Shown here piece by piece: positions 1-64,000 of a stretch of 64,000 nucleotides of DNA. Numbering within the stretch: position 1 is the first letter of the stretch; each line of letters starts with the position of its first letter. Under the pieces are notes generated by a model. That model saw only the letters and a list, made by a program, of their open reading frames with translations, made no database searches and was not told the origin of the DNA. The position numbers and the translations under genes were made by a program. Origin of the DNA: Deltaproteobacteria bacterium (GTDB lineage: Bacteria > Desulfobacterota > Binatia > UBA9968 > JAJDTQ01); contig JAPOPM010000077.1 in NCBI GenBank assembly GCA_026712905.1, forward strand, positions 1,413 through 65,412, given 5' to 3'.

Positions 1-232
1 GTAGGGACCCGTACTCTCCATATAGCAGGCCACCCGCTTGCCCCCGAGGGCCGCGCCCGCGGCGATGGTAATGGCCTCCTGCTCGCTGGCCGTCGCCACC
101 ATCTGTACGGTGCCGTCCTCGCGCAACAGCGGCAGGATCTGGCTCAGGCGGCTCTCCGGCAGGTAGGTGATGAAATCGATGCCGGCCGCCTTCAAGCCGT
201 GGACAATCTTCTCAGCGAGTACCGGTTCCATG
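1..232 (-). CDS. TPP-dependent decarboxylase alpha-subunit-like protein (sulfopyruvate/phosphonopyruvate decarboxylase family), N-terminal 77 aa only; the gene runs off the left edge of the window
   Basis: ATG at 232 on the minus strand. Translation MEPVLAEKIVHGLKAAGIDFITYLPESRL...GGKRVACYMESTGPY resembles a TPP-enzyme N-terminal pyrimidine-binding domain. Partial. Confidence 0.45.
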
Positions 233-252
233 CGTGACTCCTGATCCGAAGG

Positions 253-1527
253 CTATCGCGCCCAATTGCAGATGGTCGCGGCGGACAGCGCATAAATCTT
301 CGCCGCGCGCACGATCTCGTCGATGTCGATCTGTTCCGACCGGGTGGTGAAACGGCCACCGCCGAGCCCGAACTTGCAGGCGGGGATGCCCATCTCGTTG
401 TAGATGTTGGTGTCCGTCCAGATGCTGGAGCGGAAGGTGTTGGCCGGCGTGGTCTTCTCGTTGAACAGCTCCTGGTGCGTGTCTTCGATGACCTCCACGA
501 CCGGCTCGATGCCCTTGGCCTCGTAGCCCATCTTCGACGTGTACATCTCGATGTCGTACTCGTAGCCGGTGGCATCCATCACCGCGCGCAACTGGCGCTG
601 CACCTCAAGGGGCCGAAGCTCCGGCGGAATGCGCACGTCTACGTACAACGAGCAGATACCCGGGTGGTAGTTGGGCCGGTAGGGAGCGCCTCCCTGCACC
701 GAGCCGAGATTGACCTTGGGAATGATCGGGCCGTTGGCCGACTGGTACACGTGGTTGGCCTCGAACTCCTCGGCCCACGCGTCCACCGCCTGCACCACCT
801 TGGCCATCTTCAGCACGGCGTTGTGCTCCTCGGGCGGCTCCTGCTTCCGGGTAACGCCCCAGGCGGCATGGGGATTGCCGAAGGTGTCGATCTTGAACTG
901 GGCCACGCCGGACTGGGTCCAGATGATGGACAAGGCCGAACGGTCGGCCACGATGGCGTAATCGGACTGGACCCCGTAGGTCAGCAGGTGCCGGGTGCCG
1001 GTGCCTTCGCCGCGATACAATCCCGACTGGTACGGCCCGATGGGGGTGCGGGAGATCTCGCCCGCCACCGCCGCGAGGATCAGGTCCCCCTTGATGGCGA
1101 CGCCGCTCTTCTTGAGCGCCTTGCCCGCCACCATGAACGCCGCCAGACCCGACTTCATGTTGGACGCGGCCAGGCCGAACACCTTGCCGTCGCGGATGGC
1201 GCCGCGCAGTTCGCTCTGGGGCTCGAGCTCCCGGCACAGCATGAGGTCGTCCTCCTGCCCGGTGAAGCTCGTGTCCATGTGGCCGTTGATCATCAGCGAC
1301 ACGCCGCCGCCCGTGCCCTGGAGCACGCCCACCGCGTTCACGCGGTTGGGGTCGATCTCCTGGCGGATGGGCTTGAGGCCGTTGGCCCGGTACCAGTCGA
1401 GGATGAACTCACCGATCTCCTTCTCCGAGCCGGTGGGGCTCAGGATGTCCACGAGGTCGCGGGTGAGTTCGGCCAGTTCCTGGCCGTCGATGTGCTGAAG
1501 AATTCGTTCCCTGGCGTCGTTGTCCAT
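253..1527 (-). CDS. M20 family metallopeptidase / amidohydrolase (ArgE/DapE/ACY1/CPG2 superfamily)
   Basis: 424-aa ORF. Conserved M20 metal-binding blocks (GHMDT, dimerisation-domain region, C-terminal ...GGG.F.T.SE..). The surrounding antisense ORFs are GC artefacts. Confidence 0.8.
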   Translation of the reverse strand: MDNDARERILQHIDGQELAELTRDLVDILSPTGSEKEIGEFILDWYRANGLKPIRQEIDPNRVNAVGVLQGTGGGVSLMINGHMDTSFTGQEDDLMLCRELEPQSELRGAIRDGKVFGLAASNMKSGLAAFMVAGKALKKSGVAIKGDLILAAVAGEISRTPIGPYQSGLYRGEGTGTRHLLTYGVQSDYAIVADRSALSIIWTQSGVAQFKIDTFGNPHAAWGVTRKQEPPEEHNAVLKMAKVVQAVDAWAEEFEANHVYQSANGPIIPKVNLGSVQGGAPYRPNYHPGICSLYVDVRIPPELRPLEVQRQLRAVMDATGYEYDIEMYTSKMGYEAKGIEPVVEVIEDTHQELFNEKTTPANTFRSSIWTDTNIYNEMGIPACKFGLGGGRFTTRSEQIDIDEIVRAAKIYALSAATICNWAR

Positions 1528-1572
1528 GGTGTCGTGGTAGGTCGGAGTGCGTTCGATGCTCTCGATACGTTG

Positions 1573-1749
1573 TCAGCTCTTACGCTGCTTGTCGATCTTC
1601 ATGATGGGCATGACCCCGGTGACGTCGACCTTGTAGAGGTCCTGCAACAGCAGGTGGGTCTCCTCCGCCTGCTTGGCGATGGACTCGATCTCGTCCTCGG
1701 TGAGGTTGAAACCGTACTCCTTGTCGATCTCGCGAATCCGTTCCTTCAC
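1573..1749 (-). CDS. small hypothetical protein (58 aa) with faint GatC-like features
   Basis: GTG start 6 nt after a perfect GGAGGA Shine-Dalgarno. Translation MKERIREIDKEYGFNLTEDEIESIAKQAEETHLLLQDLYKVDVTGVMPIMKIDKQRKS. The LTEDEIE..A.Q....L.Y pattern weakly recalls GatC/AtzG-like small subunits (inference). Confidence 0.4.
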   Translation of the reverse strand: MKERIREIDKEYGFNLTEDEIESIAKQAEETHLLLQDLYKVDVTGVMPIMKIDKQRKS

Positions 1750-1933
1750 GGCAGTTCCTCCGATCTGCGACTGTCTGTCAGGGGATGCACGCGGGCGAGC
1801 CCATGGCTCTCGAACGGCTCGTAACACGCGGCCCCATGCGTGTCAACGCGGGCTTTCCCGGGAACGCACGGAGGGTTACCGGCTCCTGTTTCCCTGGCGG
1901 CTTTCCATCATGCGCATGGCTGCGGGTGGCCGA

Positions 1934-2242
1934 TCAAACCGTTCCGTCTTCGTCTTCGGGCAGCCGCAACAGGCGTTCACCACGCCACACTCGAACGATC
2001 CGCACGGCGTCCCGATCCCGTCGATAGATGATCCTGAATGGCGGATTCGTCAGTTCTCTGAGCGAAGCCTGCCCGAACTCGGGTACGATGCGCCCCATGT
2101 CGGGGTGATATGCCAGGCTCTCGACACGTTCCATGATCCTTCGGATCAAGCGCAAGCCCACGTCCGGAACGCCCTCGCCGGCGTACCAATCCTGGATCTC
2201 GTTCAGGTCGGCCAAGGCGGAATCGGCCAGTCGAATCTCCAC
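1934..2242 (-). CDS. parE: type II toxin, ParE/RelE family
   Basis: 102 aa with a ParE-like fold signature (..LIYRR..D.V.IVRV.HG.RL). Sits 8 nt downstream of the antitoxin gene. Confidence 0.75.
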   Translation of the reverse strand: MEIRLADSALADLNEIQDWYAGEGVPDVGLRLIRRIMERVESLAYHPDMGRIVPEFGQASLRELTNPPFRIIYRRDRDAVRIVRVWRGERLLRLPEDEDGTV

Positions 2243-2250
2243 GGGAACGA

Positions 2251-2514
2251 CTACTTGAGGCCGAGCCGGGACTTCGCTTCCGCCAACGAGACCTCGCGTC
2301 CTTCTTCGATATCCGACAACCCTTCGACAACCGCCCGCATGAAAGCGCGCTCATCGTCGGCTGCCTCGAATTCTTCGACGGACTGGACGACTGCGACGCC
2401 TCGCCCGCGACTAGTGACGAGAACGGGACGGTGAGACTCCGCGGCATGTCTCACGACGCGCCCGGGGTTGGATTTCAGGTCGGTCAGGGGAACGATGTCT
2501 TGAGAGAACTTCAC
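2251..2514 (-). CDS. type II antitoxin, Phd/YefM family
   Basis: 87 aa. Begins MKFS..VPLTDLKSNPGRVV..A.ESHRPVLVTSRGRGVAVVQSVEEFE, the classic Phd/YefM N-terminus. Tightly coupled to the ParE gene. Confidence 0.75.
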   Translation of the reverse strand: MKFSQDIVPLTDLKSNPGRVVRHAAESHRPVLVTSRGRGVAVVQSVEEFEAADDERAFMRAVVEGLSDIEEGREVSLAEAKSRLGLK

Positions 2515-2752
2515 TTGCGTCTCCTCAACTGGACCTATTGAATGTACGAATAATAGATGCGGTAGAGCGTACTGTCAACAAGCCTTCGTCCCAGGGTCCG
2601 GGGCTCCCGGCACCCCGCGGGTTATGGAAGCGTCCCCGGCGCCCCATCTCTCTCCTTGACACCCGGACCCCCGCAACCCACAATGAAAGCTGCTGCTGCG
2701 CCGCGGGGTCCGGGCTCTTCCCGGGCCGGGCCGATGCGTGCCGGCATGGATC

Positions 2753-2899
2753 ATGATCGAACTTCTTGTGACCTATCCGGGTCTTGTGTTCATCGGACTG
2801 TCGATGTTGGTGATTCTCGATACGGTGAGCGGGAACCTGCCTCCGGCGGCGCTGGTGCCGTTCGCGTTGGGCACGGTGGTGGCGGTGATCCTTTTGTGA
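2753..2899 (+). CDS. candidate small two-helix membrane protein (48 aa)
   Basis: ATG..TGA ORF below the 60-aa track cutoff: MIELLVTYPGLVFIGLSMLVILDTVSGNLPPAALVPFALGTVVAVILL. Two hydrophobic segments, in a locally AT-richer patch. No clear SD. Confidence 0.2.
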   Translation: MIELLVTYPGLVFIGLSMLVILDTVSGNLPPAALVPFALGTVVAVILL

Positions 2900-2936
2900 G
2901 ACGCCGCCGGCCGGTGCCGGGAGTGGAGCCGAGAGA

Positions 2937-3776
2937 ATGACGAAACCCTTCGCGCGGGCGTGGACGGCGGCCGGGGCGCTCTGGATGGCGGCATTGTTCT
3001 TGTCCGGGGCGGCTATGGCCCAGACCCGGCCCGCGGTCCCGGACGACCCGGCGTCACCGCTGTTGCGGCAGGGAACCATTGAGGAGCAGGATCTGACCGG
3101 CTCGGAACCGAAACCGGCACCGCCCGCCGGCGAGACCGTGTCCAAGACACCCGCCGTGACGGGAACGCCGACTTGGCCCGGGCCGGCAGCAAGAATCCCG
3201 GGCCGGGAGTCGGAGGGAGCGGCGGCGCCGCGCGCCGGCACCACGGCTCTCGCGCCGCGACGGGGGCCCGCCGTGCAGGCGCCGACCGTGCCCGCCACCG
3301 GGTCCGATGCCCCGTCGGACCGCGGCACCGGGGACTCCTACCCGCTCCCGGACCTGGCCGCGGTAGTGGGTTCCGGTGTGCCGCAGCGCGAGGCGTCGAT
3401 GAAGCTGTTGCAGCAGGGCCAGGCCCTTCTCCGGGCGGAGCGGCACGAAGCCGCGCTGGCGCGCTTCGAACAAGGCATCCGGGTGGACTCGAGCAATCCC
3501 TACAGCCATTACTTCGTTGCCCGCGCGCACTACTTCCTGGGCAACTATCGCGAGTCCCTGAACTTTCTCGAAGTTGCGGAATCGGGGCTGGCCGTGGATG
3601 ACAGGTGGCTCGCGGAGGTGTATGTCCTGCGCGCTCGCAGCGCCACCGCTCTCGGTTTCCACGCGCGCGCCGATCTCGACTACGTGCGCGCGCTGGAGAT
3701 CCAGCCGTTCCACGGCTACGCCCTGGCGCGCCTCACCACCATCGAACCCGCCGCGCGCGCGAACCGCACCCCCTGA
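2937..3776 (+). CDS. secreted TPR-repeat protein with Pro/Ala-rich linker
   Basis: N-terminal signal peptide (AAGALWMAALFLSGAAMAQ), low-complexity P/A/T region, C-terminal TPR-like helices (YFVARAHYFLGNYRESLNFLEVAE...). Confidence 0.55.
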   Translation: MTKPFARAWTAAGALWMAALFLSGAAMAQTRPAVPDDPASPLLRQGTIEEQDLTGSEPKPAPPAGETVSKTPAVTGTPTWPGPAARIPGRESEGAAAPRAGTTALAPRRGPAVQAPTVPATGSDAPSDRGTGDSYPLPDLAAVVGSGVPQREASMKLLQQGQALLRAERHEAALARFEQGIRVDSSNPYSHYFVARAHYFLGNYRESLNFLEVAESGLAVDDRWLAEVYVLRARSATALGFHARADLDYVRALEIQPFHGYALARLTTIEPAARANRTP

Positions 3777-3853
3777 CGACGCGTCATCGGGACCCGGTCC
3801 ACGGCCGGAAACTCATCTCTTGGGATAAACGATCGCGGGGGGCCCGCGTTGGA

Positions 3854-4828
3854 TCACGGCGCGACGCCGGCGGTATCCGGCAGCTCGTAGTTCAACGTCA
3901 GGCGCACGGTCACGGGGTCCCCGGCGACGCTGCCGGGCATGGGGCCGAAGGGCGCGGATTCCCGAACGTTGCGCAACGCCTCCACGTCCAGCACGATGAA
4001 ACCCGACGACCTGGACAGCTTGACGCCTTCGACCTCCCCGTTCCCGTGCACGGCAAAGACCACGTCCACCGCGCCCTGCTGCCGTGTGCGCTTGGCGTAT
4101 TCCGGGTAGCGCGCGTTGCCGCCGATCTTCCGCCGCAGCGACTCGACGTAGGCCCGCTCGCGCGGGTTGCCCGGCTCTTCCCGGGGCTCGGTCCGGATCA
4201 CGCGGACGCCCTCGACCGGTGGAAGCTCGGGCGTTTCCTCACCCCGTTGCCGCCGCCGGATCCGCTCCACGGCCTGGTCGATGAGCACCAGCCGATCCGT
4301 CTCTTCCGTCCGCGGCGGTTCCACCGGCGATGGGCCGGTCCCGTCCCCGGAGCCGGCCGCGGCCGGCGCTTCGGCCACGGGCGTGGGCGGGGTGCGCGGC
4401 TTCGTGAAGAGGCGCGACAGCATGTCGATACGATCTCGCGCCAGCTTGGCGCCGGATCGATGGCCGAGCTCGGTGTAGACGCCCAGGACGCGGTAGTAGT
4501 CCCTCAATGCCTTCAGGGGCTCACCCTTGAGCAGACGCACCTCCGCCGTATTGTGGAGCGCCAGGGCCAGGGACAGGGTGCTCCCCGCCCCCTCGGCCAG
4601 CGACACCGCCTCGTCGAGCTGGCCCAGAGCTTCCACGTAGCGTTCGGCGCGGGCATTCCCTCGCGCCTCGACGATTTTTTCGTATGCCTGCTTTTCGAGA
4701 TCGGGCGCGGCGCCGTTGCCGGGCGCCGGACCGGTCTGCGCGTGCGCAAGGGTCGCCGCGGCCAAGAGCCACGCCAGCACAAGCCCCCGGCGGCACACTC
4801 GCAGTCCGTTCAACAGATGGCCGTTCAT
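3854..4828 (-). CDS. TonB C-terminal-domain protein with TPR-like N-terminal region
   Basis: Probable start MNGHLL... with signal/anchor RRGLVLAWLLAAATLAHA. Pro-rich spacer. C-terminal TonB_C block (YPEYAKRTRQQGAVDVVFAVHGNGEVEGVKLSRSSGF..LD.EALRNV). The upstream 44 codons of the track ORF are not trusted. Confidence 0.6.
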   Translation of the reverse strand: MNGHLLNGLRVCRRGLVLAWLLAAATLAHAQTGPAPGNGAAPDLEKQAYEKIVEARGNARAERYVEALGQLDEAVSLAEGAGSTLSLALALHNTAEVRLLKGEPLKALRDYYRVLGVYTELGHRSGAKLARDRIDMLSRLFTKPRTPPTPVAEAPAAAGSGDGTGPSPVEPPRTEETDRLVLIDQAVERIRRRQRGEETPELPPVEGVRVIRTEPREEPGNPRERAYVESLRRKIGGNARYPEYAKRTRQQGAVDVVFAVHGNGEVEGVKLSRSSGFIVLDVEALRNVRESAPFGPMPGSVAGDPVTVRLTLNYELPDTAGVAP

Positions 4829-4873
4829 GTCCTCGAAGCGGCGGCCGGGACACCCGGTGCCCTGGGCCGCGCT

Positions 4874-5036
4874 AGTGTCGTGTCCCGTAAATTCCTGGCA
4901 TAATTTGCTGGTCTTTTTCGCCGTCGGCTGCGTTGCTCTTCCTCGCGTGGTGCCCGCCACTGCTCGTCATCGCGCCTTGCCGACGACGAAATATCCTGCG
5001 CAACTTATGCCAGGAATTTACGGGACACGACACTAG
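4874..5036. repeat. MITE-like element: 32-bp perfect terminal inverted repeats (CTAGTGTCGTGTCCCGTAAATTCCTGGCATAA) flanking a 99-bp AT-richer core
   Basis: Left arm 4874-4905 is the exact reverse complement of right arm 5005-5036. The proC stop TAG lies inside the right-arm CTAG. Confidence 0.7.
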
Positions 5037-5851
5037 TGCTCGCCTCTCCCCAGGGCTTCCGAACGTTCCGCCGCCTGCAGCACCGCCTCCATGACGGTGG
5101 CACGAAAAGCGCCCTGTTCCAGGGCGAAAAGGCCGGCGGCCGTGGTCCCGGCCGGCGACGTGACGGCATCGCGCAACTCGGCGAGGTGTTCCTTGGATTC
5201 CCGTGCCATGACGGCGGAGCCGTAGACGGTTTGCAGCGCCAGCTTCAGGGCGACGTCCCGGCCGAGTCCCATCTGCACGCCGCCCGCGGTGAGCGCCTCG
5301 ATGAACAGGAAGACGTAGGCGGGGCCGCTGCCGCTCAAGGCGGTCACGGCGTCGAGATGATGCTCCTCCACGGTGACCGCGAGCCCCACGCTCGAAAGGA
5401 TCTGTCCCACCCGATCGAGGTCCTCGCTCCGCGCCCAGCGGCCCCCGGCGTACGCCGAGGCGGCCTCGCCCACGAGACAGGGCGTATTGGGCATGACCCG
5501 GACCACGCGCGTGCCCTCGGGCAGAAGCCCCTCGATACGCGCCAGCGGCACTCCGGCCGCGATGGACACCACCAGCTTGCCGTCCAGCGGGGTGCCGGCC
5601 AGTTCCTGCAACACCGCGTCGATGACCTGGGGCTTGACCGCGAGAATCACGATGTCCGACGAGTTCACCAACTCGACGTTGTCCTGGAGGAACCGGACGC
5701 CTGTTTCGTCGACCAGAGCCTTCCCCAACGCCTCGATGGGATCGCTCGCGGCCAACCGGTTCCGGTCCACCAGACCGGCGCGCAGGATTCCCTGGATGAT
5801 GGCGCTGCCCATCTTGCCGGCGCCGATGAAACCGATCCTGTCCTGGAGCAT
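5033..5851 (-). CDS. proC: pyrroline-5-carboxylate reductase
   Basis: 272 aa. N-terminal Rossmann motif IGFIGAGKMGSAI plus the conserved ProC C-terminal dimerisation region (TSPAGTTAAGL). Confidence 0.9.
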   Translation of the reverse strand: MLQDRIGFIGAGKMGSAIIQGILRAGLVDRNRLAASDPIEALGKALVDETGVRFLQDNVELVNSSDIVILAVKPQVIDAVLQELAGTPLDGKLVVSIAAGVPLARIEGLLPEGTRVVRVMPNTPCLVGEAASAYAGGRWARSEDLDRVGQILSSVGLAVTVEEHHLDAVTALSGSGPAYVFLFIEALTAGGVQMGLGRDVALKLALQTVYGSAVMARESKEHLAELRDAVTSPAGTTAAGLFALEQGAFRATVMEAVLQAAERSEALGRGEH

Positions 5852-5966
5852 GGGGCCTCCTCGCGGGACCGCGCGCGTGTCACCGCAACGTTACGCTGGC
5901 CGAAACAGAACGGCGGCGGCATTCACCACGGAACGCCGCCGCCCGAAAGGCAATTCCTGAACGCGG

Positions 5967-6365
5967 CTATACGGTCTTGAGCTGCACCGTGCCCTGGGCC
6001 ACGCCGCGAATATAGCCTTCAAAGCCCTGGGGCGAGAAGGTCCACGTGATCCACAGCGGTTCATCATGGTCGTTGACGAACCCGTGGTTGGTGCGGGGCG
6101 GAATGAACACGACCGAGCCCGGGACGATCTCCGTGGTCTCGTCTCCCACGGTGGCCATCGCCCGACCGCCGAACACGAACAGTATCTCTTCGGCGTCGTC
6201 GTGGGAGTGCAGGGGAATCTCGCTGTGCGGATCGACTTGCTGGAGGCCCATGGAGAAGTGGTGCGTCCCGGTCGTGCGGGGTTCGACGCAGGGATAGAGC
6301 GTGCGCGGAGCCTCTCCCTCGATGCGCACGACCTCGGCATCCTCCTTGGAGAAGAAATACTTCAT
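5967..6365 (-). CDS. cupin-domain protein
   Basis: 132 aa with cupin motifs (H.H...E..FV..G and P....H.F.N). Confidence 0.65.
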   Translation of the reverse strand: MKYFFSKEDAEVVRIEGEAPRTLYPCVEPRTTGTHHFSMGLQQVDPHSEIPLHSHDDAEEILFVFGGRAMATVGDETTEIVPGSVVFIPPRTNHGFVNDHDEPLWITWTFSPQGFEGYIRGVAQGTVQLKTV

Positions 6366-6368
6366 GGC

Positions 6369-6794
6369 CTAGTAGCTCTCTTCCTCGGTATCGTTCGTGG
6401 TGAGGCGGCGGAACGTACGGTCGTCGTCAAAGTTCTTCATCATCCGGGATTCCCGTTCCAGCTCTTCCTGGCAGCGCACGCACAGCCGCGTGAACGGCAT
6501 CACCTTGAGCCGGCCCACCCCGATATCCTCGCCGCACTCCTCGCACTCTCCATAGGAGCCCTCGCCCAGCCGGGCCAACGCGTCTTCGATGGCCATCAGC
6601 TTGGTGCGCTCCCGGTCGTTGAGGATCATGTTGATCTCGCGGTCCCGTTCGTCACTGGCGAGATCGTAAGTGTCGCGCCCTTCGTCCTTGGTGCTTTCCA
6701 CTTCTTGTTTGAGCCGGTCGGGAAGGTCTTCCAGGAGCTGGCTCTTCATGTCGAGCAGGGTCTCCCGGAACTTCTTCAGTACGTCTTTTCTCAT
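6369..6794 (-). CDS. dksA: DksA/TraR-family C4 zinc-finger transcription factor
   Basis: Start MRKDVLKK with an AGGAGA SD. C-terminal CEECGEDIG..RL...P....CVRCQ four-Cys finger and coiled-coil N-terminus. Confidence 0.8.
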   Translation of the reverse strand: MRKDVLKKFRETLLDMKSQLLEDLPDRLKQEVESTKDEGRDTYDLASDERDREINMILNDRERTKLMAIEDALARLGEGSYGECEECGEDIGVGRLKVMPFTRLCVRCQEELERESRMMKNFDDDRTFRRLTTNDTEEESY

Positions 6795-6871
6795 GGTCGT
6801 GTCTCCTGGGAAGGGACCCAATTGACCACTATTTGAAAGCGGAGTCAACCAAATTGGGCGCCTCCGGCGAG

Positions 6872-7579
6872 TCAGGAGCCGAACTCAACGATATCGACAC
6901 CTTGCGGTATTTTCAGCCGGAATACCGAGGGATCCAGGGCGAACCCGCGGCGGATGTTCTCGAAACCGAAGGTCCACAGGTTGCCGCCCTCGTCCTCGAT
7001 GCGCACCCGGCGGATGTCGTAGCGCTCGGCGTCGGCGGTGAGGATGATCTCGCGGAGCCCGGCGTTGGCCCGCCGGGGGATCAGCCTGAGCCGGTGGCCG
7101 TCGGCGGTGCTTTCCAGCAACTCGGCGCGAAAGTCCCGTTGCAGCTTGCCGATGCCCAGCAGGAACGACAACGGCAGGTCCGATCGAAACGCCCCACCCA
7201 CGGCCGTCTTGATGACCTGGCGTTCGGCGGGTTGGTAGAAGTAGAGATGGCGCCCGTCGGAAAGGACGAACTGCCCCGCCGGCTCTTCGTAGCGCCAGAG
7301 CATCTTCCCGGGCCGGCTGAAGTAGAAGCTGCCTCTGCCCTCGATGCTCCGGTTGAGCGTGCGGTACTCGGTGGTCTGGTGGAACTCGGCGCTGTAGTCC
7401 CGCGTGGAGTCGTAGCGCCGCTGCACTTCCCGCACCACTTCCGCCGCATTCCGTGCGCCGGCTTGGGGCACAAGCGCCGCCAGGATCGCCGCGCATCCGA
7501 GCGCAACCGCCAATCCCGCCCGTCGGCTGCCCCACGGCCGCGGCAAGCGACCTCCGTCAGGGTCGAGGAGAGTCCGCAT
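6872..7579 (-). CDS. lolA: outer-membrane lipoprotein carrier protein LolA
   Basis: 235 aa with signal peptide and LolA-like beta-barrel family blocks. Conserved ftsK-lolA synteny. Confidence 0.75.
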   Translation of the reverse strand: MRTLLDPDGGRLPRPWGSRRAGLAVALGCAAILAALVPQAGARNAAEVVREVQRRYDSTRDYSAEFHQTTEYRTLNRSIEGRGSFYFSRPGKMLWRYEEPAGQFVLSDGRHLYFYQPAERQVIKTAVGGAFRSDLPLSFLLGIGKLQRDFRAELLESTADGHRLRLIPRRANAGLREIILTADAERYDIRRVRIEDEGGNLWTFGFENIRRGFALDPSVFRLKIPQGVDIVEFGS

Positions 7580-7603
7580 GTCGTCCTTTCGTAGTCTGTT
7601 CCG

Positions 7604-9850
7604 TCATTCCTCGATCTTCGGCGCCAGAACCTCGCGCGGCTTGGCGCCCTCCGCCGGTCCCACCACGCCCTCCCGTTCCATCTTCTCGATCATGCGCGCG
7701 GCGCGGTTGTAGCCCACCCTCAGGCGCCGCTGGACCATGGAGATGGAGGCCTGCCGGGTCTCGGTGACCACCGCCACCGCCTGGTCGTACATCTCGTCGT
7801 AGTCGTCGTCCAGGCCCCCGAGATCGCCGCCCCCTTCCGCGGCCGCCTCGAGGATGTCCGGCCGGTACTCGGGCCTCCCCTGCTGCTTGATGAAGTCCGT
7901 GACCTTGCCGATCTCCCGGTTGGAGACGTAAGGGCCGTGGAGCCGGATCAGGCGCGCGGTGCCGGGCGGCAGGAACAGCAGATCGCCGTTGCCCAGGAGC
8001 TGTTCCGCCCCCTGGCCGTCCAGGATCGTGCGCGAGTCGATGCGCGAGGTCACCTGAAAGGACACCCTGGCGGGGAAGTTGGCCTTGATGAGTCCGGTGA
8101 TCACGTCCACCGAGGGCCGCTGGGTGGCCAGCACCATGTGGATCCCCGCGGCCCGGGCCTTCTGGGCCAGCCGCGTGATGTGCTCCTCGATATCCCGTCC
8201 CACGGACATCATGAGATCCGCCAACTCGTCGATGAGGATCACCACCCGCGGCATGCGCACGTGCACCAGTTCCTCGCGCCCGTCCAGGCGTCCCCCCAAC
8301 TCCTCCTCGGCGGGGTCGGCGGACGCCGGGGCGCGCGGCGGTTCCTTCTCCAGGATGCGGTTGTAGTTGTCGATGTTGCGCGCGCCCTTGTCGCGCATCA
8401 GGCGATAGCGCCGGTCCATCTCCTGCACCGCCCAGAACAAGGCGGCGCGCGCCTCCTTGGGGTCGGTCACCACCGGCGTCAGGAGGTGGGGCAGACCCTC
8501 GTACGGCGTCAACTCGAGCATCTTGGGGTCGATCATGATGAAGCGCACGTCGTCCGGCGTGGCCCGATAGAGGATGCTCAGGATCATCGAATTGAGCGAC
8601 ACCGACTTGCCCGTGCCGGTGGCGCCGGCCACCAGCAGGTGCGGCATGCGCGCGAGGTCGGTGGCGAACGGAGCGCCGGAGACATCCTTGCCCAAGGCCA
8701 GGGGCAGGCTCGCCCCGGAATCGGAGTAGACCGGGTCTTCCAGGATCTCCCGCAGAACGACCGTCTCCCGCCGGGTGTTGGGCACCTCGATTCCGACCAC
8801 GGACTCGCCCGGGATCGGCGCCAGGATGCGGATGCTCACCGCGCTCAGAGCCATGGCGAGGTCGTCCGCCACGCCCACGATGCGGCGCACCATGACGCCG
8901 GGAGCGGGGCGGAACTCGTACACCGTGATGACCGGTCCGGGCCGCGCCGCCAGCACCTCGCCCTCGATGCCGAAGTCCTGAAGCTTCCGCTGCAGCACGA
9001 GACAATTGGCCTCCAGCGAGGCCTTGTCCACGCCGGCCTTGTCCATGGGAGGCGAATCGAGGAACGCCATCGGCGGCAAGGTGTAACCGTTGCCGAGTTC
9101 CGGGAAGACGAACTGTTCGGGCTCCCGCCTGGGCCTGGGTTTGGCCTTGGCCTTCTTCCTGCGTGCCTTGGGCTCCTCCGGCGCCTCCTGCTCGATGACC
9201 TCGTCAAGGATGATCGGCGGCGGCTCGAAGTCCTTGTGCTCCTTCTTGACGTTGACGGGGGCCTCCCGTCCCGGTTTCAGCCGCCGCGCGGAAGCCGCGG
9301 CCGCGCCCATCGAAGAGCGAAGCTGGCCTTGTGCACCCGCGACACGACCCCACCAGTTCAACATGGACGTCTGGGACAGCAGCATGCCCGCGAGCAAGAA
9401 CAGGAACACCGTGATCGCACACGTCCCGGCGTAGCCGAACATCTCCGTGAGCAACGCCCGCGAGAAGCCCCCCAGGGCGCCGCCGCCGTCCCGCGCCAGC
9501 TCCACCTCGTGCACGAGGCTGATCAGGATCGCCACGCCCCATAGCAGCACGCCGCTGCCGAAGAGCTGGAGGAGCCGCAACCTGCGCGGTTCTCGGCGAA
9601 ACAGGCGCAGGGCCATCCACACCAGCAGCAGCGGCACCAGGTAGGCGGTGAGGCCGAAACCCTGGAGCAGCGCATCCGCCAGGTAGGCACCCACCACGCC
9701 CCCAAGGTTGAGGGTATCCTGCGAACCCGACGGGACGTTGAAGGAACGGTCCAGGGGGCTGTAGGAAGCGAGGCTCAGAACCGCGAAGCACGCGCCCACC
9801 AGCGCCACCGCGCCCCACAGTTCACGATTGATTCGAGTGCCGTTCTCCAT
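7604..9850 (-). CDS. ftsK: DNA translocase FtsK
   Basis: Start MENGTRI.... N-terminal TM helices and a Pro/Lys-rich linker. Motor domain with Walker A (GATGTGKSV), the FtsK alpha/beta blocks and a C-terminal gamma (winged-helix) domain. Confidence 0.9.
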   Translation of the reverse strand: MENGTRINRELWGAVALVGACFAVLSLASYSPLDRSFNVPSGSQDTLNLGGVVGAYLADALLQGFGLTAYLVPLLLVWMALRLFRREPRRLRLLQLFGSGVLLWGVAILISLVHEVELARDGGGALGGFSRALLTEMFGYAGTCAITVFLFLLAGMLLSQTSMLNWWGRVAGAQGQLRSSMGAAAASARRLKPGREAPVNVKKEHKDFEPPPIILDEVIEQEAPEEPKARRKKAKAKPRPRREPEQFVFPELGNGYTLPPMAFLDSPPMDKAGVDKASLEANCLVLQRKLQDFGIEGEVLAARPGPVITVYEFRPAPGVMVRRIVGVADDLAMALSAVSIRILAPIPGESVVGIEVPNTRRETVVLREILEDPVYSDSGASLPLALGKDVSGAPFATDLARMPHLLVAGATGTGKSVSLNSMILSILYRATPDDVRFIMIDPKMLELTPYEGLPHLLTPVVTDPKEARAALFWAVQEMDRRYRLMRDKGARNIDNYNRILEKEPPRAPASADPAEEELGGRLDGREELVHVRMPRVVILIDELADLMMSVGRDIEEHITRLAQKARAAGIHMVLATQRPSVDVITGLIKANFPARVSFQVTSRIDSRTILDGQGAEQLLGNGDLLFLPPGTARLIRLHGPYVSNREIGKVTDFIKQQGRPEYRPDILEAAAEGGGDLGGLDDDYDEMYDQAVAVVTETRQASISMVQRRLRVGYNRAARMIEKMEREGVVGPAEGAKPREVLAPKIEE

Positions 9851-9861
9851 GAGCGCCTCGC

Positions 9862-11517
9862 CTACATCTCCATGATATAGGGCACGATCACCGGCCGGCG
9901 GTGGAGCCGTTTCTCGAAGAACCGCCGCAGCGATCGGCGGATGCCTTCCTTCAACTCCACGGAATCCATGCGCGTCTCGGAACCGCAGCCGTCGAGGTAC
10001 GCCCACAGCGCATCCTTCGCCGTGCCCAGGACGTCTTCCTCTTCCTCCGAACGCATGACGCCGCGCGCCAGGAGGTCCGGCCCCGCGGTCACCTCGCCGG
10101 TGCGCGGGTGCACCGCCATGGCCACCACCACGAGCCCGTCCTCGCTCAAGTGCCGGCGGTCGCGGATGACGATGTCCTCCACGTCGCCGACGCCCTTGCC
10201 GTCCACGAAGACCTTGCCGGTGGACACCGGCTCCACGCGCCAGGCGTCCTCCCCGTCCAGCTCCAGCACGTCGCCGTTCTCCAGCAGAAAGCAGTTGTCG
10301 GCGGGGATGCCCACGGCGCGCGCCAGTTCCACGTGTTTGCAGAGCTGCCGGTACTCCCCGTGCAGGGGCACGAAGTAGCGCGGACGGGTGAGCTGGAGCA
10401 TGGTCTTCAGCTCCTCCTGGCTCGCGTGCCCCGATACGTGGATATCCGACGTGCGTTCGTAGTGGACCTGGGCGCCACCCTTGTAGAGGTGGTTGATGAG
10501 GTTGCTGATGATCTTTTCGTTCCCGGGGATGAACCGCGCCGACAGCACCACCGTGTCGCCCGGGTGCAGCCGGATGGAGCGGTGCTCGTCGAAGGCGATC
10601 CGGTGGAGCACGGAGAGGGGCTCCCCCTGGCTCCCGGTGGTGAGGAAACAGAGCCGGTCGTCGGCCACGTCCCGCCAGCTCTGGCCGTCCGTCATCACGT
10701 CGTGAGGAAGGCGCAGGTAGCCCAGGTCCGAGGCGATGCCCGAGTTGTTGATGATGCTCCGCCCGCTGAGCACCAGCTTGCGCCCGAAATCCGCCGCCAC
10801 CTCCGCCACCTGCTGGATGCGCGGGATGTGCGAGGCGAAAGTGGCGATGAAGACGCGGCCCGGGCTGGACGCGAAGATGCTCCGGAGCCCCTGCCCGACG
10901 CTGCGCTCCGAAGGCGTGGTGCCCCGGCTCTCGACGTTGGTGGAGTCCGACAGCAGCATGAGGACGCCGCGGTCGCCGTAGGCCGCGAAGCGGTGGAAGT
11001 CGAAGTTCTCCCCCGCCACCGGAGTGTTGTCGATCTTGAAATCGCCGCTATGGACGACGATGCCCACCGGCGTCTCGATGGCCAGGGCGACGCAATCCAC
11101 CAGGCTGTGGGTGACCGGAATCCCCTCGATCGTGAAGGGACCCACGGAGAAGCGCTCGCCCGGGACCATCTCCACCAGCTCCGTGGCCTCCTCGAGCCGG
11201 TGCTCGCGCAGCTTGTGACGCACGAAGCCCAGAGTGAGGCGCGTGCCGAAAACCGGCACCGGACAGTGCCGGAGGACGTAGGGCAAGGCGCCGATGTGGT
11301 CCTCGTGGGCGTGGGTGAGGATGATCGCCCGGGGCATCTTGCCCTGCTCCGTGAGGTAGCCGATGTCGGGAATGACGAGGTCGATGCCCAGTTGGTCGGG
11401 GCTCGGGAACATGACGCCGCAGTCCACCACGATGATGTCATCGCCCCATTCGAGCGCCAGCATGTTGCTGCCGAACTCGCCCAGTCCTCCCAGGGGTATG
11501 ATTCTCAAGGAGTCCAT
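9862..11517 (-). CDS. rnj: ribonuclease J (metallo-beta-lactamase / beta-CASP RNase)
   Basis: 551 aa with the HAHEDH metal-binding motif, beta-CASP region and RNase J C-terminal domain. Confidence 0.9.
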   Translation of the reverse strand: MDSLRIIPLGGLGEFGSNMLALEWGDDIIVVDCGVMFPSPDQLGIDLVIPDIGYLTEQGKMPRAIILTHAHEDHIGALPYVLRHCPVPVFGTRLTLGFVRHKLREHRLEEATELVEMVPGERFSVGPFTIEGIPVTHSLVDCVALAIETPVGIVVHSGDFKIDNTPVAGENFDFHRFAAYGDRGVLMLLSDSTNVESRGTTPSERSVGQGLRSIFASSPGRVFIATFASHIPRIQQVAEVAADFGRKLVLSGRSIINNSGIASDLGYLRLPHDVMTDGQSWRDVADDRLCFLTTGSQGEPLSVLHRIAFDEHRSIRLHPGDTVVLSARFIPGNEKIISNLINHLYKGGAQVHYERTSDIHVSGHASQEELKTMLQLTRPRYFVPLHGEYRQLCKHVELARAVGIPADNCFLLENGDVLELDGEDAWRVEPVSTGKVFVDGKGVGDVEDIVIRDRRHLSEDGLVVVAMAVHPRTGEVTAGPDLLARGVMRSEEEEDVLGTAKDALWAYLDGCGSETRMDSVELKEGIRRSLRRFFEKRLHRRPVIVPYIMEM

Positions 11518-12261
11518 TTACTGGGCCTGCCAGGTCCGGCAGCCTTCGGCCGGGTCCGGTTCGTGCCGCGGCGCCAGCCGCGCGGCGATGGCCTCGCGGA
11601 CGCGCTCCATCTGCCCGCGTGAACGGTCGTCATGAGTCTCGGCGGCGATGGCCTCGCCGATGTGGACCTCCACCTGGCCGGACCGGAGGCGCCAATCGCC
11701 CGGCGGCATCAGGACACCCGACCCGATGACGGTGACGGGCACGATGGGCGCGCCGGCCGTCTCTGCCAGGCGGAAGCCGCCGCGCTTGAAGGGCAGCAGC
11801 TCGCCGTCGGTGCTGCGCGTGCCCTCGGGGAACACCACCACGGAGATTCCCCGCGCGAGCTTGTCGCGGGCGTTTTCCATCGCCGCCACCATGTCCTTGG
11901 AGCGGGTGCGCTTGACCAGGACGTGCTTGGACGCCCACAGCGCCCAGCCGAAGAACGGGACGCGCAGCAGCTCGCGCTTCGCCATCCAGCGCAACTGGAT
12001 CGGCGCCAGCGCCTGCACCAGCACCGGAATGTCGATGTTGCTCTGGTGGTTGGCCATGAAGACGTAGGCCCGGGCCGGGTCCAGGTCCCCGGTCCGGCGT
12101 ACCCGTACGGCCACGCCGCCGGTCTTGAGAATGCACCAGGACCAGAAACGGAATAACGGATAGACACGCCTGCCGTAGGGATCGGCGAGTCCGAGGATAA
12201 TGATGGGAATGCTTTCCAGAAGGCTTAGGCCGAGAATCAGGGCCAGCTTGAGCGTGTACAT
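11518..12261 (-). CDS. plsC: 1-acyl-sn-glycerol-3-phosphate acyltransferase
   Basis: 247 aa. N-terminal TM segment, acyltransferase HxxxxD motif (ANHQSNIDI) and FPEGTRS block. Confidence 0.8.
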   Translation of the reverse strand: MYTLKLALILGLSLLESIPIIILGLADPYGRRVYPLFRFWSWCILKTGGVAVRVRRTGDLDPARAYVFMANHQSNIDIPVLVQALAPIQLRWMAKRELLRVPFFGWALWASKHVLVKRTRSKDMVAAMENARDKLARGISVVVFPEGTRSTDGELLPFKRGGFRLAETAGAPIVPVTVIGSGVLMPPGDWRLRSGQVEVHIGEAIAAETHDDRSRGQMERVREAIAARLAPRHEPDPAEGCRTWQAQ

Positions 12262-12368
12262 GCGCTTGAAGGCGAATCCGACGAGCTTGGGAGCGGCCCG
12301 AAGCCCACAGTGCCTTTATTTTAGGGGATACGGCCGGTGAATGCAAAGTTGCCGGCCCGGACACCACG

Positions 12369-13373
12369 CTAGAGTTTGATCTTCTCCGCGTAAAGACCCT
12401 TGACGAAGCCGCCCTTGTCCAGCCGCTTCAGCGTGTCCAGCTCCAGGAAGCGTTGCGGGTCGAGCCGGCGCGCGCGCTCGTCCGTCACCGCCACCGCGTC
12501 GATGAGCGCCTGCACCCCCTCGATGCGCGGGACCGGCAGCGGTTCCAGGCGTTGCGCCAGCGCATTGTACGTGCCCGGGAGGGTCGCGCCCTGGGCCAGG
12601 GTCACGTACTTGTCGATGATGCGCATGGTGTCGGCGCGTTCGGCGAGGAAGTGCTGGATGCCGTTGAGGTAGGCCATGAGGAAACGCCGCAGCTCGTTGG
12701 GGCGGCGCTCGACGAAGGAACGGCTGGTCACCAGCAGGTCGGTGGTCAGGTGGACCTGGCCGAGGTCGAGCACCTTGATGCCCCAGTGCTGGACTTGCGC
12801 CGCCACGCTCCGCACCAGCGGCGCGGCCTGAACGACGTTGCGAAAAAGAGCCGCGGCCCTTTGGGGAGAGAAGCCGATGGGCACCATCTCCACGTCCTCC
12901 ACCGGGTTCAGTCCCGCGCGCCTCAATAGAATCCGCGCGATCAGGTCGGACTTGCGCCCCAGGTTCGACACCGCGACCTTCTTGCCCTTGAGCTGGGCGA
13001 GGTCATCCACGTACGAGGCCACGCCGAAATGGTAGTTCTCGGGACTCGCGTGGCCGCCGACGAACACCAGGTCGGCGCCGCCGCTGATGGCCTCCAGCGT
13101 GGGCATCACGTCCTCGGAGGCCACGAAGATATCCACCCCCAGCAGGCTCTGCACGCCGCCCGCGGTGGCACCGTCGATGTACACGGGATCGATGTCGAGG
13201 CCGTACTTGGCGAAGAGCTCCGTGTCCCGGGCAATCCAGGTGACCACGGTGCCGGCACCGAAGCCGGCGAAGGCCACGCGAACCGTCCTGGAGTCGGCCG
13301 CGGAAGCGACGGAAACGACGGTCAGCACCGCGACGGCCGCTGCCGCAAGCACACTCAGGAATCGACGGAACAT
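12369..13373 (-). CDS. ABC transporter substrate-binding protein, NMT1/SsuA/TauA-like (nitrate/sulfonate/bicarbonate family)
   Basis: 334 aa with signal peptide and type-2 periplasmic binding fold resembling SsuA. No adjacent permease or ATPase. Confidence 0.65.
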   Translation of the reverse strand: MFRRFLSVLAAAAVAVLTVVSVASAADSRTVRVAFAGFGAGTVVTWIARDTELFAKYGLDIDPVYIDGATAGGVQSLLGVDIFVASEDVMPTLEAISGGADLVFVGGHASPENYHFGVASYVDDLAQLKGKKVAVSNLGRKSDLIARILLRRAGLNPVEDVEMVPIGFSPQRAAALFRNVVQAAPLVRSVAAQVQHWGIKVLDLGQVHLTTDLLVTSRSFVERRPNELRRFLMAYLNGIQHFLAERADTMRIIDKYVTLAQGATLPGTYNALAQRLEPLPVPRIEGVQALIDAVAVTDERARRLDPQRFLELDTLKRLDKGGFVKGLYAEKIKL

Positions 13374-13499
13374 GAGCCCCTCCCCGCGGCCGGCAATGAG
13401 CGGAGCACCCGCGCCGTCCGCACCGCCATCCTATAGGCGGAAACGGGCACGGTCAATACGGCCGCCGGGTGCTCGCAAGCCTGTCTGACAGGCAGGAGG

Positions 13500-14405
13500 C
13501 TAGACCCCTTCCGCGAGCATGTCGATGAAGAGCGGGTGATCGTTCACCGCGGGCACCCGATGGTACTCCATGCCCAGATCGAGCGCCTTCCGCCGGGCCT
13601 CCACGTCGAGGTCGTAGAGCACCTCAACGTGGTCGCAGACGAAACCGATGGGCACCACGATCACCGCCTTCTCGCCTGCCCGGGCGAGGTCCTCGATCGA
13701 ATCGCACACGTCGGGTTCGAGCCAGGGATCCCTGGGGTTGCCGCTGCGGCTCTGGTACGCCAGCGCCCAGCGCGCGCTCCCCACGGCCTCGGCCACCCGC
13801 CGCGAGGCGTCGGCGAACTGCTCCACGTAGGGGGAAGCGTCGGCCATGGACCGGGGAATGCTGTGGGCGGTAAACACCAGCGGGGCGCCGCGGGACGCCG
13901 GCGGCAGCCCTTCGAGTGTGGCGGTGACGCGGCCGGCCACCGCGCGAATGAACAGCGGATGGCCGGCCCAGGGTTCGGCGTACTCGACCACGGGAGCCCG
14001 TTGCCCCAGGGCCTCGCGCGCGGCCTCCACGCTGGCGATGTAGCGGTCCCAGGAGGCCTCGGTCCGGAAGGCGGAAAGAACGATGCCGCGCACGCGCCGG
14101 CGACCGTCGGCCGCGAGCGCCTCCAGGGTTTCGTCCAGGAACGGACGCCAGTTGCGCATGCCCACGTACACGGGTGTCGCGCGGCCGTCCCGCTGAAGCC
14201 GCTCGCGCAGCCCTTGCGCCTGGCGGCGCGTCAGGTCGTTCAACGGCGAGCGCCCGCCGATCTGCTCGTAGTGGCGCGCCACCTCTTCGAGGCGCGCCGG
14301 CGGAATGCCCCGCCCCTCGGTCACGCGCTCGAGGAACGGACGGATTTCGTCGGGATTCTCCGGGCCGCCGAAAGCGATCAGCAGGATCGCGTCGAAACGG
14401 TTCAT
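13500..14405 (-). CDS. hemH: ferrochelatase
   Basis: 301 aa. Conserved ferrochelatase blocks (LLIAFGGP, SAHSIP, VCDHVE). Confidence 0.9.
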   Translation of the reverse strand: MNRFDAILLIAFGGPENPDEIRPFLERVTEGRGIPPARLEEVARHYEQIGGRSPLNDLTRRQAQGLRERLQRDGRATPVYVGMRNWRPFLDETLEALAADGRRRVRGIVLSAFRTEASWDRYIASVEAAREALGQRAPVVEYAEPWAGHPLFIRAVAGRVTATLEGLPPASRGAPLVFTAHSIPRSMADASPYVEQFADASRRVAEAVGSARWALAYQSRSGNPRDPWLEPDVCDSIEDLARAGEKAVIVVPIGFVCDHVEVLYDLDVEARRKALDLGMEYHRVPAVNDHPLFIDMLAEGV

Positions 14406-14445
14406 GTCTCCCGGATATTCGTACGGATGAGCCGGAATCCGGCGG

Positions 14446-14793
14446 CTACCACTCGATGCGGATGCAAAGTTCCTCGCCGCGCTCCTCCACCGGCAACACC
14501 GTCAGCGGGTCCGCGCCCTTGGGCAGCACGCACTCCCCCGAGTGGAGGTCGAAACAATAGCCATGGTTGTCGCAGCGCACCTTGCCCGCAAGGATCGGGC
14601 CGTTCATCAGGTCCGCGCTCTCGTGCGGACAGTAGCGCGAGAACGCGAAGTAATCGTTCTCCAGGCGCGTCACCACGAGCGCGCGCCCGTTCAACTCCAC
14701 CGCCTTGCGCTGCCCCGGCTCCAATTCATCCGCGCGCGCCACCGGTATGTAGGTCACTCCCACGCTTTCCTCCCAATCGATCCCGGCTGCCAT
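14446..14793 (-). CDS. Rieske [2Fe-2S] domain protein (NirD-like small subunit)
   Basis: CPH..A.L and C..HG..F Rieske boxes (YCPHESADL / CDNHGYCF). Confidence 0.7.
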   Translation of the reverse strand: MAAGIDWEESVGVTYIPVARADELEPGQRKAVELNGRALVVTRLENDYFAFSRYCPHESADLMNGPILAGKVRCDNHGYCFDLHSGECVLPKGADPLTVLPVEERGEELCIRIEW

Positions 14794-14922
14794 GATGCAC
14801 GCAGGGGCGACCACGCGGCCGCCCCTGCAAGAAACCCAATCGCATCATGAACCGAGTCAAGGCAAACGGTTACGGCCCCTGACGGACCGCTTCCCCATCC
14901 CCCGTTCGTCCCGAGCGTAGCC

Positions 14923-16629
14923 CTACGCGGCCGCCGCCCTGCTGGGCGCGTAACCGCCGCCGCGCAGCACCTGGCCCGGCAGGTCGCCGCTCAGGCGGCC
15001 GTCGTCGTAGATCACGCCGCCGTTGACGATGGTGTAGTGGATGCCGTCGGAACGCTGGATCAGCCGTTTGGTCCCGGCCGGGTAGTCATCGGCCCACTCC
15101 GGCTCGTAGGCGCGCACGGTGTCGGGATCGAACAGGGTGAGATCCGCGGCGTAGCCCGGCCGGATCAGCCCCCGGCCTTCCAGCCCGTAGACGGAGGCCA
15201 CGTGGAAGGTGAGCTTGTGCACCGCCTCTTCCAGCGTCATGATGCCGCGCTCGCGCACCCACAGGCCCAGCAGCGTGGTGCCGTAGCCGAAGTCGGCGCC
15301 GTACATCACGTGGGCGCCGGCGTCCGACGTCCCCACCAGCACATAGGGGCTGCGCAGGATCTCGCCCATGGCCTGGGCATCGCCGCCCGTGTTGGCGTTC
15401 TGGAAGGTGGTGAGCAGCCCCTCGTCCAGCGACAGGTCGAGGAAGGCGTCCACCGGATCCTGGTTGCGCATGGCCGCCATGTCCGCCACGCTCTTGCCCT
15501 CGTAGCGCTTGTTCTCTTCCTTGACCACCTTCTCCACCTGCACGATGTCCCAGCGCCGGTGAAAATTGGTCAGGCGTTTGGTGGCCAGGTCCTCACGCAG
15601 CTTGGCGCGCGTGTCCGGGTCGGCGAAGGCCTGCTGGCGCACCTCCACGGGCAGGAACATGATGTTCTTCCAGGTGGGGAACTCGTCGAAGAGCTGGGCG
15701 TTCTGCAGATTGAAGTGGCGCACCAGCGGCACCGTCTGACTGAGGCCGTAGGCGCGGTAGCCGTCCCGGAAGATGCGCGACACCGCGTCCAACTGCTCCT
15801 GCCAGAGGGTGGGCTCGGCCCAGCGATGGTGCACGCTCTGCCAGATGATCGGGCGCTGCGTCCGGCTCGCCAGATCGTGGTAGATGTCGAAGTGCTCCAT
15901 CTTGTTGCGGCCCAGGATGGTCTCGATGATGCCGCTGTTCATCTTTCCGAGCACGTCGCACAGGGCGTAGAGCTCCTCGTCGTCCGCCAGCCGGCTCGCC
16001 ACGGGCTTGCCGTCCTCGCGCATGTGCCGCTCGTTGCGGTTGGTGGAGAACCCGAGCGCGCCCGCCTCCATGGCCCCGCGCACGAGGCCCTTCATCGTCT
16101 TCACCTCGCCGGCCGTGGCCTTGCGCTCCACCGATTCCTCGCCCATGACGTTCTGCCGCACCGCGATGTGCCCCACCAGGCCGCCGGCGTTGATGCCGAG
16201 CTTGCCCTCCAGGGAATCGAGGTATTCGCCGTAGCTGTGCCAGCCCCAGGTCACGCCCTTCTCCAGGGCGAAGCGCGGGATCGCCTCCACGCGCACGAAG
16301 CTCTTCACCAGGGCCTCCTCGCCGCCGTCGCTCACCGGCGCCAGCGCCAGCCCGCAGTTGCCCATGACGATGGAGGTGATGCCGTGCTGCGGCTCGGAAG
16401 TGCCGTAGGGATCCCAGAGGATCTGCGCGTCCATGTGCGTGTGGTGGTCGATGAAACCCGGCGCCACCACCAGCCCGCTGGCGTCGATGGTCCTGTTCGC
16501 CGAGCCGCCGAGGCGGCCCACCCCGACGATCTTGCCGTTTTTCACGCCCACGTCCGCCGTATGGGACGGCAGCCCGGAACCGTCGGCCACGCGCCCGCCG
16601 CGTATCAGCAGATCATATTCCATGGACAA
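14923..16629 (-). CDS. N-acyl-D-amino-acid deacylase (D-aminoacylase), amidohydrolase superfamily
   Basis: 568 aa. HTHMD metal motif and the D-aminoacylase family N- and C-terminal beta-sandwich. Confidence 0.8.
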   Translation of the reverse strand: MSMEYDLLIRGGRVADGSGLPSHTADVGVKNGKIVGVGRLGGSANRTIDASGLVVAPGFIDHHTHMDAQILWDPYGTSEPQHGITSIVMGNCGLALAPVSDGGEEALVKSFVRVEAIPRFALEKGVTWGWHSYGEYLDSLEGKLGINAGGLVGHIAVRQNVMGEESVERKATAGEVKTMKGLVRGAMEAGALGFSTNRNERHMREDGKPVASRLADDEELYALCDVLGKMNSGIIETILGRNKMEHFDIYHDLASRTQRPIIWQSVHHRWAEPTLWQEQLDAVSRIFRDGYRAYGLSQTVPLVRHFNLQNAQLFDEFPTWKNIMFLPVEVRQQAFADPDTRAKLREDLATKRLTNFHRRWDIVQVEKVVKEENKRYEGKSVADMAAMRNQDPVDAFLDLSLDEGLLTTFQNANTGGDAQAMGEILRSPYVLVGTSDAGAHVMYGADFGYGTTLLGLWVRERGIMTLEEAVHKLTFHVASVYGLEGRGLIRPGYAADLTLFDPDTVRAYEPEWADDYPAGTKRLIQRSDGIHYTIVNGGVIYDDGRLSGDLPGQVLRGGGYAPSRAAAA

Positions 16630-16829
16630 GTCCTCCTTCGTCGCAACGTCTGGACATCAGCGAACGGAACCTCCGCGGAGGCCGAACCGCCTTGGCGGAG
16701 CATATTGAATCGCGGGGGGTTGTGCAACACGTTGCGTCATTGCCCTTTTCGGATCAATCGGCCACACTTTCCAGCCGGAGTCGCCGACCTCGATACCCAC
16801 TCAACCGGCGAAAACGAACAGGAGCAACC

Positions 16830-19046
16830 ATGGATCTCAAGGTCGTAGGGCAACCGGTAGGACGCGTGGAGGGGCCGGACAAGGTTTCCGGGCGAATGGT
16901 GTACACGGCGGACGTGGACGTGCCGGAGGCGTTGTGGGGCAGGTGTTTGCGCAGCACCATGGCGCATGCCCGGCTGGCGCGCGTGGACGCGTCCCGGGCG
17001 CGGCAGGTGCCGGGGGTACGCGCGGTGCTGACGGGCGCCGACGTGCCCGATTTCCGCGTGGGCGTGAGCCTTCAGGACCTGCCCGTGCTGGCGCGCGACA
17101 AGGTGCGCTTCATCGGCGACAAGATCGCGGCGGTGGCGGCGGAGACGGCGGACGCGGCCGAACAGGCGCTGGCGCTCATCGAGGTGGAGTACGAGGAGCT
17201 GCCCGCGGTGGCCGGCATCGAGGAAGCCCTGGCCGACGGGGCGCCGGTGATCCACGAGGGGCTCGCGGACTACGCCGGCGTGCCCGGCCGCCCGGAGGAC
17301 CGGGCCAACGCCCTGTCCCTCAAGGAACACAGCGCCGGCGACGCGGCGCGCGCCATGGCGGACGCCGAGGTCGTGGTCGAGCACACCTTCCGCACGCCCG
17401 GGGTGCACCAAGTGTACCTGGAACCCCACGCCACCGTGGTATCGGCCGGAGACCCGGGCCGCATCGACGTGTGGGCGTCGTGCAAGGCGCCGTTCCGGCT
17501 CAAGCAGATGCTGGCCGCGCAACTGGAGCTGGACGAGGCGAACATCCACGTCCACGGCGTCGCCCTTGGCGGCGACTTCGGCGGCAAGGGCTCCCAGATG
17601 GACGTGCCGGTCTGCTACTACCTGTCCAGGGCCGCGGGGCGCCCGGTGAAGATGGTGATGAACTACACCGAGGAACTCATGGCCGGCGACCCGCGCCACC
17701 CCTCGGTGATGCGCGTCAAGCTCGGGGCCCGGCGCGACGGTACCCTGACGGCCCTGGACAGCGACATCTACTTCGACACCGGCGCCTACTCCGGCTTCAA
17801 GCCCTCGGAGATCGATGGCACCTTCATCGTCAACGCCTACCGCATCGCCGACTACGCCATCCGTACCTACAACGTCTACACCAACGGCGTGCCCGGCGGT
17901 TACATGAAGTCGCCGGGGCAGCCGCAGACGGTGTTCGCCATCGAGTCGCTGCTGGACATGCTGGCGCGGGAGCTGGACATGGACCCGGTGGCGCTGCGGC
18001 TCCAGAACCTGATGCAGGACGGCGACGAGCTGCCCAACAAGCGCGCCATGCAGAAGATCCGCTGCCGCGAGACCCTGGAGGCCGCGCTCGCGGCGGCGGG
18101 ATGGAACGACGCGCCCGCCGGCCCCGACACCGGCCGGGGCATGGCCCTCTCCTTCCGCCACACCGGCGGCAGCGGCACGGTCAACCTGGAGCTCACCTGC
18201 GACGCCGGCGGCGGGGTCACGGTGCTCACCGCCATCCCCGACATCGGCACGGGCACGCACACCCTGCTGCGCCAGATCACCGCCGAGATGCTGACCCTGC
18301 CGGCGGACCGCGTGCAGGTGGCGCGCGGCGACACCGACACCTTCGAGACCGACGCCGAGCCCGGCGGCAGCAAGATCACCGCCATGGTGGGGCGCGGCCT
18401 GGTGGAAGCGGTGCAGGAACTGCGCGACCGGATGACCGAGGCGGCCGCCCAGGCCCTCGCCTGCAAGCCCGACGCGGTCGCCCTGGCGGACGGCCTCTTC
18501 ACGGCCGGCGCCGCATCGCTGGCGTTCGCCGACGTGGCCGGAAAGCTCATCGCCGAGGAGAAGGCGCTGTCCGTGCGCAAGTCCTACCGTCCCGAGCGCT
18601 CGCCGGTGCCGGCTTTCTTCGTCCAGGTGGCGGAGGTGGCGGTGGACCGGGAGACCGGCACCGTGGACGTGAAGAAGGTGGTGACGGCCCACGACGTCGG
18701 CACCGTCATCAACCCCTTGGGGCACCAGGGACAGATCGACGGCGGCTTCGTGCAGGGCCTGGGTTACGCGGTGATGGAAGAGATGGTCAAGGACGGGCCA
18801 CGGGTCACGACCCTCAACCTCGGCGACTACTGCGTGCCGTGCGTCAAGGACCTGCCAGCGCTGGAGACCGTGCTGGTGGAGGACCAGACCGGTCCCGGTC
18901 CCTACAACGCCAAGGCCATCGGGGAAATGAGCATCGTGGCCACGGCGCCGGCCATCGCCAACGCGGTGGAAAACGCGGTGGGGGTGCGCATCCTGGACCT
19001 GCCCATCACCGCGGAGAAGGTGTACAACGCGTTGCAGGAGGGGTGA
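16830..19046 (+). CDS. xanthine dehydrogenase / aldehyde oxidase family molybdopterin-binding large subunit (CoxL/XdhA-like)
   Basis: Start MDLKVVGQ after AGGAGCAACC. a/b-hammerhead N-domain followed by MoCo-binding domains. No FeS or FAD subunit genes are adjacent. Confidence 0.85.
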   Translation: MDLKVVGQPVGRVEGPDKVSGRMVYTADVDVPEALWGRCLRSTMAHARLARVDASRARQVPGVRAVLTGADVPDFRVGVSLQDLPVLARDKVRFIGDKIAAVAAETADAAEQALALIEVEYEELPAVAGIEEALADGAPVIHEGLADYAGVPGRPEDRANALSLKEHSAGDAARAMADAEVVVEHTFRTPGVHQVYLEPHATVVSAGDPGRIDVWASCKAPFRLKQMLAAQLELDEANIHVHGVALGGDFGGKGSQMDVPVCYYLSRAAGRPVKMVMNYTEELMAGDPRHPSVMRVKLGARRDGTLTALDSDIYFDTGAYSGFKPSEIDGTFIVNAYRIADYAIRTYNVYTNGVPGGYMKSPGQPQTVFAIESLLDMLARELDMDPVALRLQNLMQDGDELPNKRAMQKIRCRETLEAALAAAGWNDAPAGPDTGRGMALSFRHTGGSGTVNLELTCDAGGGVTVLTAIPDIGTGTHTLLRQITAEMLTLPADRVQVARGDTDTFETDAEPGGSKITAMVGRGLVEAVQELRDRMTEAAAQALACKPDAVALADGLFTAGAASLAFADVAGKLIAEEKALSVRKSYRPERSPVPAFFVQVAEVAVDRETGTVDVKKVVTAHDVGTVINPLGHQGQIDGGFVQGLGYAVMEEMVKDGPRVTTLNLGDYCVPCVKDLPALETVLVEDQTGPGPYNAKAIGEMSIVATAPAIANAVENAVGVRILDLPITAEKVYNALQEG

Positions 19047-19059
19047 ACGGCCTCCGGCC

Positions 19060-19160
19060 CCGCCCCGCCTGGATTCCCGCTTCCGCGGGAATGACGTTTC
19101 GGGGGCACCGTTGCCTCGGGAGTATGGACACAGCCGCTTCCGCGGGAATGACGGTGTCGT
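19060..19160. repeat. REP-like palindromic elements (ATTCCCGC-GGAA-GCGGGAAT hairpin family), one full copy and one half copy
   Basis: CCTGGATTCCCGCTTCCGCGGGAATGACG at 19069-19097, partial copy at 19134-19153. Same family as the clusters at 58.2 and 63.4 kb. Confidence 0.8.
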
Positions 19161-19184
19161 GGCGAGTCTCCGCCGCCGTTTCCC

Positions 19185-19832
19185 CTACGACTTGGGCCAG
19201 GACGTGATCCGCGACTCCGGGCGCAGCTTGTCCCGGTCGTAGGTTTCCCAGTGGACGAAGTCGTCTACCTTGCGGCGCGGCTTGGGTTTGGGCCAGGCGC
19301 GCGGGAGCCCCACGGGCATCACCCATAGCAGGCGCAGCGGGCGCGGCACCTCGAACAGCGCGCGCAGCTCCGGCTCCACCTCCTTGCGCACCGAGACCCA
19401 CACCGTGCCGAAGCCCATGCTCGCCGCCGCCAGCATCATGTGCTCCACCGCGTTGGCCACGTTGGCCTGGAAGAGCTTCTCACGGTCCGAGGGCTGACGC
19501 GTGGTGAGGTAGACCCGGCGGGTGCGGGCGTCGCCGCACACCAGGACCAGGGCGCTCACGTCGCCCACGTAGTCCTTCTTGAGCCCCTTGTAGTTCACCG
19601 GATCCTCGAGCTTGCGCTGGTTCCACTCGGCGGAATAGATCGCCCGGACCTTGCGCATCTTCGCCCGGTCCCGGGTCACGATGAACTCCCACGGTTGGCT
19701 GTTGGCTCCGGACGGTGCGAGCCGGGCCGCCTCGAACATGAGCCGTAGCTGCTCGTCCGTCACCCGCCCGCTCTTGTAAACGCGCACGCTGCGGCGCGCC
19801 GCCATCACATCCAGCAGTCCATGTGTGTCCAT
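19185..19832 (-). CDS. nitroreductase-family protein
   Basis: Start MDTHGLLDVMAARRSVR (GGAGG SD). Typical nitroreductase N-terminus (RRS.R.Y) and FMN-binding fold. Confidence 0.75.
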   Translation of the reverse strand: MDTHGLLDVMAARRSVRVYKSGRVTDEQLRLMFEAARLAPSGANSQPWEFIVTRDRAKMRKVRAIYSAEWNQRKLEDPVNYKGLKKDYVGDVSALVLVCGDARTRRVYLTTRQPSDREKLFQANVANAVEHMMLAAASMGFGTVWVSVRKEVEPELRALFEVPRPLRLLWVMPVGLPRAWPKPKPRRKVDDFVHWETYDRDKLRPESRITSWPKS

Positions 19833-19939
19833 CGTTGCCTCCCTTCTCTCCGCGCCTGTCGACACGACTGCCTGCCGACACCACTTCCAAACACAAGATG
19901 GCATCCTTGACTACCCTGTGGTACTTCTGCCGCAGGACC

Positions 19940-20791
19940 ATGATCAACGTCGTCGGAATCGTTGCGAAGTACGGAGAGGAGAAGGCCGAGAAGATCATGC
20001 GCGGGACCATTCCGTGGCTGGAGGGCCGCGGCATGGAGGTGCTCGTGGAGGCCGAGTTCGGCACCGCGGGCGGCAGCGTCGCGCGCAAGGAGGAAATGGC
20101 CGAACGCGCCGACCTGATCGTCGTCCTGGGCGGAGACGGCACGCTCCTGAGCATCGCCCGCCTGGTGGAACGGCCCGAGGTGCCCATCGTCGGGGTCAAC
20201 CTCGGGGGCCTCGGCTACATCACCGAGATCGCGTTGGACGAGCTCGAAGAGGTGCTCGCCAGCACCATCGCGGAGAACTACACCATCGAGAAACGCATGA
20301 CCTTGCAGGTCAGCATTTCGGGCAAGGACGGCGTACAGCACCTCCGTATCCTCAACGACGCTGTCATCACCAAGGGCGCCCGCTCCAAGATCATCGACCT
20401 GGAGACCTACGTCGGCAGTGATTACCTGTGCACGTACCGGGCCGACGGTCTCATCATCTCCACGCCCACGGGATCGACCGCGTATTCGCTGGCGGCCGGC
20501 GGCCCGATTCTTCACCCGGCCATGAGCGCCATCATCCTCTGTCCCATCTGTCCGCACACGCTGACCACCAACCGGCCCATCGTCATCGCCAGCGACGCCC
20601 GTATCCGGTCGACCCTGAGGTCCTCCGGGGACACCGTCATCCTGATCCCCGACGGCCAGGAAGGCATACTCCTGAACAACGGCGACCGCGTGGAGGTGCG
20701 CCGGCACAAGTCGCCGGTGTCGCTGGTACGCCTCCCGACGCGGTCGTACTTCGACGTGCTGCGCAACAAGCTCAAGTGGGGAGAGCGCTAG
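19940..20791 (+). CDS. nadK: NAD(+) kinase
   Basis: GGDGT motif and the NadK C-terminal beta-sandwich. Start MINVVGIV chosen; MASLTT at 19898 is the alternative. Confidence 0.85.
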   Translation: MINVVGIVAKYGEEKAEKIMRGTIPWLEGRGMEVLVEAEFGTAGGSVARKEEMAERADLIVVLGGDGTLLSIARLVERPEVPIVGVNLGGLGYITEIALDELEEVLASTIAENYTIEKRMTLQVSISGKDGVQHLRILNDAVITKGARSKIIDLETYVGSDYLCTYRADGLIISTPTGSTAYSLAAGGPILHPAMSAIILCPICPHTLTTNRPIVIASDARIRSTLRSSGDTVILIPDGQEGILLNNGDRVEVRRHKSPVSLVRLPTRSYFDVLRNKLKWGER

Positions 20792-20827
20792 TGTCCTGTC
20801 TGGTTGATTAACCAGACAGGACACTAG
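20788..20827. terminator. 18-bp-stem palindrome CTAGTGTCCTGTCTGGTT-gatt-AACCAGACAGGACACTAG between nadK and recN (terminator/attenuator or REP)
   Basis: Perfect inverted repeat. The nadK stop TAG is part of the left CTAG. Member of the CTAGTGTC motif family. Confidence 0.5.
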
Positions 20828-20856
20828 CGTGACGCGTCGCACTGGCGGTCGCATCC

Positions 20857-22566
20857 ATGCTGCAGCAGCTTCGCATCCGCAACATCGCCGTCATCGACCA
20901 GGCCGAGCTGGAGCTTGGGCTTGGGCTGAACGTGCTCACGGGCGAGACGGGCGCCGGCAAGACCATGGTCCTCGCCGCCTTGAACCTCATCCTCGGAGGC
21001 CGGGCGTCGTCCGACCTGATCCGCGAAGGCGAAACCGAGGCCACCGTGGAGGCCCTGTTCGGAGACCTGCCCGCGCCCACGCGCGGCGCCCTCGAGGCGG
21101 CCGGCTGCGGAGACGACGACGAACTGGTGCTGAAGAGAGTCGTGAACCGCGGGGGCCGCGGCCGCATCTATCTCAACGGCAGCCTGGCCTCGCGCTCGCT
21201 CCTGTCCGAAATCGCCCCCGGCCTCATCCACATCTACGGACAACACGAGCAGCACACGCTGCTGCGCACCGAAACCCACCTCGCCCTGCTCGACGCCCAC
21301 GGCGGCCTCGAGCACAAGGCCGCCGCCATGAGGGAGCGCTTCACGGCGTTCGCGGACGCCTGGCGACGGGTGTGCGATCTCCGGGAGAAGCTCGCGGACG
21401 CGGCTCGGGAAGAAGCCTTCCTGCGTGCCCAGGCGGATGAGATCGAAGACGCGAGGCTCGAACCCGGCGAAGAGGATGCCCTGCTCGACAGGCGCCGGCT
21501 GATCGTCCATTCCGAGAAGCTCTACCAGACCTGCAAGGAAGGCGAGAGCCTCCTCTACGAGGATGACAACGCCGTGGTGGGAGCGCTGGGACGGTTCCTC
21601 CCGCGCCTCCGTGACATGGCGGAGATCGACGGCACGCTGTCCGAGGCGGTGACGCTGCTGGAAGGATCGGTGGCGCAACTCGATGAGGCCGCGGCAGCAA
21701 TCCGCCAGTATGCGGACCGGCTGCATTTCGACCCGCGGGAGCTGGAACGGCTCGAAGACCGTCTGGCCGAGATCAACCGGCTGAGGCGAAAATACCGCGC
21801 GTCGGTGGAAGAGATCCTGGCGCTGGCCGAACGGGCGAGGGAAGAGCTCACGGCCATCGACCGCGGCGAGGAGAGTCTGGCCGCGCTGACGCGGGAGTTC
21901 GAGGCGGCCCGGGATGCCGCGTGGAAACTGGCGGAGGAACTGTCGCGCCTGCGCAGGCGCGCGGCCAAGACGCTCCAGCGCCGCATGGAGCAGGAAACCG
22001 CCCAGATAGGACTGCCCAACACGACCTTCGAGGTGCGTTTTCGCGCGCGCGCCGACACCCGCGACCAGCCGCCGTTCGTGATGGGAGACAGGCGCATCGG
22101 GCCGGACGGGGTCGACGACATCGAGTTCTTCTTCTCGCCGAACCCGGGCCACGAGGTCCGGCCCCTCGCCAGGATCGCCTCGGGCGGCGAACTGTCGCGC
22201 CTCATGCTGGCGCTCAAGTCCGTCGTGTTGAGCGGGAGCGAGATCCCCACCCTGCTGTTCGACGAGGTGGATGCCGGCATCGGCGGAGGCGTGGCCGAGA
22301 TGGTGGGCCGCAAGCTCGCCACCGTGGCGCAGTCCCGCCAGGTGATCTGCGTGACCCACCTCGCCCCCATCGCTGCCCTGGCGCGCTCTCACTACGTGGT
22401 GGAGAAGACCGTCGATCGGGGCCGCACCTTCACCACGGTACGGAAGCTCGAAGAGGCGGAGCGCGTGCGCGAGCTGGCACGGATGCTGGCGGGCGTGGAG
22501 GTGACCGCGCAGGCGGAACGGCATGCCGCCGAGATGCTCAAGGTCGACCAGCCCGGCCGGACGTAG
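20857..22566 (+). CDS. recN: DNA repair protein RecN
   Basis: 569 aa. Walker A GETGAGKT, long coiled coil and C-terminal SMC-like signature. Conserved nadK-recN synteny. Confidence 0.9.
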   Translation: MLQQLRIRNIAVIDQAELELGLGLNVLTGETGAGKTMVLAALNLILGGRASSDLIREGETEATVEALFGDLPAPTRGALEAAGCGDDDELVLKRVVNRGGRGRIYLNGSLASRSLLSEIAPGLIHIYGQHEQHTLLRTETHLALLDAHGGLEHKAAAMRERFTAFADAWRRVCDLREKLADAAREEAFLRAQADEIEDARLEPGEEDALLDRRRLIVHSEKLYQTCKEGESLLYEDDNAVVGALGRFLPRLRDMAEIDGTLSEAVTLLEGSVAQLDEAAAAIRQYADRLHFDPRELERLEDRLAEINRLRRKYRASVEEILALAERAREELTAIDRGEESLAALTREFEAARDAAWKLAEELSRLRRRAAKTLQRRMEQETAQIGLPNTTFEVRFRARADTRDQPPFVMGDRRIGPDGVDDIEFFFSPNPGHEVRPLARIASGGELSRLMLALKSVVLSGSEIPTLLFDEVDAGIGGGVAEMVGRKLATVAQSRQVICVTHLAPIAALARSHYVVEKTVDRGRTFTTVRKLEEAERVRELARMLAGVEVTAQAERHAAEMLKVDQPGRT

Positions 22567-22690
22567 CGCGCCGCGCCCGAGCCCGCCAACGCATCCCCCT
22601 TGCCTCGCGGCCCGCGTATCGGTTATGCTTGTCATCCAACCGGCGGTCGAAGATCCTGCGGGATCCGTACCGCCCAAGTTTCCGAGCGTG

Positions 22691-22766
<76 letters not shown>

Positions 22767-22790
22767 GTTTCCAGAAACCTGTCTGGAGGT

Positions 22791-24254
22791 GGTGTGTCGC
22801 AGCTTCGAGCAGCGGGAGGCGGGGTCTTTTCAGGCTATGACCTGGATGCGTGCTTCTACGATGAAATGTTCGAACCCCACGGCAACCCCCGCAACTCATC
22901 CCGCGGACTGCACGCGGCGTTGGCCGAGCTGGCGCCCGAAGACCTCGTCAAGCTCCAAGACGGCGTCTATCGGCACTTCCTGCACGAAGGCATCACGTTC
23001 ACGGTGCTCGACGCCGACAATGTAACCGAGCAGATCATTCCCATCGACTGTGTCCCGCGGGTGCTGACGGCGACGGAGTGGCAACACCTCGAACGCGGCC
23101 TCAAACAGCGGCTGGCGGCGCTCAACCTCTTCCTCAAGGACGTCTATCACGAGGGGCGGTGCCTCAAGGACAGGATCGTTCCCATCGACCTGGTGTTGGG
23201 TTGCCCGCAATACCGCATGGAGATGCGCGGCCTCAACGTACCCCATGACGTCTACGTCGCGGTCTGCGGCACCGACGTGGTGCGCACCCACGACGGTTTC
23301 GCCGTCCTCGAGGACAACCTGCGCGTGCCCTCCGGAGTGTCGTACATGCTCGCCTGCCGGAACGCCATCAAGGAGGCCTTCCCGCGGCTCTATCGCGCCA
23401 ACCGGGTACGCGAGGTCTCCGACTACGCCGAGTTGCTCTACAGAACACTGGCCTCGCTGCGACCTTCTCAACAGGCTCCCCGCGTGGCGATCCTGACTCC
23501 GGGCATGCACAACGCCGCGTACTACGAACATGCGTTTCTCGCCGGCGAGATGGGCATCGACCTGGTGGAGGGGCAGGACCTGATCCTGCGCGACAGCGCG
23601 CTCTACAGCCGCACCACCTCCGGCCTGCGCCGCGTGGACGTGCTGTACCGGAGGATCGATGACGACTTCCTCGATCCGGTGCAGTTCCGCTCCGACTCGG
23701 TCCTGGGGGCGGCGGGGGTCTTTCACGCCTATCGCGCCGGCAACGTGGTGGTGGCCAACGCGCCCGGTACCGGAGTAGCCGACGACAAGAGCCTGTACGC
23801 GTACGTCCCGGAGATCATCCGCTACTTCCTGGGCGAGGAGCCCATCCTCGCCAACATCGAGACCCACCTGTGCCGCGAGCCTTCGGGGTTGGCCTACACC
23901 CTGGAGCACCTCGAAGAGCTGGTGGTCAAGGAAGTGGGCGGGGCCGGAGGCTACGGCATGCTGGTGGGCCCGCATGCGAGCGCGGACGAGCGCGCCCGCT
24001 ACGCCGAGCGGCTGCGCGCCGATCCGGCCAACTTCATCGCGCAACCGGTGCTCGCGCTGTCCCGTGCGCCGTGCTTCATCGACGGCGCCATCGAGCCGCG
24101 CCACGTCGACCTGCGTCCCTTCGTGCTGCAGGGCCGCGACGAGCAGCACGTCGTTCCCGGCGGGCTGTGTCGGGTGGCGTTGCGCCGCGGCAGCCTCGTG
24201 GTCAATTCCAGCCAGGGTGGCGGCTGCAAGGATTTGTGGATCGTGGAGGATTGA
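22791..24254 (+). CDS. circularly permuted type-2 ATP-grasp protein (COG2308; DUF404/DUF407-like)
   Basis: YDEMF... N-terminal block and ATP-grasp motifs. Start (GTG 22791) is uncertain. The track ORF extending back to 21921 across recN and the tRNA is an artefact. Confidence 0.75.
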   Translation, partial: GVSQLRAAGGGVFSGYDLDACFYDEMFEPHGNPRNSSRGLHAALAELAPEDLVKLQDGVYRHFLHEGITFTVLDADNVTEQIIPIDCVPRVLTATEWQHLERGLKQRLAALNLFLKDVYHEGRCLKDRIVPIDLVLGCPQYRMEMRGLNVPHDVYVAVCGTDVVRTHDGFAVLEDNLRVPSGVSYMLACRNAIKEAFPRLYRANRVREVSDYAELLYRTLASLRPSQQAPRVAILTPGMHNAAYYEHAFLAGEMGIDLVEGQDLILRDSALYSRTTSGLRRVDVLYRRIDDDFLDPVQFRSDSVLGAAGVFHAYRAGNVVVANAPGTGVADDKSLYAYVPEIIRYFLGEEPILANIETHLCREPSGLAYTLEHLEELVVKEVGGAGGYGMLVGPHASADERARYAERLRADPANFIAQPVLALSRAPCFIDGAIEPRHVDLRPFVLQGRDEQHVVPGGLCRVALRRGSLVVNSSQGGGCKDLWIVED

Positions 24255-24280
24255 GTGCGGTCGGCACCGAGGAACGGACT

Positions 24281-25252
24281 ATGCTCGCACGTCTAGCGGC
24301 CGAGTTCTACTGGCTGGGCCGTCACGCGGAGCGCATCGAGCACACGGCGCGGCTGCTGCGCTTTCAGCTCAACCGCCTCCCGGACCGGCCGGCGGACGAG
24401 TTGACCCTGGGATGGCAGGCGGTCTATCGGATCCTGGGACAAACGTCCGTGAGCATGATCGCCAGCGGAGACGACGCCGAAACGGTCGTCATACCGGACG
24501 CCTACACCCTGGCCGGCAAGCTCGTGGAGGAGCGGGCGAATCCCGACTCGCTGCTGTCCTGTTGGGAGCACGCGAGAGAGAACGGGCAACGCGTAAGGGC
24601 GCAACTGCCGCTGCCGGTATGGACCTGTCTCAACCAAGGTTATCTGTGGATACGAGACAGCGATTTCAACACCGCGTGGACCCGCGGACCGTCGGCCCTG
24701 GTGGGCGAGGCCGTCGATCGGCTGCATCTGTTGGCCGGGGTCGTGGAGGCGGTCATGCCGCGGGACGAAGCGTGGCGCTTCCTGGAGCTGGGCCGGTTCA
24801 TCGAGCGGCTGCAGCATCAGGCCGAGCTGCTGGCGGGCTGGGTCGAGTTCAACCGCGAGGAAGCGGGGGCCAGCGCCCTCTCATGGGCGGACCTCTTGCG
24901 CGTGTGCGGCGCCTATGAAGTCTACTGCCGCCGCCATTCCACCAACGTGGAGCGGCAGCAGACGATTGGCCTTCTCACCCAGGACCCGGAACTCCCCCGC
25001 TCACTGCACTTCGCCGCTCAGCGCATCGCCCGGCTGCTGTCCGGAATCGATCCGGTGGGCGCCCGCTACCCCATGGCGGCGCCCCACCGCATGGCGCTGC
25101 GTCTGGCCGCATCCATCGAGGTGGAACCCACCGGCCTCTCCGGAGAGGCCGGTGAATTCTTCCGCGCCGTCGGACAGCACGGCCGCGGGCTCCACGATCT
25201 CACCATGGCCGCCTACGTCACCCATACTCTTCCGCGGGAGCTCGCGACGTGA
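24281..25252 (+). CDS. alpha-E domain protein (COG2307; DUF403)
   Basis: MLARLAAEFYWLGRHAERIEHTARLL is the canonical alpha-E N-terminus. Follows the ATP-grasp gene with a 26-nt gap. Confidence 0.8.
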   Translation: MLARLAAEFYWLGRHAERIEHTARLLRFQLNRLPDRPADELTLGWQAVYRILGQTSVSMIASGDDAETVVIPDAYTLAGKLVEERANPDSLLSCWEHARENGQRVRAQLPLPVWTCLNQGYLWIRDSDFNTAWTRGPSALVGEAVDRLHLLAGVVEAVMPRDEAWRFLELGRFIERLQHQAELLAGWVEFNREEAGASALSWADLLRVCGAYEVYCRRHSTNVERQQTIGLLTQDPELPRSLHFAAQRIARLLSGIDPVGARYPMAAPHRMALRLAASIEVEPTGLSGEAGEFFRAVGQHGRGLHDLTMAAYVTHTLPRELAT

Positions 25253-26133
25253 CCGTGACCTACCAGATCGAGCACCGCATGTGCTTTCGCTATCCCGCGC
25301 CGGCGGAGGACTCGGTGATGACGCTCTACGTCTGTCCGCTCCGTGACCGCGTGCAACTGGTGCGGAAGTTTCTTGTCGAGACCCAACCGGACGGCGCGTT
25401 GTTCGAGTTCACCGATCCCTTCGGCAACACCGGGCATTTCCTCGAGCGGCCGCGGGTTCGTGAAGAACTGCGCGTCGTCGCTCGTTCGACGGTGGAGTTG
25501 GGACCGGTGGCGCGTGCCCCGAAACGGTTGGACCCCGCGGCATGGACACTCCTGCGGCGCACCGCCCACAACGTCGCGCTCTGGCCGATGCTGCACCCCA
25601 GCCGCTTCGTGGCACCGACGCCGGCCCTGGAGAAGTTCCTGGAAACCCACGGCATCGCACCCGGCGACGACCCGCTGGTCAGCACGCGCGAGCTTTGCAC
25701 CACGCTCTACCGCGTATTGGAGTACGCGCCGGGCGAAACCACGGTGGACTCGCCCATCGACCGTATCCTCGAGACCGGCCGGGGCGTATGCCAGGACTAC
25801 GCCCACGTGATGGCCGCGGTCCTGCGGGGATGGGGCATACCGTGCCGCTACGTTTCGGGGTACTTGGGACCGAGCGCGGCGGGGGTGTCGGAAGGCGAGA
25901 GCCACGCGTGGGTGGAAGCCTGGTTTCCCGGCGCCGGGTGGAACGGGTTCGACCCCACCAACGATACGGAGGGCGACGAGCGTCACATCCGGGTCGCCGT
26001 GGGGCGGGACTACGCCGACGTGCCGCCCACGCGCGGCACGTTCCGTGGCGCCGGCGGTTCGATCCTCGACACGGAGGTGGCGATCGAACGCGTCGACGAC
26101 TCGGAGTCGGACGGCCAAGGCCCGTGGAACTGA
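25249..26133 (+). CDS. transglutaminase-like cysteine protease family protein (Bact_transglu_N + TGc)
   Basis: GTGA overlap with the alpha-E stop. Cys-His-Asp TGc core (GVCQDYAHV...HAWVEAW...DPTND). Confidence 0.8.
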   Translation: MTVTYQIEHRMCFRYPAPAEDSVMTLYVCPLRDRVQLVRKFLVETQPDGALFEFTDPFGNTGHFLERPRVREELRVVARSTVELGPVARAPKRLDPAAWTLLRRTAHNVALWPMLHPSRFVAPTPALEKFLETHGIAPGDDPLVSTRELCTTLYRVLEYAPGETTVDSPIDRILETGRGVCQDYAHVMAAVLRGWGIPCRYVSGYLGPSAAGVSEGESHAWVEAWFPGAGWNGFDPTNDTEGDERHIRVAVGRDYADVPPTRGTFRGAGGSILDTEVAIERVDDSESDGQGPWN

Positions 26134-26346
26134 AGGAGCAGGCGCGGACCTCGGCCCGCGCCACACGCTTTTTCACCGATTCTCTCTCGGAAAGGCGCGA
26201 GAACTATGATATCGGACGTTGTTTCAAGGATTGAGACGCAGCTATCTATCAAGGGTCGAGGGTCCCGGACCTGAAATGCAGGCCGCGACCACAGTTCCTT
26301 GTCACAGAGGGGTCAGCACTGACGCGAACACGCATGGGAGGCGATC

Positions 26347-27762
<1,416 letters not shown>

Positions 27763-27780
27763 GAGTAGCAACCCCATCGA

Positions 27781-29232
27781 GTGTCCCTAATCCATGCAAC
27801 GGGAGGTGCCGGTAACATGAGCATTCATGGTTTTCCGACAAGGGTTTCCGTATTGGGTGGGCATTGGAGCCGCTTGGCGGCGGCGGGAGGACTGGTGGCC
27901 GCGTTGGGCTTCGTCTGGTTGGCCACGTCCGCGCACGCCGCCGTGGAAAAGGAGGTGCAGTTCGTCCTGAACACCTTCTCCTTCCTTATCTGGGGCGCAC
28001 TCGTCATGTGGATGTGCGCGGGCTTCACCATGCTGGAATCGGGCATGGTGCGGACCAAGAACGTCTCCATGATCTGCCTCAAGAACATCGGCCTCTACTC
28101 CATCGCCGGGCTGATGTACTTCTTCATCGGCTACAACCTCATGTACGTGGACGTGGGCAGCTTCATCGGCACCTTCACCGGCCTCTACGGACCGACGGCC
28201 AGCGAGGTAGCCCTGCTGGCCGGCCAGGAAGAGGCGCGGGAGGCGGTCCTCAAGAACAACTACTCGACCATGTCCGACTGGTTCTTCCAGATGGTGTTCG
28301 TGGCCACCACCGCGTCCATCGTCTCCGGCACCCTGGCGGAACGGGTAAAGCTCTGGACCTTCTTTCTGTTCATCGCGATCCTCACGGGCGTCGTCTATCC
28401 CATCGTGGGGGCGTGGACCTGGGGCGCGGGATGGCTCGGAGCGATGGAGTTCAAGGACTTCGCCGGCTCCACCATCGTCCACTCCACGGGCGGTTGGGCG
28501 GCCTTGGCGGGGGCGCTGGTGGTGGGACCGAGACGCGGCAAGTTCCGTCCCGACGGCAGCGTCAAGAGCACGCCGCCGTCCAACATCCCCATCGTGACGC
28601 TCGGGATCTTCATCCTGTGGTTCGGGTGGTTCGGCTTCAACGGCGGCTCGCAACTGGCACTGAGCGGCGCCGCGGACGCCATCGCCATCAGCCATATCCT
28701 GGTCAACACCAACCTGGCGGGGGGCGCGGGGTTCCTCGTCGCCCTGGTCATGGCCCGCCCCATACTGGGCCGCATCGACCTGCTCGCCGGCCTGAACGGC
28801 GCTCTCGCGGGGCTCGTGTCCATCACCGCCGGACCGGACTTCACCACGCACATCTGGGCCGTCGTCATCGGCGCCATCGGCGGCGGGATCTGCGTCGCGG
28901 GCATGAGGCTCCTGGATGCGCTCAAGGTGGACGACGTGGTGGGGGCGGTGCCGGTGCACCTGTTCGCGGGCATCTGGGGGACGCTGGCGACGTGCATCGT
29001 CGCGGGCGGAAACTTCGGCGTCCAGCTTCTCGGCGTCGTCGCCGTGGGTGCGTTCGCCTTCGGAGCCTCGTACGCCCTGTGGTTCGGACTGAAGCTGATC
29101 ATGGAGGTGCGGGTGTCTTACTCGGTGGAGGAACTCGGGCAGGACGCGGGAGAGCTCGGTATCGAGGCGTATCCGGAGTTCATGCTCATGCCCGATCCGG
29201 ACGACGTGGCCGCGATCCGCGGCGACGAGTGA
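27781..29232 (+). CDS. amt: ammonium transporter (Amt family)
   Basis: 11-12 TM helices and Amt signature blocks. Start may be the internal ATG at 27817. No PII (glnK/glnB) gene is adjacent. Confidence 0.85.
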   Translation: MSLIHATGGAGNMSIHGFPTRVSVLGGHWSRLAAAGGLVAALGFVWLATSAHAAVEKEVQFVLNTFSFLIWGALVMWMCAGFTMLESGMVRTKNVSMICLKNIGLYSIAGLMYFFIGYNLMYVDVGSFIGTFTGLYGPTASEVALLAGQEEAREAVLKNNYSTMSDWFFQMVFVATTASIVSGTLAERVKLWTFFLFIAILTGVVYPIVGAWTWGAGWLGAMEFKDFAGSTIVHSTGGWAALAGALVVGPRRGKFRPDGSVKSTPPSNIPIVTLGIFILWFGWFGFNGGSQLALSGAADAIAISHILVNTNLAGGAGFLVALVMARPILGRIDLLAGLNGALAGLVSITAGPDFTTHIWAVVIGAIGGGICVAGMRLLDALKVDDVVGAVPVHLFAGIWGTLATCIVAGGNFGVQLLGVVAVGAFAFGASYALWFGLKLIMEVRVSYSVEELGQDAGELGIEAYPEFMLMPDPDDVAAIRGDE

Positions 29233-29265
29233 CGAGCGCGGCACCGCGAGCACCGCGCTGGAAAA

Positions 29266-29310
29266 GAGGACGGCGTGGCGGTCGGCAATGCCGGCCGCCA
29301 CGCCGTCCTC
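29266..29310. terminator. bidirectional rho-independent-type terminator between convergent amt and histidine-kinase genes
   Basis: GAGGACGGCGTGGCGG...CCGCCACGCCGTCCTC, a 16-bp GC-rich stem. Confidence 0.55.
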
Positions 29311-29331
29311 TCATGTGAAGGAAGCGGGCAA

Positions 29332-31494
29332 TCAGCCGGGCTGCGTGCCGGCGGACGATGTCGCGGGCGCGGGAAGGGTGACCCAGAACTCGGTATAGAC
29401 GCCGGAGTCCGATTCGACCCCCATGAGCCCCCCGTGCTGGGACACGATGTCCTGGGAAAGAGACAGACCCAGTCCCGTGCCTTCTCCCGTGGGCTTGGTG
29501 GTGACGAAGGGTTCGAAGATTTTCTTGATCATGTCCTGCGGGACACCGGGGCCGTTGTCGCGGACGCGGAACTCGACCTGGTCGTCCTGACGCTTGCTCG
29601 ACAACCGGATGCGCGGCTCATACTGGCTATCGCCCTTGGCGCGCTCGAATGTCGCCTGACATGCATTGGTGATGAGATTGAGGAACACGCGGCTCAAGTC
29701 CTGAGGCACCACCTCCACCTCGCCGACAGCGATGTCGAAGTCTTCTTCCCAGGTTACGTTGAACCGCTGGTCCTTGGCGCGCATGGCGTGATAGGCGAGA
29801 TCGGCGTACTGCTTGAGCAGCGCGTTGAGGTCCACCGCGCGCCGGTCGCCGGATTGCGCACGCGAGTGATCCAGCATGCTGCGCACGATGCCGTCGGCGC
29901 GCTTGCCGTGCTGGTTGATCTTGCCGAGATTGGAGGTCAGATCGTCGAGGATGCTCTCGATCTCATCACGCGCGTCCTCGGGGAGCTGTTCACGGACCTC
30001 GCCCAACACCTCCCGAACCTCTTCGATCAACTCGCCGGACACCTCGGAGAAATTGTTGACGAAATTGAGCGGGTTCTTGATCTCGTGCGCGATGCCGGCG
30101 GCGAGCTGACCCAGGGAGGCCAGCTTCTCCTGCATGACCACCTGGTGCTGCGCCGTCTTCAGGTCCTGGAGGGTCTGCTCCAACTCCCCGTTCTTGTCCT
30201 TCAACTCGTCGGCGAGCTTCTCCACAAGGTTGAGGCGCTGCACTTCCAGAGAGTGACGCCGGAATACCTCCAGCGCCTCGGCCATGTCGGTCACCTCGTC
30301 GTTACCCCGGACCTCCACCGGCACCTCCAGGTTGCCGTCGGCCATGGACCGCATGGACGCGGCCAACCCGGTGAGGCGCCGGATCAGGTAGCGACCGACG
30401 AAGATCCACCCGAGGGCGACGGCGCCGACGACGTTCACCACGTTGAGCACCACCAGCACGATCATACTGGTGCTCACCGCCGCGCTGGAGGCCTGGCTGG
30501 CCTCGGCCGCGTGGCGGTCCGCCACCGCCACCACGCGGTCCATGGTTGCCAACAGACCAGCCGCGGTGGAGCGGTTATCCTCGATGTACTTTGCCTGCAA
30601 CTCCGCTTCGCGCAGGATGGCTTCCTGCAGGTCGAAGATTCCTTCGGCCCCGCGCCCCAACGACTTGAGCCTTTCGAACTCGAAGTCGAGCATCCGCGTG
30701 GGAGCGGCGTGTGCCTCGGAGGCCCCGAAGGCGCGCTCGAACGAGCCGAGGGCCGCGTTGTAGCGCTCCCGCAGCGGCTGGATCAGAGTGCGGTCGTTCA
30801 GCACCGCGGCTTCGGCCAGCAGCCTCGCGGCGAGGTTGGCCTGCGTGTGCAGAGTCAGCAGATCGCGATAGCGCACCTGTTCCGCGTACGACGTGCGTTC
30901 CTCGGCAGGTACCGGACTGTCGCCGATCGCCCTCAGGCCCGTGGCGAGAAAGAAAGCCTGGTCGTCGATCTCGGGCACGAGGATGCGGTCGATCTGCCGG
31001 GTCATGACAGGGATCTCGACCTCCCGCGCGTGCAGCCGGAGTTCGATCTCCCGCCGCCGCGATGACGACTGTTCGATCTTGTCCAGATTCGTGGTGAGGG
31101 CGTCGGAGAGGGAACGAAGCCGGTCCGCCTGTTGCTGATTTCCCAGCGAGTCCTGTGTCTGGAGCTCCTCGATCAACTTGCCGAGCAACTCCTTGTCCCG
31201 GGCGATGGTTGTCTTGACCTCGGTCAGATCCTCGGCGGACGAGGCCGATACAAGACGCGACGCCGCGTTGACGAGCGCCGAACTCTGCTGCGCGGCGCGG
31301 ATGGCGGCTACCAGGCTGGGCACGCTCTTCTCGGTAATCCGCCGTTGCGAATTGCTCACGACCCCGAACGCGACCAGCGCCACCGCGCTGGCCGCCAGCA
31401 TGAGCAGCACGCCCGCGCCGAAGGCGGTGTACATCTTGACGCCGATGCCGATGCGCCAGCTCTCGACGCGTGTAAGAACGTTGACGAGACTCAA
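29332..31494 (-). CDS. sensor histidine kinase (periplasmic sensor region, HAMP, HisKA, HATPase_c)
   Basis: H-box GIAHEIKNPLNFV; N/G1/G2 boxes (DNGPGVP, GTGLGLS). Two TM segments bracket a roughly 300-aa extracytoplasmic coiled region. Confidence 0.8.
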   Translation of the reverse strand: MSLVNVLTRVESWRIGIGVKMYTAFGAGVLLMLAASAVALVAFGVVSNSQRRITEKSVPSLVAAIRAAQQSSALVNAASRLVSASSAEDLTEVKTTIARDKELLGKLIEELQTQDSLGNQQQADRLRSLSDALTTNLDKIEQSSSRRREIELRLHAREVEIPVMTRQIDRILVPEIDDQAFFLATGLRAIGDSPVPAEERTSYAEQVRYRDLLTLHTQANLAARLLAEAAVLNDRTLIQPLRERYNAALGSFERAFGASEAHAAPTRMLDFEFERLKSLGRGAEGIFDLQEAILREAELQAKYIEDNRSTAAGLLATMDRVVAVADRHAAEASQASSAAVSTSMIVLVVLNVVNVVGAVALGWIFVGRYLIRRLTGLAASMRSMADGNLEVPVEVRGNDEVTDMAEALEVFRRHSLEVQRLNLVEKLADELKDKNGELEQTLQDLKTAQHQVVMQEKLASLGQLAAGIAHEIKNPLNFVNNFSEVSGELIEEVREVLGEVREQLPEDARDEIESILDDLTSNLGKINQHGKRADGIVRSMLDHSRAQSGDRRAVDLNALLKQYADLAYHAMRAKDQRFNVTWEEDFDIAVGEVEVVPQDLSRVFLNLITNACQATFERAKGDSQYEPRIRLSSKRQDDQVEFRVRDNGPGVPQDMIKKIFEPFVTTKPTGEGTGLGLSLSQDIVSQHGGLMGVESDSGVYTEFWVTLPAPATSSAGTQPG

Positions 31495-32708
31495 GGCCGC
31501 TCCAGACGCCGGATCGAGCGGAACCGCTCGGAGCCGTCGATCACGGTCAGGTACACCCGGTCGGAGCCCTGGTTGTCGGACTCCCCGTAAAGCAGCATGA
31601 AGCCGCCAAGATCCATGGTGCCGGCCTTTTGCAGGGCGCGGATGAAACCCTTGCGCGTGAGATTCGCTCCGGCTCGGCGCAGTGCCTCCACGGCGACTCT
31701 GCCGGTCAGGTATCCCTCGAGGGAGACGAAGCCCGGTTCCGCGCTTGCGGCCACCGCGCGCAGCGCTTCATGGTATTGCCCGACGACGGGGATCCAGCGG
31801 TCGTGGGGGAAGGGCACCACCTGGGTCACGATGACGTCCTTGCCCGACGGGCCCAGCGCCCTTGCCAGCGCCGAGCTGCCGACGAAGGATATGTTCACGA
31901 AGACGGGATTGAAGTCGAGATAGCGGGACCACTTGATGAATTCCGCCACGGGTTCGTAGGCGCCGACAATGATCACCGCCTCGGGACGGCCCTCGCGCAG
32001 GTCGAGCACCGCGGTCTTGACCGCGCGGGTATTGCGCGGGTAAGTGGCCTCCGCCGCCAGCGTCATGCCGCGCCGGTGGAGCGCCTGCAGCGTGCCCGCG
32101 AGCCCGGCGCGTCCGTAGGAATCGTCCTGGTAGAGGATGCCGATGCGCTTCACCCCGAGGTCGCGGGTGAGGCGTTCGACCATCTCCTCGGTCTCCTGAT
32201 AGTAGGACGCGCGCACGTTGATGACGGTAGGACGCCGGCGCGCGTCGCGCAAGAACTCCGCCCCCGTGAAGGCGCCGACGTAGGGAACGCCGGCCTCGGT
32301 CGCGATGGGCTCCGCGGCCTTCGATGTGGGCGTGCCCACGGCGCCGATCAGCGCGAAGACCTGCTCCTCGCCGACGAGCTGGTCGGTGTTGGCGATGGCC
32401 GCCTCGGGCTCGTAGCGGTCGTCGAGGGTCTCGAGGCGCAGTTGCCGTCCGTGAATCCCGCCAGCCCGGTTGGCCTCCTCGAAGGCCGCCGTAATGCCAA
32501 GGCGCATCCCTTCTCCCAACGCCTTGGCGGGGCCGCTCAAGGCGCAGGATTGCCCGAACACGACGGCACTCGAGCTTACGCCCAGGGTGGTCGCGGACGC
32601 CGCCGGGGGCTCCGCCGGCGCCTCGCCCTGTGCCGCCGCGGCCACGGACACGAAGGCGGCCAGGACCGGCAGCAGCAACAACGCCACGTAGCGCGCGGTT
32701 CCTCTCAC
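31491..32708 (-). CDS. periplasmic binding protein, LivK/PBP1-like (branched-chain amino-acid-binding family), likely sensory partner of the kinase
   Basis: GTG start with signal peptide ARYVALLLLPVLAAFVSVAAAAQG. ATGA overlap with the downstream kinase gene. The upstream track extension is an artefact. Confidence 0.65.
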   Translation of the reverse strand: MRGTARYVALLLLPVLAAFVSVAAAAQGEAPAEPPAASATTLGVSSSAVVFGQSCALSGPAKALGEGMRLGITAAFEEANRAGGIHGRQLRLETLDDRYEPEAAIANTDQLVGEEQVFALIGAVGTPTSKAAEPIATEAGVPYVGAFTGAEFLRDARRRPTVINVRASYYQETEEMVERLTRDLGVKRIGILYQDDSYGRAGLAGTLQALHRRGMTLAAEATYPRNTRAVKTAVLDLREGRPEAVIIVGAYEPVAEFIKWSRYLDFNPVFVNISFVGSSALARALGPSGKDVIVTQVVPFPHDRWIPVVGQYHEALRAVAASAEPGFVSLEGYLTGRVAVEALRRAGANLTRKGFIRALQKAGTMDLGGFMLLYGESDNQGSDRVYLTVIDGSERFRSIRRLERP

Positions 32709-32745
32709 GTCGACGGGGACCCTGGTGTCCTTCCCGGAGGGGACA

Positions 32746-33954
32746 CTATCCTCCGAGATAGCGCAACGCCACACAGGTAATGTCGTCCGATTGCGGGTTC
32801 CCGCCGGCGAACTCACGCACCTGGTCGAGCACCCGGGAGGTGACATCGTCGCACGGAGCCTCGGCGAGCGTGTTGAGCAACGCGTCGAGCCGTTGCTCGC
32901 CCAGTTCCTCCGCCCCCGGTCCCTCGGCCTCGGTGACGCCGTCCGTGTAGAAGAACAGCACGTCGCCGGCCTCGAGCTGAAGGGCTTCCTGGCTGAATTC
33001 ATGGCCGGGAAGCACGCCCAGCGCCACGTCGTGGGTGGTGGGCAGGGCCGACACCTGCCCGCCCCTGTGCACGAGGCGAGGCGGGTTGTGGCCGCCGTTG
33101 CAGTAGTTGAAGACGCCGCTCCCGGAGTCGAAGACGCCGTAGAACAGGGTCACGAACATGCAGCTCTCGTTGTCGTCGGCCAACAGGTTGTTGACGTACG
33201 CGAGACACTCGTCCGGCCGGCCGCCCTCCAGCGCGTGGCTCCGGAGCAGCGTGCGACAGGCCATCATGAACAGCGCGGCCGGGACGCCCTTGCCCGATAC
33301 GTCACCGATGGCGACGCCGATCTTGTCCTCTCCCAAGGGCACGAAATCGTAGAAGTCGCCCCCGACCTCCTTCGCCGGAACCATGAGCCCGTGCGTGTTG
33401 TAGCGCTCGGTGGAGGGAAAGCTGCGCGGCAGCACCGACGCCTGCATGTCCCGCGCCACGTCCAGTTCCCGGCTCAGGGCCACCAACTGATCCCGGTTGG
33501 ACAACGCCTCGCGCACGAGCGCCAAGTGCTTCAGGGTCTTGTCGATGGTGATCTCGAGATCGGTGAAGTCGATGGGCTTGGTGACGAAATCGAAGGCCCC
33601 GCGGTTCATGGCCGTGCGGATGTTGTTCATGTCGCCGTAGGCCGACACGATCACCGAGCGAATGTTGGGCTTGGTCTCGTTGAGTTGCTTGAGTAGCGCG
33701 AGGCCGTCCATCACCGGCATGTTGATGTCCGAGATGACCATTGCGATGTCGTCATCCGCGTCGAGCTTCTCCATGGCTTCCTGCCCGTTGTGCGCAAAGT
33801 TGAACACCAACTCGTTTCGGCGGATGCGCCGGCGGAACTTCTGCAACACAAGGGTCTCGAGATCCACCTCGTCGTCCACGACCAAGATCTTGATGGGGCC
33901 GTCTGTCGCCTCGGACAAGGCCTCGACGATCGCCTCTTCGAGGTTATCCGGCAT
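32746..33954 (-). CDS. response regulator with PP2C-type (SpoIIE/RsbU-like) phosphatase output domain
   Basis: REC (VVDDE..DINMP..) followed by PP2C motifs (GDVSGKG, D-rich metal sites). Confidence 0.8.
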   Translation of the reverse strand: MPDNLEEAIVEALSEATDGPIKILVVDDEVDLETLVLQKFRRRIRRNELVFNFAHNGQEAMEKLDADDDIAMVISDINMPVMDGLALLKQLNETKPNIRSVIVSAYGDMNNIRTAMNRGAFDFVTKPIDFTDLEITIDKTLKHLALVREALSNRDQLVALSRELDVARDMQASVLPRSFPSTERYNTHGLMVPAKEVGGDFYDFVPLGEDKIGVAIGDVSGKGVPAALFMMACRTLLRSHALEGGRPDECLAYVNNLLADDNESCMFVTLFYGVFDSGSGVFNYCNGGHNPPRLVHRGGQVSALPTTHDVALGVLPGHEFSQEALQLEAGDVLFFYTDGVTEAEGPGAEELGEQRLDALLNTLAEAPCDDVTSRVLDQVREFAGGNPQSDDITCVALRYLGG

Positions 33955-34297
33955 CGATGGCGTCCTGTCGTGTCGGGTGAATCGCCAGGATCTCGCTGAA
34001 GCCGCTGATCTTGAACACCTCGGCAATGTGGTCCCGCATGGCGCAGAGGACGATCTTGCGGCCTCCCGCCTGCAGTTGCTTCGCCGCCAGCAGCAACACG
34101 CGCAGCCCGGCGCTGCTGATGTACTCGATATTCTCGAAGTCCACGACGAGCGAGCCCTTGCCTCCCTCGATGAGTTTCAGCAGAGACTCCTGGAACGGGC
34201 TGGCCGTGCTGCCATCGATGCGGCCTGCGGGAATGACGACCGTGGTGTCGCCCTCGGTCTCAGTAGTGAGGTCCAAAACGCTTCCGGTTGCCATCAA
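33944..34297 (-). CDS. STAS-domain anti-sigma-factor antagonist (RsbV/SpoIIAA-like)
   Basis: 117 aa STAS fold. Conserved phosphorylatable Ser in the ..YISSAGLRVL block. Confidence 0.75.
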   Translation of the reverse strand: MMATGSVLDLTTETEGDTTVVIPAGRIDGSTASPFQESLLKLIEGGKGSLVVDFENIEYISSAGLRVLLLAAKQLQAGGRKIVLCAMRDHIAEVFKISGFSEILAIHPTRQDAIDAG

Positions 34298-34743
34298 CTG
34301 TCTCCTTTCACGGGGGCGCGTAGGGTAATTCGATTGTATCCGTCGATACGTTGGTAATCAGGGTTCGGGAAAAGGGTCTTGGTCAGGAAGACGCCGAGGC
34401 CGCCGATGGGACGGTCGTCGATGGAGGCGAGGAGGTCGGGCTCGCCGACTTCCTCGAACGGATTGAAGGCGATGCCGCTGTCATCGAGTTGGGCCACCAC
34501 CTCGTCGGCCTCGATGCGCAACTCCACCCGCAGTTCCTGCCGGTCCGAATCCGCGAACCCGTACGAAATCGTGTTGGTCGCCAGTTCGTCCAGCGCGAGG
34601 CTCAGGTTGTGAATCTGCGCCTCGGAAAGTCCGTTGGCCTCGCCGAAACGCGCAACCGCCTCGGCCAAGTCCTTGAGCGCTGACGACAGCTCGGGCTCGA
34701 GGTCGACGGAAAGCCGGGGAAGCGCTGTCTTCATGACGGTCAT
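34294..34743 (-). CDS. anti-sigma regulatory factor / serine protein kinase (RsbW/SpoIIAB-like, HATPase_c_2)
   Basis: 149 aa with GHKL ATPase N and G boxes (ELATNTISYGF; GGLGVFL). Confidence 0.7.
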   Translation of the reverse strand: MTVMKTALPRLSVDLEPELSSALKDLAEAVARFGEANGLSEAQIHNLSLALDELATNTISYGFADSDRQELRVELRIEADEVVAQLDDSGIAFNPFEEVGEPDLLASIDDRPIGGLGVFLTKTLFPNPDYQRIDGYNRITLRAPVKGDS

Positions 34744-34823
34744 CTCGAACAGCGTACGTGTTCTATTATACTTGGGGTCACAACTTGAACCAGTGAGAAG
34801 TTAATAGATCAAACGATACCCTG

Positions 34824-35324
34824 TCAACAACCACCGGGGTGTCCTTCCTTCACCCATCGCGCGAGAGCCTTGTCCGGGTCCGCGATATCCTCCACGGAAG
34901 TGTACCAGTATGCCTCCCAGCCGGACCGCGGAAGGCCGGTGAAGAGCATCAGGTTCAGCGGATAGACCTCGCTGTCGGTGCAGCGCCTGAAGTCGTCCCG
35001 GAAGAGGAAAACCGGTTTCTCCCAGGCGATGGCCATGCCCAGCTCCACCATGACGCCCTCATCCGGAGGACAGCCGTTGACCACCGCGAACAGCCCGTCC
35101 GCGTCGCGCACGTCCCGGAGGTCGGCCTGCCCGACGCGGTATGCCCAGCCGGCCTCCGCCGTGTCCACCTGGTTGTTGCGCGCGAACGGCTCCCACACCT
35201 CCACCCCGAGGGCTGCCAGCGCCGCCGCCAGCGCCGCCAGCGGCCCCTCCCGCTGCTGCGCCGAGAAGCCGTAAGGATTGGCCAGGTAGAGGGTCTTCAC
35301 GGACGCGATCTTTGTGGAAGGCAT
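34824..35324 (-). CDS. nucleoside 2-deoxyribosyltransferase-like protein
   Basis: 166 aa. N-terminal LANPYGF and the catalytic-Glu block DEGVMVELGMAIAWEKPVFLF, typical of PF05014. Confidence 0.55.
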   Translation of the reverse strand: MPSTKIASVKTLYLANPYGFSAQQREGPLAALAAALAALGVEVWEPFARNNQVDTAEAGWAYRVGQADLRDVRDADGLFAVVNGCPPDEGVMVELGMAIAWEKPVFLFRDDFRRCTDSEVYPLNLMLFTGLPRSGWEAYWYTSVEDIADPDKALARWVKEGHPGGC

Positions 35325-35398
35325 GGGGTTCGTGTGCCATGCCGGCAGCGCGCGCGCAAGCGACCGGCGGCGATTCTGCGTAGCCGGCTAATGACCCG

Positions 35399-36901
35399 TC
35401 AGCGGAGCATCATGAAAGTGGACAAAGGGAGCACAACGATCCGTGGGTCGTCCACCGTCGCGAAGTAGTCCTGTGTGATGAGGAGCCCGAACGGTGCATG
35501 GTTTAGAGACTTGTCGAGGAACGAGCGGATTCCCAAGGTATCGCGGAACGGGTCGATACGCCGCTGATACTTGACTTCGACCGGTATCCGAGTGCCACCC
35601 ACGGTGAGGACAAAGTCGACCTCCCTATCCGTCCCCCTCTCCGGGAAATGCGCCACATCCAGACCATGCACGGTCGACGCCACTGATCCGAAGATGCTCT
35701 CCGCCAGATGACCGGCCAGCGTCGTCAACTCGGGATTTCTCATCAGGGCCTCCGGCACAAGCGGAATGTGTTCCTGCAACCAGCTGGCCCTGAGGCCGTG
35801 GTCCACGAGACAGAGTTTCGGACTGCCCCTCCTCCGTTTGAGGCGGATTTCCAAAGGGGGAATCAGGCGGACGAGCAAAGTATCGCCGAGAAACCTCAGG
35901 TATTGGGTCACTCGTTGCGAGCCTATGTTCGCTCCCAGGGAAAAGCGGGCCTCTTCCGCCAACGTGGCCATCCGCGGGGTCTGGCCGGCATAGCGACAAG
36001 CCAAACGAAACAATTCTTCGAGCAGGTTCGGGTCCCGCTTGCGCCCGCGCTCGCCGATTCTCAGGTCGTGTTGGATGACTCTTTTTATGACGGTTTCGTT
36101 GAGGTGATCCGCCAGTTGCGCGAATTCGATATCCTTCTCGCGATGAACGACCGGATAACCACCTCTCTCCCCAAACTGTCTGAACGCCTCCTCGCGGACC
36201 TCCCGATGTTCAAGCCCGTGCTCCCGCAAGGCGCTCCAGAACCCCTTGTCCAAGAGATCCGCCAAGCCGTTGTCCTTGAGAAACGGCTCCGGCGCCGCCA
36301 ACCCGCGCAACGATGCGATCTCGGTCAGCGAGAGCACGCCTGCCTCGATGGTGTTGATCCTCCCGGCCAGGCTATCCCTACCCAATTCGATCCGTAAAGC
36401 CGAACTCCCGGTGACCACCGCCTTGACCGAAGCGTTGTCCACCAGAGACTTGAGCTGGGCATCCCATCGGTCCAGATTCTGGACCTCGTCAAAAAAGAGG
36501 TACGCGGACTCACCGTCTTGAGCCAACGCATTGAACCGTTTTGGAGCGATGCGACGTTGAAACCAGTCGGAGATGAGCAGAATGGGTTCTACCAAACCCT
36601 TCAAAGTACCAAGATCATCGAACTGAACTCGGAGAATCCGCCGCGGATCTACCCCCTCGCGGAGCAAATCCTCAATGATTTGGAACTGTGCCGTGGTCTT
36701 GCCGATTTGCCGCGGCCCTCGTACCACGACGATGGGTGCCACGTGAGCCCCAAGACGGCGCCGAATCTGCCCCACCAGATGACGCCGGGTGGGCGGTTGC
36801 ACCGGCATCGCCTCGTCTTCCCACCACGGATTGAACCGCCGCAAGTTGTCGACCACTGCGGTTGGAAGGCCCGAATCGGCAAATAGGGTCGGCAGTGACA
36901 T
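35399..36901 (-). CDS. AAA+ ATPase of the DUF4143/COG1373 family
   Basis: Walker A GPRQIGKTT, Walker B LFFDEVQ. C-terminal DUF4143-like region. Start MSLPTLF. Confidence 0.65.
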   Translation of the reverse strand: MSLPTLFADSGLPTAVVDNLRRFNPWWEDEAMPVQPPTRRHLVGQIRRRLGAHVAPIVVVRGPRQIGKTTAQFQIIEDLLREGVDPRRILRVQFDDLGTLKGLVEPILLISDWFQRRIAPKRFNALAQDGESAYLFFDEVQNLDRWDAQLKSLVDNASVKAVVTGSSALRIELGRDSLAGRINTIEAGVLSLTEIASLRGLAAPEPFLKDNGLADLLDKGFWSALREHGLEHREVREEAFRQFGERGGYPVVHREKDIEFAQLADHLNETVIKRVIQHDLRIGERGRKRDPNLLEELFRLACRYAGQTPRMATLAEEARFSLGANIGSQRVTQYLRFLGDTLLVRLIPPLEIRLKRRRGSPKLCLVDHGLRASWLQEHIPLVPEALMRNPELTTLAGHLAESIFGSVASTVHGLDVAHFPERGTDREVDFVLTVGGTRIPVEVKYQRRIDPFRDTLGIRSFLDKSLNHAPFGLLITQDYFATVDDPRIVVLPLSTFMMLR

Positions 36902-37035
36902 GATCCCGTTCTTCAAGGAAAACCGGCCAGCGCCCCGTCCGTAGAACCTACGCAACGCAACGGCGGCAAGCAAGAGTCTACCAAAGGCTGGACATCACAC
37001 GAGAGGGCGCAGCCGTTCGCCGCGCCCGGCGTGGT

Positions 37036-38334
37036 TCAGGCCGCGGCCGTGTCGTCGTGGGCGCGGGCGGTGACGACGAGCAGGAAGAGCATGACCGCGA
37101 GCAGGACGGCGCAGCTCAGTCCCAGGGACCACTGGATGCCGACGACGCCCCCCATGATGCCGACGGTGACGCCGCTGAAGGTGCGCAGCCCGAGGCCGGA
37201 CATGATGAACAGGCCGATCAACTGGCCGCGCAGATGCGCCGGCGAGATGAGCTGGACCAGCGTTTGCGACATGGTGAGGAAGGCCAGGTTCAGGAAGCCG
37301 GCGCAGAAGAGCAGGCCCACCGCCACGTAGAAGTACGGCGTGAACGCGAAGATGCCGAGGGCCGCGCACCACAGGATGGCCAGGACCACGGCCGTGCGCG
37401 CCCGCGCCTGGAGAAAGCCGCGGCTCTCCAGCAGCACGCCGCTCACGAAAGCGCCGGCGCCGTTGGCCGCTAGCAGCAGGCTGTAGCCCGCCTCGCCCTG
37501 CCCCAGCCTGAGCGCGAAGCCGGGCATCTGCGCCTGGAAGGCGTTGCCGACGATCAGCGAGGAGAGACCCACGAGGCACACCATGGAGACGATGACGCGG
37601 TTGGCACGGGCCTCGCGCAGGGCCTCCAGGGAACGCGCCCAGGTGGTCCGCCGCGCCTTCACGGTCTTGGTGCTGGCGCCGTGTCCCGTGTAGGGGACGG
37701 TAAAGAGCCACAGGGTCAGGGGGAGGTAGAACATGGCGTTCACCACCAGCCCCCAGGCCGGGCCCAGTTTCCACATCATGTAGCCGCCCACGGCCGGCCC
37801 CGCGAGGATTCCCAACTGCCGCCCCGTGGCGTTGAGGCGGACCGCGCTCTGGAGGAACTCCGGACCCACCATGTCGTGCAGGATGAGCTGGCTGCCCGGG
37901 CTCCACAGCACCCCGGCGACGCCGTGCACCACCAGCAGCGCGCACGCGTGCCATACCGTGAGCGTGTCCGTGATGATGAACCAGGCCCAGGCGATGGTCA
38001 GCACGAAGTAGAGTACCATGGCCCACTGGATCACCCGGCGGCAGTCGAAACGGTCCGAGAGCAGGCCCACGTACCAGGACAGCAGCAGAAACGGCGACCA
38101 GTGGCTGATGACCGCGAAGCCCTGCAACTCCGGCCACCGGAAGAGTTCGAATATGACCCAGTAGCTGATGACGTGCTCGATGTTGTCCGCCATCATGGAC
38201 AGCATCGTAAAGCAGAAGTAGGCGCGGAAGTGGCCGTGGCGCAATGCCCCAAAGGAGACGGTGGATTGGGCGACGGCCGGCGACTGCCCGGCTTGGACCC
38301 GCGGGTCGGCCGGTCGTGGGGGAGACTCTGGCAT
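37036..38334 (-). CDS. MFS transporter
   Basis: 432 aa, about 12 TM helices with MFS 6+6 topology. Confidence 0.75.
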   Translation of the reverse strand: MPESPPRPADPRVQAGQSPAVAQSTVSFGALRHGHFRAYFCFTMLSMMADNIEHVISYWVIFELFRWPELQGFAVISHWSPFLLLSWYVGLLSDRFDCRRVIQWAMVLYFVLTIAWAWFIITDTLTVWHACALLVVHGVAGVLWSPGSQLILHDMVGPEFLQSAVRLNATGRQLGILAGPAVGGYMMWKLGPAWGLVVNAMFYLPLTLWLFTVPYTGHGASTKTVKARRTTWARSLEALREARANRVIVSMVCLVGLSSLIVGNAFQAQMPGFALRLGQGEAGYSLLLAANGAGAFVSGVLLESRGFLQARARTAVVLAILWCAALGIFAFTPYFYVAVGLLFCAGFLNLAFLTMSQTLVQLISPAHLRGQLIGLFIMSGLGLRTFSGVTVGIMGGVVGIQWSLGLSCAVLLAVMLFLLVVTARAHDDTAAA

Positions 38335-38499
38335 GGCGCAGGAGGGAGTGTGGCACGTAGGCTTTTGGGAGACAACTCTCCCGTCAAATCCCTGACATCC
38401 CTCTTCTTGCGATCCGGGCCGGACTTGTGGTATGGCATCATCAAACGAACGATGATTGATCGTAACCCCCCAAGAAAACTAAGATAAAGGAGAGGAACG

Positions 38500-39423
38500 A
38501 TGAAGAAGCTGGTTCTGGAAAGCACCGCGCCGTTTCAAGGGCTGTGTGAGTTGGTGGCCTACAACGAAGGACTGTTCGAGAAGGAAGGCATTCAGGTCGA
38601 GTTCGCCGACAGAGGGACCGGCGACATGCGGACCCACACCGACCTCACCAATCCCAAGGACGCGAACCCCCACGCGAGCCACGGCATGCTCTTCGAACAG
38701 GGCAAGGCCGACATGTACAACGCGTGTGAGTGGGGCAACTACTGCCGCGTGCAGGATTCCGCGGTCGACAACGGCCGGCAGATCGGCCGCCGCTCCATCA
38801 TCGCGTATTCCGGACTCGTGGTGCGGCCCGACTCGCCGGTGCAGACCGCCCAGCAGCTCGCCAACCGCCTCGTGGGCGTGCCGTTCTACTTCGGCACCCA
38901 CTACCTGGCCATGCACATGCTCGAGGGCTTCCTCACCCGCGACCAGATCAACCTCTGCCAGGCGCCGCGCGGCTCGCGCTACCGCCTGGAATCGGTGATG
39001 AAGGGCGAGATCGAGGCCACCACGCTGACCGAGCCGTACCTGACGCTGGCGGAGAAGAAGGGCTGCCGTATCGTCGCGGCCGCCTCGCTCCACGGCACCG
39101 AGGTCGCCGCGGACTCCGTGGACGCCGAGACCTACGCCAAGTTCAACCGCGCCGTGTGCGAGGCCGTACGCCGGGTCAACGCCGACAAGAGAAAGTACCT
39201 GCAGTACTTCATCGACTACCACAAGGACGATCCCGAGATCGCCGCGCTGACCGTCGACGACCTGCGCGAGAGCCGCCTCGTGGTGGTGGATCCGGCGCCG
39301 ATTCCCGCGGACGAACTGGAGCGGACCGCTGCCTGGATCAAGAGCTGGGGTCTGCTCGACGAGGACAAGCCGGCCGTGGAGCTGGTCAACCCGGAAGTCC
39401 AGTCGAGCGGCCACGCGCTGTAG
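38500..39423 (+). CDS. NMT1/THI5-like domain protein (cytoplasmic; no signal peptide)
   Basis: TAAAGGAGAGG SD. PBP type-2 fold of the NMT1/THI5 family, lacking a leader peptide. Confidence 0.6.
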   Translation: MKKLVLESTAPFQGLCELVAYNEGLFEKEGIQVEFADRGTGDMRTHTDLTNPKDANPHASHGMLFEQGKADMYNACEWGNYCRVQDSAVDNGRQIGRRSIIAYSGLVVRPDSPVQTAQQLANRLVGVPFYFGTHYLAMHMLEGFLTRDQINLCQAPRGSRYRLESVMKGEIEATTLTEPYLTLAEKKGCRIVAAASLHGTEVAADSVDAETYAKFNRAVCEAVRRVNADKRKYLQYFIDYHKDDPEIAALTVDDLRESRLVVVDPAPIPADELERTAAWIKSWGLLDEDKPAVELVNPEVQSSGHAL

Positions 39424-39580
39424 CCGGCGCCGGCGGAACGCTCCGCAGGGCCGCTTGAGCGCCTCCGTGAGGAGGCCGGCACACTACGGCAAGTCATCCG
39501 GGAAACGGGAAGGCCCAATCGGGTCTTCCCGTTTCTGCTTTCTCCCACCGGAATGCCCGCCGTCCCGGCCCTCGACCATC

Positions 39581-40381
39581 ATGACCACCACGCCGTCGTC
39601 AGTGGGCCTCTGCCGGCGACCAGGACAGTATCCGCTTGGGCGACGATTCCTTCGGCTGGTCCTCGCATGTTTCATGCTGACCGCCGCATCACCGGCCGCG
39701 GGCCAAGCGGTGAACCCCGCTGAATCCCGCGTCTCCGCGCCTCACCGCCTTTCGGGCAACGCCGGCACCCTCGCCGGCACCCTGCGCTTCGGCGGAAGCG
39801 CGCCGCCGCCCGGCGTGTTGCGCGTCTACAAGGAACAGGCATTCTGCGGCTCCGGCGTGCCCGACCCGAGCCTCGTCATCGACCCCGCGGGCGGCCTGAA
39901 GAACGTCGTCGTGACCCTGAGCGGAACGGGTCTACAGGGACACGCGCGGCCACCCGGCGCCATCCAGCTCGACAACGTCGGCTGCCGCTTCGCTCCCCAC
40001 GTGCAGGCGGCCCAGGTTGGCAGCACCCTGCTCCTCCTGAACAGCGACCCCATCCTCCACGACGCGCACGCGCGCCTCGGCCGGCGCACCGTGTTCAACG
40101 ACGGCCTGCCCTGGTGGCGCCGGGTCAAGCGCACCCTGAGCCGGCCCGGCCTCCTGAAGATCATCTGCGAGCTGCACCACGCCTGGATGAGCGCCTACAT
40201 CGTGGTCTCGCCCAACCCGTTCTTCGCCGTGACCGACTCGCGCGGCCGTTACGCGATCGAGGGAATCCCGCCGGGGACCTACGAGGCGCGTTTCTGGCAC
40301 GAACGGCTGGGAGAGGCGTCGCGGCGGGTGGTGGTGGAACCCGGAGCGGAACGGCGGCTCGACGTGCTGCTGCCGCCCTGA
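39581..40381 (+). CDS. secreted hypothetical protein with possible cupredoxin-like Cu site and C-terminal carboxypeptidase-regulatory-like (Ig-like) domain
   Basis: Signal peptide RFLRLVLACFMLTAASPAAGQA. C-x2-H-x3-M (CELHHAWM) preceded by His residues. C-terminal SRGRYAIEGIPPGTYEARF motif. Confidence 0.45.
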   Translation: MTTTPSSVGLCRRPGQYPLGRRFLRLVLACFMLTAASPAAGQAVNPAESRVSAPHRLSGNAGTLAGTLRFGGSAPPPGVLRVYKEQAFCGSGVPDPSLVIDPAGGLKNVVVTLSGTGLQGHARPPGAIQLDNVGCRFAPHVQAAQVGSTLLLLNSDPILHDAHARLGRRTVFNDGLPWWRRVKRTLSRPGLLKIICELHHAWMSAYIVVSPNPFFAVTDSRGRYAIEGIPPGTYEARFWHERLGEASRRVVVEPGAERRLDVLLPP

Positions 40382-40395
40382 CCAACGGAGAAGAG

Positions 40396-41068
40396 CTACG
40401 ACTCCGCGGGGACGCTCGCCCGCAGGCGCCTGACGCCTTCGGCGGCGCCCCCCGGCGCCTTGTAGACGGAGGAGCCGGCCACCAGCAGTCGGGCTCCGGC
40501 GCCCACGACCCGAGCGGCGTTGTCCGGGCCGATGCCGCCGTCGATCTCCACGGCGATCTCCAGGCCGCGCTCGTCGAGCATGCGCCGGAGGCGGCGCAGC
40601 TTGTCCACGCTGCTCTCGATGAAGCTCTGGCCGCCGAAACCCGGGTTCACGCTCATGAGCAGGACCTGGTCCAGGTCCGGCAGGATGCCGTCCAGGGTGG
40701 CCAGCGGGGTGGCCGGGTTGAGCACCACGCCGGCCTTCTTGCCCAGGGACTTGATCTGCTGCACGGTGCCGTGGAGATGCGGGCAGGCCTCCTGGTGCAC
40801 CAGCAGGGTGTCGGCCCCGGCCTTGGCGAAGTCTTCCAGGTAGCGCTCCGGCTCGACGATCATCAGGTGCACGTCCAGGGGCAAGTCGGTGCTGCGGCGC
40901 GCCGCCTCGACGATGAGCGGCCCGATGGTGATGTTGGGCACGAAGCGGCCGTCCATGACGTCCACGTGGATGCCGTCGGCGCCGGCCTCGTCCACCTCGG
41001 CGATCTGCTGCCCGAGAGCGCGGAAATCCGCGGACAGGACGGAAGGGAGTATCTCGATTGCGCTCATG
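40396..41068 (-). CDS. rpe: ribulose-phosphate 3-epimerase
   Basis: [15 protein letters not shown]... TIM-barrel RPE signature blocks. Confidence 0.9.
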
Positions 41069-41108
41069 TGTGCCTCGGACCTGCGCGGGCTCCTCACGCC
41101 TCGATGGT

Positions 41109-42257
41109 TCAGGACGAAGCGCCGCCGCGGTCCGCCGCCTTCCGGCATTCCGCCTCGACCGCCGCGAGCAGCTTGTCGAACGCCTCGGAGAAGAGCCGCA
41201 CCCCGTCCTCCAGGAGCTTGTCCGTCACTTCCTTCATGGACACGCCCGCTGCCTCCAGCGCCGCCATGGTCTCGGCCGCGCCCTCCACGTCCTCCTCCAG
41301 GCTCGTCCGCGCCTTGCCGTGGTCCCGGAACGCGTCCAGCGTGGCGGGCGGAATGGTGTTGACCGTGTCCTTGCCGATGAGTTCGTCGACGTACAGCACG
41401 TCGGGATAATCCGGGTTCTTGGTGCTGGTGCTGGCCCAGAGGAGCCGCTGGGGCCGGGCGCCCTTGCCCGACAACGCCTGCCAGCCCTCGCCCTGGAGGA
41501 TCTCCTTGTAGCGCTTGTACGTGACCTTGGCGTTGGCGATGGCCACCTTGCCCATGAGGACGCGCAGACGTTCCTTCTCCTGGTCGTCGGCGGCGGCCTC
41601 GATGCGCTTCGTGAGGGTGTCGTCCACCAGCGAATCGATGCGCGAGATGAAGAAGCTCGCGACGCTGGCGATGCGCGCCACGTCGCGGCCGTCGGCGGCG
41701 GCCTTGGCCAACCCCCGGATGTAGGCCTGGGCCACCTGCTCGTAGGCTTCCCGGGCGAAGAGCAGGGTCACGTTGACGCTGATGCCCTCGCCGATCAGGC
41801 GCTCGATGGCCGGCACCCCGGCGGCGGTGCCGGGTACCTTGATCATCAGGTTGTCGCGCGCCACGGTGCTCCACAGCCGCCGGGCTTCGGCCACCGTCCC
41901 CTCCGTATCGTGGGCCAGATAGGGCGACACCTCCAGGCTGACGTAGCCGTCGCGGCCGTCGGTCTCGTCGTACACGGTCCGCAGCACGTCCGCAGCCTCC
42001 TGGATGTCGCGGGTGGCGATGGCCTCGTAGACCGCCTTGGACTCGGCCGCACCGTCGGCCCCGAGCCGCGCGATGAGGTCGTCGTAGTCGTCGCTGTCGG
42101 CGATGGCTTTCTCGAAGATGGCCGGATTGGAGGTGACCCCCTTGAGGCCGTCCTCGTCCACCAGGCGCCGCAGCTCGCCGCCGGTGAGCAGCTTCCGCTG
42201 GATGAAGTCGAGCCAGACGGACTGGCCGTGTTCGTTCAGGTCTTTCAACGGGTTCAT
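41109..42257 (-). CDS. tal: transaldolase (long form)
   Basis: Start MNPLKDL with a GGAGGA SD. Active-site Lys block (MIKVPGT) and SNPAIF motif. Confidence 0.85.
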
Positions 42258-44320
42258 GCTTTCCTCCGTGCGAGCTGCGCCTTGGCCGCGGCGACCACGT
42301 CCGCGGCGGTGAAACCGAACTTCTTCTGCAGGTCCTTGAGCGGCGCCGAGGCGCCGAAGGAACGCATGCCGATCTGGTGCCCGGTGAGGCCGGTGTACTT
42401 GCTCCAGCCGAACACCGACGCCTGCTCCACCGACACCCGCGCCGTGACCTCCGGCGGGATCACGCTGTCGCGGTAGTCCTCGTCCTGGTCGTCGAACAGT
42501 TCCCAGCAAGGCATGCTCACCACCCGCGCCTTGACGCCTTCCGCGGTCAGGGTCTCGTAGGCTTCCACGCACAGCGGCACCTCGCTGCCGGTGGCCAGCA
42601 GCAGCACCTCGGGCTGGCCGTCGGGCGCGTCGGCGAGCACGTAGGCGCCCCGGGCCACGCCGTCGGCCGAGGCGTAGCGGGTGCGGTCCAGGGTCGGCAG
42701 CGCCTGGCGCGTCAGCACCAGCACCGCGGGCTCGTGGTGCCGCTCCATGATGACCTTCCAGGCCGCGGTCACCTCGTTGGCGTCGCCCGGGCGCAGCACC
42801 ATCAGGCCGGGCACCGCCCGCAGCGAAGCCAGGTGCTCCACCGGCTGGTGCGTCGGCCCGTCCTCCCCCACTCCGATGGAGTCGTGGGTGAAGACGTGGA
42901 CCACCGGCAGCTCCATGAGCGCGCTCAGCCGGATGGCGCCGCGGGCGTAGTCGCTGAAGATCAGGAAGCCCGAGCCGAAGGCGCGCACCTTGATCAGCGC
43001 CATGCCGTTCATGACCGACGCCATGGCGTGCTCACGGACGCCGAAGTGAAGGTTGCGCCCGGCGGGGTTCTCGGCCGAGAAGTCGCCGGCGCCGTCGAAG
43101 GTGAGGCGCGTCTTGGTGGACGGCGCCAGGTCCGCGGCGCCGCCCATGAGCCACGGCACGCTCCGCGCCAGCGCGTTCAGCACCTTGCCCGAGGCGTCGC
43201 GGCCGGCCAAGCCCTTGGGGTCCGCGGGGAACTCCGGCAGGTCCCGGTCCCAGCCGTCGGGAAGCTGGCGGTGCTGCATCCGGTAAAGCTCGTCCGCCAG
43301 CTCCGGGTAGCGCTCCCGGTAGTCGTCGATGCGCGCGAACCAGGCGTCCCGCAAGGCCTTGCCGCGTTCTCCCATGCCCGTCCGGAAGTGCTCGCGCACG
43401 CCGTCGGGGACGTGGAAGCGCGCGTCCTCCGGCCAGCCGTAGCGCCTCTTGGTGAGCTTCACCTCCTCCTCTCCCAGCGGCTCGCCGTGGGCGCCGCTGG
43501 TGTCCTGCTTGTTGGGCGAGCCGTAGCCGATGTGGCTGTCGACGATGACCAGGGTGGGCCGGTCGGTGGTGTCGTGGAAGGTGCGGAACGCCCGCTCCAG
43601 CATCTCCAGGTCATTGGCGTCGCCCACGCGCACGACGTTCCACCCGTACCCCAGGAAGCGCGTGGCGACGTCGTCGGAGAAGGCCAGGGCGGTGTGCCCC
43701 TCGATGGTGATGCGGTTGTTGTCGTAGATCCAGCACAGCTTGGAGAGCTTGAGGTGCGCGGCGAGGGAGGCGGCTTCGTTGCACACCCCCTCCATCATGC
43801 AGCCGTCGCCGCACAGGGCGAATACGTCGAAGTCGATGAGGTCGTCGAAACCCGGCTGGTTGTAGCGCGCGGCCATCCAGCTTCCGGCGAGGGCCATGCC
43901 CACGCTGGTGGCAACGCCCTGTCCCAGGGGGCCGGTGGTGGTCTCCACGCCCGAGGTCCAGCGGTACTCCGGATGGCCCGGGCAGCGGCTGTCCAACTGG
44001 CGGAACTGCTGCAACGCCTCCAGCGGCACCGACAGGTCGCCCAGCGTCTCGTAGTCCTTGCTCACCGCCTTGACCCCGGTCAGGTGCAGCAGCGAATAGA
44101 GGAGCATGGAGGCGTGCCCCGCGGACAGCACGAAGCGGTCCCGGTTGGGCCAGATGGGATCGTCGGGATCGAAGCGAAGGAAGCGCTGCCACAGGCAGTA
44201 GGCCACCGGCGCCATGGCCATGGGCGTGCCCGGATGCCCGGAGTTGGCCTGCTGGACCCCGTCGATGGACAGGGTGCGGATGGTGTTGATGGACAACTCG
44301 TCGAGATGGGCGTCGCTCAT
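42254..44320 (-). CDS. tkt: transketolase
   Basis: Start [18 protein letters not shown]-binding GHPG motif and three-domain organisation. ATGA overlap with tal. Confidence 0.9.
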
Positions 44321-44485
44321 GGACGGTGGACTCCTTGTGGCGTGAGCTCCTTTTCTCAAGTGTGCCAGATGATCCGCGCCGCGCACAACGAAGCTTAGCA
44401 TTTTCTCTTGGCCACTTCGCTTGCATTTTGTGGCTGATTGGATTTCACCTGTGGACTCGGTCTACATCTCTCGAACCAAGGCCCT

Positions 44486-46132
44486 ATGGAACCCTTCAGT
44501 CCCGCTGAGCGCGAGCGGCTCGCGCCCTTCTTCACCAACGTGGACCGGCCGGTCTTCGGCCTGCGCCTGCCACAGGAGGTGTCCGGCGCGCTGTTCTCCC
44601 GCTACAGCCGCTCGGCCCGGGACCTCCGGCGCACGTTCCTGGACGAGTTCCTCGGCGACGCCGACCTCTCCCCCGCACTCGGCACGCCCGCGTCCGCGGG
44701 ACCGGACGACCCGGCGGTGCAACGCGCCCGCGCCTTCTACGACCGGGTGCTCGTGGGCTACGGCGACGACTCGGTGGCGCAGCTCGGCGGCGCCCACGTC
44801 GCCTGCGAAGACATCTCCAACGTGGCGGCCAAGGTCCTGGAGGACGCGCGCATCGGCATGGCGCCGCTGGAGAAGTCCACCCGCTACGTGCGCTTCGACC
44901 GCAAGGACGCTTCCGGCCGCTACCTGTATTATGTCGAGCCGACCCTGAATGCCTCGCCGCACCGGCGCGACTACCTGGAGCTCATGGAGCTTCTGTTCGA
45001 CACGTACTCGCGCCAGATGGAACCCGTGATCGCGCACGTGCGCAGGTCCCTGCCGCTCGAGGAGATGGCGCTGCGCAACCCGCGGACCGGCGACCCCATC
45101 ACCTACGCCGAGGCGCGAAAGGACGAGAAGCTGGCCAAGTGGGCCGAGAGCGCGTACCGCTCCACCGTGCGCGCCCAGGCGTGCGACATCCTGCGGGGTT
45201 ATCTGCCGGCGGCCACCCGCACCAACGTCGGGCTCTTCGGCGTGGGACAGGCGTACGAGTACCTGCTGTCGAAGTGCTACTCCAGCGACCTCGCCGAGCT
45301 GCGCGGCCTCGGATCCGCCATGCGCGGGGAGCTCGACGCGCTCATCCCGTCGTTCGTCAAGCGGGCGCGGGCCAGCGCCTACCTGTCGGAGACCTTCACC
45401 CGGACGCGCGCGTTGGCCCAGGAGCTGGTGACGGAAGCCGCGCTGCCGGCCGAGGACGTGACACTCGTCGACTACGACGACCAGGCGGAGGAGCGGGTCA
45501 TCGCCGCCATCCTGTACCCGCACACGCGCCAGCCCCTGTCACGGTTGCGCGAGCTGGCGGCGGACATGCCGGAGGAGCGGCGGCAGGCGGTGCTCGACGC
45601 CTACATGAAGGGCCGCGGGCACCGGCGCGAGAAACCCGGACGCGCGCTGGAACAGGTGTTCTACACCTTCGACATCACCGGCAACCTGGGCATCTACCGG
45701 GACCTGCAACGGCACCGGCTGCTGAGCCAGGAACGCCAGGACTTCACCACGGCGCACGGCTACGACACGCCGCCCGCGATCGTCGAGGCCGGCTTCGGCG
45801 ACGAGTACCGGCGCTGCATGGAGCGGGCGGCGGAGGGCCACGACCGCATTCACGCGGACCATCCGCGCGAAGCCCAGTACGTGGTGCCGTTCGCCTATCG
45901 GGTGCGCTGGTACATGAAGATGAATCTGCGGGAGGCGGTGCACGTCGGCGAGCTGCGGACGCTGCCCCAGGGGCATCCCGACTACCGGGAGATTACGCAG
46001 AAAATGTGGCGTGAAATCCGAAGCGTGCACCCGCGATTGGCGGGTTACGCCAAGTTCATCGACTGGGAGACCTACCGGCTGGGGCGGCTCGCTTCGGAAC
46101 TGCGCACGGAGTTCAAGAAATCCGGGCGGTAA
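44486..46132 (+). CDS. thyX: FAD-dependent thymidylate synthase ThyX, double-length (two tandem ThyX-like halves)
   Basis: About 550 aa. The C-terminal half carries the ThyX RHR...S signature (LQRHRLLSQ); the N-terminal half is a degenerate ThyX-like domain. Confidence 0.7.
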   Translation: MEPFSPAERERLAPFFTNVDRPVFGLRLPQEVSGALFSRYSRSARDLRRTFLDEFLGDADLSPALGTPASAGPDDPAVQRARAFYDRVLVGYGDDSVAQLGGAHVACEDISNVAAKVLEDARIGMAPLEKSTRYVRFDRKDASGRYLYYVEPTLNASPHRRDYLELMELLFDTYSRQMEPVIAHVRRSLPLEEMALRNPRTGDPITYAEARKDEKLAKWAESAYRSTVRAQACDILRGYLPAATRTNVGLFGVGQAYEYLLSKCYSSDLAELRGLGSAMRGELDALIPSFVKRARASAYLSETFTRTRALAQELVTEAALPAEDVTLVDYDDQAEERVIAAILYPHTRQPLSRLRELAADMPEERRQAVLDAYMKGRGHRREKPGRALEQVFYTFDITGNLGIYRDLQRHRLLSQERQDFTTAHGYDTPPAIVEAGFGDEYRRCMERAAEGHDRIHADHPREAQYVVPFAYRVRWYMKMNLREAVHVGELRTLPQGHPDYREITQKMWREIRSVHPRLAGYAKFIDWETYRLGRLASELRTEFKKSGR

Positions 46133-46162
46133 CGGTCGCGCGGCCGCCGCCGGCGGCGTGTG

Positions 46163-46597
46163 TCAGGCAGCTTCGCCCATCGCGCTGGCGCGCGCCGCGA
46201 CCTTCTCCGCCTTCCACTCCCGAAGGCCCCGGCGCAGGTAGCTGGGCTCGATTCCCAGAATCCCGCAGACGTTCTCGAAAGAGACGAAACCGGTGTCCTC
46301 CGTGTCGAAGATCCATTCCTCGGCTTCCCGGAACTCCGTTTGCCTCTTGGCGGTCCGGGCGAAAAGGTACTTCCGGTAGCAGGAGAGGGCGTCTTCCAGC
46401 AGAGCCAGCAGCAGCAGCTTCTCCGGCTCCAGCGGCGTCTTCCGCTGGGTGGTCTCCGCGTACTGTGCGGCGTCCACGCCGTCGGCATCGAACAGCGTGA
46501 CCGCATCGAATGCTTCCGCCGTCAAGCGTTCCCGCGGCTGTTCGCGGGGCTCCGTGGCCTTGCCGGCAACCTCGGTTATTTGCGTTTCTTGCTTCAT
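46163..46597 (-). CDS. hypothetical protein, possible HTH regulator
   Basis: Start MKQETQIT. The C-terminal VCGILGIEPSYLRRGLREW looks like a helix-turn-helix. Divergent from the MFS array. Confidence 0.4.
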   Translation of the reverse strand: MKQETQITEVAGKATEPREQPRERLTAEAFDAVTLFDADGVDAAQYAETTQRKTPLEPEKLLLLALLEDALSCYRKYLFARTAKRQTEFREAEEWIFDTEDTGFVSFENVCGILGIEPSYLRRGLREWKAEKVAARASAMGEAA

Positions 46598-46846
46598 CTC
46601 CGGTACCGTCCTTCCCATTAGACTAGGGCCGGTTCCCTTTTCTTTTTCCTACTATTTGTTCTCAGTTAAAGGGTAAAGCGCCACCCTTCCCAAGTCAAGA
46701 AATTCTCTCCATATTTTCGCCTCGAACCATGCACTTTTTCGTGGACTGTACATTGCGCGGCGGCCCGCTTGCGTGAGCGGTACGCCGGACGAGCACGGGT
46801 AGGCCGTTTGCCATATCCCCGGCGCACCAGTAAAGGGGAACTATCC
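46598..46846. promoter_or_regulatory. AT-richer divergent promoter region between the putative regulator and the 4-gene MFS array
   Basis: Locally low GC (tttctttttcctactatttgttctcagttaaagggtaaag...). No coding potential. Confidence 0.4.
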
Positions 46847-48172
46847 GTTTCAAAGGCTTCCGAAGAACTCCTCCATATCGTGACGCGCAAGATCTTCTAC
46901 GGCTGGTACATCGTCGGCGTCGGCTTCATTTGCTACCTTGGCTCTTCCTTTGCCCTTTCCAGCACCCTCAGCGTCTTTCTCAAGCCCCTGACCACGGAGT
47001 TCGGGATCTCCCGGGGCATGTTCTCGTTCATCCGCAGCGGCGAGGTCATGCTGTCCTCGGTGGTGGCCGCCCTGGTCGGACCCCTCATCGACCGTTACGG
47101 GGCACGCTGGCTCATCATCACGGGCGCGCTGGTGGGAGGGGCGGGCTTCGTCCTGCTGAGCCAGGTGCAACAGTTCTGGCAGTTCATGGTCATACGCTGG
47201 CTACCGGTCACCATGGGCGACACCCTCATCAGCTACATGGTGGTCAACGTGATGATCTCGCGCTGGTTCGTGCGCAGGCGCGGCCGCGCCATCTCCATCG
47301 CCAACACCGGCAACGGCATCGCCAAGTCGACCATGCCGCTCCTCGCCGTGTGGCTCTTCGCGCTGGTGGGGTGGCGCCACACCTGGCTCGTTTTCGGTCT
47401 CCTCACCTGGGCGATGGTCGTGCTGCCCGCGTTCCTGATGGTCCGGCGCAGTCCCGAGGACATGGGGCTTCTGCCGGACGGCGCCTTCGCCCCTTACGAG
47501 CCTTCCCGCGGGCGGACACCGGAACGGCAGAGCCCGCCGGCGCCGTCCGTGGACATCCCGTGGACGCGCAAGGAAGCCGTCCACACCAGCACCTTCTGGC
47601 TGCTGGTCCTCTCCTTCGGCATCGTCAGCGTCGGCATCATCGGGTTGAACCTCCACGTCTATCCCTACATCACGGACATCGGCTACTCGCCCGAGGTGGC
47701 CGCGACGGTCATGGGCATGATGGCCTTGACGCAGATGGGAGCGACGCTGTTCTGGGGCCTCACCGCGGACCGCATCGACGTGCGCAAGGCAGCCTTCGCC
47801 CAATTCGTGGTGCAGGCGTGCGGACTGGGCCTGGCAATGTCCGCCGGGGGCATCACCGCGGTGTACCTGGGGTTCCTCCTGTACGGGTTCGGCCTCGGGG
47901 GAAGCTTGGTGATCCGCGAGCTCCTGTGGGCCAGCTACTTCGGCCGCATCTCGCTAGGGCGGGTGCGCGGACTGGGCTTCCTGATCACGCGCGTGTTCAC
48001 CACCGCCGGCCCCCCCTTCTTCGGCTTTTTCTACGACTACACGGGCAGCTACTTCCTGTCCTTCAGCTCCTTCATCGCCGGCCTGCTGGTCTCGGCGTTC
48101 CTGGTCCTGCTGCTGCGCCCTCCGCGGAAACCCGGATCGGCGCCGGACGCCCCGGACGCGGCAGCACCGTGA
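46847..48172 (+). CDS. MFS transporter (paralog 1 of a tandem array)
   Basis: FYGWYIVG...SSTLSVFLKP...MRRSPEDMGLLPDG family blocks shared with paralogs 3 and 4. Start codon uncertain (GTG 46881 or the upstream TTG). Confidence 0.7.
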   Translation, partial: VSKASEELLHIVTRKIFYGWYIVGVGFICYLGSSFALSSTLSVFLKPLTTEFGISRGMFSFIRSGEVMLSSVVAALVGPLIDRYGARWLIITGALVGGAGFVLLSQVQQFWQFMVIRWLPVTMGDTLISYMVVNVMISRWFVRRRGRAISIANTGNGIAKSTMPLLAVWLFALVGWRHTWLVFGLLTWAMVVLPAFLMVRRSPEDMGLLPDGAFAPYEPSRGRTPERQSPPAPSVDIPWTRKEAVHTSTFWLLVLSFGIVSVGIIGLNLHVYPYITDIGYSPEVAATVMGMMALTQMGATLFWGLTADRIDVRKAAFAQFVVQACGLGLAMSAGGITAVYLGFLLYGFGLGGSLVIRELLWASYFGRISLGRVRGLGFLITRVFTTAGPPFFGFFYDYTGSYFLSFSSFIAGLLVSAFLVLLLRPPRKPGSAPDAPDAAAP

Positions 48173-48180
48173 GAGCCTTC

Positions 48181-49431
48181 ATGCTGCGGAAACCCGACCC
48201 ATCCTGGATCGTCGCAGGCGCCGCCTCATTGACCTTCGGCTTCGTCCGCGGCCTGCACACGTCCTTCGCCGTCTTTTTCGTGGCGCTCCTCGATACGTTC
48301 CAGTGGAGCCGCGGGGTGACCGCCGGGCTTCAGTCCGCGAGCCTGATCATGGATGCCCTGGTGTCGCCCTTCATCGGACGGCTCACCGACCGCCTGGGGC
48401 CGCGGCGGGTCGTGGCCGCGGGCGGCGTCCTCCTGGCTGTGGGCCTGGTCCTCTGCAGCCAGGTGAGCACCCCCTGGGAGCTCTATCTCTACTTCGGGGT
48501 GGTGATGTCGCTGGGGTTCGCGGCCAGCGGCGTGGTGCCCCACGTGCTGGTGGTGGCGGACTGGTTTCCCACGCGCCGGGGACTGGTGCTGGGCATCGTC
48601 TACGGAGCCGTGGGAGTGGGAACCCTCATCCTTTCGCCCCTGAGCCAGTGGCTGATCTCCCTGTGGGGCTGGCCGCGGGTGTTCCAGGCGCTGGCGGCGG
48701 CCATCCTCATCGCCGTGGTGCCGCTGGTGTGGAGCACCTACCGCCCCAGCCCCCACGACGCGCATACGCCGGCGGGAAGCGGCGGCGGCACCCCGGCCGG
48801 CCAGTGGTCGGTGCGCCTGGCGTTGAGGAGCATCCAGTTCTGGAGCCTGTTCATCTCGCGGCTGTTGGGTTCCGTCGGCACGGTGCTGGTCATTACCCAT
48901 CAGGTCGCCCACGTGGTGGACATCGGGTATGGCCACATCTGGGCCGCCGGCGTCTTCGGCGTGATGGCGTTCGTCAGCGCCGCCGGCCGGGTGACCTTCG
49001 GCTACATCGCCGACGCCTTCACCAAGCGGGCGGCCTACACCCTCAACATCGTGTGCGCGGCGGTCGGCGTCACGGCCCTCACCCTGGCCACGGACACGGC
49101 GCAACCTTGGCTGCTTTACGTTTACGTCGGCGGCTTCGGCATCGCCTTCGGCTCCCGCGCCGTGATCCTCTCGGCGATCACCGCCGACATCTTCGCCGGC
49201 CGGGGCTTCGGCACCATCTTCGGCCTCTCGGTGGCGAGCGTGGGATTCGGCGGCGCCACCGGCGCGTGGCTGGGCGGTGCGCTGCACGATCTCACGGGCG
49301 ACTACGCCGCCTCGTTCAACGTCGCCAACGGGCTCCTGATCTCCTCGGTGGTGGCGGTCTGGATCACCGGCCTCGACTGGATGCGCCGTTTCGACCAGCG
49401 ACTGTGGGCGGACAGCCCCCCGGGCACCTGA
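48181..49431 (+). CDS. MFS transporter (paralog 2, distinct subfamily)
   Basis: ATG at 48181, 9 nt after the paralog-1 stop. About 12 TM helices. Confidence 0.75.
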   Translation: MLRKPDPSWIVAGAASLTFGFVRGLHTSFAVFFVALLDTFQWSRGVTAGLQSASLIMDALVSPFIGRLTDRLGPRRVVAAGGVLLAVGLVLCSQVSTPWELYLYFGVVMSLGFAASGVVPHVLVVADWFPTRRGLVLGIVYGAVGVGTLILSPLSQWLISLWGWPRVFQALAAAILIAVVPLVWSTYRPSPHDAHTPAGSGGGTPAGQWSVRLALRSIQFWSLFISRLLGSVGTVLVITHQVAHVVDIGYGHIWAAGVFGVMAFVSAAGRVTFGYIADAFTKRAAYTLNIVCAAVGVTALTLATDTAQPWLLYVYVGGFGIAFGSRAVILSAITADIFAGRGFGTIFGLSVASVGFGGATGAWLGGALHDLTGDYAASFNVANGLLISSVVAVWITGLDWMRRFDQRLWADSPPGT

Positions 49432-49578
49432 AGCGGTGATTGACTCCGGGGAGGCGATTGCCTAGTAAACTCCCTTGAGCCACCCGCGCCCGCGCCGGCC
49501 AATGCCGCATTGGCCACTGCCGCACCGGCCGCTGTCGCACCGGCCATTTCACGCACGCCGAGGAAAGATGCATGCACC

Positions 49579-50892
49579 GTGACCGCTGATTCCACGCATC
49601 CCGCCACGAAACCACGCCTCTTCTATGGCTGGTACATCGTCGGCGCCGGCTTCCTGGCCAACATCTCCTGTGCCTTCTTCCTCTCCAGCACCCTCAGCGT
49701 CTTCCTGAAGCCGATCACCACCGACCTCGGTGTCTCCCGGGGCATTTTCTCCCTCCTGCGTTCGGGCGAACACCTGCTGTACGCCGGCATGGCGCCGTGG
49801 ATCGGGGCCAAGCTCGACCAATACGGACCGCGGCGCATGATGGTCGCCGGCGCGATCCTCTCGGCCATCGGGTTTCTGCTGCTGGGGCAGGTGGGTTCCT
49901 TCTTTCAGTTCGCGTCGGTGCGCCTGACCCTGATGGCCGTGGGCCATGCGCTGGTGTGCTACTTCGTGGTGAACGTCACCGTGGCCCGGTGGTTCGTGCG
50001 CATGCGCGGACGAGCCCTGGCCATCTCCCACCTGGGGCACGGCATCGCCAAGATAGTCATCTCGGCGGTGGTGGGCTGGCTGCTGACGTTCATCGCGTGG
50101 CGCCAGGTATGGACCCTGTTCGGCGCGCTCGTGGTGGTGCTCGCGGTCATCCCGGTGGCGATCCTCATGCGCCGGAGCCCGGAGGACATGGGGCTTCATC
50201 CGGACGGCGCTCCCCCCCGGAAGGCCCCGGGGGCGGCGGGTCGTGTGCAGGAGCGGGCGGCCGGCACCGAGGACGGGCCGGAACCCGAAGTTCGCTGGAC
50301 GCGACGCGAGGTGCGGCGCACGTCCACCTTCTGGTTGATCATCCTGGCATTCGGCATGGTGGACATCGGCATCACCGGTCTCAACCTCCACGTCGTCTCC
50401 TACGTCTCGGACCTGGGATTCGGCGGCGTCCCGGCCGCCCTGACCATGACCGTAATCGCCGGGACGCAAGCGTCCTCCGGACTGCTGTGGGGCTTCGTCG
50501 GCGAGCGCGTCACCGTCCGCAAGGTCGTCTCGTTCCTGTTCCTGGTGGAGGCCGCCGGTCTGTACGTGGCGGCGAACGCGCAGGACCTCTCGACGATCTA
50601 CCTCGGGTTCTTCTTCTACGGATTGGGCCTCGGCGGCGCCCAGGTGCTGGAGGAGGTCATGTGGGCCAACTACTTCGGCCGGGTCTCGCTGGGCACGGTC
50701 CGCGGCGCCGCCCTGCAGATCATCCTGCTGTGCGGCGTCTGCGGCCCGCCGTTCTTCGGTTTCGTGAATGACTACACCGGCTCCTACACGATCTCGTTCT
50801 ACATGTTCATCGGCATGCTGCTGGTCTCGTCGGTGCTCACGCTGACGATACGGAGCCCGCGGCCGCCGGCTGGAGTCGAAGCGGCGGCGTGA
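49579..50892 (+). CDS. MFS transporter (paralog 3)
   Basis: GTG start 11 nt after a GAGGAAAG SD (ATG 49510 is the alternative). Same subfamily as paralogs 1 and 4. Confidence 0.7.
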   Translation: MTADSTHPATKPRLFYGWYIVGAGFLANISCAFFLSSTLSVFLKPITTDLGVSRGIFSLLRSGEHLLYAGMAPWIGAKLDQYGPRRMMVAGAILSAIGFLLLGQVGSFFQFASVRLTLMAVGHALVCYFVVNVTVARWFVRMRGRALAISHLGHGIAKIVISAVVGWLLTFIAWRQVWTLFGALVVVLAVIPVAILMRRSPEDMGLHPDGAPPRKAPGAAGRVQERAAGTEDGPEPEVRWTRREVRRTSTFWLIILAFGMVDIGITGLNLHVVSYVSDLGFGGVPAALTMTVIAGTQASSGLLWGFVGERVTVRKVVSFLFLVEAAGLYVAANAQDLSTIYLGFFFYGLGLGGAQVLEEVMWANYFGRVSLGTVRGAALQIILLCGVCGPPFFGFVNDYTGSYTISFYMFIGMLLVSSVLTLTIRSPRPPAGVEAAA

Positions 50893-52178
50893 GCATGCAG
50901 ACATCGGCCAGACCCAGGGTTTTCTACGGCTGGTACATCGTCGCCACCGGCTTTCTCGTGCAGGTGGCGTGCGCCTTCTACCTCTCCAGCACCCTGGGCG
51001 TCATGCTCAAGGCCATCACCGCCGAGATGCGGGTCTCCCGGGGCACGTTCTCGCTGATGCGCTCCGTCGAGCTGGTGGCCTACGCCGCGGTGACGCCGTG
51101 GATCGGCTCGTTGCTGGACCGCCACGGCGCGCGCCGTCTCATGGTCATCGGCTCGATCATCTCGGTGGCCGGCTTCGTGCTGCTGGGCTACGCCCGGAAC
51201 TTCTGGGAGTTCGCGGCCGTGCGCGTCGCCCTGGTGTCCATCGGTCACGCCTTCGTCTGCTATTTCGTGGTCAACGTCGCCATCTCCCGCTGGTTCATAC
51301 GCCGGCGCGGCCGGGCCCTGGCCATCGCCCACGTCGGCCAGGGCGTTTCCAAGACCACCATCGCCCTCGCCGTCGCCTACCTCATGACGGTCATCGGCTG
51401 GCGTTCGGTGTGGGTGCTTTTCGGCGGGCTCGTGGTGGTCCTCGCGCTGATCCCGGCGGCGCTGTGGATGCGCCGGAGCCCCGAGGACATGGGGCTGCGT
51501 CCCGACGGCGACCCCGACTATGCCGCGGCGCCGGACCGGGGCGCCTCACGGCCCCCTGGCCCGGCCCCCGAGGACGTCACCTGGACCCGCCGGGAAGCCC
51601 TGCACACGCCGACGTTCTGGCTCATCACCTTCATCTTCAGCACCGTCGACATCGGCATCGCCGGCTTCAACCTGCACGTGCTCGCCTACATCTCGGACCT
51701 GGGCCACTCCATGGTGGCGGCGGCATCGGTGGCCACGGTCATGGCCGCCACCCAACTTGGCTCCGGCCTCCTGTGGGGCTTCATCAGCGAGCGGGTCAGC
51801 GTGCGCCGGGCCACGGCGCTCATGTTCGTGGTCCAGGCCGTGGGCCTGGTGGTGGCCATGAACACCGGCGGCCTCATGTGGCTGTACGTCGCCTTCTTCC
51901 TCTACGGCTCCGGCCTCGGCGGCGCCCACGTGCTCCAGGAAGTCATGTGGGCCAACTACTTCGGACGCATCTCCCTCGGCACCGTCCGCGGCCTCAGCCT
52001 CCCCATCCTCCTCCTCTGCGCCGCCATCGGCGCCCCGTTCTTCGGCTACCTCTACGACTACACCGGCAACTACGACCTGTCGCTGGTCCTCTTCATCGCC
52101 GTGCAGGTCATCTGCGCCGGGGTGACGCTGCTGGTGCGAAGGCCGGTGAAGCCGGACTGGGCTCCGGCTGTTTCGTGA
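50889..52178 (+). CDS. MFS transporter (paralog 4)
   Basis: GTGA overlap with paralog 3. MSMQTSARPRVFYGWYIV... Confidence 0.75.
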   Translation: MSMQTSARPRVFYGWYIVATGFLVQVACAFYLSSTLGVMLKAITAEMRVSRGTFSLMRSVELVAYAAVTPWIGSLLDRHGARRLMVIGSIISVAGFVLLGYARNFWEFAAVRVALVSIGHAFVCYFVVNVAISRWFIRRRGRALAIAHVGQGVSKTTIALAVAYLMTVIGWRSVWVLFGGLVVVLALIPAALWMRRSPEDMGLRPDGDPDYAAAPDRGASRPPGPAPEDVTWTRREALHTPTFWLITFIFSTVDIGIAGFNLHVLAYISDLGHSMVAAASVATVMAATQLGSGLLWGFISERVSVRRATALMFVVQAVGLVVAMNTGGLMWLYVAFFLYGSGLGGAHVLQEVMWANYFGRISLGTVRGLSLPILLLCAAIGAPFFGYLYDYTGNYDLSLVLFIAVQVICAGVTLLVRRPVKPDWAPAVS

Positions 52179-52300
52179 ACCACGGTCCATCCATCTTCAG
52201 AAAAAACGCGATCTCTTCCTAAAGTCCGGTTTCCGCCCGGCGATTAAAACTGTGAGGGCGGAAACACCCGCTTTCAAAATTCCAGAAGGAGGAGTACAGA

Positions 52301-52786
52301 ATGGAAATGTTAGCCTATTCCGAAGAGAAACGGTCCGTCGTGATCCCATGGATCCTGGATCCCGAACACGACGGCCTCGACCTGGAGGTCGATGGGTGTG
52401 GGTGCGGCTGCGGCGACGGTGGATGTGGTTCGTGCGGGTGCTCGTGCACGTGTTCGTGCAGTTGTTCGTGTTCATGCGACAGCACCGGCGCCAATAGCGA
52501 TGATACCGGCGACCACGGGTCAGGGGACCACGACGATTCAGGGGCAGGGGATGACGACACGCCCGGCATAGGAAGCACCATAGCTGAGGTGGCCCTTCAA
52601 GGTGCATGCCTCGCGGCAGGTGGCGCCGCCACCGCCGTACTGGCCACGAGCACCGCCACCGTCACCACGGTTGCAACTGCCAATCCGCTTCTCGGGGCTG
52701 CTGCCGGAGGTGGTGTTGCGCTCACTGCAGGTACGGCGGTCGTCTCAACCTGTACGTCCATCGACCTCGACGGTGACGGAAAGTAA
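52301..52786 (+). CDS. Cys-rich protein or peptide precursor (CxC-repeat core: CGCGCGDGGCGSCGCSCTCSCSCSCSC); candidate RiPP (azole-type) precursor or metallothionein-like metal binder
   Basis: AAGGAGGAG SD 8 nt upstream of the ATG. 161 aa: leader-like N-terminus, a core of about 12 Cys in 28 aa, an Asp/His/Gly acidic stretch, and an Ala/Thr/Gly tail. The antisense frame is His-rich. Confidence 0.45.
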   Translation: MEMLAYSEEKRSVVIPWILDPEHDGLDLEVDGCGCGCGDGGCGSCGCSCTCSCSCSCSCDSTGANSDDTGDHGSGDHDDSGAGDDDTPGIGSTIAEVALQGACLAAGGAATAVLATSTATVTTVATANPLLGAAAGGGVALTAGTAVVSTCTSIDLDGDGK

Positions 52787-52890
52787 CCGTCCCTCTGCCA
52801 GATCAGTCATGATGGCTCGCCGTCAGTGGGCGCATGACTGATCTGGCCCTTCCAACCCATCAACACGGCCACTATGAAACAGAGGCATTC

Positions 52891-53265
52891 ATGACGATTC
52901 AACCGCTTGTGTTCACGGCTTGTTACCTGCTGGGCGCGCTGATCCTCGCCGCTCTCTTCCTGTTGGACGAGCTTTACCTCGATTCCTTTTTCTCGACTTG
53001 GCATGTTGAATTTGGTCTTGTTCCTATTCTTTGGTTTGCGTACGGCACAAAACTCAATTTCCCGGAGTCCATCTTCGGGTTACTCACGGCTCTTCTGATC
53101 TTCTTCCTGTCGGTTTATGTTTCTCTTCCCCTAGTCCTTCCTGATTTTGGGGATGATTCATGGCCAGAAACCACGCTTCATTCGATGATTCTCCTAACCG
53201 GTATGGCGATGACTCTTTTGCTATGTCGTCGCTTCAAATCGCGAGCAAAGGCGAAGTCGTCATGA
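52891..53265 (+). CDS. small polytopic membrane protein (3-4 TM), function unknown
   Basis: Start MTIQPLVF after GAGG. Strongly hydrophobic. Same strand as, and between, the Cys-rich ORF and the S9 peptidase. Confidence 0.4.
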   Translation: MTIQPLVFTACYLLGALILAALFLLDELYLDSFFSTWHVEFGLVPILWFAYGTKLNFPESIFGLLTALLIFFLSVYVSLPLVLPDFGDDSWPETTLHSMILLTGMAMTLLLCRRFKSRAKAKSS

Positions 53266-53318
53266 CCGAGCCGTCGTTCACTGGCTTCGACAGATCCCAT
53301 CGTAATTACATGGAGGGT

Positions 53319-55289
53319 ATGAAGATGGCGTCGGTATTCACGAAACACCTCCAACGTCTTTTCTATGTGATTTTTCCGCTTCTCGCGCTTTGCGGAAACG
53401 CCGACACGGCTGCCGATACGTCAACCCATTCATCCCCCCGCGCCACCCAACCTCCAATGCTTCTTGCCGCCGAAGAGTTCTACACTTACCGACCCCAACG
53501 CTGGGGACACCAATTGTCTCCCGACGGAGAACGACTGGCGTGGTTTGAACGAATCAACGGCGAACCCAAGCTACACATTCGCGTACTTGGCACCGGCCAC
53601 ACCTACTTCATGCGCCTGCTCAAACACGTTCCAGGGTTTCAGTGGGCTCTCGACAACAGACACGTGACTTTTCGCCGTGCCGTAGACAAACACTTTAACG
53701 TGCATCTTTTTGCGGCTGATACCGACTCGCCGCAAAGCGATGCTCGCGACATCACGCCGTTCGAGGGCGTCAATGTCGACTGGCATCTCGCCTTGCTGGA
53801 GACACCCGGGTCCGTATTGGTGCGGATGAACCGCCGACAACACGACATGTACGACCTCTACGAGATCAATATCGAAACCGGCCACTACGACCTGCGGGCC
53901 ACGAATCTCGGGGAGACGGCGTACTGGCTGATCAGTCGGACCGGCTCGGTGGTGGGGCGAGTGCAGTCAGTCGCAGACGGCGCTTGGAAGCTCCAGGCAA
54001 GCCCTGGAGACACCGGCTGGACGACCCTGCTGACCGGCACGTTCAGGGATACGATCATTCCCGTCCACAACCTGCCGGAAGACGGCGCTAGGGTACACAT
54101 GCTGACCAACGCCAACAGAGACAAACTTGCGGTCATCGAACTCAACCTGAACACTGGGGAACAGAAGGTAATATTCGAGGCGCCGGACGTGGACACGACG
54201 AAATTTTGGGCGGACGTCCGTCGCTACGAGGTGTCAAGTGTCCTGTACTTCGATCCCCTTCCGTCTTATTTTTTCTTCGACCGGGAGTTGCAAGAGGATT
54301 TCAGGCGGCTCTTGGGGACAGCCCCCGTTTTGCATAATTTCTCCAGTGGCAGTCTCGACCATACCCGGCTCATAGTCCATGCTGAATCCGACCGCCAGGG
54401 AACCGCCACCTACTTTGTAGATCGGTCAACGGGAGCTAAGGAGATCCTGGCCGAACACCCGCTACGCAAACACGCAGATATCCTCTCCGAAACACAACCC
54501 GTGCGTTTCCAGGCACGCGACGGACTCCCGATCACCGGCTACCTGACCCTCCCGAACGGCACCGACGGCAAGGGCCTGCCCATGGTCCTGAAGGTTCACG
54601 GCGGTCCCTGGCTGTCGGACTCCTGGGGGTTCGACCCCGAGACCCAGTTTCTCGCTAATCGCGGCTACGCTGTGCTGGAAGTGAACTTCAGAGGCTCAAC
54701 GGGTTTCGGCAAGAGTTTCCTGGAACGGGGACGCCGGCAATTCGGTAGGAAGATGCAGGAGGACCTGATCGATGCGGTGGACTGGGCCATCGCCAAGGGC
54801 CATGCCGATCCGGAACGGATCGCCATTTTCGGCCACAGCTATGGCGGCTACGCCACGCTGATGGCCATGGCGCAGACCCCCTACAAGTTTGCCGCGGGCA
54901 TCAGCGCCATGGCGCCCACGGACCTTACACTTCTGGTGGACAGCTCTCGCCGGAACCCTCGTCTCTCGGCTTGGTGGCTCCATTTCGCTGGCGACACGCA
55001 CAATGAGGCCGATTATCAAGAGCTCAAGCAGTACTCACCGGTCACCCACGCCCGGCGAATTCAACGTCCCCTGTTGCTGTTCCACGGCGCCAAGGACATG
55101 AGAATCCCGAAGGAACACTTCGACCGGCTCCTCGTGGAACTTCGGAAGGGAAGCGCGCCCCTCGATTACCTCGTTCTTCAAGACGAGCGGCACCACATAA
55201 GGAAGACGGCCAACAAGCTCAAGTACGCTCGGCGAGTCGAGCGGTTCCTCGCCCAACATCTGGGCGGTCGGGCGGCGCCCCTGGACTGA
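53319..55289 (+). CDS. secreted S9-family serine peptidase (prolyl oligopeptidase / dipeptidyl-aminopeptidase / acylaminoacyl-peptidase type)
   Basis: Signal peptide MKMASVFTKHLQRLFYVIFPLLALCGNA. Beta-propeller N-domain, catalytic GHSYGG nucleophile elbow and a C-terminal Asp/His. Confidence 0.85.
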   Translation: MKMASVFTKHLQRLFYVIFPLLALCGNADTAADTSTHSSPRATQPPMLLAAEEFYTYRPQRWGHQLSPDGERLAWFERINGEPKLHIRVLGTGHTYFMRLLKHVPGFQWALDNRHVTFRRAVDKHFNVHLFAADTDSPQSDARDITPFEGVNVDWHLALLETPGSVLVRMNRRQHDMYDLYEINIETGHYDLRATNLGETAYWLISRTGSVVGRVQSVADGAWKLQASPGDTGWTTLLTGTFRDTIIPVHNLPEDGARVHMLTNANRDKLAVIELNLNTGEQKVIFEAPDVDTTKFWADVRRYEVSSVLYFDPLPSYFFFDRELQEDFRRLLGTAPVLHNFSSGSLDHTRLIVHAESDRQGTATYFVDRSTGAKEILAEHPLRKHADILSETQPVRFQARDGLPITGYLTLPNGTDGKGLPMVLKVHGGPWLSDSWGFDPETQFLANRGYAVLEVNFRGSTGFGKSFLERGRRQFGRKMQEDLIDAVDWAIAKGHADPERIAIFGHSYGGYATLMAMAQTPYKFAAGISAMAPTDLTLLVDSSRRNPRLSAWWLHFAGDTHNEADYQELKQYSPVTHARRIQRPLLLFHGAKDMRIPKEHFDRLLVELRKGSAPLDYLVLQDERHHIRKTANKLKYARRVERFLAQHLGGRAAPLD

Positions 55290-55381
55290 TGGGCGAACGG
55301 GCCGAAACCGGCGACTGAATGACCCCGCTTGGCTCAAAGGAACGTCCGCAACACTCGCCGCCACAGAGGATCACAAACGCT

Positions 55382-55812
55382 CTACGGCCAGTAGGTCTTC
55401 CCCTTGCGGTCGGTGACGAACAGCTCGGAAGGAAGTTCGACGCCGATTCCCTGCCTGCGGGCGGCTTCGTAGAGGATGCGGGCGGTGGCGGCGAACTGGA
55501 TGCCCATGCCGGTGTTGTTCTTGAAGACGATGATCTCGTCGTCGTTCTCGCGGCCGCGGCACTGGCCGGTCAGCAGCTCGCCGGGTTCGTGCAGGTCCTC
55601 TTCCTTGATGAGGTCGCGCTCGATGCGGGGGAACAGCGCGGCCTGCTTGTCGAGGAAGACCTGCCTGCGGAAGCCCACCACGATGAGATCGGCGCGCTCG
55701 ATCACGGCGTCGTCCAACTCGTGGCGGGCGAGGTAGCTGTCGCCGCCCACGATGCTGTTGACGAAGGCGCCCTTGTCCAGCCACTCGCCGTTGATGACCG
55801 GGTCCACGGTGT
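55382..55812 (-). pseudogene. 3'-terminal fragment (about 143 codons) of an ornithine cyclodeaminase / mu-crystallin gene, duplicated from 57110-57541
   Basis: About 95% nucleotide identity to the 3' end of the intact gene, including the stop codon. Homology ends abruptly at 55812; the upstream in-frame extension runs antisense into the Sel1 gene. Confidence 0.6.
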
Positions 55813-55950
55813 TGTTCGTGCGGTTGTTCGTCGCTGACGCATTGGACACGGCTGCCGATACCGCAAGGGGAGTCGGTCGACAGTTTGCATCCCTCCCGCA
55901 GGAGGGATGCAAACACAATAGGCATTCACCGAATGTTCGGAAAACCGAGG

Positions 55951-57033
55951 ATGAGAAACGCCATGACCAAACACTTTCGCGTGAAGCATTCATCATCTGT
56001 GACTCTGGGGCTGGGGCTGCTCTGGATCGTCTTGGCCTCCAACTCCGCCGCCGGTCAAACAAGGACCCTACCCCAAGAGACACCGCTCAACGTATGTCTG
56101 GACAACAACAGCGACTGGAGCGCACGGGTAGACGCATGCCGCACAACCGCCGAACAGGGTTTGTCGGAAGCCCAGTACCGCCTCGGCGCCATGTACTTCA
56201 AGGGACGCGGCGTACGGCAGGATGCTGACCAAGCGAGACGTTGGTACCGACTTGCTGCGGAGCAAGGCCACCCGAAAGCACAGTACAATCTCGCGACCAT
56301 GCACGCGTTGGGCCAAGGCATTCCCAAGGACCTTGACACGGCGTTGCGCTGGTACCGATCCGCCGCCGAACAAGGGAATCCGGCCGCGCAGTACAACCTC
56401 GCGACCATGTACGATCGAGGACATGGACCGCAAAAGGATCATGCCGAAGCGCTGCGCTGGTACCACTCGGCAGCCGAACAAGGGTTTCCCTTGGCGCAGA
56501 CCCAACTCGGAACCATGTACCATGCGGGGCGCGGAGTGCCCCAGGACTACGCCGCGGCGCTACGCTGGTACCGCTCGGCAGCCGAACAAGGAGACGCGCG
56601 CGCGCAATACAACCTTGGAACGATGTATGATAAGGCGCACGGCGTGGCCCGAGACTACACCAAGGCCGTTCACTGGTTCCGCATAGCTGCGGAGCAACGA
56701 CACGTCGGCGCGCTATACAACCTCGGTTTGATGCATTCGAAGGGTCACGGGTTACCCGTGGACTATGTCAAGGCCGCCCAATGGTACCGTAAGGCCGCTG
56801 AAGAGGGATTCGCGCTAGCGCAGTTTCAACTTAGTCTTATGTACATTCAAGGACTCGGGGTTGGCCGAGATCTGGCGCTCGCGTACATGTGGCTCGACCT
56901 AGCGGCCGCCGGTGACACGCAGCCCTGGATGGCCGCGCGTGACAAATTAGTGAAGGAAATGGCACCTGAGCAGGTAGCAGAAGCGCGGCGAATGGCACGC
57001 GTATGGTTGACAAGGCGCCAGGGGAACGAATAA
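55951..57033 (+). CDS. Sel1-like repeat (SLR/TPR-family) protein, secreted
   Basis: Signal peptide, then about 9 tandem Sel1 repeats (AQYNLATMY..G.GV..D...A..WYR.AAEQG). Lower GC than flanks. Confidence 0.8.
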   Translation: MRNAMTKHFRVKHSSSVTLGLGLLWIVLASNSAAGQTRTLPQETPLNVCLDNNSDWSARVDACRTTAEQGLSEAQYRLGAMYFKGRGVRQDADQARRWYRLAAEQGHPKAQYNLATMHALGQGIPKDLDTALRWYRSAAEQGNPAAQYNLATMYDRGHGPQKDHAEALRWYHSAAEQGFPLAQTQLGTMYHAGRGVPQDYAAALRWYRSAAEQGDARAQYNLGTMYDKAHGVARDYTKAVHWFRIAAEQRHVGALYNLGLMHSKGHGLPVDYVKAAQWYRKAAEEGFALAQFQLSLMYIQGLGVGRDLALAYMWLDLAAAGDTQPWMAARDKLVKEMAPEQVAEARRMARVWLTRRQGNE

Positions 57034-57109
57034 TCGGTTCCAAGACGCGGCCAAGTACCGCTTCGGCCCTCGATGTTCGGCGTCCGAGCGACGGTTGGAA
57101 TTCCCCTGC

Positions 57110-58183
57110 CTACGGCGAGTAGGTCTTCCCCTTGCGATCCGTGACGAACAGCTCGGAAGGAAGTTCGACGCCGATGCCCTGCTTGCGGGCGGCTTCGTAG
57201 AGGATGCGGGCGGTGGCGGCGAACTGGATGCCCATGCCGGTGTTGTTCTTGAAGACGATGATCTCGTCGTCGTTCTCGCGGCCGCGGCACTGGCCGGTCA
57301 GCAGCTCGCCGAGTTCGTGAAGGTCCTCTTCCTTGATGAGGCCACGCTCGATGCGGGGGAACAACTCGGCCTGCTTGTCGAGGAAGACCTGCCTGCGAAA
57401 GCCCACGACGATGAGATCGGCGCGCTCGATCACGGCGTCGTCCAACTCGTGGCGGGCGAGGTAGCTGTCGCCGCCCACGATGCTGTTGACGAAGGCGCCC
57501 TTGTCCAGCCACTCGCCGTTGATGACCGGGTCCACGGTGTTGGTGGCGGCGGTGACGATGTCGCTGCCGCGCACCGCTTCTTCGGCCGAGTGCACCGGCA
57601 CGATCTCGACCCCCGCCTTCTCCGTCATCTCCTCGGCAAACCGTTCCCGGTTGGCCCGGGTGGGGCTGAACACCTTGACCTTGTCGAGCTGGCGCACGGC
57701 GCACGTGGCTAGGAGCTGGGTCTTGGCCTGTTCGCCCGAGCCCACGAGACCCATGACCCGGGCGTCCTTGCGCGCCAGGTGTTTGGCCGCCACGCCGCTG
57801 GTGGCGCCCACGCGGAAGATGGAGATGTAGTGGTCGTCCATGATGGACAACAGCGAGCAGTCTTCCATGTCGAACAGGAAGACGAGGCCCACGTAGTCCC
57901 CGGGGTAGATCCGCCGCTTGGTGCCGGCCACCTCCTCCTCGTCGGAGAAGGTCGAATCGATGCGGAGCCCCATGGACTTCATTCCCGGCACGAGCCCCAT
58001 GATGTTGTTGAAGTAGTACTGGAAGCCGGGCTTCTTACCGGGAGCCTGGACCCGAATCCGCGCGCGGGGTGAGTTGACCGCGGCGCCCTCGCCCATCTCC
58101 CGATATGCCTGCTCGATGGCGTCGATCTCGTCCGCCATCGGCACCAAGTCTTCGAGTTGTTCATTTTTGAGGACTAGAACCAT
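57110..58183 (-). CDS. ornithine cyclodeaminase / mu-crystallin family protein
   Basis: Start MVLVLKNEQ with a GGAGGA SD. Rossmann GLVGSG block and OCD family C-terminus. Confidence 0.8.
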   Translation of the reverse strand: MVLVLKNEQLEDLVPMADEIDAIEQAYREMGEGAAVNSPRARIRVQAPGKKPGFQYYFNNIMGLVPGMKSMGLRIDSTFSDEEEVAGTKRRIYPGDYVGLVFLFDMEDCSLLSIMDDHYISIFRVGATSGVAAKHLARKDARVMGLVGSGEQAKTQLLATCAVRQLDKVKVFSPTRANRERFAEEMTEKAGVEIVPVHSAEEAVRGSDIVTAATNTVDPVINGEWLDKGAFVNSIVGGDSYLARHELDDAVIERADLIVVGFRRQVFLDKQAELFPRIERGLIKEEDLHELGELLTGQCRGRENDDEIIVFKNNTGMGIQFAATARILYEAARKQGIGVELPSELFVTDRKGKTYSP

Positions 58184-58224
58184 TCTTCTCCTCCGGAAGT
58201 CTCGGCTGAACCGTTTCTGTCTCC

Positions 58225-58460
58225 ACCCCTCCTGGATTCCCGCTTCCCAGGCTGTGTCAAGACTGATGAGGCAGAGCCCCATCGAGTCGTCATTCCCGCG
58301 GAAGCGGGAATCCAGGGGCGGTGGTGGGGCATTACAGGGGCGTTCCTCCGTCTCGCCACCCCTGGATTCCCGCTTCCGCGGGAATGACGACTCGGGGGTT
58401 GGTGCCCATTCTTGTCCGGGCGACGTTTTGCCACGGCCGCTTCCGCGGGAATGACGTTTT
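58225..58460. repeat. cluster of 4 REP-like elements (GTCATTCCCGCGGAAGCGGGAATCCAGG family) in alternating orientation
   Basis: Copies near 58231, 58289, 58361 and 58431. Each contains the hairpin ATTCCCGC-GGAA-GCGGGAAT. Read as protein they give SFPRKRESRGG / LDSRFRGNDD, which explains the spurious small ORFs. Confidence 0.8.
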
Positions 58461-58480
58461 CTTGAAACGTCGGCGCAAAC

Positions 58481-60874
58481 TCAGCCGTCGGCCGGCCGTA
58501 CCCTGCAGAGGGACGACCGGTGCGGCAGCGAGCCGCTGATGGGGTCGCGGTGCTCCGCGTCCACGAGCCCGTTGGGGTTGGCACCGAGCTCGCTGAAGGG
58601 ATCGTGGCCCGGAAGCTCCAATTCCCGGCAGGGCTGCCACCAGCCGTGCTGCAGGCACACCACCCCCGGAATGATCCGCGCGGTCAGGTTCGCCCGCACC
58701 TTGACCGCGCCCTTCGGGCTCTCCACCACCATCCATTGCTTGTGCTCGACGCCGTGCTTTTCTGCCGTATCCGGGTGGAGCTCGGCGCTTGGCTCCGGCG
58801 CCGCTTTGCGCAGGCTCGGCAGCGTCCGGTGCTGGCTGTGGACGAACGTCGTGAACTTGGCGTTGGTGAGGACCAGTGGATACTCGGCGGCGACGTCCGG
58901 CCTGCTCGTGGGGCTCACCGCCGGCTCCTGGTATTCCGGCAGCGGCGGGAACCCGTGCCGCGCCATGCGGTGCGAGTAGATCTCCACCCTGCCGGACGGA
59001 TTGTTGAAGCCCTTCGGGCGGCCCTCTCCGTCGGCATCCGCGTATTTCCGGTACCGCCGGGGGCTCTCCAGGGTCACGCCGCCCGGGTGCGCCTTGAGTT
59101 CCCCCAGGGTCATGCCGGTGGGCTCGAGCTGGTAGGCAAAGGCCGCCTCCACGTCGCCGCCCCAGAAATCGTCGGCGAAGCCCATGCGCTTGGCCAGCTC
59201 GAACACCACCCGGGTGTCCGAGCGCCGCTCCGCCAGGGGCTCCACGGCCTTCGGCCGGTACTGGACGTGGGTGCGGGCATCCACGCGGTGGCGGAACCCG
59301 CCGCAGAGGTGATCCATCTCCAGGAAGCTCGTGGCCGGCAGCACGTAGTCGCAGAGCTGGGCCGTGGGCGTCATGAACAACTCGGTGGCCACCCCCAGAT
59401 CCAGGGCGCTCAAGGCGTCCCGACCGCGTGCCGGGTCTCCGTTGGAAAGCACGGTGTTGGAGCCCAGGTTGATCAAGGCCCGGACCGGATACGGTCTGTC
59501 CTCGAGGATGGCGGTGTAGACGTCGTGGGCGGCGCACGCGCCCACGGTTGCCGGCGGACCCAGCGGTTTCTCGTCGCGGCCGATACGCTTGGCCGCGGCC
59601 TCGGCGGGGAGGAACTCCTTGCCGTCCAGCCCGCGAAGCGGCGCCATGGGCAGCATCAGGTTACCCCCGGGCGCGTCGATGTCACCCAGCAACGCGTAGA
59701 GGATGGAAACGGCCCGGCTGGTCTGGCTCGCGTTGGTATGCTGTCCGATGCCGTTCCACATGAACATGCTCACCGGCCGGCTATCGCCGAGGACGCGGGC
59801 CGCCTCGCGGACCTTCTCCGCGGGGACCCGGGTGACGCCCTCGGACCGTTCCGGCGCGTGGGTCGACGCGAGCCGCGCCAGGGCGGCGAACGCCGGCTCG
59901 CACGAATGCGTGGCGCCGTCCCGACCGGTCACGCTGAAGGTTCCCGACAGCGCCGGACGCACGTTGTCTTCCGTAGCCACCGGAGACCTCGGATCGCAGG
60001 CCGCCGCCCGCTCCGACGTCTCGTCCCAGATCATGTAGCGGTCCGGGCTGCCTCCGGCCGCCACGTCCGCCTCGGTCAAAGCCTCTCCGGTGTCCGTGCG
60101 CAGCAGGAACGGGCCGTTCGTCCAGTCGCGCACGAAGGCCTCGTCGTACCGTCCCTCCTCGATCATGACGTGGACGAGGGCCAGGGCCAGCGCCCCGTCG
60201 GCGCCCGGGCGCACCTGCAGCAGGACATCCGCCTGGCTGCCGAGGCCGACCCGGCGCGGATCCACCACGACGATCTTCATGCCGCGCTTGCGCGCGGTGA
60301 CGACGTCCTGGGCCAGCATCAATTGCGTGGAACTCGGGTTGTGGCCCCACAGGAGAAAGGCGCCGCTGTGAAGCACGTCCGGCGACGGCTGCGGCACGCC
60401 GAACGTGTAACTGAACACGGTATCCTTGTGCCAGTTGCAGACGTGGGTGGTGGAGAGAGCGTTGGGACTGCCGATGCGGTTGAGCAGGCGCGTGGACCAT
60501 TGGCTCACGTCGTCCACCGAGGTGCCGCTGGCGGTGCCCCGGGCCATGACGATGGCCTCGGCGCCGTAGCGCTCGCGAATGTTCAGCAGGCGCGCCGCGA
60601 TGTCGTCCAGGGCCTCGTCCCAGCTCACGCGCTGCCAGCCCGGATCCGCCGCTCCCTTGGGGTTGGTGCGCCGCAAGGGATAGTCCAGGCGCTCCCCGTT
60701 GTAGACCAACTCCGGGGCGGCCTTGCCCTTGACGCAGATGGCGCCGCCGTTGGGATGGTCGTAGTCGGGGTCGAGACGCGTCACGCGTCCGTCCTCCACC
60801 GTGGCGACGGTGGCGCAGTGGGCGGTGCACAGCACACAATAGCCCCGGACCTTCTCGATTTGTGGTTCCGTCAC
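58481..60874 (-). CDS. molybdopterin-dependent oxidoreductase (DMSO-reductase/formate-dehydrogenase superfamily catalytic subunit) with N-terminal 4Fe-4S motif
   Basis: GTG start 5 nt after AGGAG (VTEPQIEKVRGYCVLCTAHC = C-x2-C-x3-C). Molybdopterin oxidoreductase and molydop-binding domains. Confidence 0.75.
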   Translation of the reverse strand: MTEPQIEKVRGYCVLCTAHCATVATVEDGRVTRLDPDYDHPNGGAICVKGKAAPELVYNGERLDYPLRRTNPKGAADPGWQRVSWDEALDDIAARLLNIRERYGAEAIVMARGTASGTSVDDVSQWSTRLLNRIGSPNALSTTHVCNWHKDTVFSYTFGVPQPSPDVLHSGAFLLWGHNPSSTQLMLAQDVVTARKRGMKIVVVDPRRVGLGSQADVLLQVRPGADGALALALVHVMIEEGRYDEAFVRDWTNGPFLLRTDTGEALTEADVAAGGSPDRYMIWDETSERAAACDPRSPVATEDNVRPALSGTFSVTGRDGATHSCEPAFAALARLASTHAPERSEGVTRVPAEKVREAARVLGDSRPVSMFMWNGIGQHTNASQTSRAVSILYALLGDIDAPGGNLMLPMAPLRGLDGKEFLPAEAAAKRIGRDEKPLGPPATVGACAAHDVYTAILEDRPYPVRALINLGSNTVLSNGDPARGRDALSALDLGVATELFMTPTAQLCDYVLPATSFLEMDHLCGGFRHRVDARTHVQYRPKAVEPLAERRSDTRVVFELAKRMGFADDFWGGDVEAAFAYQLEPTGMTLGELKAHPGGVTLESPRRYRKYADADGEGRPKGFNNPSGRVEIYSHRMARHGFPPLPEYQEPAVSPTSRPDVAAEYPLVLTNAKFTTFVHSQHRTLPSLRKAAPEPSAELHPDTAEKHGVEHKQWMVVESPKGAVKVRANLTARIIPGVVCLQHGWWQPCRELELPGHDPFSELGANPNGLVDAEHRDPISGSLPHRSSLCRVRPADG

Positions 60875-60882
60875 GCCAACTC

Positions 60883-60901
60883 CTAGTGTCGTGTCCACTA
60901 G
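60883..60901. repeat. CTAGTG-tcgtgtc-CACTAG palindrome between the FAD-protein stop and the Mo-enzyme start
   Basis: Shares the 14-mer CTAGTGTCGTGTCC with the MITE-like element at 4874. The stop TAG of the upstream gene is inside the palindrome. Confidence 0.6.
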
Positions 60902-62373
60902 TCCCGGTTGGGAATGCCGACGAACCCGTCGCCCCAGCCCGCCTCCTGCGCCGCCCAGCCACCGGCCACCCGGCCGCTGAAGATGGACGGCCCGAGCATG
61001 GTCCCCTCCAGGCCCGCGCGGCCGTTGATGTGGCCGCCCGCCATGCCCGCCACCTCGCCGGCGGCGTAAAGGCCCGGAATCGGCTCGAAGTGCTTGTTCA
61101 GCGCGCGGCAGCGGATGTCGGTCTTGACCCCGCCGAAGTTCTTGCGCGCCAGCGGGAAGATCTGGATCGCGTAGTACGGCGCCGTGTCGAACTTCTTGGA
61201 GAGCTTGAGCGGCTTGCCGAACTCCGGCTCCTTGTCGAGCCCCTGCTCGCACGCCTGGTTGTAGCGCTCCACGTTGTCGAGGAAGGTGGGAACGTCCACC
61301 TCCATGCGCCGGGCCAATTCCTCCAGGGAGTCCGCCTTCTTGATGAACGGCGAGTTGTCCAGCAACCCCTGCACCTTGTCCCGGTCCACCTTGTCGCCGG
61401 CGCGGTAATAGGGGTCGGCGATCTCCAGCTTGGCGGTCATGGGCGTGTCCACCACCGCCCAGGCGTGCCGCGGCTCCTGGGCCATGAGCGCGGGCGTCGC
61501 CGAGTTGCCGCCCGACAACGCCTCGTTGTGGAAGCGCCGGCCCTGCTGGTTGATCCAAATGTAGCCGGGCGCCTGTCGGAAGACCAGGCCGCGCCGCTCA
61601 CCGGGATCGCGATAGTCCGGCGTGGCGTAGACATAGAACCAGATGTGGTCCATGTGGGTGAGGTAGCCGCCCGCCTGCCGCACCAGCCGGTGGCCGGTTC
61701 CTGTGGAGCCCCGGCCCGAGCCCTCCATGACCCGCTCGCCCTTGAGCCTGGGGTTGGCCTCCAGCACCATGTCGATGTTGGAGTTGAACCCGCCGGTGGC
61801 CACCACCACCACCTTGCTGTCCACGCGCACCTCGTCGCCCGTCGACGCGTCCTTGCCCACGAAGCCGGTGACCCGGCCGTTGTCGCGCTTGAGCTCGACG
61901 ATCTCGGTGTTGGACACGATCTCGCCGCCGCGTTCGCGAAAGGCCTGGATGAGATGCGTCATCAGGCCCAGGCCGCTGCTCTCGGCCCGGGTCCAGCGCA
62001 ACACCGTGTTGCCTTCCTGCTGCTTCATGTCCACCCACTTGACGCCCATGCGCTCGGCCCAAAAGTAGAGGTCATGAAGCGAATGCTCGATGTAGTAGCG
62101 CGCCCACACCTCGTCGGCCGAGGGCCCGCCCCACTTGATCCAGTCGTTGAAGGCCAGGTCCGGCGTGTCGATGATGCCGTTGGCCTTCTGGATCGGCGTA
62201 CCCACGATGAGGCAGCCGCCGCCGGAGATGATGGCGGCGCCGCCCAGGTCCGCCGCCTTCTCGAAGGCGATGGCGCTGGCGCCGGCGTCCCGGGCCTCGA
62301 TGCCCGCGGCCATCCCGGCCCCACCGGACCCGATGATGGCGACATCCGTGGAGAAATGCTTGGTCTGTGACAT
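60898..62373 (-). CDS. FAD-dependent oxidoreductase (FAD_binding_2; fumarate-reductase/KstD-like flavoprotein)
   Basis: N-terminal DVAIIGSGGAGMAAG dinucleotide fold. Flavoprotein family blocks throughout. Confidence 0.8.
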   Translation of the reverse strand: MSQTKHFSTDVAIIGSGGAGMAAGIEARDAGASAIAFEKAADLGGAAIISGGGCLIVGTPIQKANGIIDTPDLAFNDWIKWGGPSADEVWARYYIEHSLHDLYFWAERMGVKWVDMKQQEGNTVLRWTRAESSGLGLMTHLIQAFRERGGEIVSNTEIVELKRDNGRVTGFVGKDASTGDEVRVDSKVVVVATGGFNSNIDMVLEANPRLKGERVMEGSGRGSTGTGHRLVRQAGGYLTHMDHIWFYVYATPDYRDPGERRGLVFRQAPGYIWINQQGRRFHNEALSGGNSATPALMAQEPRHAWAVVDTPMTAKLEIADPYYRAGDKVDRDKVQGLLDNSPFIKKADSLEELARRMEVDVPTFLDNVERYNQACEQGLDKEPEFGKPLKLSKKFDTAPYYAIQIFPLARKNFGGVKTDIRCRALNKHFEPIPGLYAAGEVAGMAGGHINGRAGLEGTMLGPSIFSGRVAGGWAAQEAGWGDGFVGIPNRD

Positions 62374-62515
62374 GCTGCTCGGCCTCCCTGAACGCGATTG
62401 GGGATGAACGCGTCTATGCCCTCAAAGGATGCAGGGTGCGTGGGCGCGGACCCCGGTCTCTCAATGAAATAGACCGGTTAACGTACTCCGTCGCGCGGTG
62501 GGCGGTCAAGCCACG

Positions 62516-63202
62516 TCACAGAAGTCCCTCCCGGTTGAAGCTGAAGAAGCGGTCGTGCCCCACCACCACGTGATCGTGCACACGCACGCCAAGCACCTCG
62601 CCCACCTGGCGGAGACGGTGCGTGATCTCCACGTCTTCCCGGCTCGGAGAGGGATCGCCGCTGGGATGGTTGTGGACGAAGATGACCCCGGCGGCGGATT
62701 CCCGGATCACCGGGTTGTACACCTCCCGCGGGTGCACGACGGAGGCGGTCAGCGAACCCTCGGAGATCTTCACCTCGCGGATCTTGCGGTTCCGGTTGTT
62801 GAGCATGACGACGTAGAACGATTCGCGCTTGGCGTTGATGCACCGGGGCCGGAAGTGGCGGAACACCTCCTCCGGCGAGCTGAGCAACTGCCCCGTCTCG
62901 CAGCGCAGGTCCTCGCGCCGGCGTCCCAGTTCCAGGCATGCCTTGAGACGCGCCGCCTTGGCGTGCCCCATGCCCTTGACACCGGTGAGCTCGGCGACGG
63001 AGGCATCGTCGATGCCTTGAAGTCCGCCGAAATGCATCAACAGGAGCCGGGCATGATCCAGGGCGCTCTGCTGCTCCCCGGCGCTACCGGTGCCCAGCAG
63101 GATCGCGAGCAGTTCCGCCTCCGTCAGATGCTCCGCGCCCCGTTCGAGCAGCTTCTCCCGCGGACGGTCTTCCAGCGGCCATTGGTTGATTCGCGTCATC
63201 AT
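62516..63202 (-). CDS. radC: RadC-like JAB/MPN-domain protein
   Basis: Start MMTRINQW. HhH N-region and JAMM motif (HNHPSGDPSPSREDVEIT). The upstream track extension is translated REP repeat. Confidence 0.8.
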   Translation of the reverse strand: MMTRINQWPLEDRPREKLLERGAEHLTEAELLAILLGTGSAGEQQSALDHARLLLMHFGGLQGIDDASVAELTGVKGMGHAKAARLKACLELGRRREDLRCETGQLLSSPEEVFRHFRPRCINAKRESFYVVMLNNRNRKIREVKISEGSLTASVVHPREVYNPVIRESAAGVIFVHNHPSGDPSPSREDVEITHRLRQVGEVLGVRVHDHVVVGHDRFFSFNREGLL

Positions 63203-63339
63203 GAACCCCGGGTTGACGAACCATGACGGACACCCGTCCGGGGCCGGCAATCCCGGCGGACGGGCGCACGGGTACCCGCGCTCATGAGATAGTTCGGCGC
63301 TTTTGGTGGGAACTTTAGGAGGAGACACCGCCCGATACC

Positions 63340-63580
63340 TCGAGTCGTCATTCCCGCGGAAGCGGGAATCCAGGTGGGGTGCGGGGGAAATTCGCCGGTC
63401 CGACCCCTCTCCACCCCTGGATTCCCGCTTCCGCGGGAATGACGGTTCGGGGCGTGGTATCATGTTCGTCGCCGAGCGGAGTTCTGACACGGCTGTTTCG
63501 CGGGGATGACGTTCCGTGACGTGGTTGCGTCGGGAGTTCTGACGCCGGCTGTTCCGCGGGAATGACGAGGGGTTGGCGGG
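63340..63580. repeat. cluster of REP-like elements (same ATTCCCGC-GGAA-GCGGGAAT family plus degenerate half-copies)
   Basis: Forward copy at 63345-63374, inverted copy at 63414-63445, degenerate half-copies near 63490 and 63550 (GACACGGCTGTTTCGCGGGGATGACG). Confidence 0.75.
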
Positions 63581-63595
63581 ACGGCGGGAGGCGCT

Positions 63596-64000
63596 CTATG
63601 GCCTCTCGAAGGTGCCGCTTTTGCCGCCGCTCTTGTGCATGAGGCGGATCTCGCCGACGGTCATTTCCCGGTCCACCGCCTTGCACATGTCGTAGATGGT
63701 GAGCCCCGCCACCGAGACCGCGGTGAGCGCCTCCATCTCCACCCCGGTCTTGCCGGAGATGCGGACGCTGGCCTCGATCTCCACGGACGGCGGCTCCTGG
63801 CGAGGGTTCAGCTTGACCTCCACTCCGCTGATGTTGAGGGGATGGCACATGGGAATCAGTTCGGACGTCTTCTTGGCGGCCATGATCCCGGCGATGCGCG
63901 CCACGGTGAGCACGTCGCCCTTGGGGATCTGCCCCTCGGCGATGGCCGCCAGTGTCTCCGCTCGCATGCTCACCACGCCGTGGGCCACCGCCACGCGCTG
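63596..64000 (-). CDS. moaC: cyclic pyranopterin monophosphate synthase MoaC (N-terminus beyond window edge)
   Basis: Conserved MoaC blocks ([26 protein letters not shown]...). ORF is open to the window end. Confidence 0.8.

Follow-up and report, generated by a model that had tools for sequence, protein, structure and literature searches.

According to our analysis, the palindromic 165-bp element that stands between proC and a TonB_C-domain gene in the window (the whole 64-kb stretch of DNA that was analysed) is very probably, as judged from sequence comparison, a non-autonomous MITE of the IS630/Tc1-mariner superfamily. The basis for this is computed: comparison with close relatives shows the element to be an insertion, its family is multicopy and sharply bounded by CTAG, and it has its ends in common with IS630-family elements. 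A preliminary description of the same DNA had already mentioned a non-autonomous transposable element as a compatible reading, which is borne out by more than 120 copies in relatives, by an empty locus in close relatives and by an IS630-family partner. The features referred to below are these:

4872..5036, minus strand (set by the asymmetric core, reading from proC to tonB): the complete MITE, 165 bp
4872..4903, plus strand: TIR on the tonB side, 32 nt
5005..5036, minus strand: 32-nt TIR next to proC, exactly the reverse complement of the TIR at 4872-4903
5033..5036, no strand: terminal CTAG on the proC side, the original target tetranucleotide, containing the proC stop TAG on the minus strand
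5034-5035: presumed duplicated dinucleotide TA, on the basis of the IS630 rule (PMC2170065)
4872..4875, no strand: second CTAG, made by the insertion according to the filled and empty sites, with its TA at 4873-4874
4904..5004, minus strand: core, 101 nt, asymmetric
5033..5851, minus strand: proC (pyrroline-5-carboxylate reductase; Pfam F420_oxidored and P5CR_dimer), the gene upstream of the element
3854..4828, minus strand: TonB_C-domain gene, 324 aa (PF03544, 57 bits), ATG at 4828, the gene downstream
4829..4871, minus strand: original proC-tonB spacer, 43 nt from the element to the tonB ATG, homologous to the entire spacer (44-47 nt) in relatives without the element
20788..20827, no strand: mini-derivative, a 40-bp perfect palindrome CTAGTGTCCTGTCTGGTTGATTAACCAGACAGGACACTAG with the outer 18-20 nt of each TIR only
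60883..60901, no strand: remnant, 19 bp CTAGTGTCGTGTCCACTAG, one TIR tip between two CTAGs

On each strand there is a single, mismatch-free occurrence of the 32-mer CTAGTGTCGTGTCCCGTAAATTCCTGGCATAA, at 4872-4903 (+) and at 5005-5036 (-), and 0 of 100 dinucleotide-preserving shuffles match it, so that the perfect inverted repeat of the preliminary description is real; a repeat finder makes the arms 40 nt long (4869-4908 with 5000-5039), with 95% complementarity. Its right arm had been placed correctly, and the stop codon of proC does lie inside the right terminus, TAG being the complement of 5033-5035. The left arm, given as 4874-4905, was displaced by 2 nt, the element measures 165 bp and not 163 bp, the core 101 bp and not 99 bp, and the left flank, given as GCGCG|, reads ...CCGCG|. 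The core, described as AT-richer, is so only against the flanks (61 versus 70% GC), the arms being the most AT-rich part with 47% GC; the window as a whole has 66%. Positions 1-13 of the TIR constitute the family-wide terminus CTAGTGTC[G/C]TGTC and positions 14-32 a subfamily-specific arm. Inside the core, 4915-4928 pairs with 4979-4992 as an inner stem of 14 bp, and there is a small GUGG/CCAC hairpin whose loop varies; the single-strand fold of the whole element is one long hairpin of -112 kcal/mol (z = -13 versus shuffles). Compared with a profile built from 49 other 165-bp copies, the element of the window matches end to end with E = 3e-50. The sole ORF that runs through it has 53 aa, and in other subfamilies and in the size variants it is interrupted by stop codons or a change of frame; a small-peptide reading was dropped, this ORF not being conserved among them.

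The history of the locus can be read from relatives, whose proC-tonB junctions were obtained via ProC homologues and the contigs then read:

L130, L131 (ProC 98% identical): ...GGGGAGAGGCGAGCA-CTAG-spacer-ATG(tonB), one CTAG, 44-47-nt spacer, no element
L132 (ProC 94% identical): arrangement as in L130 and L131, one CTAG, no element
Window (reference ProC): flanks as in L130-L132, CTAG + 157 nt + CTAG
L133, L134 (ProC 92% identical): 17-nt TIR remnant CTAGCGTCGTGTCCCGG at the proC stop
L079 (found by locus comparison): 27-bp remnant at the proC stop, with arms of another subfamily

The empty sites of L130-L132 read ...GGCGAGCA CTAG C..., with a single CTAG, and their spacer is homologous to 4829-4871 of the window, which has therefore a net gain of 161 bp bounded by CTAG...CTAG. 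By its sequence this gain fits a TA duplication within CTAG; a 4-bp CTAG duplication would give an identical product, because CTAG is palindromic, and this likeness of the two duplications has to be counted among the points against the MITE reading. As to a target-site duplication, looked for at the outer flanks by the preliminary description, there is none separate outside the repeat, and it is concealed inside the palindromic terminal CTAG. The remnants in L133, L134 and L079 mean that the CTAG at the proC stop has been hit more than once. A prediction of the empty site, GGCGAGCACTAGCGCGGCCCAG, was also scanned against metagenomes and gave a single match (L129), which lies at an unrelated locus and which we set aside as due to chance; the real empty sites differ from the predicted one in the spacer. 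Several orthologous pairs exist among the 120 fetched loci, their intergenic flanks being mostly too diverged for the junction to be read, and only L016 versus L069 shows a single CTAG among them.

Since the spacer of the empty sites is only 44-47 nt long, proC and the tonB-like gene most likely form one operon, as far as gene order and distance tell, with the element inside it. It follows from the same comparison that the element does not occupy the promoter region of the tonB gene, as had been proposed: no promoter region was replaced, the spacer in relatives having just those 44-47 nt. The position between two co-directional genes and the very stable fold would be expected of a regulatory hairpin, a cruciform or an oversized terminator dedicated to proC or tonB. 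We find this hardly credible, and the claim that the proC-tonB hairpin is a locus-specific regulator, which had been the other reading of the preliminary description, is rejected: the element is absent from the junction in relatives with 94-98% identical ProC, more than 100 near-identical copies lie beside unrelated genes in both orientations, and the IS630 partner has the same ends. No T-run follows the stem on the operon strand, and a search for intrinsic terminators (stem and T-run) on this minus strand inside the element gave none, the sole in-element match being on the opposite strand. A promoter scan of the region returned no match of σ70 type. A σ54-like TGGCAT...TTGC in the arm was discarded, by inspection only, for its wrong spacing.

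Further copies were sought with a scan pattern composed of the terminus, 20-45 nt and the inner stem, with one genome per species. It returned at least 120 DNA stretches, nearly all of them from Candidatus Binatia-like MAGs and many of them in each genome, the labels among the listed stretches being Candidatus Binatia, Deltaproteobacteria, Thermodesulfobacteriota and Syntrophobacterales; at least one more copy is present in the same population as the window. A profile search gave at least about 120 full-length copies, among the matches listed, in ~0.96 Mb of fetched loci, where a length of exactly 165 bp is shared by 49 of the 84 elements that have both termini. Outside the two CTAGs the flanks are unrelated between copies, and a comparison of the fetched loci shows no longer direct repeat flanking them. 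Copies occur in both orientations beside unrelated genes. Several of the family-bearing genomes are sponge-associated metagenome bins, and a literature search returned nothing relevant on a described MITE of Binatia or of sponge symbionts; the family is apparently undescribed, and belongs to a known kind of mobile DNA.

Longer size classes (174, 185-190, 209-210 and 255 bp) carry small GC-rich hairpins at two fixed places of the core. These nested hairpins lie at core positions ~70 and ~100 in L018, L019, L027, L034, L072, L109 and others, sometimes in tandem, and are of the types GTAGGGGCGACC..GGTCGCCCCTAC, GGGCGGGTTTCAAACCCGCCC and CCCCGGGTCAAGCCCGGGG; the first and the last are also found outside MITEs, and the head of GTAGGGGCGACC..GGTCGCCCCTAC is GTAG, as is typical of REP elements. 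The window has, at 58223-58456 and 63338-63452, another family of repeats, based on CGTCATTCCCGCGGAAGCGGGAATCCAGG and with several inverted pairs of 20-49 nt; by its appearance it is a small palindromic repeat, REP-like or of some other type.

The window itself holds two more members of the MITE family, both of them reduced, in which the terminal motif recurs. In the mini-derivative at 20788-20827 the left CTAG contains the TAG stop of a NAD kinase gene, the other neighbour being a recN-like SMC_N gene; in the remnant at 60883-60901 the second CTAG contains the stop of a FAD_binding_2 gene, the other neighbour being a gene for a molybdopterin oxidoreductase with its GTG at 60874.

Assemblies from the same population encode an identical ProC, and their contigs either end inside the element (L003, L006, L007, L008) or continue across the shared core into another copy, upstream of nuoG (L004, L005). 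The nuoF-nuoG copy is intact in a related MAG (L064, OZ220710.1), and the proC-to-nuoG joins in L004 and L005 are probably chimeric. In L064 the terminal CTAG of this copy (~2920-3090) is mutated to CCAG, and NuoF runs 11 extra codons into the MITE (…IPSVLSNEISC*).

The family has a marked relation to the tetranucleotide CTAG and to stop codons. There are 22 CTAG sites in the 64 kb of the window versus ~200 expected from base composition, a ~9-fold depletion, and six of these 22 belong to the MITE family. Of the 178 non-element CTAGs in 775 kb of fetched loci, 41 are stop codons of called genes. Because CTAG is both depleted and concentrated at TAG stops, a stop codon comes to lie in the terminus: a neighbour's TAG is found inside the terminal CTAG in 39 of 86 copies (45%), and in the window all three family members stand on stop codons (proC, NAD kinase and the FAD_binding_2 gene). 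Each insertion also adds one CTAG target, which explains tandem elements that share a CTAG; such head-to-tail elements with a single shared CTAG, either MITE-MITE or MITE-IS, were seen at L017 ~4146, L028 ~7823, L037 ~6515, L052 ~1036 and L074 ~7890. A reading of the arms as guide-like sequences was tried and abandoned, as they vary by subfamily and not by insertion site. Elements of the IS630 family have TA as their insertion site and duplicate it, with cut-and-paste chemistry as in Tc1/mariner (PMC2170065); going by the title of Tenzen & Ohtsubo 1991, as cited in PMC2170065, IS630 prefers the TA in 5'-CTAG-3'.

The same termini are found 1.16-1.19 kb apart at L078:4708-5893, L080:2609-3768 and L087:6187-7355, as well as in L037 and L100, and the full-length elements hold a single ORF, 372-377 aa long. 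Those of L078, L080 and L087, the three that were scanned, match NCBIfam NF033545 'IS630 family transposase' with 247-279 bits (cutoff 100) and have Pfam DDE_3 and N-terminal HTH domains; the copies in L037 (at 49% identity) and L100 were recognised by tblastn only. The stop of the transposase is again the TAG of a terminal CTAG (...NRTGH*, ...QTRH*). In L037 (related MAG OZ220712.1) a MITE of the window's arm subfamily adjoins the IS, with one CTAG common to both. The arm subfamilies are similar to the ends of different variants of the IS, which fits arms that track transposase specificity. There is also a more divergent MITE copy at L087 2943-3107, in a MAG labelled Gammaproteobacteria, whose arms match its own IS at 6187-7355, both elements lying within one 8-kb stretch; Binatia-like MAGs may not be the limit of the MITE family or of its host range, unless the L087 bin is mislabelled.

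Some of these comparisons speak against the MITE reading. Only the outer 13-24 nt are common to the MITE and the sampled IS copies, no similarity of the core to them being detected beyond the termini, so we do not derive the core from the IS by internal deletion, and tblastn found no IS630 transposase gene in the 64-kb window. The nature of the ends, on the other hand, decides against a REP/REPIN-type palindrome moved via single-stranded DNA by a RAYT (Y1, IS200/IS605-like) transposase. A long hairpin whose two arms evolve in concert, with the hairpin preserved, is indeed a REPIN feature, and true REP-like GTAG-headed hairpins are present in the same genomes. REPINs, however, depend on another transposase class and mechanism without TA or CTAG duplication; here full-length IS630-family elements have the same termini, insertion is into CTAG with one extra CTAG at the filled site (a TA or CTAG duplication), the 165-bp unit with 32-nt TIRs and a unique core differs from REP doublets of 20-40 nt, and no RAYT gene adjoins any inspected copy. 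We consider such an origin very improbable.

For the MITE, it would be logical to suggest, from the known mechanism of this superfamily, that a transposase of the IS630 family, produced elsewhere in the genome, binds both 32-nt TIRs via its HTH domains, excises the element and inserts it at the TA of a CTAG, the TA being duplicated. The target here was the CTAG made of the last sense-codon base and the TAG stop of proC. Insertion regenerated the stop, leaving ProC unchanged, and lengthened the proC-tonB spacer from ~45 nt to ~205 nt. If proC and tonB are co-transcribed, their mRNA would carry a 165-nt hairpin, and by analogy with the Correia elements of Neisseria it could be processed by RNase III.

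Unusual, besides the frequent position on TAG stops of neighbouring genes, is the way in which sequence change is distributed inside the element. Over 49 copies from many genomes conservation is 97% in the termini (positions 1-13), 65% in the arms (14-33) and 93-96% at positions 34-132; the core is thus more conserved than the arms, which is opposite to the usual MITE pattern and speaks against a plain MITE. The arms change in a coordinated manner. Changes on both sides are seen in 26 of the 58 predicted pairs; pairing holds in 98.9% of cells versus 34-52% with partners slid by 1-3 columns, and the observed covariation was reached by 0 of 500 shuffles. Within subfamilies 31 distinct exactly compensated double changes stand against 65 one-sided ones, an example being GTAAATTCC / GGAATTTAC in the window versus GTAATTTCC / GGAAATTAC in L037. 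Such exact compensation is not predicted from transposase binding alone, and arm-to-arm correction or selection for pairing explains it better. Quasipalindrome template switching is an arm-to-arm correction process, and arm symmetry is probably kept by it and/or by selection for pairing.

The same pattern has led us to weigh the possibility that the MITE doubles as a vehicle, its core and hairpin being a selected structured RNA or a protein-binding DNA (for example, a small RNA, or an element for the processing or stability of mRNA). It would add to the MITE reading, and we regard it as unlikely. In its favour are the core, conserved at 94-96% versus ~65% for the arms across subfamilies and genomes, together with the paired changes and compensated substitutions just described. 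The high-frequency mismatches are all of the G.U type on one strand (267 versus 43 A.C cells). Orthologous copies are ~97% identical, with flanks, taken regardless of coding status, at 91-98%, and in co-directional gene pairs there is an orientation bias of 41:25. This bias is weak, however; the G.U excess amounts to ~6-7 independent events, and the left and right ends of the IS are natively imperfect. Youth of the family, gene conversion between copies and quasipalindrome correction can yield the same pattern without function. The central core is weakly paired, REP-like hairpins insert there freely, and the region lacks a σ70-type promoter match, the only terminator-like match in the element being antisense to the operon. 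There is no match of the element to an Rfam family at gathering score; in E-value mode the matches were all far below threshold (given in brackets): SRP 15.9 bits (105), miRNA 17.9 (76) and sRNA sX5 15.2 (50), the sX5 match sitting in the flank just outside the element. There is, in our view, only a small chance that the hairpin and the core strand are kept as a folded nucleic acid, either an RNA module for processing or stability spread through operons of Binatia-like symbionts or a single-stranded hairpin that the element requires to propagate itself. If this were true, interchangeable arms would let one core be moved by different IS630 transposases.

As a MITE, the element has relatives among known systems. 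Stowaway elements are eukaryotic TA-flanked MITEs of mariner-like elements and are analogous. With IS630/ISY100 and Stowaway it has in common a DDE transposase whose N-terminal HTH acts on the TIRs, cut-and-paste transposition and TA duplication; it differs from IS630/ISY100 by lacking a transposase gene and by sharing just 13-24 terminal nt with the IS copies. RUP, the repeat unit of pneumococcus, is a MITE thought to be mobilised by IS630-Spn1, and likewise is small and non-coding, with TIRs that match an IS630-family IS, inserts into TA, and is present in around a hundred intergenic copies per genome (PMC2229807); we count around a hundred intergenic copies as a likeness of both elements. 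RUP has 107 bp, TIRs of ~9 bp and a Gram-positive host, whereas the present element has 165 bp, 32-nt TIRs, a strict CTAG target, several arm subfamilies around one core and a Binatia-like host; similarity in sequence between the two is not to be expected. The Correia/NEMIS elements of Neisseria are similar in size (100-160 bp), in their TIRs of ~24-26 bp with a terminal TA, in long transcript hairpins and in the location between co-transcribed genes, and their RNA hairpins are RNase III substrates (PMC2229807). In contrast to the present family, for which an autonomous partner has been identified, Correia elements have no established one, and they possess IHF sites and promoters, unlike our element with no σ70-type promoter match.

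The identification of the MITE accounts for an intergenic palindrome and for recurrent contig breaks and chimeric joins in MAGs of this lineage. It is a warning not to take the element for a regulator of proC or tonB, and the joins through the shared core are a caution for short-read MAGs of the lineage in general. For transposon biology the advance is incremental and does not constitute a new kind of system. What emerges is an abundant IS630-type MITE family in Candidatus Binatia-like genomes, with an autonomous partner and clean filled and empty sites, and with a target logic of its own, in which, in a CTAG-poor genome, elements land on TAG stops, regenerate the stop and each time create a fresh CTAG. 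Its conserved core and concerted arms make the family a good natural data set on the maintenance of MITE hairpins.

Follow-up and report, generated by a model that had tools for sequence, protein, structure and literature searches.

The three short palindromic features that lie between adjacent genes in the window, by which we mean the whole 64,000-nucleotide stretch of DNA analysed here, very probably descend, as non-autonomous forms, from a single insertion sequence of the IS630 family (IS870-like) in a Binatia-like genome. To judge from their sequences, they would comprise a MITE of 165 bp, a minimal element of 40 bp that contains only two 22-nt ends overlapping by 4 nt, and a 19-bp internally deleted remnant (Table 1). 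On this reading, the palindromes belong to a commonplace mobile element of a bacterial group that has been little studied, and they are not a conserved regulatory signal.

Table 1. Elements and neighbouring genes at the three boundaries, in window coordinates.
Feature	Coordinates	Strand	Remarks
TonB-like gene	3854..4828	-	Pfam TonB_C; probable ATG at 4828
165-bp MITE	4872..5036		terminal inverted repeats ~37-40 nt; element proper 4875-5033, TA in CTAG on both flanks
proC	5033..5851	-	P5CR_dimer, F420_oxidored; TAG stop 5035..5033 in right CTAG of MITE (5033-5036)
nadK	19823..20791	+	Pfam NAD_kinase, NAD_kinase_C; stop TAG 20789-20791 coincides with that in the left terminal CTAG
40-bp mini-element	20788..20827		two 22-nt IS630-type terminal repeats, 4-nt central overlap
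40-bp element proper	20791-20824		flanked by TA 20789-90 and TA 20825-26 inside CTAG...CTAG
recN	20857..22566	+	Pfam; ATG at 20857
Molybdopterin oxidoreductase, N-terminal part	59781..60874	-	GTG at 60874
19-bp remnant	60883..60901		C-TA-GTGTCGTGTCCAC-TA-G, between two CTAG
FAD-dependent oxidoreductase	60898..62373	-	TAG stop 60900..60898 in right CTAG of remnant (60898-60901)

Matches to CTAGTGTCSTGTC occur in the window at 4872, 20788 and 60883 on the plus strand and at 5036 and 20827 on the minus strand; for the pattern CTAGTGTC(G/C)TGTC there are five matches against 0.11 expected, and five or more were reached in none of 100 dinucleotide-preserving shuffles. The five matches make up three elements, all of which read C-TA-[G...C]-TA-G, lie between co-oriented genes (reading frames and Pfam) and have, within one terminal CTAG, the TAG at which the upstream gene (nadK, proC or the FAD oxidoreductase) stops. 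The downstream gene starts 43 nt beyond the 165-bp element, 29 nt beyond the 40-bp element and 8 nt beyond the 19-bp one, the first distance depending on a TonB-like start placed by its signal-peptide-like N-terminus. The window is 66% G+C and poor in CTAG, with 22 occurrences observed and 68 expected under a second-order Markov model (about 3-fold depletion). Element ends of the three objects account for 6 of the 22, and 4 of the 16 unoccupied sites are gene stops, including that of hemH. A short-word BLAST search with seven family members found no further or decayed copies in the window beyond the three. A different repeat family, more REP-like in look, is also present in the window.

Much of what the original prediction said about this arrangement stands: the motif positions 5036, 20788 and 60883 (a fourth, given as 4874, should be 4872); the names nadK, recN, proC, TonB-like, FAD protein and Mo-enzyme, which agree with Pfam; the identity of the upstream TAG stop with the TAG of the terminal CTAG at all three loci, as read from the reading frames; the 18-bp-stem hairpin at 20788-20827, which was recovered by computation; the 6-bp stem at 60883-60901 and its exact 14-mer in common with the 165-bp element; and the Shine-Dalgarno sequence and GTG beside the 60883-60901 fragment. 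The interval of 8-30 nt that it gave to the next gene fits recN and the Mo-enzyme but is too short for the TonB-like gene. Its related hairpin at 13480 is a different matter: the palindrome CCTGTCTGACAGG is present there as a single 13-mer, at least one match turns up in 17 of 100 shuffles, and only an 8-mer is common to it and the CTAG-end family, so no link is shown and kinship was rejected.

The reading as IS630 derivatives is supported by the occurrence of the same ends on complete transposons. A scan of one genome per species with the pattern CTAGTGTCNTGTCNNGTNNATT, in which CTAG was demanded at one end, placed the 22-nt end in at least 120 stretches of DNA from many phyla, the hosts listed being Binatia, Pseudomonadales/Azotimanducaceae, Woeseiaceae, Solirubrobacterales, Variovorax, Acidovorax, Akkermansia, Opitutales and others. 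When plus-strand ends were paired with minus-strand ends, the elements among the matches listed fell into short size classes (40; 49, 52, 59, 64 and 90; 164-165; and 188-189 bp) and longer ones (267-270; 285-288; 510; and 1138-1229 bp). The 40 bp of the window element is the smallest size among these matches, and two-end mini-elements of 49-64 bp recur there in Woeseiaceae, Azotimanducaceae, Pseudomonadales and Binatia. The 1138-1229-bp class has, among the matches listed, one reading frame of ~325-372 aa; the two long copies that were tested hit the IS630 family transposase equivalog model, NCBIfam NF033545, with 268 and 263 bits (cut-off 100) and hold HTH and DDE_3 domains, and plasmid relatives are annotated as IS630 family.

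In 8 of the 9 full copies among the matches listed, the frame runs into the terminal TAG, closing with ...ATC AAC GGG ACA GGA CAC and then TA G, i.e. ...INGTGH and stop; since the frame reaches the last bases of the element, the stop codon is built from the duplicated TA and the G of the target. IS870 is alike in this respect, as the passages of PMC13630536 and PMC6471742 that cite Fournier 1993 have its transposase frame, which lacks a stop of its own, run into a terminal TAG made by the target. That the 22-nt end doubles as code for the transposase C-terminus may help to explain its conservation across phyla.

Because the same 22-nt ends occur on long forms that encode a transposase, the window elements are read as non-autonomous IS630 derivatives, i.e. 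MITEs. What one looks for in an IS630-derived MITE was found: terminal inverted repeats that match IS630-family ends, duplicated TA flanks with a preference for CTAG (a TA and a 4-bp duplication being formally inseparable here), small size (165, 40 and 19 bp) without transposase coding capacity, and a dispersed multi-copy family with presence and absence at orthologous sites, at least a dozen copies of 165/189 bp lying in other loci, mostly titled Binatia. As regards the machinery, the closest named relative is the IS630/IS870 subgroup of the IS630-Tc1-mariner superfamily, whose full copies with these ends measure ~1.14-1.23 kb, and it shares the CTAG target and the TA duplication; the window elements differ from it in having no transposase, and no autonomous partner was found in the Binatia sequence searched. 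A tblastn search with two transposases matched full copies only in non-Binatia loci; neither the window nor any of the Binatia loci compared with it yielded a transposase gene.

The nature of the ends also bears on the idea that the palindromes are REP- or BIME-type extragenic palindromes spread by a RAYT, an IS200/IS605-like tyrosine transposase. REPs are short intergenic palindromes of 20-40 bp, and the 40-bp element resembles them in size, in its perfect palindromy and in its intergenic position. This origin is nonetheless scarcely credible: the ends are those of DDE elements, agreeing with IS630-family terminal inverted repeats, TA/CTAG is found on both flanks, the head is CTAGTGTC and not the GT[AG]G tabulated for REPs, which are tied to RAYT tyrosine transposases (PMC2817692), and the window's other repeat family is the one that looks more REP-like. 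IS200/IS605 elements are described as being without terminal inverted repeats or larger target duplications (PMC2817692).

The target site is in keeping with the IS630 family. An IS630-associated transposon prefers TA in 5'-CTAG-3', according to the title of Tenzen & Ohtsubo 1991 (a reference in PMC2170065), and the IS630-related ISY100, studied in vitro, moves by cut-and-paste into sites that are nearly always TA, which becomes duplicated; for ISY100, 30 bp per end is enough for transposition, and its authors take 24-bp inverted repeats as the likely minimum (PMC2170065). Our scan required C at one end and left the partner end free; among the matches listed, a C stands before this second end as well in 47 of 51 pairs. 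The four exceptions among these 51 pairs (L037, ATAG/CTAG; L012, TTAG/CTAG; L035; L002) have ATAG, TTAG or CTAA, on one side only. Such asymmetric flanks are expected when TA is duplicated in a target other than CTAG and are not 4-bp direct repeats, and a TA duplication is therefore favoured as the better fit to these sequences; at the three window sites the two duplications are formally inseparable because CTAG is itself a palindrome.

The same flanks allow us to weigh an IS5-family MITE with a CTAG target and a 4-bp duplication, as proposed for MITEPsy1 and ISPsy2. CTAG does stand on both flanks in the window, and there is precedent for IS5-type MITEs at CTAG or YTAA, MITEPsy1 of Pseudomonas syringae being the example (PMC3189936). 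However, MITEPsy1 is similar to an IS5-family element and its duplication spans 4 bp; the full-length elements with exactly the present ends encode IS630-family and not IS5-family transposases (two tested), and the asymmetric flanks of L037, L012, L035 and L002 are again not what a 4-bp direct repeat gives. An IS5-type origin is, in our estimation, highly improbable. Empty sites were also sought, by joining the flanks of 41 elements through a single CTAG and comparing them by BLAST with the fetched DNA. The junction was spanned only at nadK|recN (against L121) and at L083 (against the window), both of which are too diverged for a base-by-base reading of the duplication.

In the 40-bp palindrome at nadK|recN, each arm is a complete 22-nt end, the two overlapping in the central (A/G)ATT. 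Neither arm departs from the consensus of the family ends at more than two positions, and over 21 and 20 nt the arms are identical to a 49-bp Azotimanducaceae element (L114). The 18-bp stem closes on a 4-nt loop, GATT, and RNA folding of 20770-20870 gives -57.3 kcal/mol (z = -6.7). Comparison with relatives at 61-91% protein identity, of which the closest has a nadK that is 88% identical in protein, found the palindrome absent from seven related nadK|recN junctions, which have spacers of 7-21 nt or a different insert. The L121 junction, for example, reads ...gagcgg TAG gacgccg ATG, and the other relatives have TAG or TAA, 11-21 nt and ATG, with TAG as the nadK stop in several of them. The recN N-terminus MLQQLRI aligns with its orthologs, and the predicted empty site, i.e. 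the flanks with a single CTAG, aligns straight across the L121 junction at 80% identity. The spacer between nadK and recN is thus 65 nt with an 18-bp stem in the window and 7-21 nt in relatives, and a secondary effect of this stem on the two genes is conceivable. One pair of relatives, L122 and L123, has a different palindrome of ~100 bp at the same spot.

The 165-bp element at proC|TonB-like belongs to a dispersed multi-copy family. Its inverted repeat I5 is 40 nt long and 95% complementary, its end matches the ends of full-length insertion sequences over ~30 nt, and it is 83-89% identical to 165-bp copies at a dozen other loci, mostly titled Binatia. One of these loci, Candidatus Binatia OX638375.1 (L083), matches the window at ~81% identity over ~7 kb, which makes the two organisms relatives; it carries a 165-bp copy directly after a stop (TAG CTAG...), and the window counterpart (~46134) is without one. 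An alignment of 18 copies, each 165 or 189 bp long, shows near-invariance over the terminal 22 nt, positions ~23-36 that vary yet are mutually complementary, and an almost invariant core of ~90 nt. Fourteen stem pairs are changed on both sides, as against 7.9 ± 1.4 in shuffles (0 of 500 reach 14) and at most 3 in slid controls. The covariation is as compatible with one transposase recognising both ends as with selection for a DNA or RNA hairpin.

These comparisons bear directly on the view, put forward in the original prediction, that the palindromes are conserved cis-regulatory structures, be they intercistronic RNA hairpins (processing, attenuation or mRNA-stabilising) or a palindromic operator, selected at the junctions. 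There is something to be said for this view, as the predicted folds are very stable (the 165-bp element reaches -131.9 kcal/mol, z = -10.3), all three features lie between co-oriented genes, and the arms of the 165/189-bp copies covary. We consider it very unlikely, given that the features are absent from the same nadK|recN and FAD|Mo-enzyme junctions in relatives, that the same ends sit in unrelated contexts and on transposase-bearing elements, and that the covariation is also expected where one transposase has to recognise both ends; the presence and absence at orthologous sites mark the elements as insertions. Two more specific candidates were rejected as well. For an intrinsic terminator or a known regulatory RNA, no terminator-like site and no T-run after the hairpin was found in 20600-21000, and Rfam gave the elements no match at threshold, the only matches being generic hairpins far below it; for a conserved nadK-recN operon element, the palindrome is present in 0 of 7 related junctions. 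The alternative in the original prediction, that a tiny palindrome moves about and favours CTAG as its target, was essentially right, the elements being IS630-family derivatives and the CTAG/TA target of that family having been published.

At the FAD|Mo-enzyme junction, what is left of an element is 19 bp long. The fragment, CTAGTGTCGTGTCCACTAG, can be written as TA + GTGTCGTGTC(C) + (C)AC + TA; one end contributes 10-11 nt and the other its final 2-3 nt, and microhomology of 1 nt is possible at the join. On the simplest reading of this sequence, a copy belonging to the 165-bp subfamily would have undergone internal deletion or abortive gap repair. The Shine-Dalgarno sequence AGGAG of the Mo-enzyme overlaps the left CTAG of the remnant; the remainder of the molybdopterin oxidoreductase is in another reading frame. 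Among the matches listed, no equivalent 19-bp remnants were seen in other loci, except for unrelated 20-mers in Akkermansia loci. At 85-91% identity, five orthologous junctions of the FAD and Mo-enzyme genes have TGA and 36-75 nt, and in none of them does the CTAG motif occur. All five FAD orthologs stop at the same codon as the window gene, with TGA, so the remnant, rather than a pre-existing TAG, may have supplied the FAD stop after a local deletion.

The association with stop codons that had been noticed in the window was borne out in the wider set. In high-G+C loci, among the matches listed, 25 of 125 element ends fall on gene-like stops, compared with 44 of 488 readings of the other CTAG sites that these loci contain (odds ratio 2.5, p = 0.0013), where 'gene-like' is a crude criterion combining ORF and GC3; a second, stricter gene caller gave 18/120 and 34/518 among the matches listed (odds ratio 2.5, p = 0.005). 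Counted per small element, 11 of 28 from high-G+C loci overlap a stop, and several lower-G+C small elements end ORFs of more than 240 codons, again among the matches listed. The three out of three in the window is thus the upper tail of a real tendency, which by crude gene calls involves ~35-45% of copies.

We propose the following mechanism for this tendency. A transposase would excise the element and insert it at a TA, with a strong preference for 5'-CTAG-3' and duplication of the TA, as has been shown for other members of the family. The elements here have G as their first letter and C as their last, so C-TA-G is rebuilt on each flank. It follows directly from the sequence that a host gene which uses the target TAG as its stop keeps that stop, whichever strand it lies on. 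Insertions within genes would presumably be selected against, and with CTAG depleted ~3-fold at 66% G+C, a C followed by a TAG stop would account for many of the targets at which insertion is tolerated, thus placing elements exactly at the boundaries of adjacent genes. CTAG scarcity, selection against intragenic insertions and stop preservation would together account for the association with stops. The transcript would gain a strong intercistronic hairpin, and any regulatory effect would be a by-product.

A more adventurous proposal is that this IS630 subgroup evolved its G...C termini in order to use TAG stops as a safe harbour, for itself and for its two-end derivatives of 40-60 bp, and that selected, REP-like hairpins then modulate operons. 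For example, the 40-bp element may break a tight nadK-recN coupling by means of its longer spacer. Covariation of the arms beyond the transposase-binding region, the near-invariant ~90-nt core and the apparent supply of the FAD stop by the remnant are consistent with this proposal, which we nevertheless think unlikely.

An explanation of boundary palindromes by known chemistry, i.e. a CTAG/TA target combined with G...C ends, avoids a false regulatory annotation, and the uncultured class Binatia is thereby seen to harbour a MITE family. (A literature search for Binatota together with transposase returned one paper that contains both words, its topic being marine plasmid-borne biosynthetic gene clusters.) Derivatives that consist of two ends only, down to 40 bp, occur in several phyla and could pass for operators, terminators or REP elements in annotation. 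The 22-nt end provides a marker with which to mask such elements in metagenome-assembled genomes, and it also flags operon junctions at which translational coupling is possibly disturbed.

In their MITE lifestyle, the closest named relatives are two previously described kinds of small element derived from the IS630 family. RUP, a 107-bp pneumococcal MITE derived from IS630-Spn1, is also non-coding, has repeats that match the IS630 family, inserts at TA and is intergenic (PMC2229807); it differs in sequence family and host, and it reportedly targets IS elements and not CTAG stops. Mini forms composed of two ends only are not described for RUP in PMC2229807. The Correia elements of Neisseria are likewise listed as IS630-derived MITEs (PMC2817692), have inverted repeats, share transcripts with the genes beside them and form hairpins (PMC2229807); their ends, however, are unrelated to those described here, and they are 107-155 bp long, carry IHF sites and are known to be processed by RNase III.

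In a Candidatus Binatia genome that is syntenic with part of the window (L083, OX638375.1), a 165-bp MITE copy lies at 2431–2595, directly 3′ of a gene's TAG stop (TAG CTAG...), and the syntenic site in the window (∼46134) is a 30-nt spacer without the element. At the nadK|recN loci of two relatives (L122 and L123, ∼3350–3460), a different palindromic insert of ∼100 bp (GTAGCGTCCTTCGACTTCGCTACGCTACGCTCAGGACGAACGG...) lies directly 3′ of the nadK TAG, so a separate palindromic element has struck this junction in an independent event. The NadK of the relative bearing this insert is 91% identical to that of the window.

How these MITEs are conserved can be read from an alignment of the window copy (4872–5036) with 17 copies from other loci (L003–L115). 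Across this 165/189-bp Binatia family, a core of ∼90 nt is almost invariant, and the sub-terminal arm positions vary with their complementarity retained; the 189-bp subfamily is distinguished by a 24-nt G+C-rich hairpin insert. The core stays nearly unchanged between genomes that have diverged in coding DNA, to only ∼81% identity in a single comparison (window versus L083).

At the junction of the FAD oxidoreductase and Mo-enzyme genes, the stop codon of the FAD oxidoreductase gene is TAG in the window (60898–60900), and each of the five orthologous loci (L136–L140) has TGA at that codon; the intergenic spacer is 23 nt in the window versus 36–75 nt in the orthologous loci. The stop codon of the window gene may thus now be supplied by the 19-bp element remnant. 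The molybdopterin oxidoreductase adjoining the remnant is divided between two reading frames (58481–60874, minus strand), and its orthologs are single genes of 798–799 aa; the split is due either to a frameshift or to an assembly error, or the gene is a pseudogene.

The original prediction also placed a related hairpin after hemH. A palindrome is indeed present there, but kinship with the element family could not be demonstrated, as it occurs once in the window and 17 of 100 shuffles contain at least one match. The hemH stop itself is a CTAG unoccupied by any element.

The window also carries a second repeat family, unrelated to the IS630-type elements: a 28-mer with five identical copies in three clusters of alternating orientation. 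It differs by one base from the consensus of the Neisseria NTS/dRS3 repeat (CGTCATTCCCGCGMAVGCGGGAATCYRG), which is the target of Ssn, a GIY-YIG single-strand nuclease (PMC11893778). A GIY-YIG domain was found in none of seven tested ORFs neighbouring the 28-mer repeats. Similar copies also occur in other Binatia loci.

Coordinates of repeats, genes and domains in the window
Feature	Position	Strand	Remark
Palindrome CCTGTCTGACAGG	13480–13503		7 nt downstream of hemH
hemH, ferrochelatase	13500–14405	−	
28-mer copy	19069–19096	−	identical CGTCATTCCCGCGGAAGCGGGAATCCAG
28-mer copy	58288–58315	+	identical CGTCATTCCCGCGGAAGCGGGAATCCAG
28-mer copy	58362–58389	−	identical CGTCATTCCCGCGGAAGCGGGAATCCAG
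28-mer copy	63346–63373	+	identical CGTCATTCCCGCGGAAGCGGGAATCCAG
28-mer copy	63417–63444	−	identical CGTCATTCCCGCGGAAGCGGGAATCCAG
Partial 28-mer copies	within 19041–19164, 58204–58467, 63338–63578		
tRNA gene	22690–22762	+	just downstream of recN; Rfam match
Ornithine cyclodeaminase/mu-crystallin duplication and Sel1-repeat gene region	55382–56083 and 57110–58282; 55885–57033	−; +	
Fe4S4 domain and Molybdopterin positions 1–190	59781–60874	−	Mo-enzyme, first frame
Molybdopterin positions 190–353 and Molydop_binding	frame of 58481–59989	−	Mo-enzyme, second frame

A C-terminal fragment of an ornithine cyclodeaminase/mu-crystallin gene is duplicated (96% identity over 300 nt, copies 1728 nt apart), with a Sel1-repeat gene between the two copies, and three paralogous segments with 63–75% identity stand in tandem at 46895–52034, at spacings of 2726 and 1301 nt, in a region syntenic with L083. 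The tRNA gene is the window's only Rfam match at the gathering threshold.

What the first reader, a model, noticed from the sequence alone, without database searches (positions are those of the whole stretch)
52284..52786. Strongly SD-driven ORF with a CxC-repeat cysteine core (candidate azole-type RiPP precursor or novel metallothionein-like protein); antisense frame encodes a His-rich peptide
What the sequence shows: a near-ideal AAGGAGGAG sits 8 nt before ATG 52301. The ORF has a 33-aa leader-like segment (MEMLAYSEEKRSVVIPWILDPEHDGLDLEVDG) and then CGCGCGDGGCGSCGCSCTCSCSCSCSC, about 12 Cys in 28 residues, every Cys flanked by Gly/Ser/Thr. That is followed by an Asp/His/Gly-rich acidic stretch and an Ala/Thr/Gly tail. 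Established knowledge: Cys alternating with Ser/Thr/Gly is the hallmark of thiazole/oxazole-modified (TOMM/LAP) precursors such as microcin B17 and heterocycloanthracin, and CxC repeats also define metallothioneins. The reverse strand of the same DNA reads HEHEQLHEHVHEHPHEPHP, which is His-rich and also metal-binding-like, so either strand would give a metal- or heterocycle-prone product. Inference: a small membrane protein and a secreted S9 peptidase follow on the same strand, and four MFS exporters precede it. No YcaO, dehydrogenase or radical-SAM gene is visible in these 64 kb. The local GC is visibly lower than the rest of the window.
Basis: partly seen in the sequence, partly recalled or inferred. 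Interest (0 to 1): 0.8.

Follow-up and report, generated by a model that had tools for sequence, protein, structure and literature searches.

The report
Cysteine-repeat precursor of an iron-enzyme system
This is a real, conserved gene for an unannotated Cys-repeat protein of Candidatus Binatia bacteria that elsewhere sits beside a cysteine-modifying iron enzyme (MNIO), a type I exporter and an S9 peptidase. Its swappable tail and matching downstream gene look like a toxin-immunity pair.

Summary
ORF 52301-52786 (161 aa), its strong Shine-Dalgarno site, 12 Cys in 27 residues, the antisense His-rich frame and the local GC dip are all present.

The forward frame is the gene. Homologues keep every Cys through TGT/TGC and TCN/AGY switches, and leader pN is well below pS. 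The antisense His-rich frame is a by-product.

No Pfam or NCBIfam family matches. A profile search of 1.84 billion proteins finds only 28 relatives, mostly in Candidatus Binatia MAGs.

They share an N-terminal module: a leader (PWxLD..DLDLEIHG), a (Cys-Gly/Ser)n core and an acidic linker. Different C-terminal domains are fused to it.

In three complete clusters (L023, L032, L033) and one contig-truncated locus (L013), a member lies beside an MNIO enzyme (PF05114, BufB/HvfB-like) and its partner. The complete clusters add a HlyB-type ABC exporter, HlyD and a TauD-family enzyme; S9 peptidase (all three) and SDR (L023, L033) also recur.

The window has only the precursor, a small membrane protein and the S9 peptidase. 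Related genomes carry the MNIO operon 200-330 kb away with no precursor beside it.

The C-terminal type co-varies with the next gene, and homology to close relatives breaks at codon 68.

Best reading: an MNIO-modified, exported, bacteriocin-like polymorphic protein. It is not a YcaO/TOMM peptide.

The parts
52286..52294 (+). Shine-Dalgarno AAGGAGGAG
   Evidence: Read directly. The same AAGGAGGAG/AAGGAGGA motif sits before the start codon of homologues in L001, L005, L008, L009 and others.
52301..52786 (+). Precursor gene, 161 aa, including the stop codon. It belongs to an unannotated Cys-repeat family of Candidatus Binatia.
   Evidence: ORF listing. Homologues. No Pfam or NCBIfam hit. AlphaFold2 pLDDT 45, predicted disordered.
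52301..52396 (+). Leader-like segment, aa 1-32 (MEMLAYSEEKRSVVIPWILDPEHDGLDLEVDG). It is the inferred recognition sequence for the MNIO partner protein.
   Evidence: W17 and G32 are invariant; L19, L26, L28, E29 and H31 are nearly invariant across 21 diverse members. Purifying selection: pN 0.05 against pS 0.56 versus L001. The recognition role is inference.
52397..52477 (+). Cys-repeat core, aa 33-59, with 12 Cys each preceded by Gly, Ser or Thr. These are the inferred MNIO modification sites.
   Evidence: The Cys are invariant. TGT/TGC and TCN/AGY codon switches occur between homologues. The modification itself is inferred from MNIO adjacency in L013, L023, L032 and L033.
52478..52558 (+). 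Acidic Asp/Gly/His/Ser linker, aa 60-86, beginning with the conserved DxTGAN motif. The recombination breakpoint lies inside it.
   Evidence: Alignment A1 shows T62, G63 and A64 invariant. blastn homology to L001 (93%) ends at 52503, and to L005 at 52558.
52559..52783 (+). Variable C-terminal domain, here called type G. It has two Cys flanking about 45 Ala/Gly/Thr/Val-rich residues and ends IDLDGDGK. It is the inferred membrane-active effector.
   Evidence: The same type is found in L014, L019 and L025. Its hydropathy is moderate, KD 1.0-1.65. Other members carry unrelated C-termini, including a Hedgehog-N/LAS-like Zn hydrolase. The function is inferred.
52797..52847 (+). Strong stem-loop just after the stop codon.
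   Evidence: dG -35.6 kcal/mol, z = -5.7 against shuffles. There is no U tract. Comparable hairpins follow the stop codon at most Binatia loci, with different sequences.
52891..53265 (+). Small multi-pass membrane protein, 124 aa from the likely start. The ORF is open from 52834. It is an immunity-like partner of the type G tail.
   Evidence: Hydrophobic segments. Homologous proteins follow all four type G members (W, L014, L019, L025). Other C-terminal types are followed by different proteins.
53310..55289 (+). Secreted S9 (prolyl-oligopeptidase family) peptidase. The ORF is open from 53160 and a signal-peptide-like N-terminus starts near 53310.
   Evidence: PF00326, E = 2.6e-49. It is 49% identical to the S9 peptidase of cluster L023. 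An S9 gene also lies next to precursors or MNIO genes in L032, L033, L005, L007, L008, L014, L021 and L024.
55382..55814 (-). Duplicated 3' fragment of the ornithine-cyclodeaminase gene, a scar of cassette insertion.
   Evidence: blastn gives 95% identity to L001 11274-11706, the same stretch that W 57110+ also matches.
55963..57033 (+). Sel1-repeat protein with a signal-peptide-like start. It is an orphan copy of the gene that follows type B family members.
   Evidence: Sel1 repeats, E = 1.9e-76. It is 68% and 80% identical to the proteins directly downstream of the type B members in L009 and L016.
52504..57109 (.). Variable, lower-GC cassette region between the conserved N-terminal module and the conserved OCD gene.
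   Evidence: Homology to L001, L015 and L005 stops at 52503-52558 and resumes at the OCD gene. GC is 0.50-0.64.

Best explanation
The ORF encodes the precursor of a post-translationally modified, exported protein. The explanation has two layers with different confidence.

Layer 1, about 0.75. The protein belongs to a Binatia-centred family that serves as substrate for a BufB/HvfB-related MNIO (multinuclear non-haem iron oxidative, DUF692) enzyme and its DUF2063-like partner.
- The 32-aa leader (PWxLD..DLDLEV/IxG) is what the partner binds.
- The 12 X-Cys units of the core are oxidised to thiooxazole-type or oxazolone/thioamide-type heterocycles, giving a multi-site metal-binding (probably copper) segment.
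- The product leaves the cell through the HlyB-type ABC / HlyD type I exporter encoded in the same operons.
- The secreted S9 peptidase is the best candidate for trimming it.
- In this genome the precursor, the small membrane protein and the S9 peptidase sit apart from the enzyme operon, which acts in trans.

Layer 2, about 0.45. The family is built like a polymorphic bacteriocin. It has a constant N-terminal module and an exchangeable C-terminal effector. In the window the effector is an Ala/Gly-rich, microcin-like membrane-active tail; in other members it is a Hedgehog-N/LAS-like zinc hydrolase. A cognate gene follows immediately, here the small membrane protein, and would act as immunity.

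Shown: family membership, module architecture, gene neighbourhoods, same-chromosome co-occurrence, the recombination breakpoint and the co-variation. Inferred: the chemistry, the export, the cleavage, and toxicity and immunity.
For: The gene is real:
- Invariant Cys with synonymous and Ser-codon switches.
- Conserved SD.
- Leader pN below pS.

Module plus variable tails:
- Alignments A1 and A3.
- Sequences of the distant members.
- C-terminal type C matches Sonic hedgehog N-domain structures at E = 1.2e-5, with the H..D and HxH zinc motif invariant.

MNIO link:
- L013: MNIO (PF05114, E = 7.5e-71), then partner, then family member.
- L023: member, MNIO, partner, ABC, HlyD, TauD, SDR, S9.
- L032: two MNIO sets. 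One set follows a C-terminal fragment carrying the type C (LAS-like) domain, whose N-terminus lies beyond the locus edge, so its family membership is inferred. The other set is preceded by a 270-aa family member plus S9.
- L033: member, S9, MNIO, partner, ABC, HlyD, TauD, SDR.
- L031: the small membrane protein type directly upstream of the MNIO.
- L025, syntenic with the window: a 25-aa MNIO N-terminal remnant right after the precursor.

Trans arrangement:
- MNIO orthologues (76-88% identical) lie on the same chromosomes as members L007, L014, L018, L020/L025 and L021.
- In the L014 and L007 genomes the MNIO-partner-ABC-SDR operon has no adjacent precursor. It lies about 0.2-0.33 Mb from the family member.

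Enzyme class:
- The best NCBIfam hits are BufB (195 bits) and HvfB (176 bits), both Cys-modifying MNIOs.
- HlyD scores above the TIGR01843 cutoff, and the ABC is HlyB-like.

Polymorphism:
- 93% nucleotide identity to L001 stops at codon 68.
- C-terminal type and next gene co-vary: 4/4 for type G, 11/11 for the SE[AS]C-type tails, 2/2 for type B, 2/2 for type C.
- An orphan type B partner gene and a duplicated OCD fragment lie in the window.

Literature: MNIOs modify Cys in peptides and in proteins, and precursors without signal peptides go with non-Pfam 'PME-type 2' partners (PMC12452194).
Against: - No MNIO, partner, ABC, HlyD or TauD gene lies in the 64 kb window. For this genome the link rests on relatives.
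- Adjacency was seen in only four or five loci, whose MNIOs belong to one clade.
- No chemistry was tested.
- The MNIO scores below the BufB and HvfB equivalog cutoffs, so the reaction could differ.
- The partner gives no PDB or solid Pfam hit. DUF2063 scores only E = 3e-4 in one copy.
- The ABC N-terminal domain appears to lack the C39 catalytic Cys (my reading), so leader cleavage is unassigned.
- The tail is only moderately hydrophobic and matches no known toxin family.
- L033 and the 270-aa member in L032 have no immunity-like gene between precursor and S9.
- Co-variation could partly reflect shared descent within one phylum.
Confidence: 0.6

Rival explanations
1. It is an MNIO-modified secreted or cell-associated metal buffer, bufferin-like, with no antagonistic role. 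The variable C-terminus would be an anchor or scaffold, and the downstream membrane protein a docking or uptake partner rather than immunity.
For: - The MNIO is closest to BufB and HvfB, whose products bind copper (PMC12452194, PMC11626156 abstracts).
- The Ala/Gly-rich tails between two Cys are present in several types.
- No tail of the window's type matches a known toxin.
Against: - Some members carry an enzyme tail, a LAS/Hedgehog-N-like Zn hydrolase, each followed by its own signal-peptide protein.
- The breakpoint lies exactly after the constant module.
- An orphan partner gene is retained.
- One cluster sits on a mobile element.
- These are hallmarks of toxin-immunity cassettes and are not expected for a housekeeping metal buffer.
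Confidence: 0.25
2. It is an unmodified metallothionein-like cytoplasmic protein that binds Zn, Cu or Cd through its CxC repeats.
For: - CxC repeats and an acidic/His stretch.
- No modifying enzyme in the window.
- A stand-alone 72-77 aa member (P0040, L011/L027) has no MNIO within 10 kb.
Against: - No metallothionein family hit.
- It does not explain the invariant 32-aa leader, the fusion to unrelated C-terminal domains, or the repeated adjacency to MNIO, partner and a type I exporter.
- Every genome checked that has a member also has the MNIO orthologue.
Confidence: 0.1
3. It is a YcaO-dependent thiazole/oxazole (TOMM/LAP) precursor.
For: - The core composition resembles LAP precursors. One example is the Brevibacillus laterosporus peptides with CSCSCSC runs that BAGEL3 calls LAPs (PMC6510442).
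- The acidic leader is reminiscent of thiopeptide leaders (my recollection).
Against: - No YcaO, E1-like or McbC-type dehydrogenase lies next to any member in about 25 loci with precomputed or computed Pfam.
- None was found among 37 ORFs spanning the window. The only nitroreductase-fold gene is 33 kb away among housekeeping genes.
- No TOMM, NHLP or Nif11 NCBIfam hit.
- A different Cys-modifying enzyme is the recurrent neighbour.
Confidence: 0.03
4. The antisense strand is the coding strand, giving a His-rich peptide, or the ORF is a non-coding low-complexity repeat.
For: An 88-aa antisense ORF is open at 52315-52581.
Against: - The antisense frame changes from HEHE to QLQL or HPHP among homologues and is interrupted by a stop in frame 0.
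- The forward frame keeps every Cys, has a conserved SD and start, and shows pN below pS.
Confidence: 0.02

Closest known systems
Bufferins (BufA precursors with the BufB MNIO and BufC DUF2063 partner)
   Same: - A Cys-containing ribosomal precursor is modified by an MNIO plus partner.
- The MNIO here scores best against the BufB model.
- The expected product is a metal-binding heterocycle.
   Different: - Bufferins carry Sec signal peptides and belong to DUF2282 or BUF_6/12Cys. This protein has no signal peptide and hits neither family.
- The MNIO is below the BufB cutoff (195 against 310 bits).
- Export here is by a type I system.
- There are many more, tandem, X-Cys sites.
- The C-terminal domains are variable.
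HvfA/oxazolins (EGKCG-repeat proteins with the HvfB MNIO)
   Same: An MNIO acts on a protein-sized substrate with a repeated Cys motif. HvfB is the second-best model for the enzyme (PMC11252979 listed).
   Different: The repeat is (G/S/A/T)-C, not EGKCG. There is no signal peptide. A leader is present. The gene set differs (T1SS, TauD, S9).
'Adjamnio-I' putative precursors (Antoine et al. 2025, PMC12452194)
   Same: They are described as lacking a signal peptide, 122-293 aa long, with 8-21 Cys and the gene order precursor - MNIO - PME-type 2 partner. That fits this family's size, Cys count and order in L023.
   Different: Identity could not be checked. Their alignment is held only as an image, and the two NCBI accessions of this family are not in the held supplements. 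The paper text does not mention 'HlyD' or 'type I secretion', and none of the sections I read describes variable tails or immunity-like genes.
Class II microcins (colicin V; siderophore-microcins H47/E492/M)
   Same: From my own knowledge: they are Gly/Ala-rich membrane-active peptides exported by an ABC/HlyD-family type I system, protected by small membrane immunity proteins. In class IIb they carry a post-translationally attached metallophore. The window's tail, small membrane protein and the family's exporter are analogous.
   Different: - No sequence similarity was detected.
- The leader is not a clear double-glycine type.
- The ABC N-terminal domain seems to lack the catalytic Cys.
- The metallophore part would be made in the peptide chain by an MNIO, at the N-terminal side.
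Polymorphic toxin systems (CDI CdiA-CT/CdiI, Rhs, and others)
   Same: - A constant N-terminal part.
- A sharp breakpoint.
- Exchangeable C-terminal domains, each followed by a cognate gene.
- Orphan partner genes.
- Lower-GC cassettes.
   Different: The proteins are very small (110-310 aa). None of the known trafficking domains is present. The constant part is a RiPP-like leader plus Cys core tied to an MNIO.
Linear azole-containing peptides / heterocycloanthracin-type TOMMs
   Same: Cys alternating with Gly, Ser or Thr behind a leader (for a LAP example).
   Different: There is no YcaO machinery in any locus. The protein is much longer, with a C-terminal domain. A different enzyme family is associated.

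Membership tests
MNIO-dependent RiPP/protein precursors (general) | The precursor gene is encoded next to an MNIO (PF05114) and a partner protein. | tested here: inconclusive
   Not met in the window: there is no MNIO in 64 kb. Met for family members in L013, L023, L032 and L033. An MNIO remnant follows the precursor in syntenic L025. MNIO orthologues lie on the same chromosome in five related genomes.
MNIO-dependent RiPP/protein precursors (general) | Conserved Cys-containing motif serving as the modification site. | tested here: met
   The HGCGCG start of the core and the later Cys are invariant or nearly invariant across 21 diverse members.
MNIO-dependent RiPP/protein precursors (general) | Cys actually converted (4-electron oxidation, heterocycle, metal binding). 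| not testable with these tools
   Needs mass spectrometry and UV-vis of co-expressed proteins.
Bufferins (Buf1 DUF2282 / Buf2 BUF_6/12Cys) | Sec signal peptide and a match to the DUF2282 or BUF_6/12Cys signature. | tested here: not met
   No Pfam or NCBIfam hit. The N-terminus is acidic, with no hydrophobic signal segment.
Bufferins (Buf1 DUF2282 / Buf2 BUF_6/12Cys) | The associated MNIO reaches the BufB equivalog score. | tested here: not met
   195 bits against a cutoff of 310. HvfB gives 176 against 360.
TOMM / LAP (YcaO-dependent azole peptides) | YcaO cyclodehydratase, with or without an E1-like partner and an FMN dehydrogenase, in the cluster. | tested here: not met
   None appears in the Pfam lists of the related loci or among 37 ORFs spanning the window.
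TOMM / LAP (YcaO-dependent azole peptides) | The precursor matches a TOMM, NHLP, Nif11 or heterocycloanthracin precursor model. | tested here: not met
   NCBIfam scan gave 0 families at E <= 0.1.
Metallothioneins | Match to a metallothionein family; a small stand-alone Cys-rich metal-binding protein. | tested here: not met
   No Pfam or NCBIfam hit. The Cys block is only 27 of 161 residues, embedded between a conserved leader and a variable domain.
Polymorphic toxin / bacteriocin-immunity systems | Constant N-terminal region, variable C-terminal domains, and a breakpoint between them. | tested here: met
   (homology to L001 ends at 52503, codon 68).
Polymorphic toxin / bacteriocin-immunity systems | Each C-terminal type is followed by its own cognate gene. 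| tested here: met
   4/4 type G, 11/11 for the SE[AS]C-type tails, 2/2 type B, 2/2 type C. An orphan type B partner lies in the window. Exceptions: L033 and the L032 270-aa member have none.
Polymorphic toxin / bacteriocin-immunity systems | The C-terminal domain is toxic and the partner neutralises it. | not testable with these tools
   Only one tail type has a recognisable enzymatic fold, LAS/Hedgehog-N-like.
Type I secretion substrates | Dedicated HlyB-type ABC and HlyD adaptor encoded with the substrate. | tested here: inconclusive
   Present in L023, L031, L032 and L033, and HlyD is present in L018, L022 and L026. Absent from the window. No secretion signal was defined.

The most novel reading that the evidence does not exclude
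The family is a new kind of weapon: a chimaera of a RiPP and a polymorphic toxin. An MNIO would build a chain of copper-binding heterocycles in the constant N-terminal module. That module would act as a built-in metallophore 'Trojan horse' or delivery handle, analogous to the siderophore on class IIb microcins. It would carry exchangeable toxin domains out through a type I exporter and into competitors, with the adjacent small gene as immunity.
Probability: 0.25. Interest if true: 0.85.

Novelty: new variant of a known kind. Interest (0 to 1): 0.66.

Why it matters
MNIO enzymes are a fast-growing class of peptide-modifying enzymes, and their known products are mostly small copper-binding peptides.

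This family has three unusual properties:
- Its substrate carries up to about 20 tandem X-Cys sites.
- It has a cytoplasmic leader instead of a signal peptide, and a dedicated type I exporter.
- It has exchangeable C-terminal domains with co-varying partner genes, which links RiPP chemistry to the logic of polymorphic toxins.

It also shows that precursors can sit hundreds of kilobases from their enzyme operon. Genome mining that looks only beside the enzyme would miss them.

The family comes from uncultured Candidatus Binatia, where almost nothing is known about secreted products.

If the reading is wrong, the result is still a well-defined, unannotated, lineage-restricted protein family with a testable partner set.

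Tried and rejected
- Pfam and NCBIfam scans of the ORF found nothing.
- AlphaFold2 with the 18-sequence alignment gave pLDDT 45, so no fold search was run.
- The word-indexed homology search with the N-terminal module alignment was swamped by low-complexity words and returned only 7 hits.
- The JGI metagenome scan gave a single locus.
- A literature search for the string CSCSCSC found only a LAP precursor from Brevibacillus, unrelated in leader and context.
- Searches combining MNIO with Binatia, or with immunity, type I secretion or polymorphic toxin, found no paper on such a system.
- I tried to decide whether this is the published 'adjamnio-I' group. The alignment is held only as an image, and the accessions are not in the held supplements.
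- The profile of the partner protein against PDB sequences gave no hit.
- The profile of the commonest C-terminal type against PDB and Pfam gave only compositional matches.
- I first thought the window's C-terminus might be a frameshifted or truncated copy. I rejected this because L014, L019 and L025 have the same tail type ending ID.DGDGK/E.
- I considered a double-glycine leader cleaved by a C39 ABC transporter. The hydrophobic spacing does not fit, and the ABC N-terminal domain appears to have Ser or Ala where the catalytic Cys would be (my reading).
- I considered the MFS genes as exporters of the product. I rejected this because they are absent from all complete clusters.
Full report
**1. 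The observation**

The sequence is as described.
- AAGGAGGAG lies at 52286-52294, just upstream of ATG 52301.
- The ORF runs to 52786 and encodes 161 aa.
- Its parts are a 32-aa acidic N-terminus; a core CGCGCGDGGCGSCGCSCTCSCSCSCSC with 12 Cys in 27 residues; an Asp/Gly/His-rich stretch; and an Ala/Thr/Gly-rich tail ending IDLDGDGK.
- The antisense ORF 52315-52581 reads HEHEQLHEHVHEHPHEPHP.
- GC drops to 0.50-0.62 from about 52 to 58 kb, against 0.66-0.71 around it.

**2. Which strand, and is it a gene?**

Homologues exist: 17 in the first search.

All Cys of the core are kept in them, while codons alternate between TGT and TGC. Ser codons switch between TCN and AGY, which needs two base changes. 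The antisense reading meanwhile drifts from HEHE to QLQL or HPHP, and one antisense frame acquires a stop.

The strong SD and the ATG are conserved.

Over the ungapped first 36 codons of 12 genes, the median pS is 0.69 and the median pN 0.27. For the window against its close relative L001 the values are 0.56 and 0.05.

The forward frame is therefore a protein under purifying selection. The antisense His-rich peptide is a by-product of TGY-TCG repeats.

**3. What family?**

Neither Pfam nor NCBIfam matches. AlphaFold2 predicts disorder, with pLDDT 45.

A profile search of 1.84 billion representative proteins finds only 28 relatives. The family is therefore rare and lineage-restricted.

GTDB representative genomes that encode it are almost all titled Candidatus Binatia, and several hold two copies.

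The sequences share an N-terminal module with three parts:
- a leader, xxIxxPWxLDxxxxDLDLE[IV]HG;
- a (Cys-Gly/Ser/Ala/Thr)n block of 20-40 residues;
- an acidic linker.

Unrelated C-terminal domains are fused to this module:
- Type A and related tails: a Cys, about 50 Ala/Gly-rich residues, then SE[AS]C, often ending NDESFxKAxETLLVVH.
- Type B: GMDPVA..TGEHYDP...
- Type C: matches Sonic hedgehog N-domain structures (the LAS zinc-hydrolase fold) at E = 1.2e-5, with the H..D and HxH ligands invariant.
- Type D: ends KKF.
- Type E: a helical acidic type.
- Type G, the window's own: shared with L014, L019 and L025.

The window's tail is therefore a genuine variant, not a frameshift.

**4. Neighbours**

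The window and 12 other loci share one synteny. The order is transketolase, ThyX, four MFS genes, the precursor, a variable stretch, ornithine cyclodeaminase and a molybdopterin oxidoreductase. That synteny says little about function.

The informative loci are elsewhere.

| Locus | Gene order |
|---|---|
| L013 | MNIO (PF05114, E = 7.5e-71), partner (weak DUF2063), type C family member, 161-aa signal-peptide protein |
| L023 | member, MNIO, partner, HlyB-type ABC, HlyD (TIGR01843 above cutoff), TauD-family dioxygenase, SDR, S9 peptidase |
| L032, set 1 | C-terminal fragment with a type C domain (its N-terminus lies off the locus edge), 167-aa homologue of the L013 downstream protein, MNIO, partner |
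| L032, set 2 | 270-aa type E member, S9 peptidase, MNIO, partner, ABC, HlyD, TauD |
| L033 | type D member, S9, MNIO, partner, ABC, HlyD, TauD, SDR; next to a TrwC relaxase and transposases |
| L031 | the common small membrane protein directly before MNIO, partner, ABC, HlyD, TauD, SDR |
| L018, L022, L026 | member, small membrane protein (absent in L022), HlyD, TauD |

The S9 peptidase of the window is 49% identical to that of L023. S9 genes recur beside members.

No YcaO, radical-SAM or lanthipeptide enzyme appears in any of these loci, nor among 37 ORFs spanning the window.

**5. The window lacks the enzyme, but relatives have it in trans**

An MNIO HMM on the six-frame translation finds nothing in the window. 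tblastn with the L023 proteins finds nothing except the S9 peptidase.

MNIO orthologues (76-88% identical to the L023 enzyme) lie on the same chromosome-sized contigs as members L007, L014, L018, L020/L025 and L021.

In the L014 genome, whose member has the window's tail type, and in the L007 genome, the operon MNIO-partner-ABC-SDR has no precursor beside it. It lies roughly 0.2-0.33 Mb from the family member.

L025, which is syntenic with the window, keeps a 25-residue remnant of the MNIO N-terminus immediately after its precursor.

The simplest reading is one enzyme and export operon serving precursors scattered in the genome through their shared leader.

**6. Enzyme class and likely chemistry**

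The MNIO scores best against BufB (195 bits) and HvfB (176 bits), both below the equivalog cutoffs. Both act on Cys to give copper-binding heterocycles (papers listed).

A published survey reports three relevant points (PMC12452194):
- MNIOs also modify protein-sized substrates.
- Precursors without signal peptides go with partners that lack the DUF2063 signature ('PME-type 2').
- One unnamed group, 'adjamnio-I', has 122-293 aa, 8-21 Cys and the order precursor-MNIO-PME type 2.

That group may be this family or a neighbour of it. I could not check.

The conversion of the 12 X-Cys units of the window protein is inference.

**7. Polymorphism**

Against L001 the window is 93% identical from the last MFS gene through codon 67 of the ORF. 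Similarity then stops at 52503 and resumes only at the cyclodeaminase gene. Against L014, similarity (69%) runs through the whole gene and the small membrane gene.

The gene that follows tracks the tail type:
- All four type G members are followed by homologous about 124-aa multi-pass membrane proteins (M..RP..F.A.YLLGALILA.FF.LDE..).
- Eleven members with SE[AS]C-type tails are followed by a different small membrane protein (F.FMGA.R.R.GD.D..).
- Both type B members are followed by a Sel1-repeat protein with a signal peptide.
- Both type C domains are followed by homologous about 165-aa signal-peptide proteins.

The window also keeps a Sel1 protein 68-80% identical to the type B partners, although its own tail is type G. 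A duplicated 3' fragment of the cyclodeaminase gene lies beside it. This is the picture of successive cassette replacement with an orphan partner left behind.

**8. Mechanism proposed**

Layer 1:
- The leader is bound by the partner.
- The MNIO oxidises the Cys core to a run of metal-binding heterocycles.
- The HlyB/HlyD system exports the product.
- The secreted S9 peptidase may trim it.
- TauD and SDR may add further changes.

Layer 2: the C-terminal domain is an effector. In the window it is an Ala/Gly-rich, moderately hydrophobic hairpin between two Cys, compositionally like class II microcins (my knowledge). The small membrane protein would be immunity.

The conserved strong SD fits a highly expressed precursor followed by less-expressed accessory genes. 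So does the very stable hairpin right after the stop codon (dG -35.6, z -5.7).

**9. Weak points**

- There is no enzyme in the window and no experimental chemistry.
- Adjacency rests on a handful of loci from one MNIO clade.
- The partner has no solid structural match.
- The ABC N-terminal domain seems non-catalytic, so leader removal is unassigned.
- The tail hits no toxin family.
- Two cluster-embedded members lack an immunity-like gene.
- All of this comes from one phylum, so co-variation is partly confounded with descent.

**10. Verdict**

The enzyme family is wrong (MNIO, not YcaO), the antisense idea is wrong, and the MFS link is unsupported.
- The finding is a new, unannotated variant within the MNIO world, with an unusual polymorphic-toxin-like organisation.
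- Interest is 0.66.

Noticed in passing
window 52797-52847: A near-perfect 15-bp inverted repeat (CCAGATCAGTCATGA...CATGACTGATCTGG) forms a -35.6 kcal/mol hairpin right after the stop codon, with no U tract. Most related loci have an equally strong hairpin of different sequence at the same place. L014 has almost the same sequence.
   Followed up: partly
window 55382-55814 (-) and 57110-58282 (-): The 3' part of the ornithine-cyclodeaminase gene is present twice. The extra fragment is 95% identical to L001's OCD. It looks like a scar of recombination that inserted the variable cassette.
   Followed up: partly
window 55963-57033 (+): A Sel1-repeat protein is 68-80% identical to the proteins that directly follow type B family members in L009 and L016. 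Here it is not next to a type B tail, so it may be an orphan immunity-like gene. It also scores 162 bits against the phenylmercury-resistance MerG model, below cutoff.
   Followed up: partly
window 46769-52178 (+): Four tandem paralogous MFS transporters (63-71% nucleotide identity to each other) are closest to lactate/oxalate-formate type models. They are conserved upstream of the precursor in one Binatia lineage but absent from the complete MNIO clusters.
   Followed up: partly
L023 9628-9930 and 9932-10010: There is a tandem repeat just upstream of, and running into, the start of the L023 precursor. It reads DALQR x4 in the protein, and GTRFLGTRFL on the opposite-strand ORF.
   Followed up: no
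L033 4158-9159 and 20059-20104; L032 5303-6457; L018 7951-9711: The complete clusters sit beside mobility genes: a TrwC relaxase, DUF772 and other transposases. This suggests that the whole system moves horizontally.
   Followed up: no
L011 10001-10234 and L027 9971-10189: These are stand-alone 72-77 aa members: leader, Cys core and a short tail (..GECTDDLS.QLGSG), with no C-terminal domain. They lie between a cupin/EutA-like pair and an alcohol dehydrogenase, with no MNIO within 10 kb.
   Followed up: no
L028 8533-9558 and L029 8739-9749: A DUF6282 gene directly precedes the precursor-less MNIO operon in two genomes, next to SoxYZ / flavocytochrome c sulfide dehydrogenase genes.
   Followed up: no
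window 3854-4960 (-) and 19185-19904 (-): A TonB-C-terminal-domain protein and a nitroreductase-family protein lie among housekeeping genes, far from the ORF. No link to the finding was seen.
   Followed up: no

What the first reader, a model, noticed from the sequence alone, without database searches (positions are those of the whole stretch)
58225..58460. REP/dRS3-like palindromic repeat family ATTCCCGC-GGAA-GCGGGAAT clustered at three intergenic sites
The unit GTCATTCCCGCGGAAGCGGGAATCCAGG (8-bp stem, GGAA tetraloop) occurs as alternating-orientation arrays at 58225-58460 (4 copies), 63340-63580 (2 full copies plus degenerate half-copies) and 19060-19160 (1.5 copies). All are intergenic and sit just downstream of genes: the XDH subunit, the OCD-to-Mo-enzyme junction, and radC-moaC. 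The ATTCCC-N8-GGGAAT architecture is formally the same as neisserial dRS3 repeats, an analogy only. Such elements commonly act as terminators or mRNA stabilisers, as binding sites, or as recombination hot spots. They generate the spurious SFPRKRESR / LDSRFRGNDD peptides seen in several track ORFs.
Basis: seen in the sequence. Interest (0 to 1): 0.55.

Follow-up and report, generated by a model that had tools for sequence, protein, structure and literature searches.

The report
CGTC-tagged REP hairpin repeats (dRS3/NTS type)
The flagged palindromes are real copies of a known, very widespread bacterial hairpin repeat, the family that includes Neisseria dRS3/NTS and is cut by small GIY-YIG 'Ssn' nucleases, found here in an uncultured Binatia bacterium and built into larger nested hairpins, so this is a new host and arrangement of a known element.

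Summary
The window has five identical 28-mers, CGTCATTCCCGCGGAAGCGGGAATCCAG, plus five half or degenerate units, at three intergenic sites (0.02 matches expected by chance).

The unit has every defining feature of the CGTC-1 REP family of Di Nocera 2013, to which that paper assigns Neisseria dRS3. It matches the 28-nt Neisseria NTS consensus at 27 of 28 positions. The dRS3 link is therefore family membership, not just analogy.

The family is dispersed. Two more doublets lie on the same contig just outside the window. Close Binatia relatives (88-92% identical DNA) carry copies on at least 6-9 contigs each. The exact 20-mer occurs in more than 120 stretches of genomes from many phyla.

Stem changes are almost always compensatory (89 of 102 two-mismatch copies), so a hairpin is under constraint.

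In Binatia the units sit in a roughly 230-nt nested palindrome that recurs at unrelated loci and shows presence/absence differences between relatives.

In other lineages the same repeat brackets a small GIY-YIG (Ssn-type) gene in 8 of 9 cases. RAYT genes are not associated. No Ssn gene was found in the window or in about 300 kb of Binatia-like DNA, so the partner enzyme here is inferred, not shown.

Verdict: new member of a known kind; modest interest.

The parts
58236..58247 (.). Left outer half-unit of the site-2 composite: first stem arm ATTCCCGC plus loop TTCC, preceded by a CCTGG tail-type flank.
   Evidence: Sequence. It aligns with the left end of full composites in relatives. It pairs with 58445-58452 in the centroid DNA fold.
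58248..58287 (.). Left arm of the composite (CAGGCTGTGTCAAGACT...CCCCATCGAGT), an imperfect inverted copy of the right arm.
   Evidence: Conserved in 10 copies from Binatia-like loci. The arm motif was found only in Binatia-like loci.
58288..58316 (+). Complete REP unit, tag strand +: CGTC / ATTCCCGC / GGAA / GCGGGAAT / CCAGG.
   Evidence: DNA hairpin -9.0 kcal/mol, z -4.1.
58317..58360 (.). Variable G/C-rich spacer between the two units of the head-to-head doublet.
   Evidence: Only 28 of 44 positions identical to the orthologous spacer in L182, against 28 of 29 for each adjacent unit.
58361..58389 (-). Complete REP unit, tag strand -. With 58288-58316 it forms a doublet with the CGTC tags outside (39-nt arms, 97% complementary).
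   Evidence: (I7). Doublet DNA fold -55.1 kcal/mol, z -12.3.
58390..58440 (.). Right arm of the composite (ACTCGGGGGTTGGTGCC...TTTTGCCACGGCCGC).
   Evidence: (D9).
58441..58456 (.). Right outer half-unit: loop TTCC, second stem arm GCGGGAAT and GACG tag.
63346..63374 (+). Complete REP unit (site 3), tag strand +.
63416..63444 (-). Complete REP unit (site 3), tag strand -. It forms a doublet with 63346-63374 (49-nt arms, 86% complementary).
   Evidence: (I2). Doublet fold -50 kcal/mol, z -8.9.
63445..63511 (.). Degenerate right arm plus half-unit (GCGGGGATGACG at 63500-63511).
63512..63567 (.). Second right arm plus half-unit (GCGGGAATGACG at 63556-63567).
   Evidence: (D9).
19068..19096 (-). 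Complete REP unit (site 1), tag strand -, 22 nt after the stop codon of the XDH-family gene.
19097..19153 (.). Right arm plus half-unit (GCGGGAATGACG at 19142-19153). This is a composite lacking the left arm and the + unit.
   Evidence: (D9).

Best explanation
These are CGTC-1-type repetitive extragenic palindromes, the family that contains Neisseria dRS3/NTS and the 'Ssn-related motifs'. The host is an uncultured Binatia bacterium.

The functional unit is a 28-29-nt single-strand hairpin: an unpaired CGTC tag, an 8-bp stem, a GGAA loop and an unpaired CCAGG tail. Units are mostly paired with their tags outward. In this lineage a pair is further wrapped in about 50-nt inverted arms and the two separated halves of another unit. 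The result is a roughly 230-nt nested hairpin that behaves as a non-coding, MITE-like module.

Most likely mechanism (inferred): the repeats are the non-autonomous relatives of a small selfish or domesticated cassette, repeat - GIY-YIG nuclease gene (ssn) - inverted repeat. The nuclease binds the hairpin in single-stranded DNA and cuts beside the CGTC tag. Copies are spread or kept uniform through that interaction, and arrays then change by recombination, insertion and deletion.

Because copies survive mainly downstream of genes, they are co-transcribed. As very stable RNA hairpins they probably also affect 3'-end stability of the upstream mRNA, as a side effect.

Shown here: family identity, hairpin constraint, dispersal, turnover between relatives, and the bracketing of GIY-YIG genes by this same repeat in other lineages.
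Not shown here: an ssn gene in this genome, cleavage, mobility, or any RNA effect.
For: Family features:
- CGTC tag, 8-bp stem starting AT, 4-nt loop and CCA tail in 5 of 5 units.
- Across 101 non-redundant copies from Binatia-like loci, the unpaired flanks are as conserved as the stem: CGTC 90-98%, the C after the stem 97%, CAGG 88-93%. These are the positions PMC11893778 reports as critical for SsnA cleavage and binding.
- Each unit matches the NTS consensus at 27 of 28 positions.

Hairpin constraint:
- 89 of 102 copies with two stem mismatches are Watson-Crick compensatory within one pair, against 2.3 expected.

Selective retention:
- Orthologous units in the window and L182 are 114 of 116 identical. 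Their spacers are 57 of 85 identical. Flanking genes are 88-91% identical.

Dispersal and turnover:
- Two further doublets lie on the same contig outside the window.
- Composites are present in L166 where the window has only 3-17 bp.
- Orthologous arrays differ by large indels.

Partner gene:
- 9 GIY-YIG ORFs (PF01541) were found among 361 repeat-containing loci. Eight of the nine are bracketed by units on both sides. In six of those, two recognisable units with tags outward lie 307-347 nt apart.
- That is the same frame as the short doublets, which dominate adjacent pairs: 143 +/- against 30 -/+, 21 +/+ and 20 -/-.

Literature:
- PMC3733652 defines CGTC-1 and equates it with dRS3.
- PMC11893778 shows that SsnA cuts NTS only as ssDNA and that NTS-ssnA-NTS is widespread.
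Against: - No GIY-YIG/Ssn ORF is in the 64-kb window, in the 4 kb beyond it, or in about 300 kb of Binatia-like loci. None of the top 120 hits of two Ssn protein searches was labelled Binatia. The nuclease may therefore be absent from this lineage.
- The strict SRM search pattern of PMC11893778 does not match the GGAA-loop unit, which has G where the pattern needs H.
- Copies of the composite at different loci are only 75-89% identical, so there is no sign of a very recent burst.
- No target-site duplication or precise empty site could be defined.
- The loci used for conservation statistics were selected by exact matches to the core, which inflates the apparent conservation of at least one copy per locus.
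Confidence: 0.7

Rival explanations
1. The repeats are kept mainly for an RNA-level host function. Transcribed with the upstream gene, the very stable hairpins block 3'-5' exonucleases, act as processing sites or attenuate read-through. This would set the relative expression of the Mo-enzyme and OCD genes, and of moaC and radC. It does not exclude the main explanation.
For: All five sites on the contig lie just after a gene 3' end, between co-directional or convergent genes and never between divergent genes. In Binatia-like loci the composite sits between co-directional genes in 25 of 32 scored hits. That count is inflated, because both arms of one composite can score. The RNA fold of the transcribed strand of site 2 is -140 kcal/mol, z -9.5. 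PMC3733652 reports the same placement for CGTC-1 repeats and argues for RNA function. REP-dependent mRNA stabilisation in E. coli is established knowledge.
Against: No T/U run follows any hairpin, and the terminator scan found nothing. An RNA hairpin does not explain near-invariant unpaired CGTC and CCAGG flanks, or the identity of the 20-28-mer across phyla. Single stem mismatches show no strand bias towards G-U: 11 on the tag strand, 7 on the other, 9 of other types. No Rfam family matches.
Confidence: 0.25
2. They are REPINs mobilised by a REP-associated tyrosine transposase (RAYT), as proposed for Pseudomonas, E. coli and, by Bertels and Rainey (bioRxiv 10.1101/2021.07.10.451892), for the Neisseria ATTCCCGCGCAGGCGGGAATC doublets.
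For: The inverted doublets with a short spacer fold into one long hairpin, which is the REPIN layout. The bioRxiv paper links Neisseria doublets of this family with a Group 2 RAYT.
Against: The tag is CGTC, not the GTAG typical of RAYT-linked REPs. PMC3733652 found no CGTC repeats flanking any tyrosine transposase gene. A RAYT query that detected a clear homologue in L331 (E 1e-94) found none in the window and none next to a repeat in 361 loci. The L331 gene is about 10 kb from the repeat.
Confidence: 0.08
3. [quoted passage not shown] They would then act as recombination hot spots that reshuffle neighbouring genes.
For: dRS3 is a documented phage integration target, and NIME arrays are dynamic between strains (PMC1797815; PMC11893778). 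Arrays here differ by large indels between relatives. Extra modules are inserted inside or beside units in relatives.
Against: I did not see a recombinase gene, prophage or IS next to any of the three sites, but the window was not fully annotated for IS110-type genes. Flanking genes are syntenic and 88-92% identical between relatives, with no rearrangement at the arrays.
Confidence: 0.1
4. It is a chance palindrome or a purely local duplication with no family behind it.
For: Only three sites lie inside the 64-kb window.
Against: 0.02 matches are expected by chance. Identical units occur elsewhere on the contig, at non-orthologous loci in relatives and across phyla.
Confidence: 0.01

Closest known systems
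CGTC-1 REP family (Di Nocera, De Gregorio & Rocco 2013, BMC Genomics 14:522, PMC3733652)
   Same: Unpaired CGTC tag, 8-bp stem beginning AT, 4-nt loop, CCA tail. Doublets with the tags outside predominate. Placement is just downstream of genes, between co-directional or convergent ORFs. No adjacent transposase.
   Different: The host phylum (Binatota) is not among the five phyla listed there. Units here are embedded in a conserved, roughly 230-nt nested palindrome with split outer half-units. That paper reports only one loosely comparable case: H. neapolitanus dimers inside 41-bp palindromes.
Neisseria dRS3 / NTS repeats and NIME arrays (PMC1797815; PMC11893778)
   Same: Same stem (ATTCCCGC/GCGGGAAT) and the same CGTC and CCAG flanks, with 27 of 28 identity to the NTS consensus. 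Repeats are interleaved with other short repeat modules in intergenic mosaics that vary between relatives.
   Different: The loop is GGAA rather than GMAV. Arrays are small (1-2 doublets), not long NIME arrays. The interleaved modules (arms) are lineage-specific. No link to competence, DUS or surface-protein genes is evident.
Ssn-related motifs with GIY-YIG Ssn nucleases (Nat Commun 2025, PMC11893778)
   Same: The repeat-gene-inverted repeat cassette was recovered independently here around 8 of 9 GIY-YIG ORFs in loci chosen only for the repeat. The positions critical for SsnA binding and cutting are the most conserved unpaired bases in the Binatia copies.
   Different: No ssn gene has been found for this lineage so far. 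The published strict SRM pattern misses the GGAA-loop variant.
REPIN/RAYT systems and E. coli BIMEs
   Same: Short palindromes in inverted doublets that fold as one hairpin, dispersed in intergenic DNA, with a proposed single-copy enzyme partner. Mosaic combinations with other motifs also occur.
   Different: A different tag (CGTC, not GTAG), a different enzyme superfamily for the associated gene (GIY-YIG, not HUH/Y1), and no RAYT detected.

Membership tests
CGTC-1 REP family | Unpaired CGTC (or TGTC/CCTC) tag at one end of the palindrome | tested here: met
   CGTC in 5 of 5 full units. 90-98% per position in 101 Binatia-like copies.
CGTC-1 REP family | 8-bp stem with A and T at positions 1-2, and a 4-nt loop | tested here: met
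   ATTCCCGC / GGAA / GCGGGAAT. Folds as predicted.
CGTC-1 REP family | Short unpaired tail fitting CCA | tested here: met
   CCAGG follows all five units, 91-97% per position in 101 copies.
CGTC-1 REP family | Dimers with the tags outside (HH) predominate | tested here: met
   Both window doublets and both extra doublets on the contig are HH. Across all loci, 143 HH against 30, 21 and 20 for the other arrangements.
CGTC-1 REP family | Intergenic, near 3' ends, between co-directional or convergent ORFs | tested here: met
   5 of 5 sites on the contig.
CGTC-1 REP family | Many dispersed copies per genome | tested here: inconclusive
   Only about 68 kb of this genome could be read, with 5 sites. 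Relatives at 88-92% DNA identity carry copies on at least 9, 7 and 6 contigs in a truncated scan. No whole-genome count was possible.
Neisseria dRS3 / NTS | dRS3 pattern ATTCCC-N8-GGGAAT | tested here: met
   Five exact matches.
Neisseria dRS3 / NTS | NTS consensus CGTCATTCCCGCGMAVGCGGGAATCYRG (the authors allowed one mismatch) | tested here: met
   No exact match. All five units match with exactly one mismatch, G at the M position.
Neisseria NIME arrays | Long arrays of RS elements each flanked by dRS3 | tested here: not met
   Window arrays have only 1-2 full units plus half-units. The arms are repeated modules, but there are no long regular arrays.
Ssn / Ssn-related motif system | Strict SRM pattern HGTCWYN(0-2)YYVSBRHN(0-5)WNVSBRGN(0-2)RNCYNB | tested here: not met
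   No unit matches, because the first loop base is G where H is required. The only window hit is a chance match in coding DNA.
Ssn / Ssn-related motif system | A single-domain GIY-YIG (cd10448-type) ssn gene in the same genome, typically bracketed by the motif | tested here: inconclusive
   None in the window, in L001 or in about 300 kb of Binatia-like loci. In other lineages with the same 20-mer, 8 of 9 GIY-YIG ORFs are bracketed.
Ssn / Ssn-related motif system | Cleavage of the motif as single-stranded DNA only | not testable with these tools
   Needs biochemistry.
REPIN / RAYT | GTAG tag and a RAYT gene flanked by the repeat | tested here: not met
   The tag is CGTC. No RAYT in the window. 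The single RAYT among 361 loci lies about 10 kb from the repeat.
Intrinsic (Rho-independent) terminator | GC-rich hairpin followed by a T run | tested here: not met
   0 terminator-like sites in 57900-58800. No T run follows the units.

The most novel reading that the evidence does not exclude
The Binatia composite may be more than a passive mosaic. It could be a distinct non-autonomous element that inserts into, or is generated at, the hairpin of an existing unit.

Observations that fit this:
- The outer halves are the two arms of one unit, separated by about 190 nt. In several copies the 4-nt loop is present at both junctions.
- Other small palindromes (CCCCGATCGGGG...) and an AT-rich module are also found inside units or right after CGTCATT, in Binatia and next to a Nitrospira ssn gene.

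If so, these nested structures record how CGTC/NTS repeats proliferate, through hairpin-targeted insertion or hairpin-primed copying. That is an open question, because no transposase is known for the family. A related possibility is that Binatia maintains the repeats without any Ssn gene.
Probability: 0.15. Interest if true: 0.55.

Novelty: new member of a known kind. Interest (0 to 1): 0.3.

Why it matters
For annotation:
- These repeats generate spurious ORFs containing peptides such as SFPRKRESR and LDSRFRGNDD. They should be masked in Binatia and many other MAGs.
- The published strict SRM pattern misses the GGAA-loop variant, which is common in environmental genomes. Published counts of Ssn-related motifs may therefore be underestimates.

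For biology:
- The finding extends a repeat best known from Neisseria to a candidate phylum without cultured members.
- The same 20-28-mer and a 73-80% identical nuclease family span many phyla, which fits a horizontally moving repeat-nuclease cassette.
- The nested composites and their presence/absence differences between near relatives are usable material for working out how this transposase-less repeat family spreads.

Tried and rejected
1. Hammerhead ribozyme. The left arm contains CTGATGAG, but a permissive Rfam scan of 58150-58550 gave no ribozyme hit. It gave only sub-threshold miRNA-precursor and sRNA models that score any long hairpin. The whole window at gathering thresholds gave only a tRNA.

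2. Intrinsic terminators. None found.

3. RAYT.

4. Finding the Binatia ssn gene:
   - jackhmmer over all six-frame ORFs of 361 loci;
   - a metagenome scan with the 29-mer to enrich for Binatia contigs;
   - two protein database searches seeded with Ssn proteins from L329 and L298.
   The seeds turned out to belong to alphaproteobacterial-type and Nitrospira groups, and no hit was labelled Binatia. The question stays open.

5. Precise insertion boundaries or target-site duplications, from filled sites in L166 or L182 against empty sites in the window. The differences include flanking non-repeat DNA and are not clean.

6. Orientation of the composite relative to transcription. The arm motif matches both arms because they are inverted copies, so orientation could not be scored this way.

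7. G-U strand asymmetry as a test of RNA against DNA function. Not informative.

8. IS110/Piv-type recombinase genes were not searched for specifically.

Full report
**1. The observation**

Reading the three sites and a pattern search confirm the repeat. ATTCCCGC-N4-GCGGGAAT occurs perfectly five times, at 19073, 58292, 58366, 63350 and 63421. Shuffled sequence gives 0.02 matches on average, even with two mismatches allowed. With flanks, all five are the same 28-mer, CGTCATTCCCGCGGAAGCGGGAATCCAG.

The 'half copies' are real too. GCGGGAATGACG, preceded by a TTCC-like loop, lies at 19142-19153, 58445-58456 and 63556-63567. A degenerate one lies at 63500-63511. A left half, ATTCCCGC-TTCC, lies at 58236-58247. 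So 58225-58460 holds two complete units and the two separated halves of a third, not four full copies.

Pfam places the sites as follows:
- Site 1: between an XDH-family Mo-binding subunit and a convergent nitroreductase.
- Site 2: between a molybdopterin oxidoreductase and ornithine cyclodeaminase, both on the minus strand.
- Site 3: between moaC and radC, both on the minus strand.

**2. Source organism and dispersal**

The window is 100% identical to an ENA metagenome contig of 79 kb (L001). It is 92% identical over 7 kb to a contig of a Candidatus Binatia MAG (L166). It is 88-91% identical over 6.6 kb to a MAG labelled Syntrophobacterales (L182), which carries the same lineage-specific arm motif.

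The part of L001 that extends 4 kb beyond the window holds two more doublets, at L001 421-514 and 2843-2935. The first lies between two co-directional histidine-pathway genes (IGPD, GATase). The second lies between a His_biosynth-family gene and a convergent Pyr_redox_2 gene.

Even so, it returned 9, 7 and 6 different contigs from three Binatia-type MAGs. It also returned hits in Alpha-, Beta- and Gammaproteobacteria, Chloroflexota, Planctomycetota, Nitrospirota, Acidobacteriota, Actinomycetota, Patescibacteria and others. Of the 120 stretches, 62 also carry CGTC before the 20-mer and CC after it.

**3. Anatomy**

Each unit folds as an 8-bp hairpin with a GGAA loop (-9 kcal/mol as DNA, z about -4).

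Units at sites 2 and 3 form inverted doublets with the CGTC tags outside. These fold as single long hairpins (-55 and -50 kcal/mol, z -12 and -9).

Site 2 as a whole is a nested palindrome of about 230 nt, in this order:
- outer half-unit
- left arm, about 40 nt
- + unit
- spacer
- - unit
- right arm, about 50 nt
- outer half-unit

It folds at -78.9 kcal/mol as DNA (z -8.9), and the centroid structure pairs the two outer halves.

The same composite, 75-89% identical, occurs at unrelated loci in the Binatia relatives. Sites 1 and 3 of the window are truncated or partly duplicated versions of it. The arm motif was found only in Binatia-like loci.

**4. Evidence of constraint and turnover**

Stem pairing:
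- Among non-redundant copies in all fetched loci, 102 have two stem mismatches. In 89 of these, the two changes are a Watson-Crick compensatory pair (2.3 expected).
- Copies with one mismatch are rarer, at 29.
- Pairing is therefore maintained.

Flank conservation:
- In 101 Binatia-like copies the unpaired flanks are about as conserved as the stem. A plain RNA hairpin would not require that.
- Caveat: each locus was selected through an exact core match.

Orthologous comparison:
- Units in the window and L182 are 114 of 116 identical. Their spacers are 57 of 85 identical. The flanking genes are 88-91% identical.

Turnover:
- L166 has full composites where the window has only 3-17 bp between genes.
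- The orthologous arrays of L182 differ from the window by loss or gain of arms and by an AT-rich module.
- The boundaries are not clean, so no target duplication could be defined.

**5. What is known about this repeat**

Di Nocera et al. 2013 (PMC3733652) define CGTC-tagged REPs. Family CGTC-1 has:
- an 8-bp stem beginning AT, a 4-nt loop and a CCA tail;
- mostly HH dimers, meaning tags outside;
- a position close to the 3' ends of co-directional or convergent ORFs;
- no associated transposase.

They state that Neisseria dRS3 are CGTC-1 elements. Every one of these features is met here.

The 2025 Ssn paper (PMC11893778) extends dRS3 to the 28-nt NTS, CGTCATTCCCGCGMAVGCGGGAATCYRG. It shows three things:
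- A small GIY-YIG protein, SsnA, binds and cuts NTS only as single-stranded DNA.
- The bases before the palindrome matter for cutting, and the C after it matters for binding.
- NTS-ssnA-NTS cassettes are widespread.

The window units match NTS with one mismatch. They fail that paper's strict degenerate SRM pattern at the same base.

**6. Independent check of the gene association**

The loci were fetched only because they contain the repeat. Six-frame ORFs from them were searched with GIY-YIG and RAYT queries. The results were:
- Nine GIY-YIG ORFs were found (PF01541).
- Eight of the nine are bracketed on both sides by units. In six of those, two recognisable units with tags outward lie 307-347 nt apart, while the gene itself lies in either orientation.
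- That frame is the same as in the short doublets, which are the dominant arrangement (143 of 214 close pairs). The doublets look like the cassette without its gene.
- Only one RAYT was found, about 10 kb from a repeat.
- Ssn-type proteins are very abundant, with more than 7,500 clusters, and are 73-80% identical across named phyla.

**7. What remains unproven**

No GIY-YIG ORF lies in the window, in L001 or in about 300 kb of Binatia-like DNA. Two protein searches did not surface a Binatia-labelled homologue. Whole Binatia genomes could not be searched.

The Ssn mechanism is therefore an inference from family membership and from the conservation of the bases that SsnA reads. It has not been demonstrated for this genome.

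An RNA-level effect on the upstream transcripts is plausible, given the placement and the -140 kcal/mol RNA fold. But there is no U-tract, and an RNA role would not explain the flank conservation. A role as a recombinase target, as for Neisseria phage integration (PMC1797815), was not excluded.

**8. Verdict**

It is a new host-lineage member of the known CGTC-1 / dRS3-NTS / Ssn-related repeat family.

The lineage-specific nested composite and its turnover are the only new features. They are mildly interesting as clues to how this family spreads.

Interest 0.3.

Noticed in passing
window 55382-55814 and 57110-57542: A 433-bp direct duplication (97% identical) of the 3' part of the ornithine cyclodeaminase gene flanks a Sel1-repeat gene (55885-57033, seven 36-aa repeats, 108-nt period). 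The surrounding 52-58 kb region has lower G+C (0.58-0.63, against about 0.67 elsewhere). This looks like an insertion that duplicated part of OCD and left a truncated OCD copy.
   Followed up: partly
window 4869-4908 / 5000-5039; related sequence at 20807-20850: A 40-nt inverted repeat, 95% complementary with 91 nt between the arms (GCGCTAGTGTCGTGTCCCGTAAATTCCTGGCATAATTTGC), lies in an intergenic gap. A partly similar sequence lies 16 kb away. It is unrelated to the CGTC repeat and could be another small mobile or regulatory element.
   Followed up: no
L182 916-985 and 6131-6210; L166 about 1040-1110; also L130, L171, L174, L228, L241: A conserved AT-rich module of about 60-80 nt (GATATGAAAATA-A-TCTTGT-CAATGA...) begins right after CGTCATT. 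It sits just 5' of the + unit in composites of Binatia relatives, within roughly 67% G+C genomes. It is absent from the window. It may be an insertion into the tagged end of a unit.
   Followed up: partly
L166 1182-1235, L126 1631-1690, L360 1700-1760, L298 2966-3017: These are units whose loop is expanded by the same nested palindrome (ATTCCCGC-CCCCGATCGGGGTCGRGGG...-GCGGGAAT). The variant occurs in Binatia-like loci, and also directly upstream of an ssn gene on L298. That gene's closest named protein relatives are from Nitrospira.
   Followed up: partly
window 34227-34238: An isolated half-unit, GCGGGAATGACG, lies inside an apparent coding region with no partner arm. It is either chance or a relic of an intragenic repeat.
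   Followed up: no
window 46895-52034: Three tandem paralogous MFS-transporter genes (63-75% DNA identity between copies) lie upstream of the S9 peptidase gene.
   Followed up: no
proteins P0001-P0240: Single-domain GIY-YIG (Ssn-type) proteins of about 95 aa are 73-80% identical between organisms labelled Nitrospira, Rubrobacteraceae, Thermoanaerobaculia, TA06, Competibacteraceae and Alphaproteobacteria. That is unusually high for cross-phylum comparisons and suggests frequent horizontal transfer of the cassette. Many database entries are 114-150 aa long; in L298 the ORF reads on through the flanking repeat, so these may be ORFs that run into the repeats.
   Followed up: partly
L126 and L218: Contigs binned as Gemmatimonadetes carry the Binatia-type repeat, including the arm motif in L126. 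They come from the same study as the Binatia MAGs, so mis-binning is possible.
   Followed up: no
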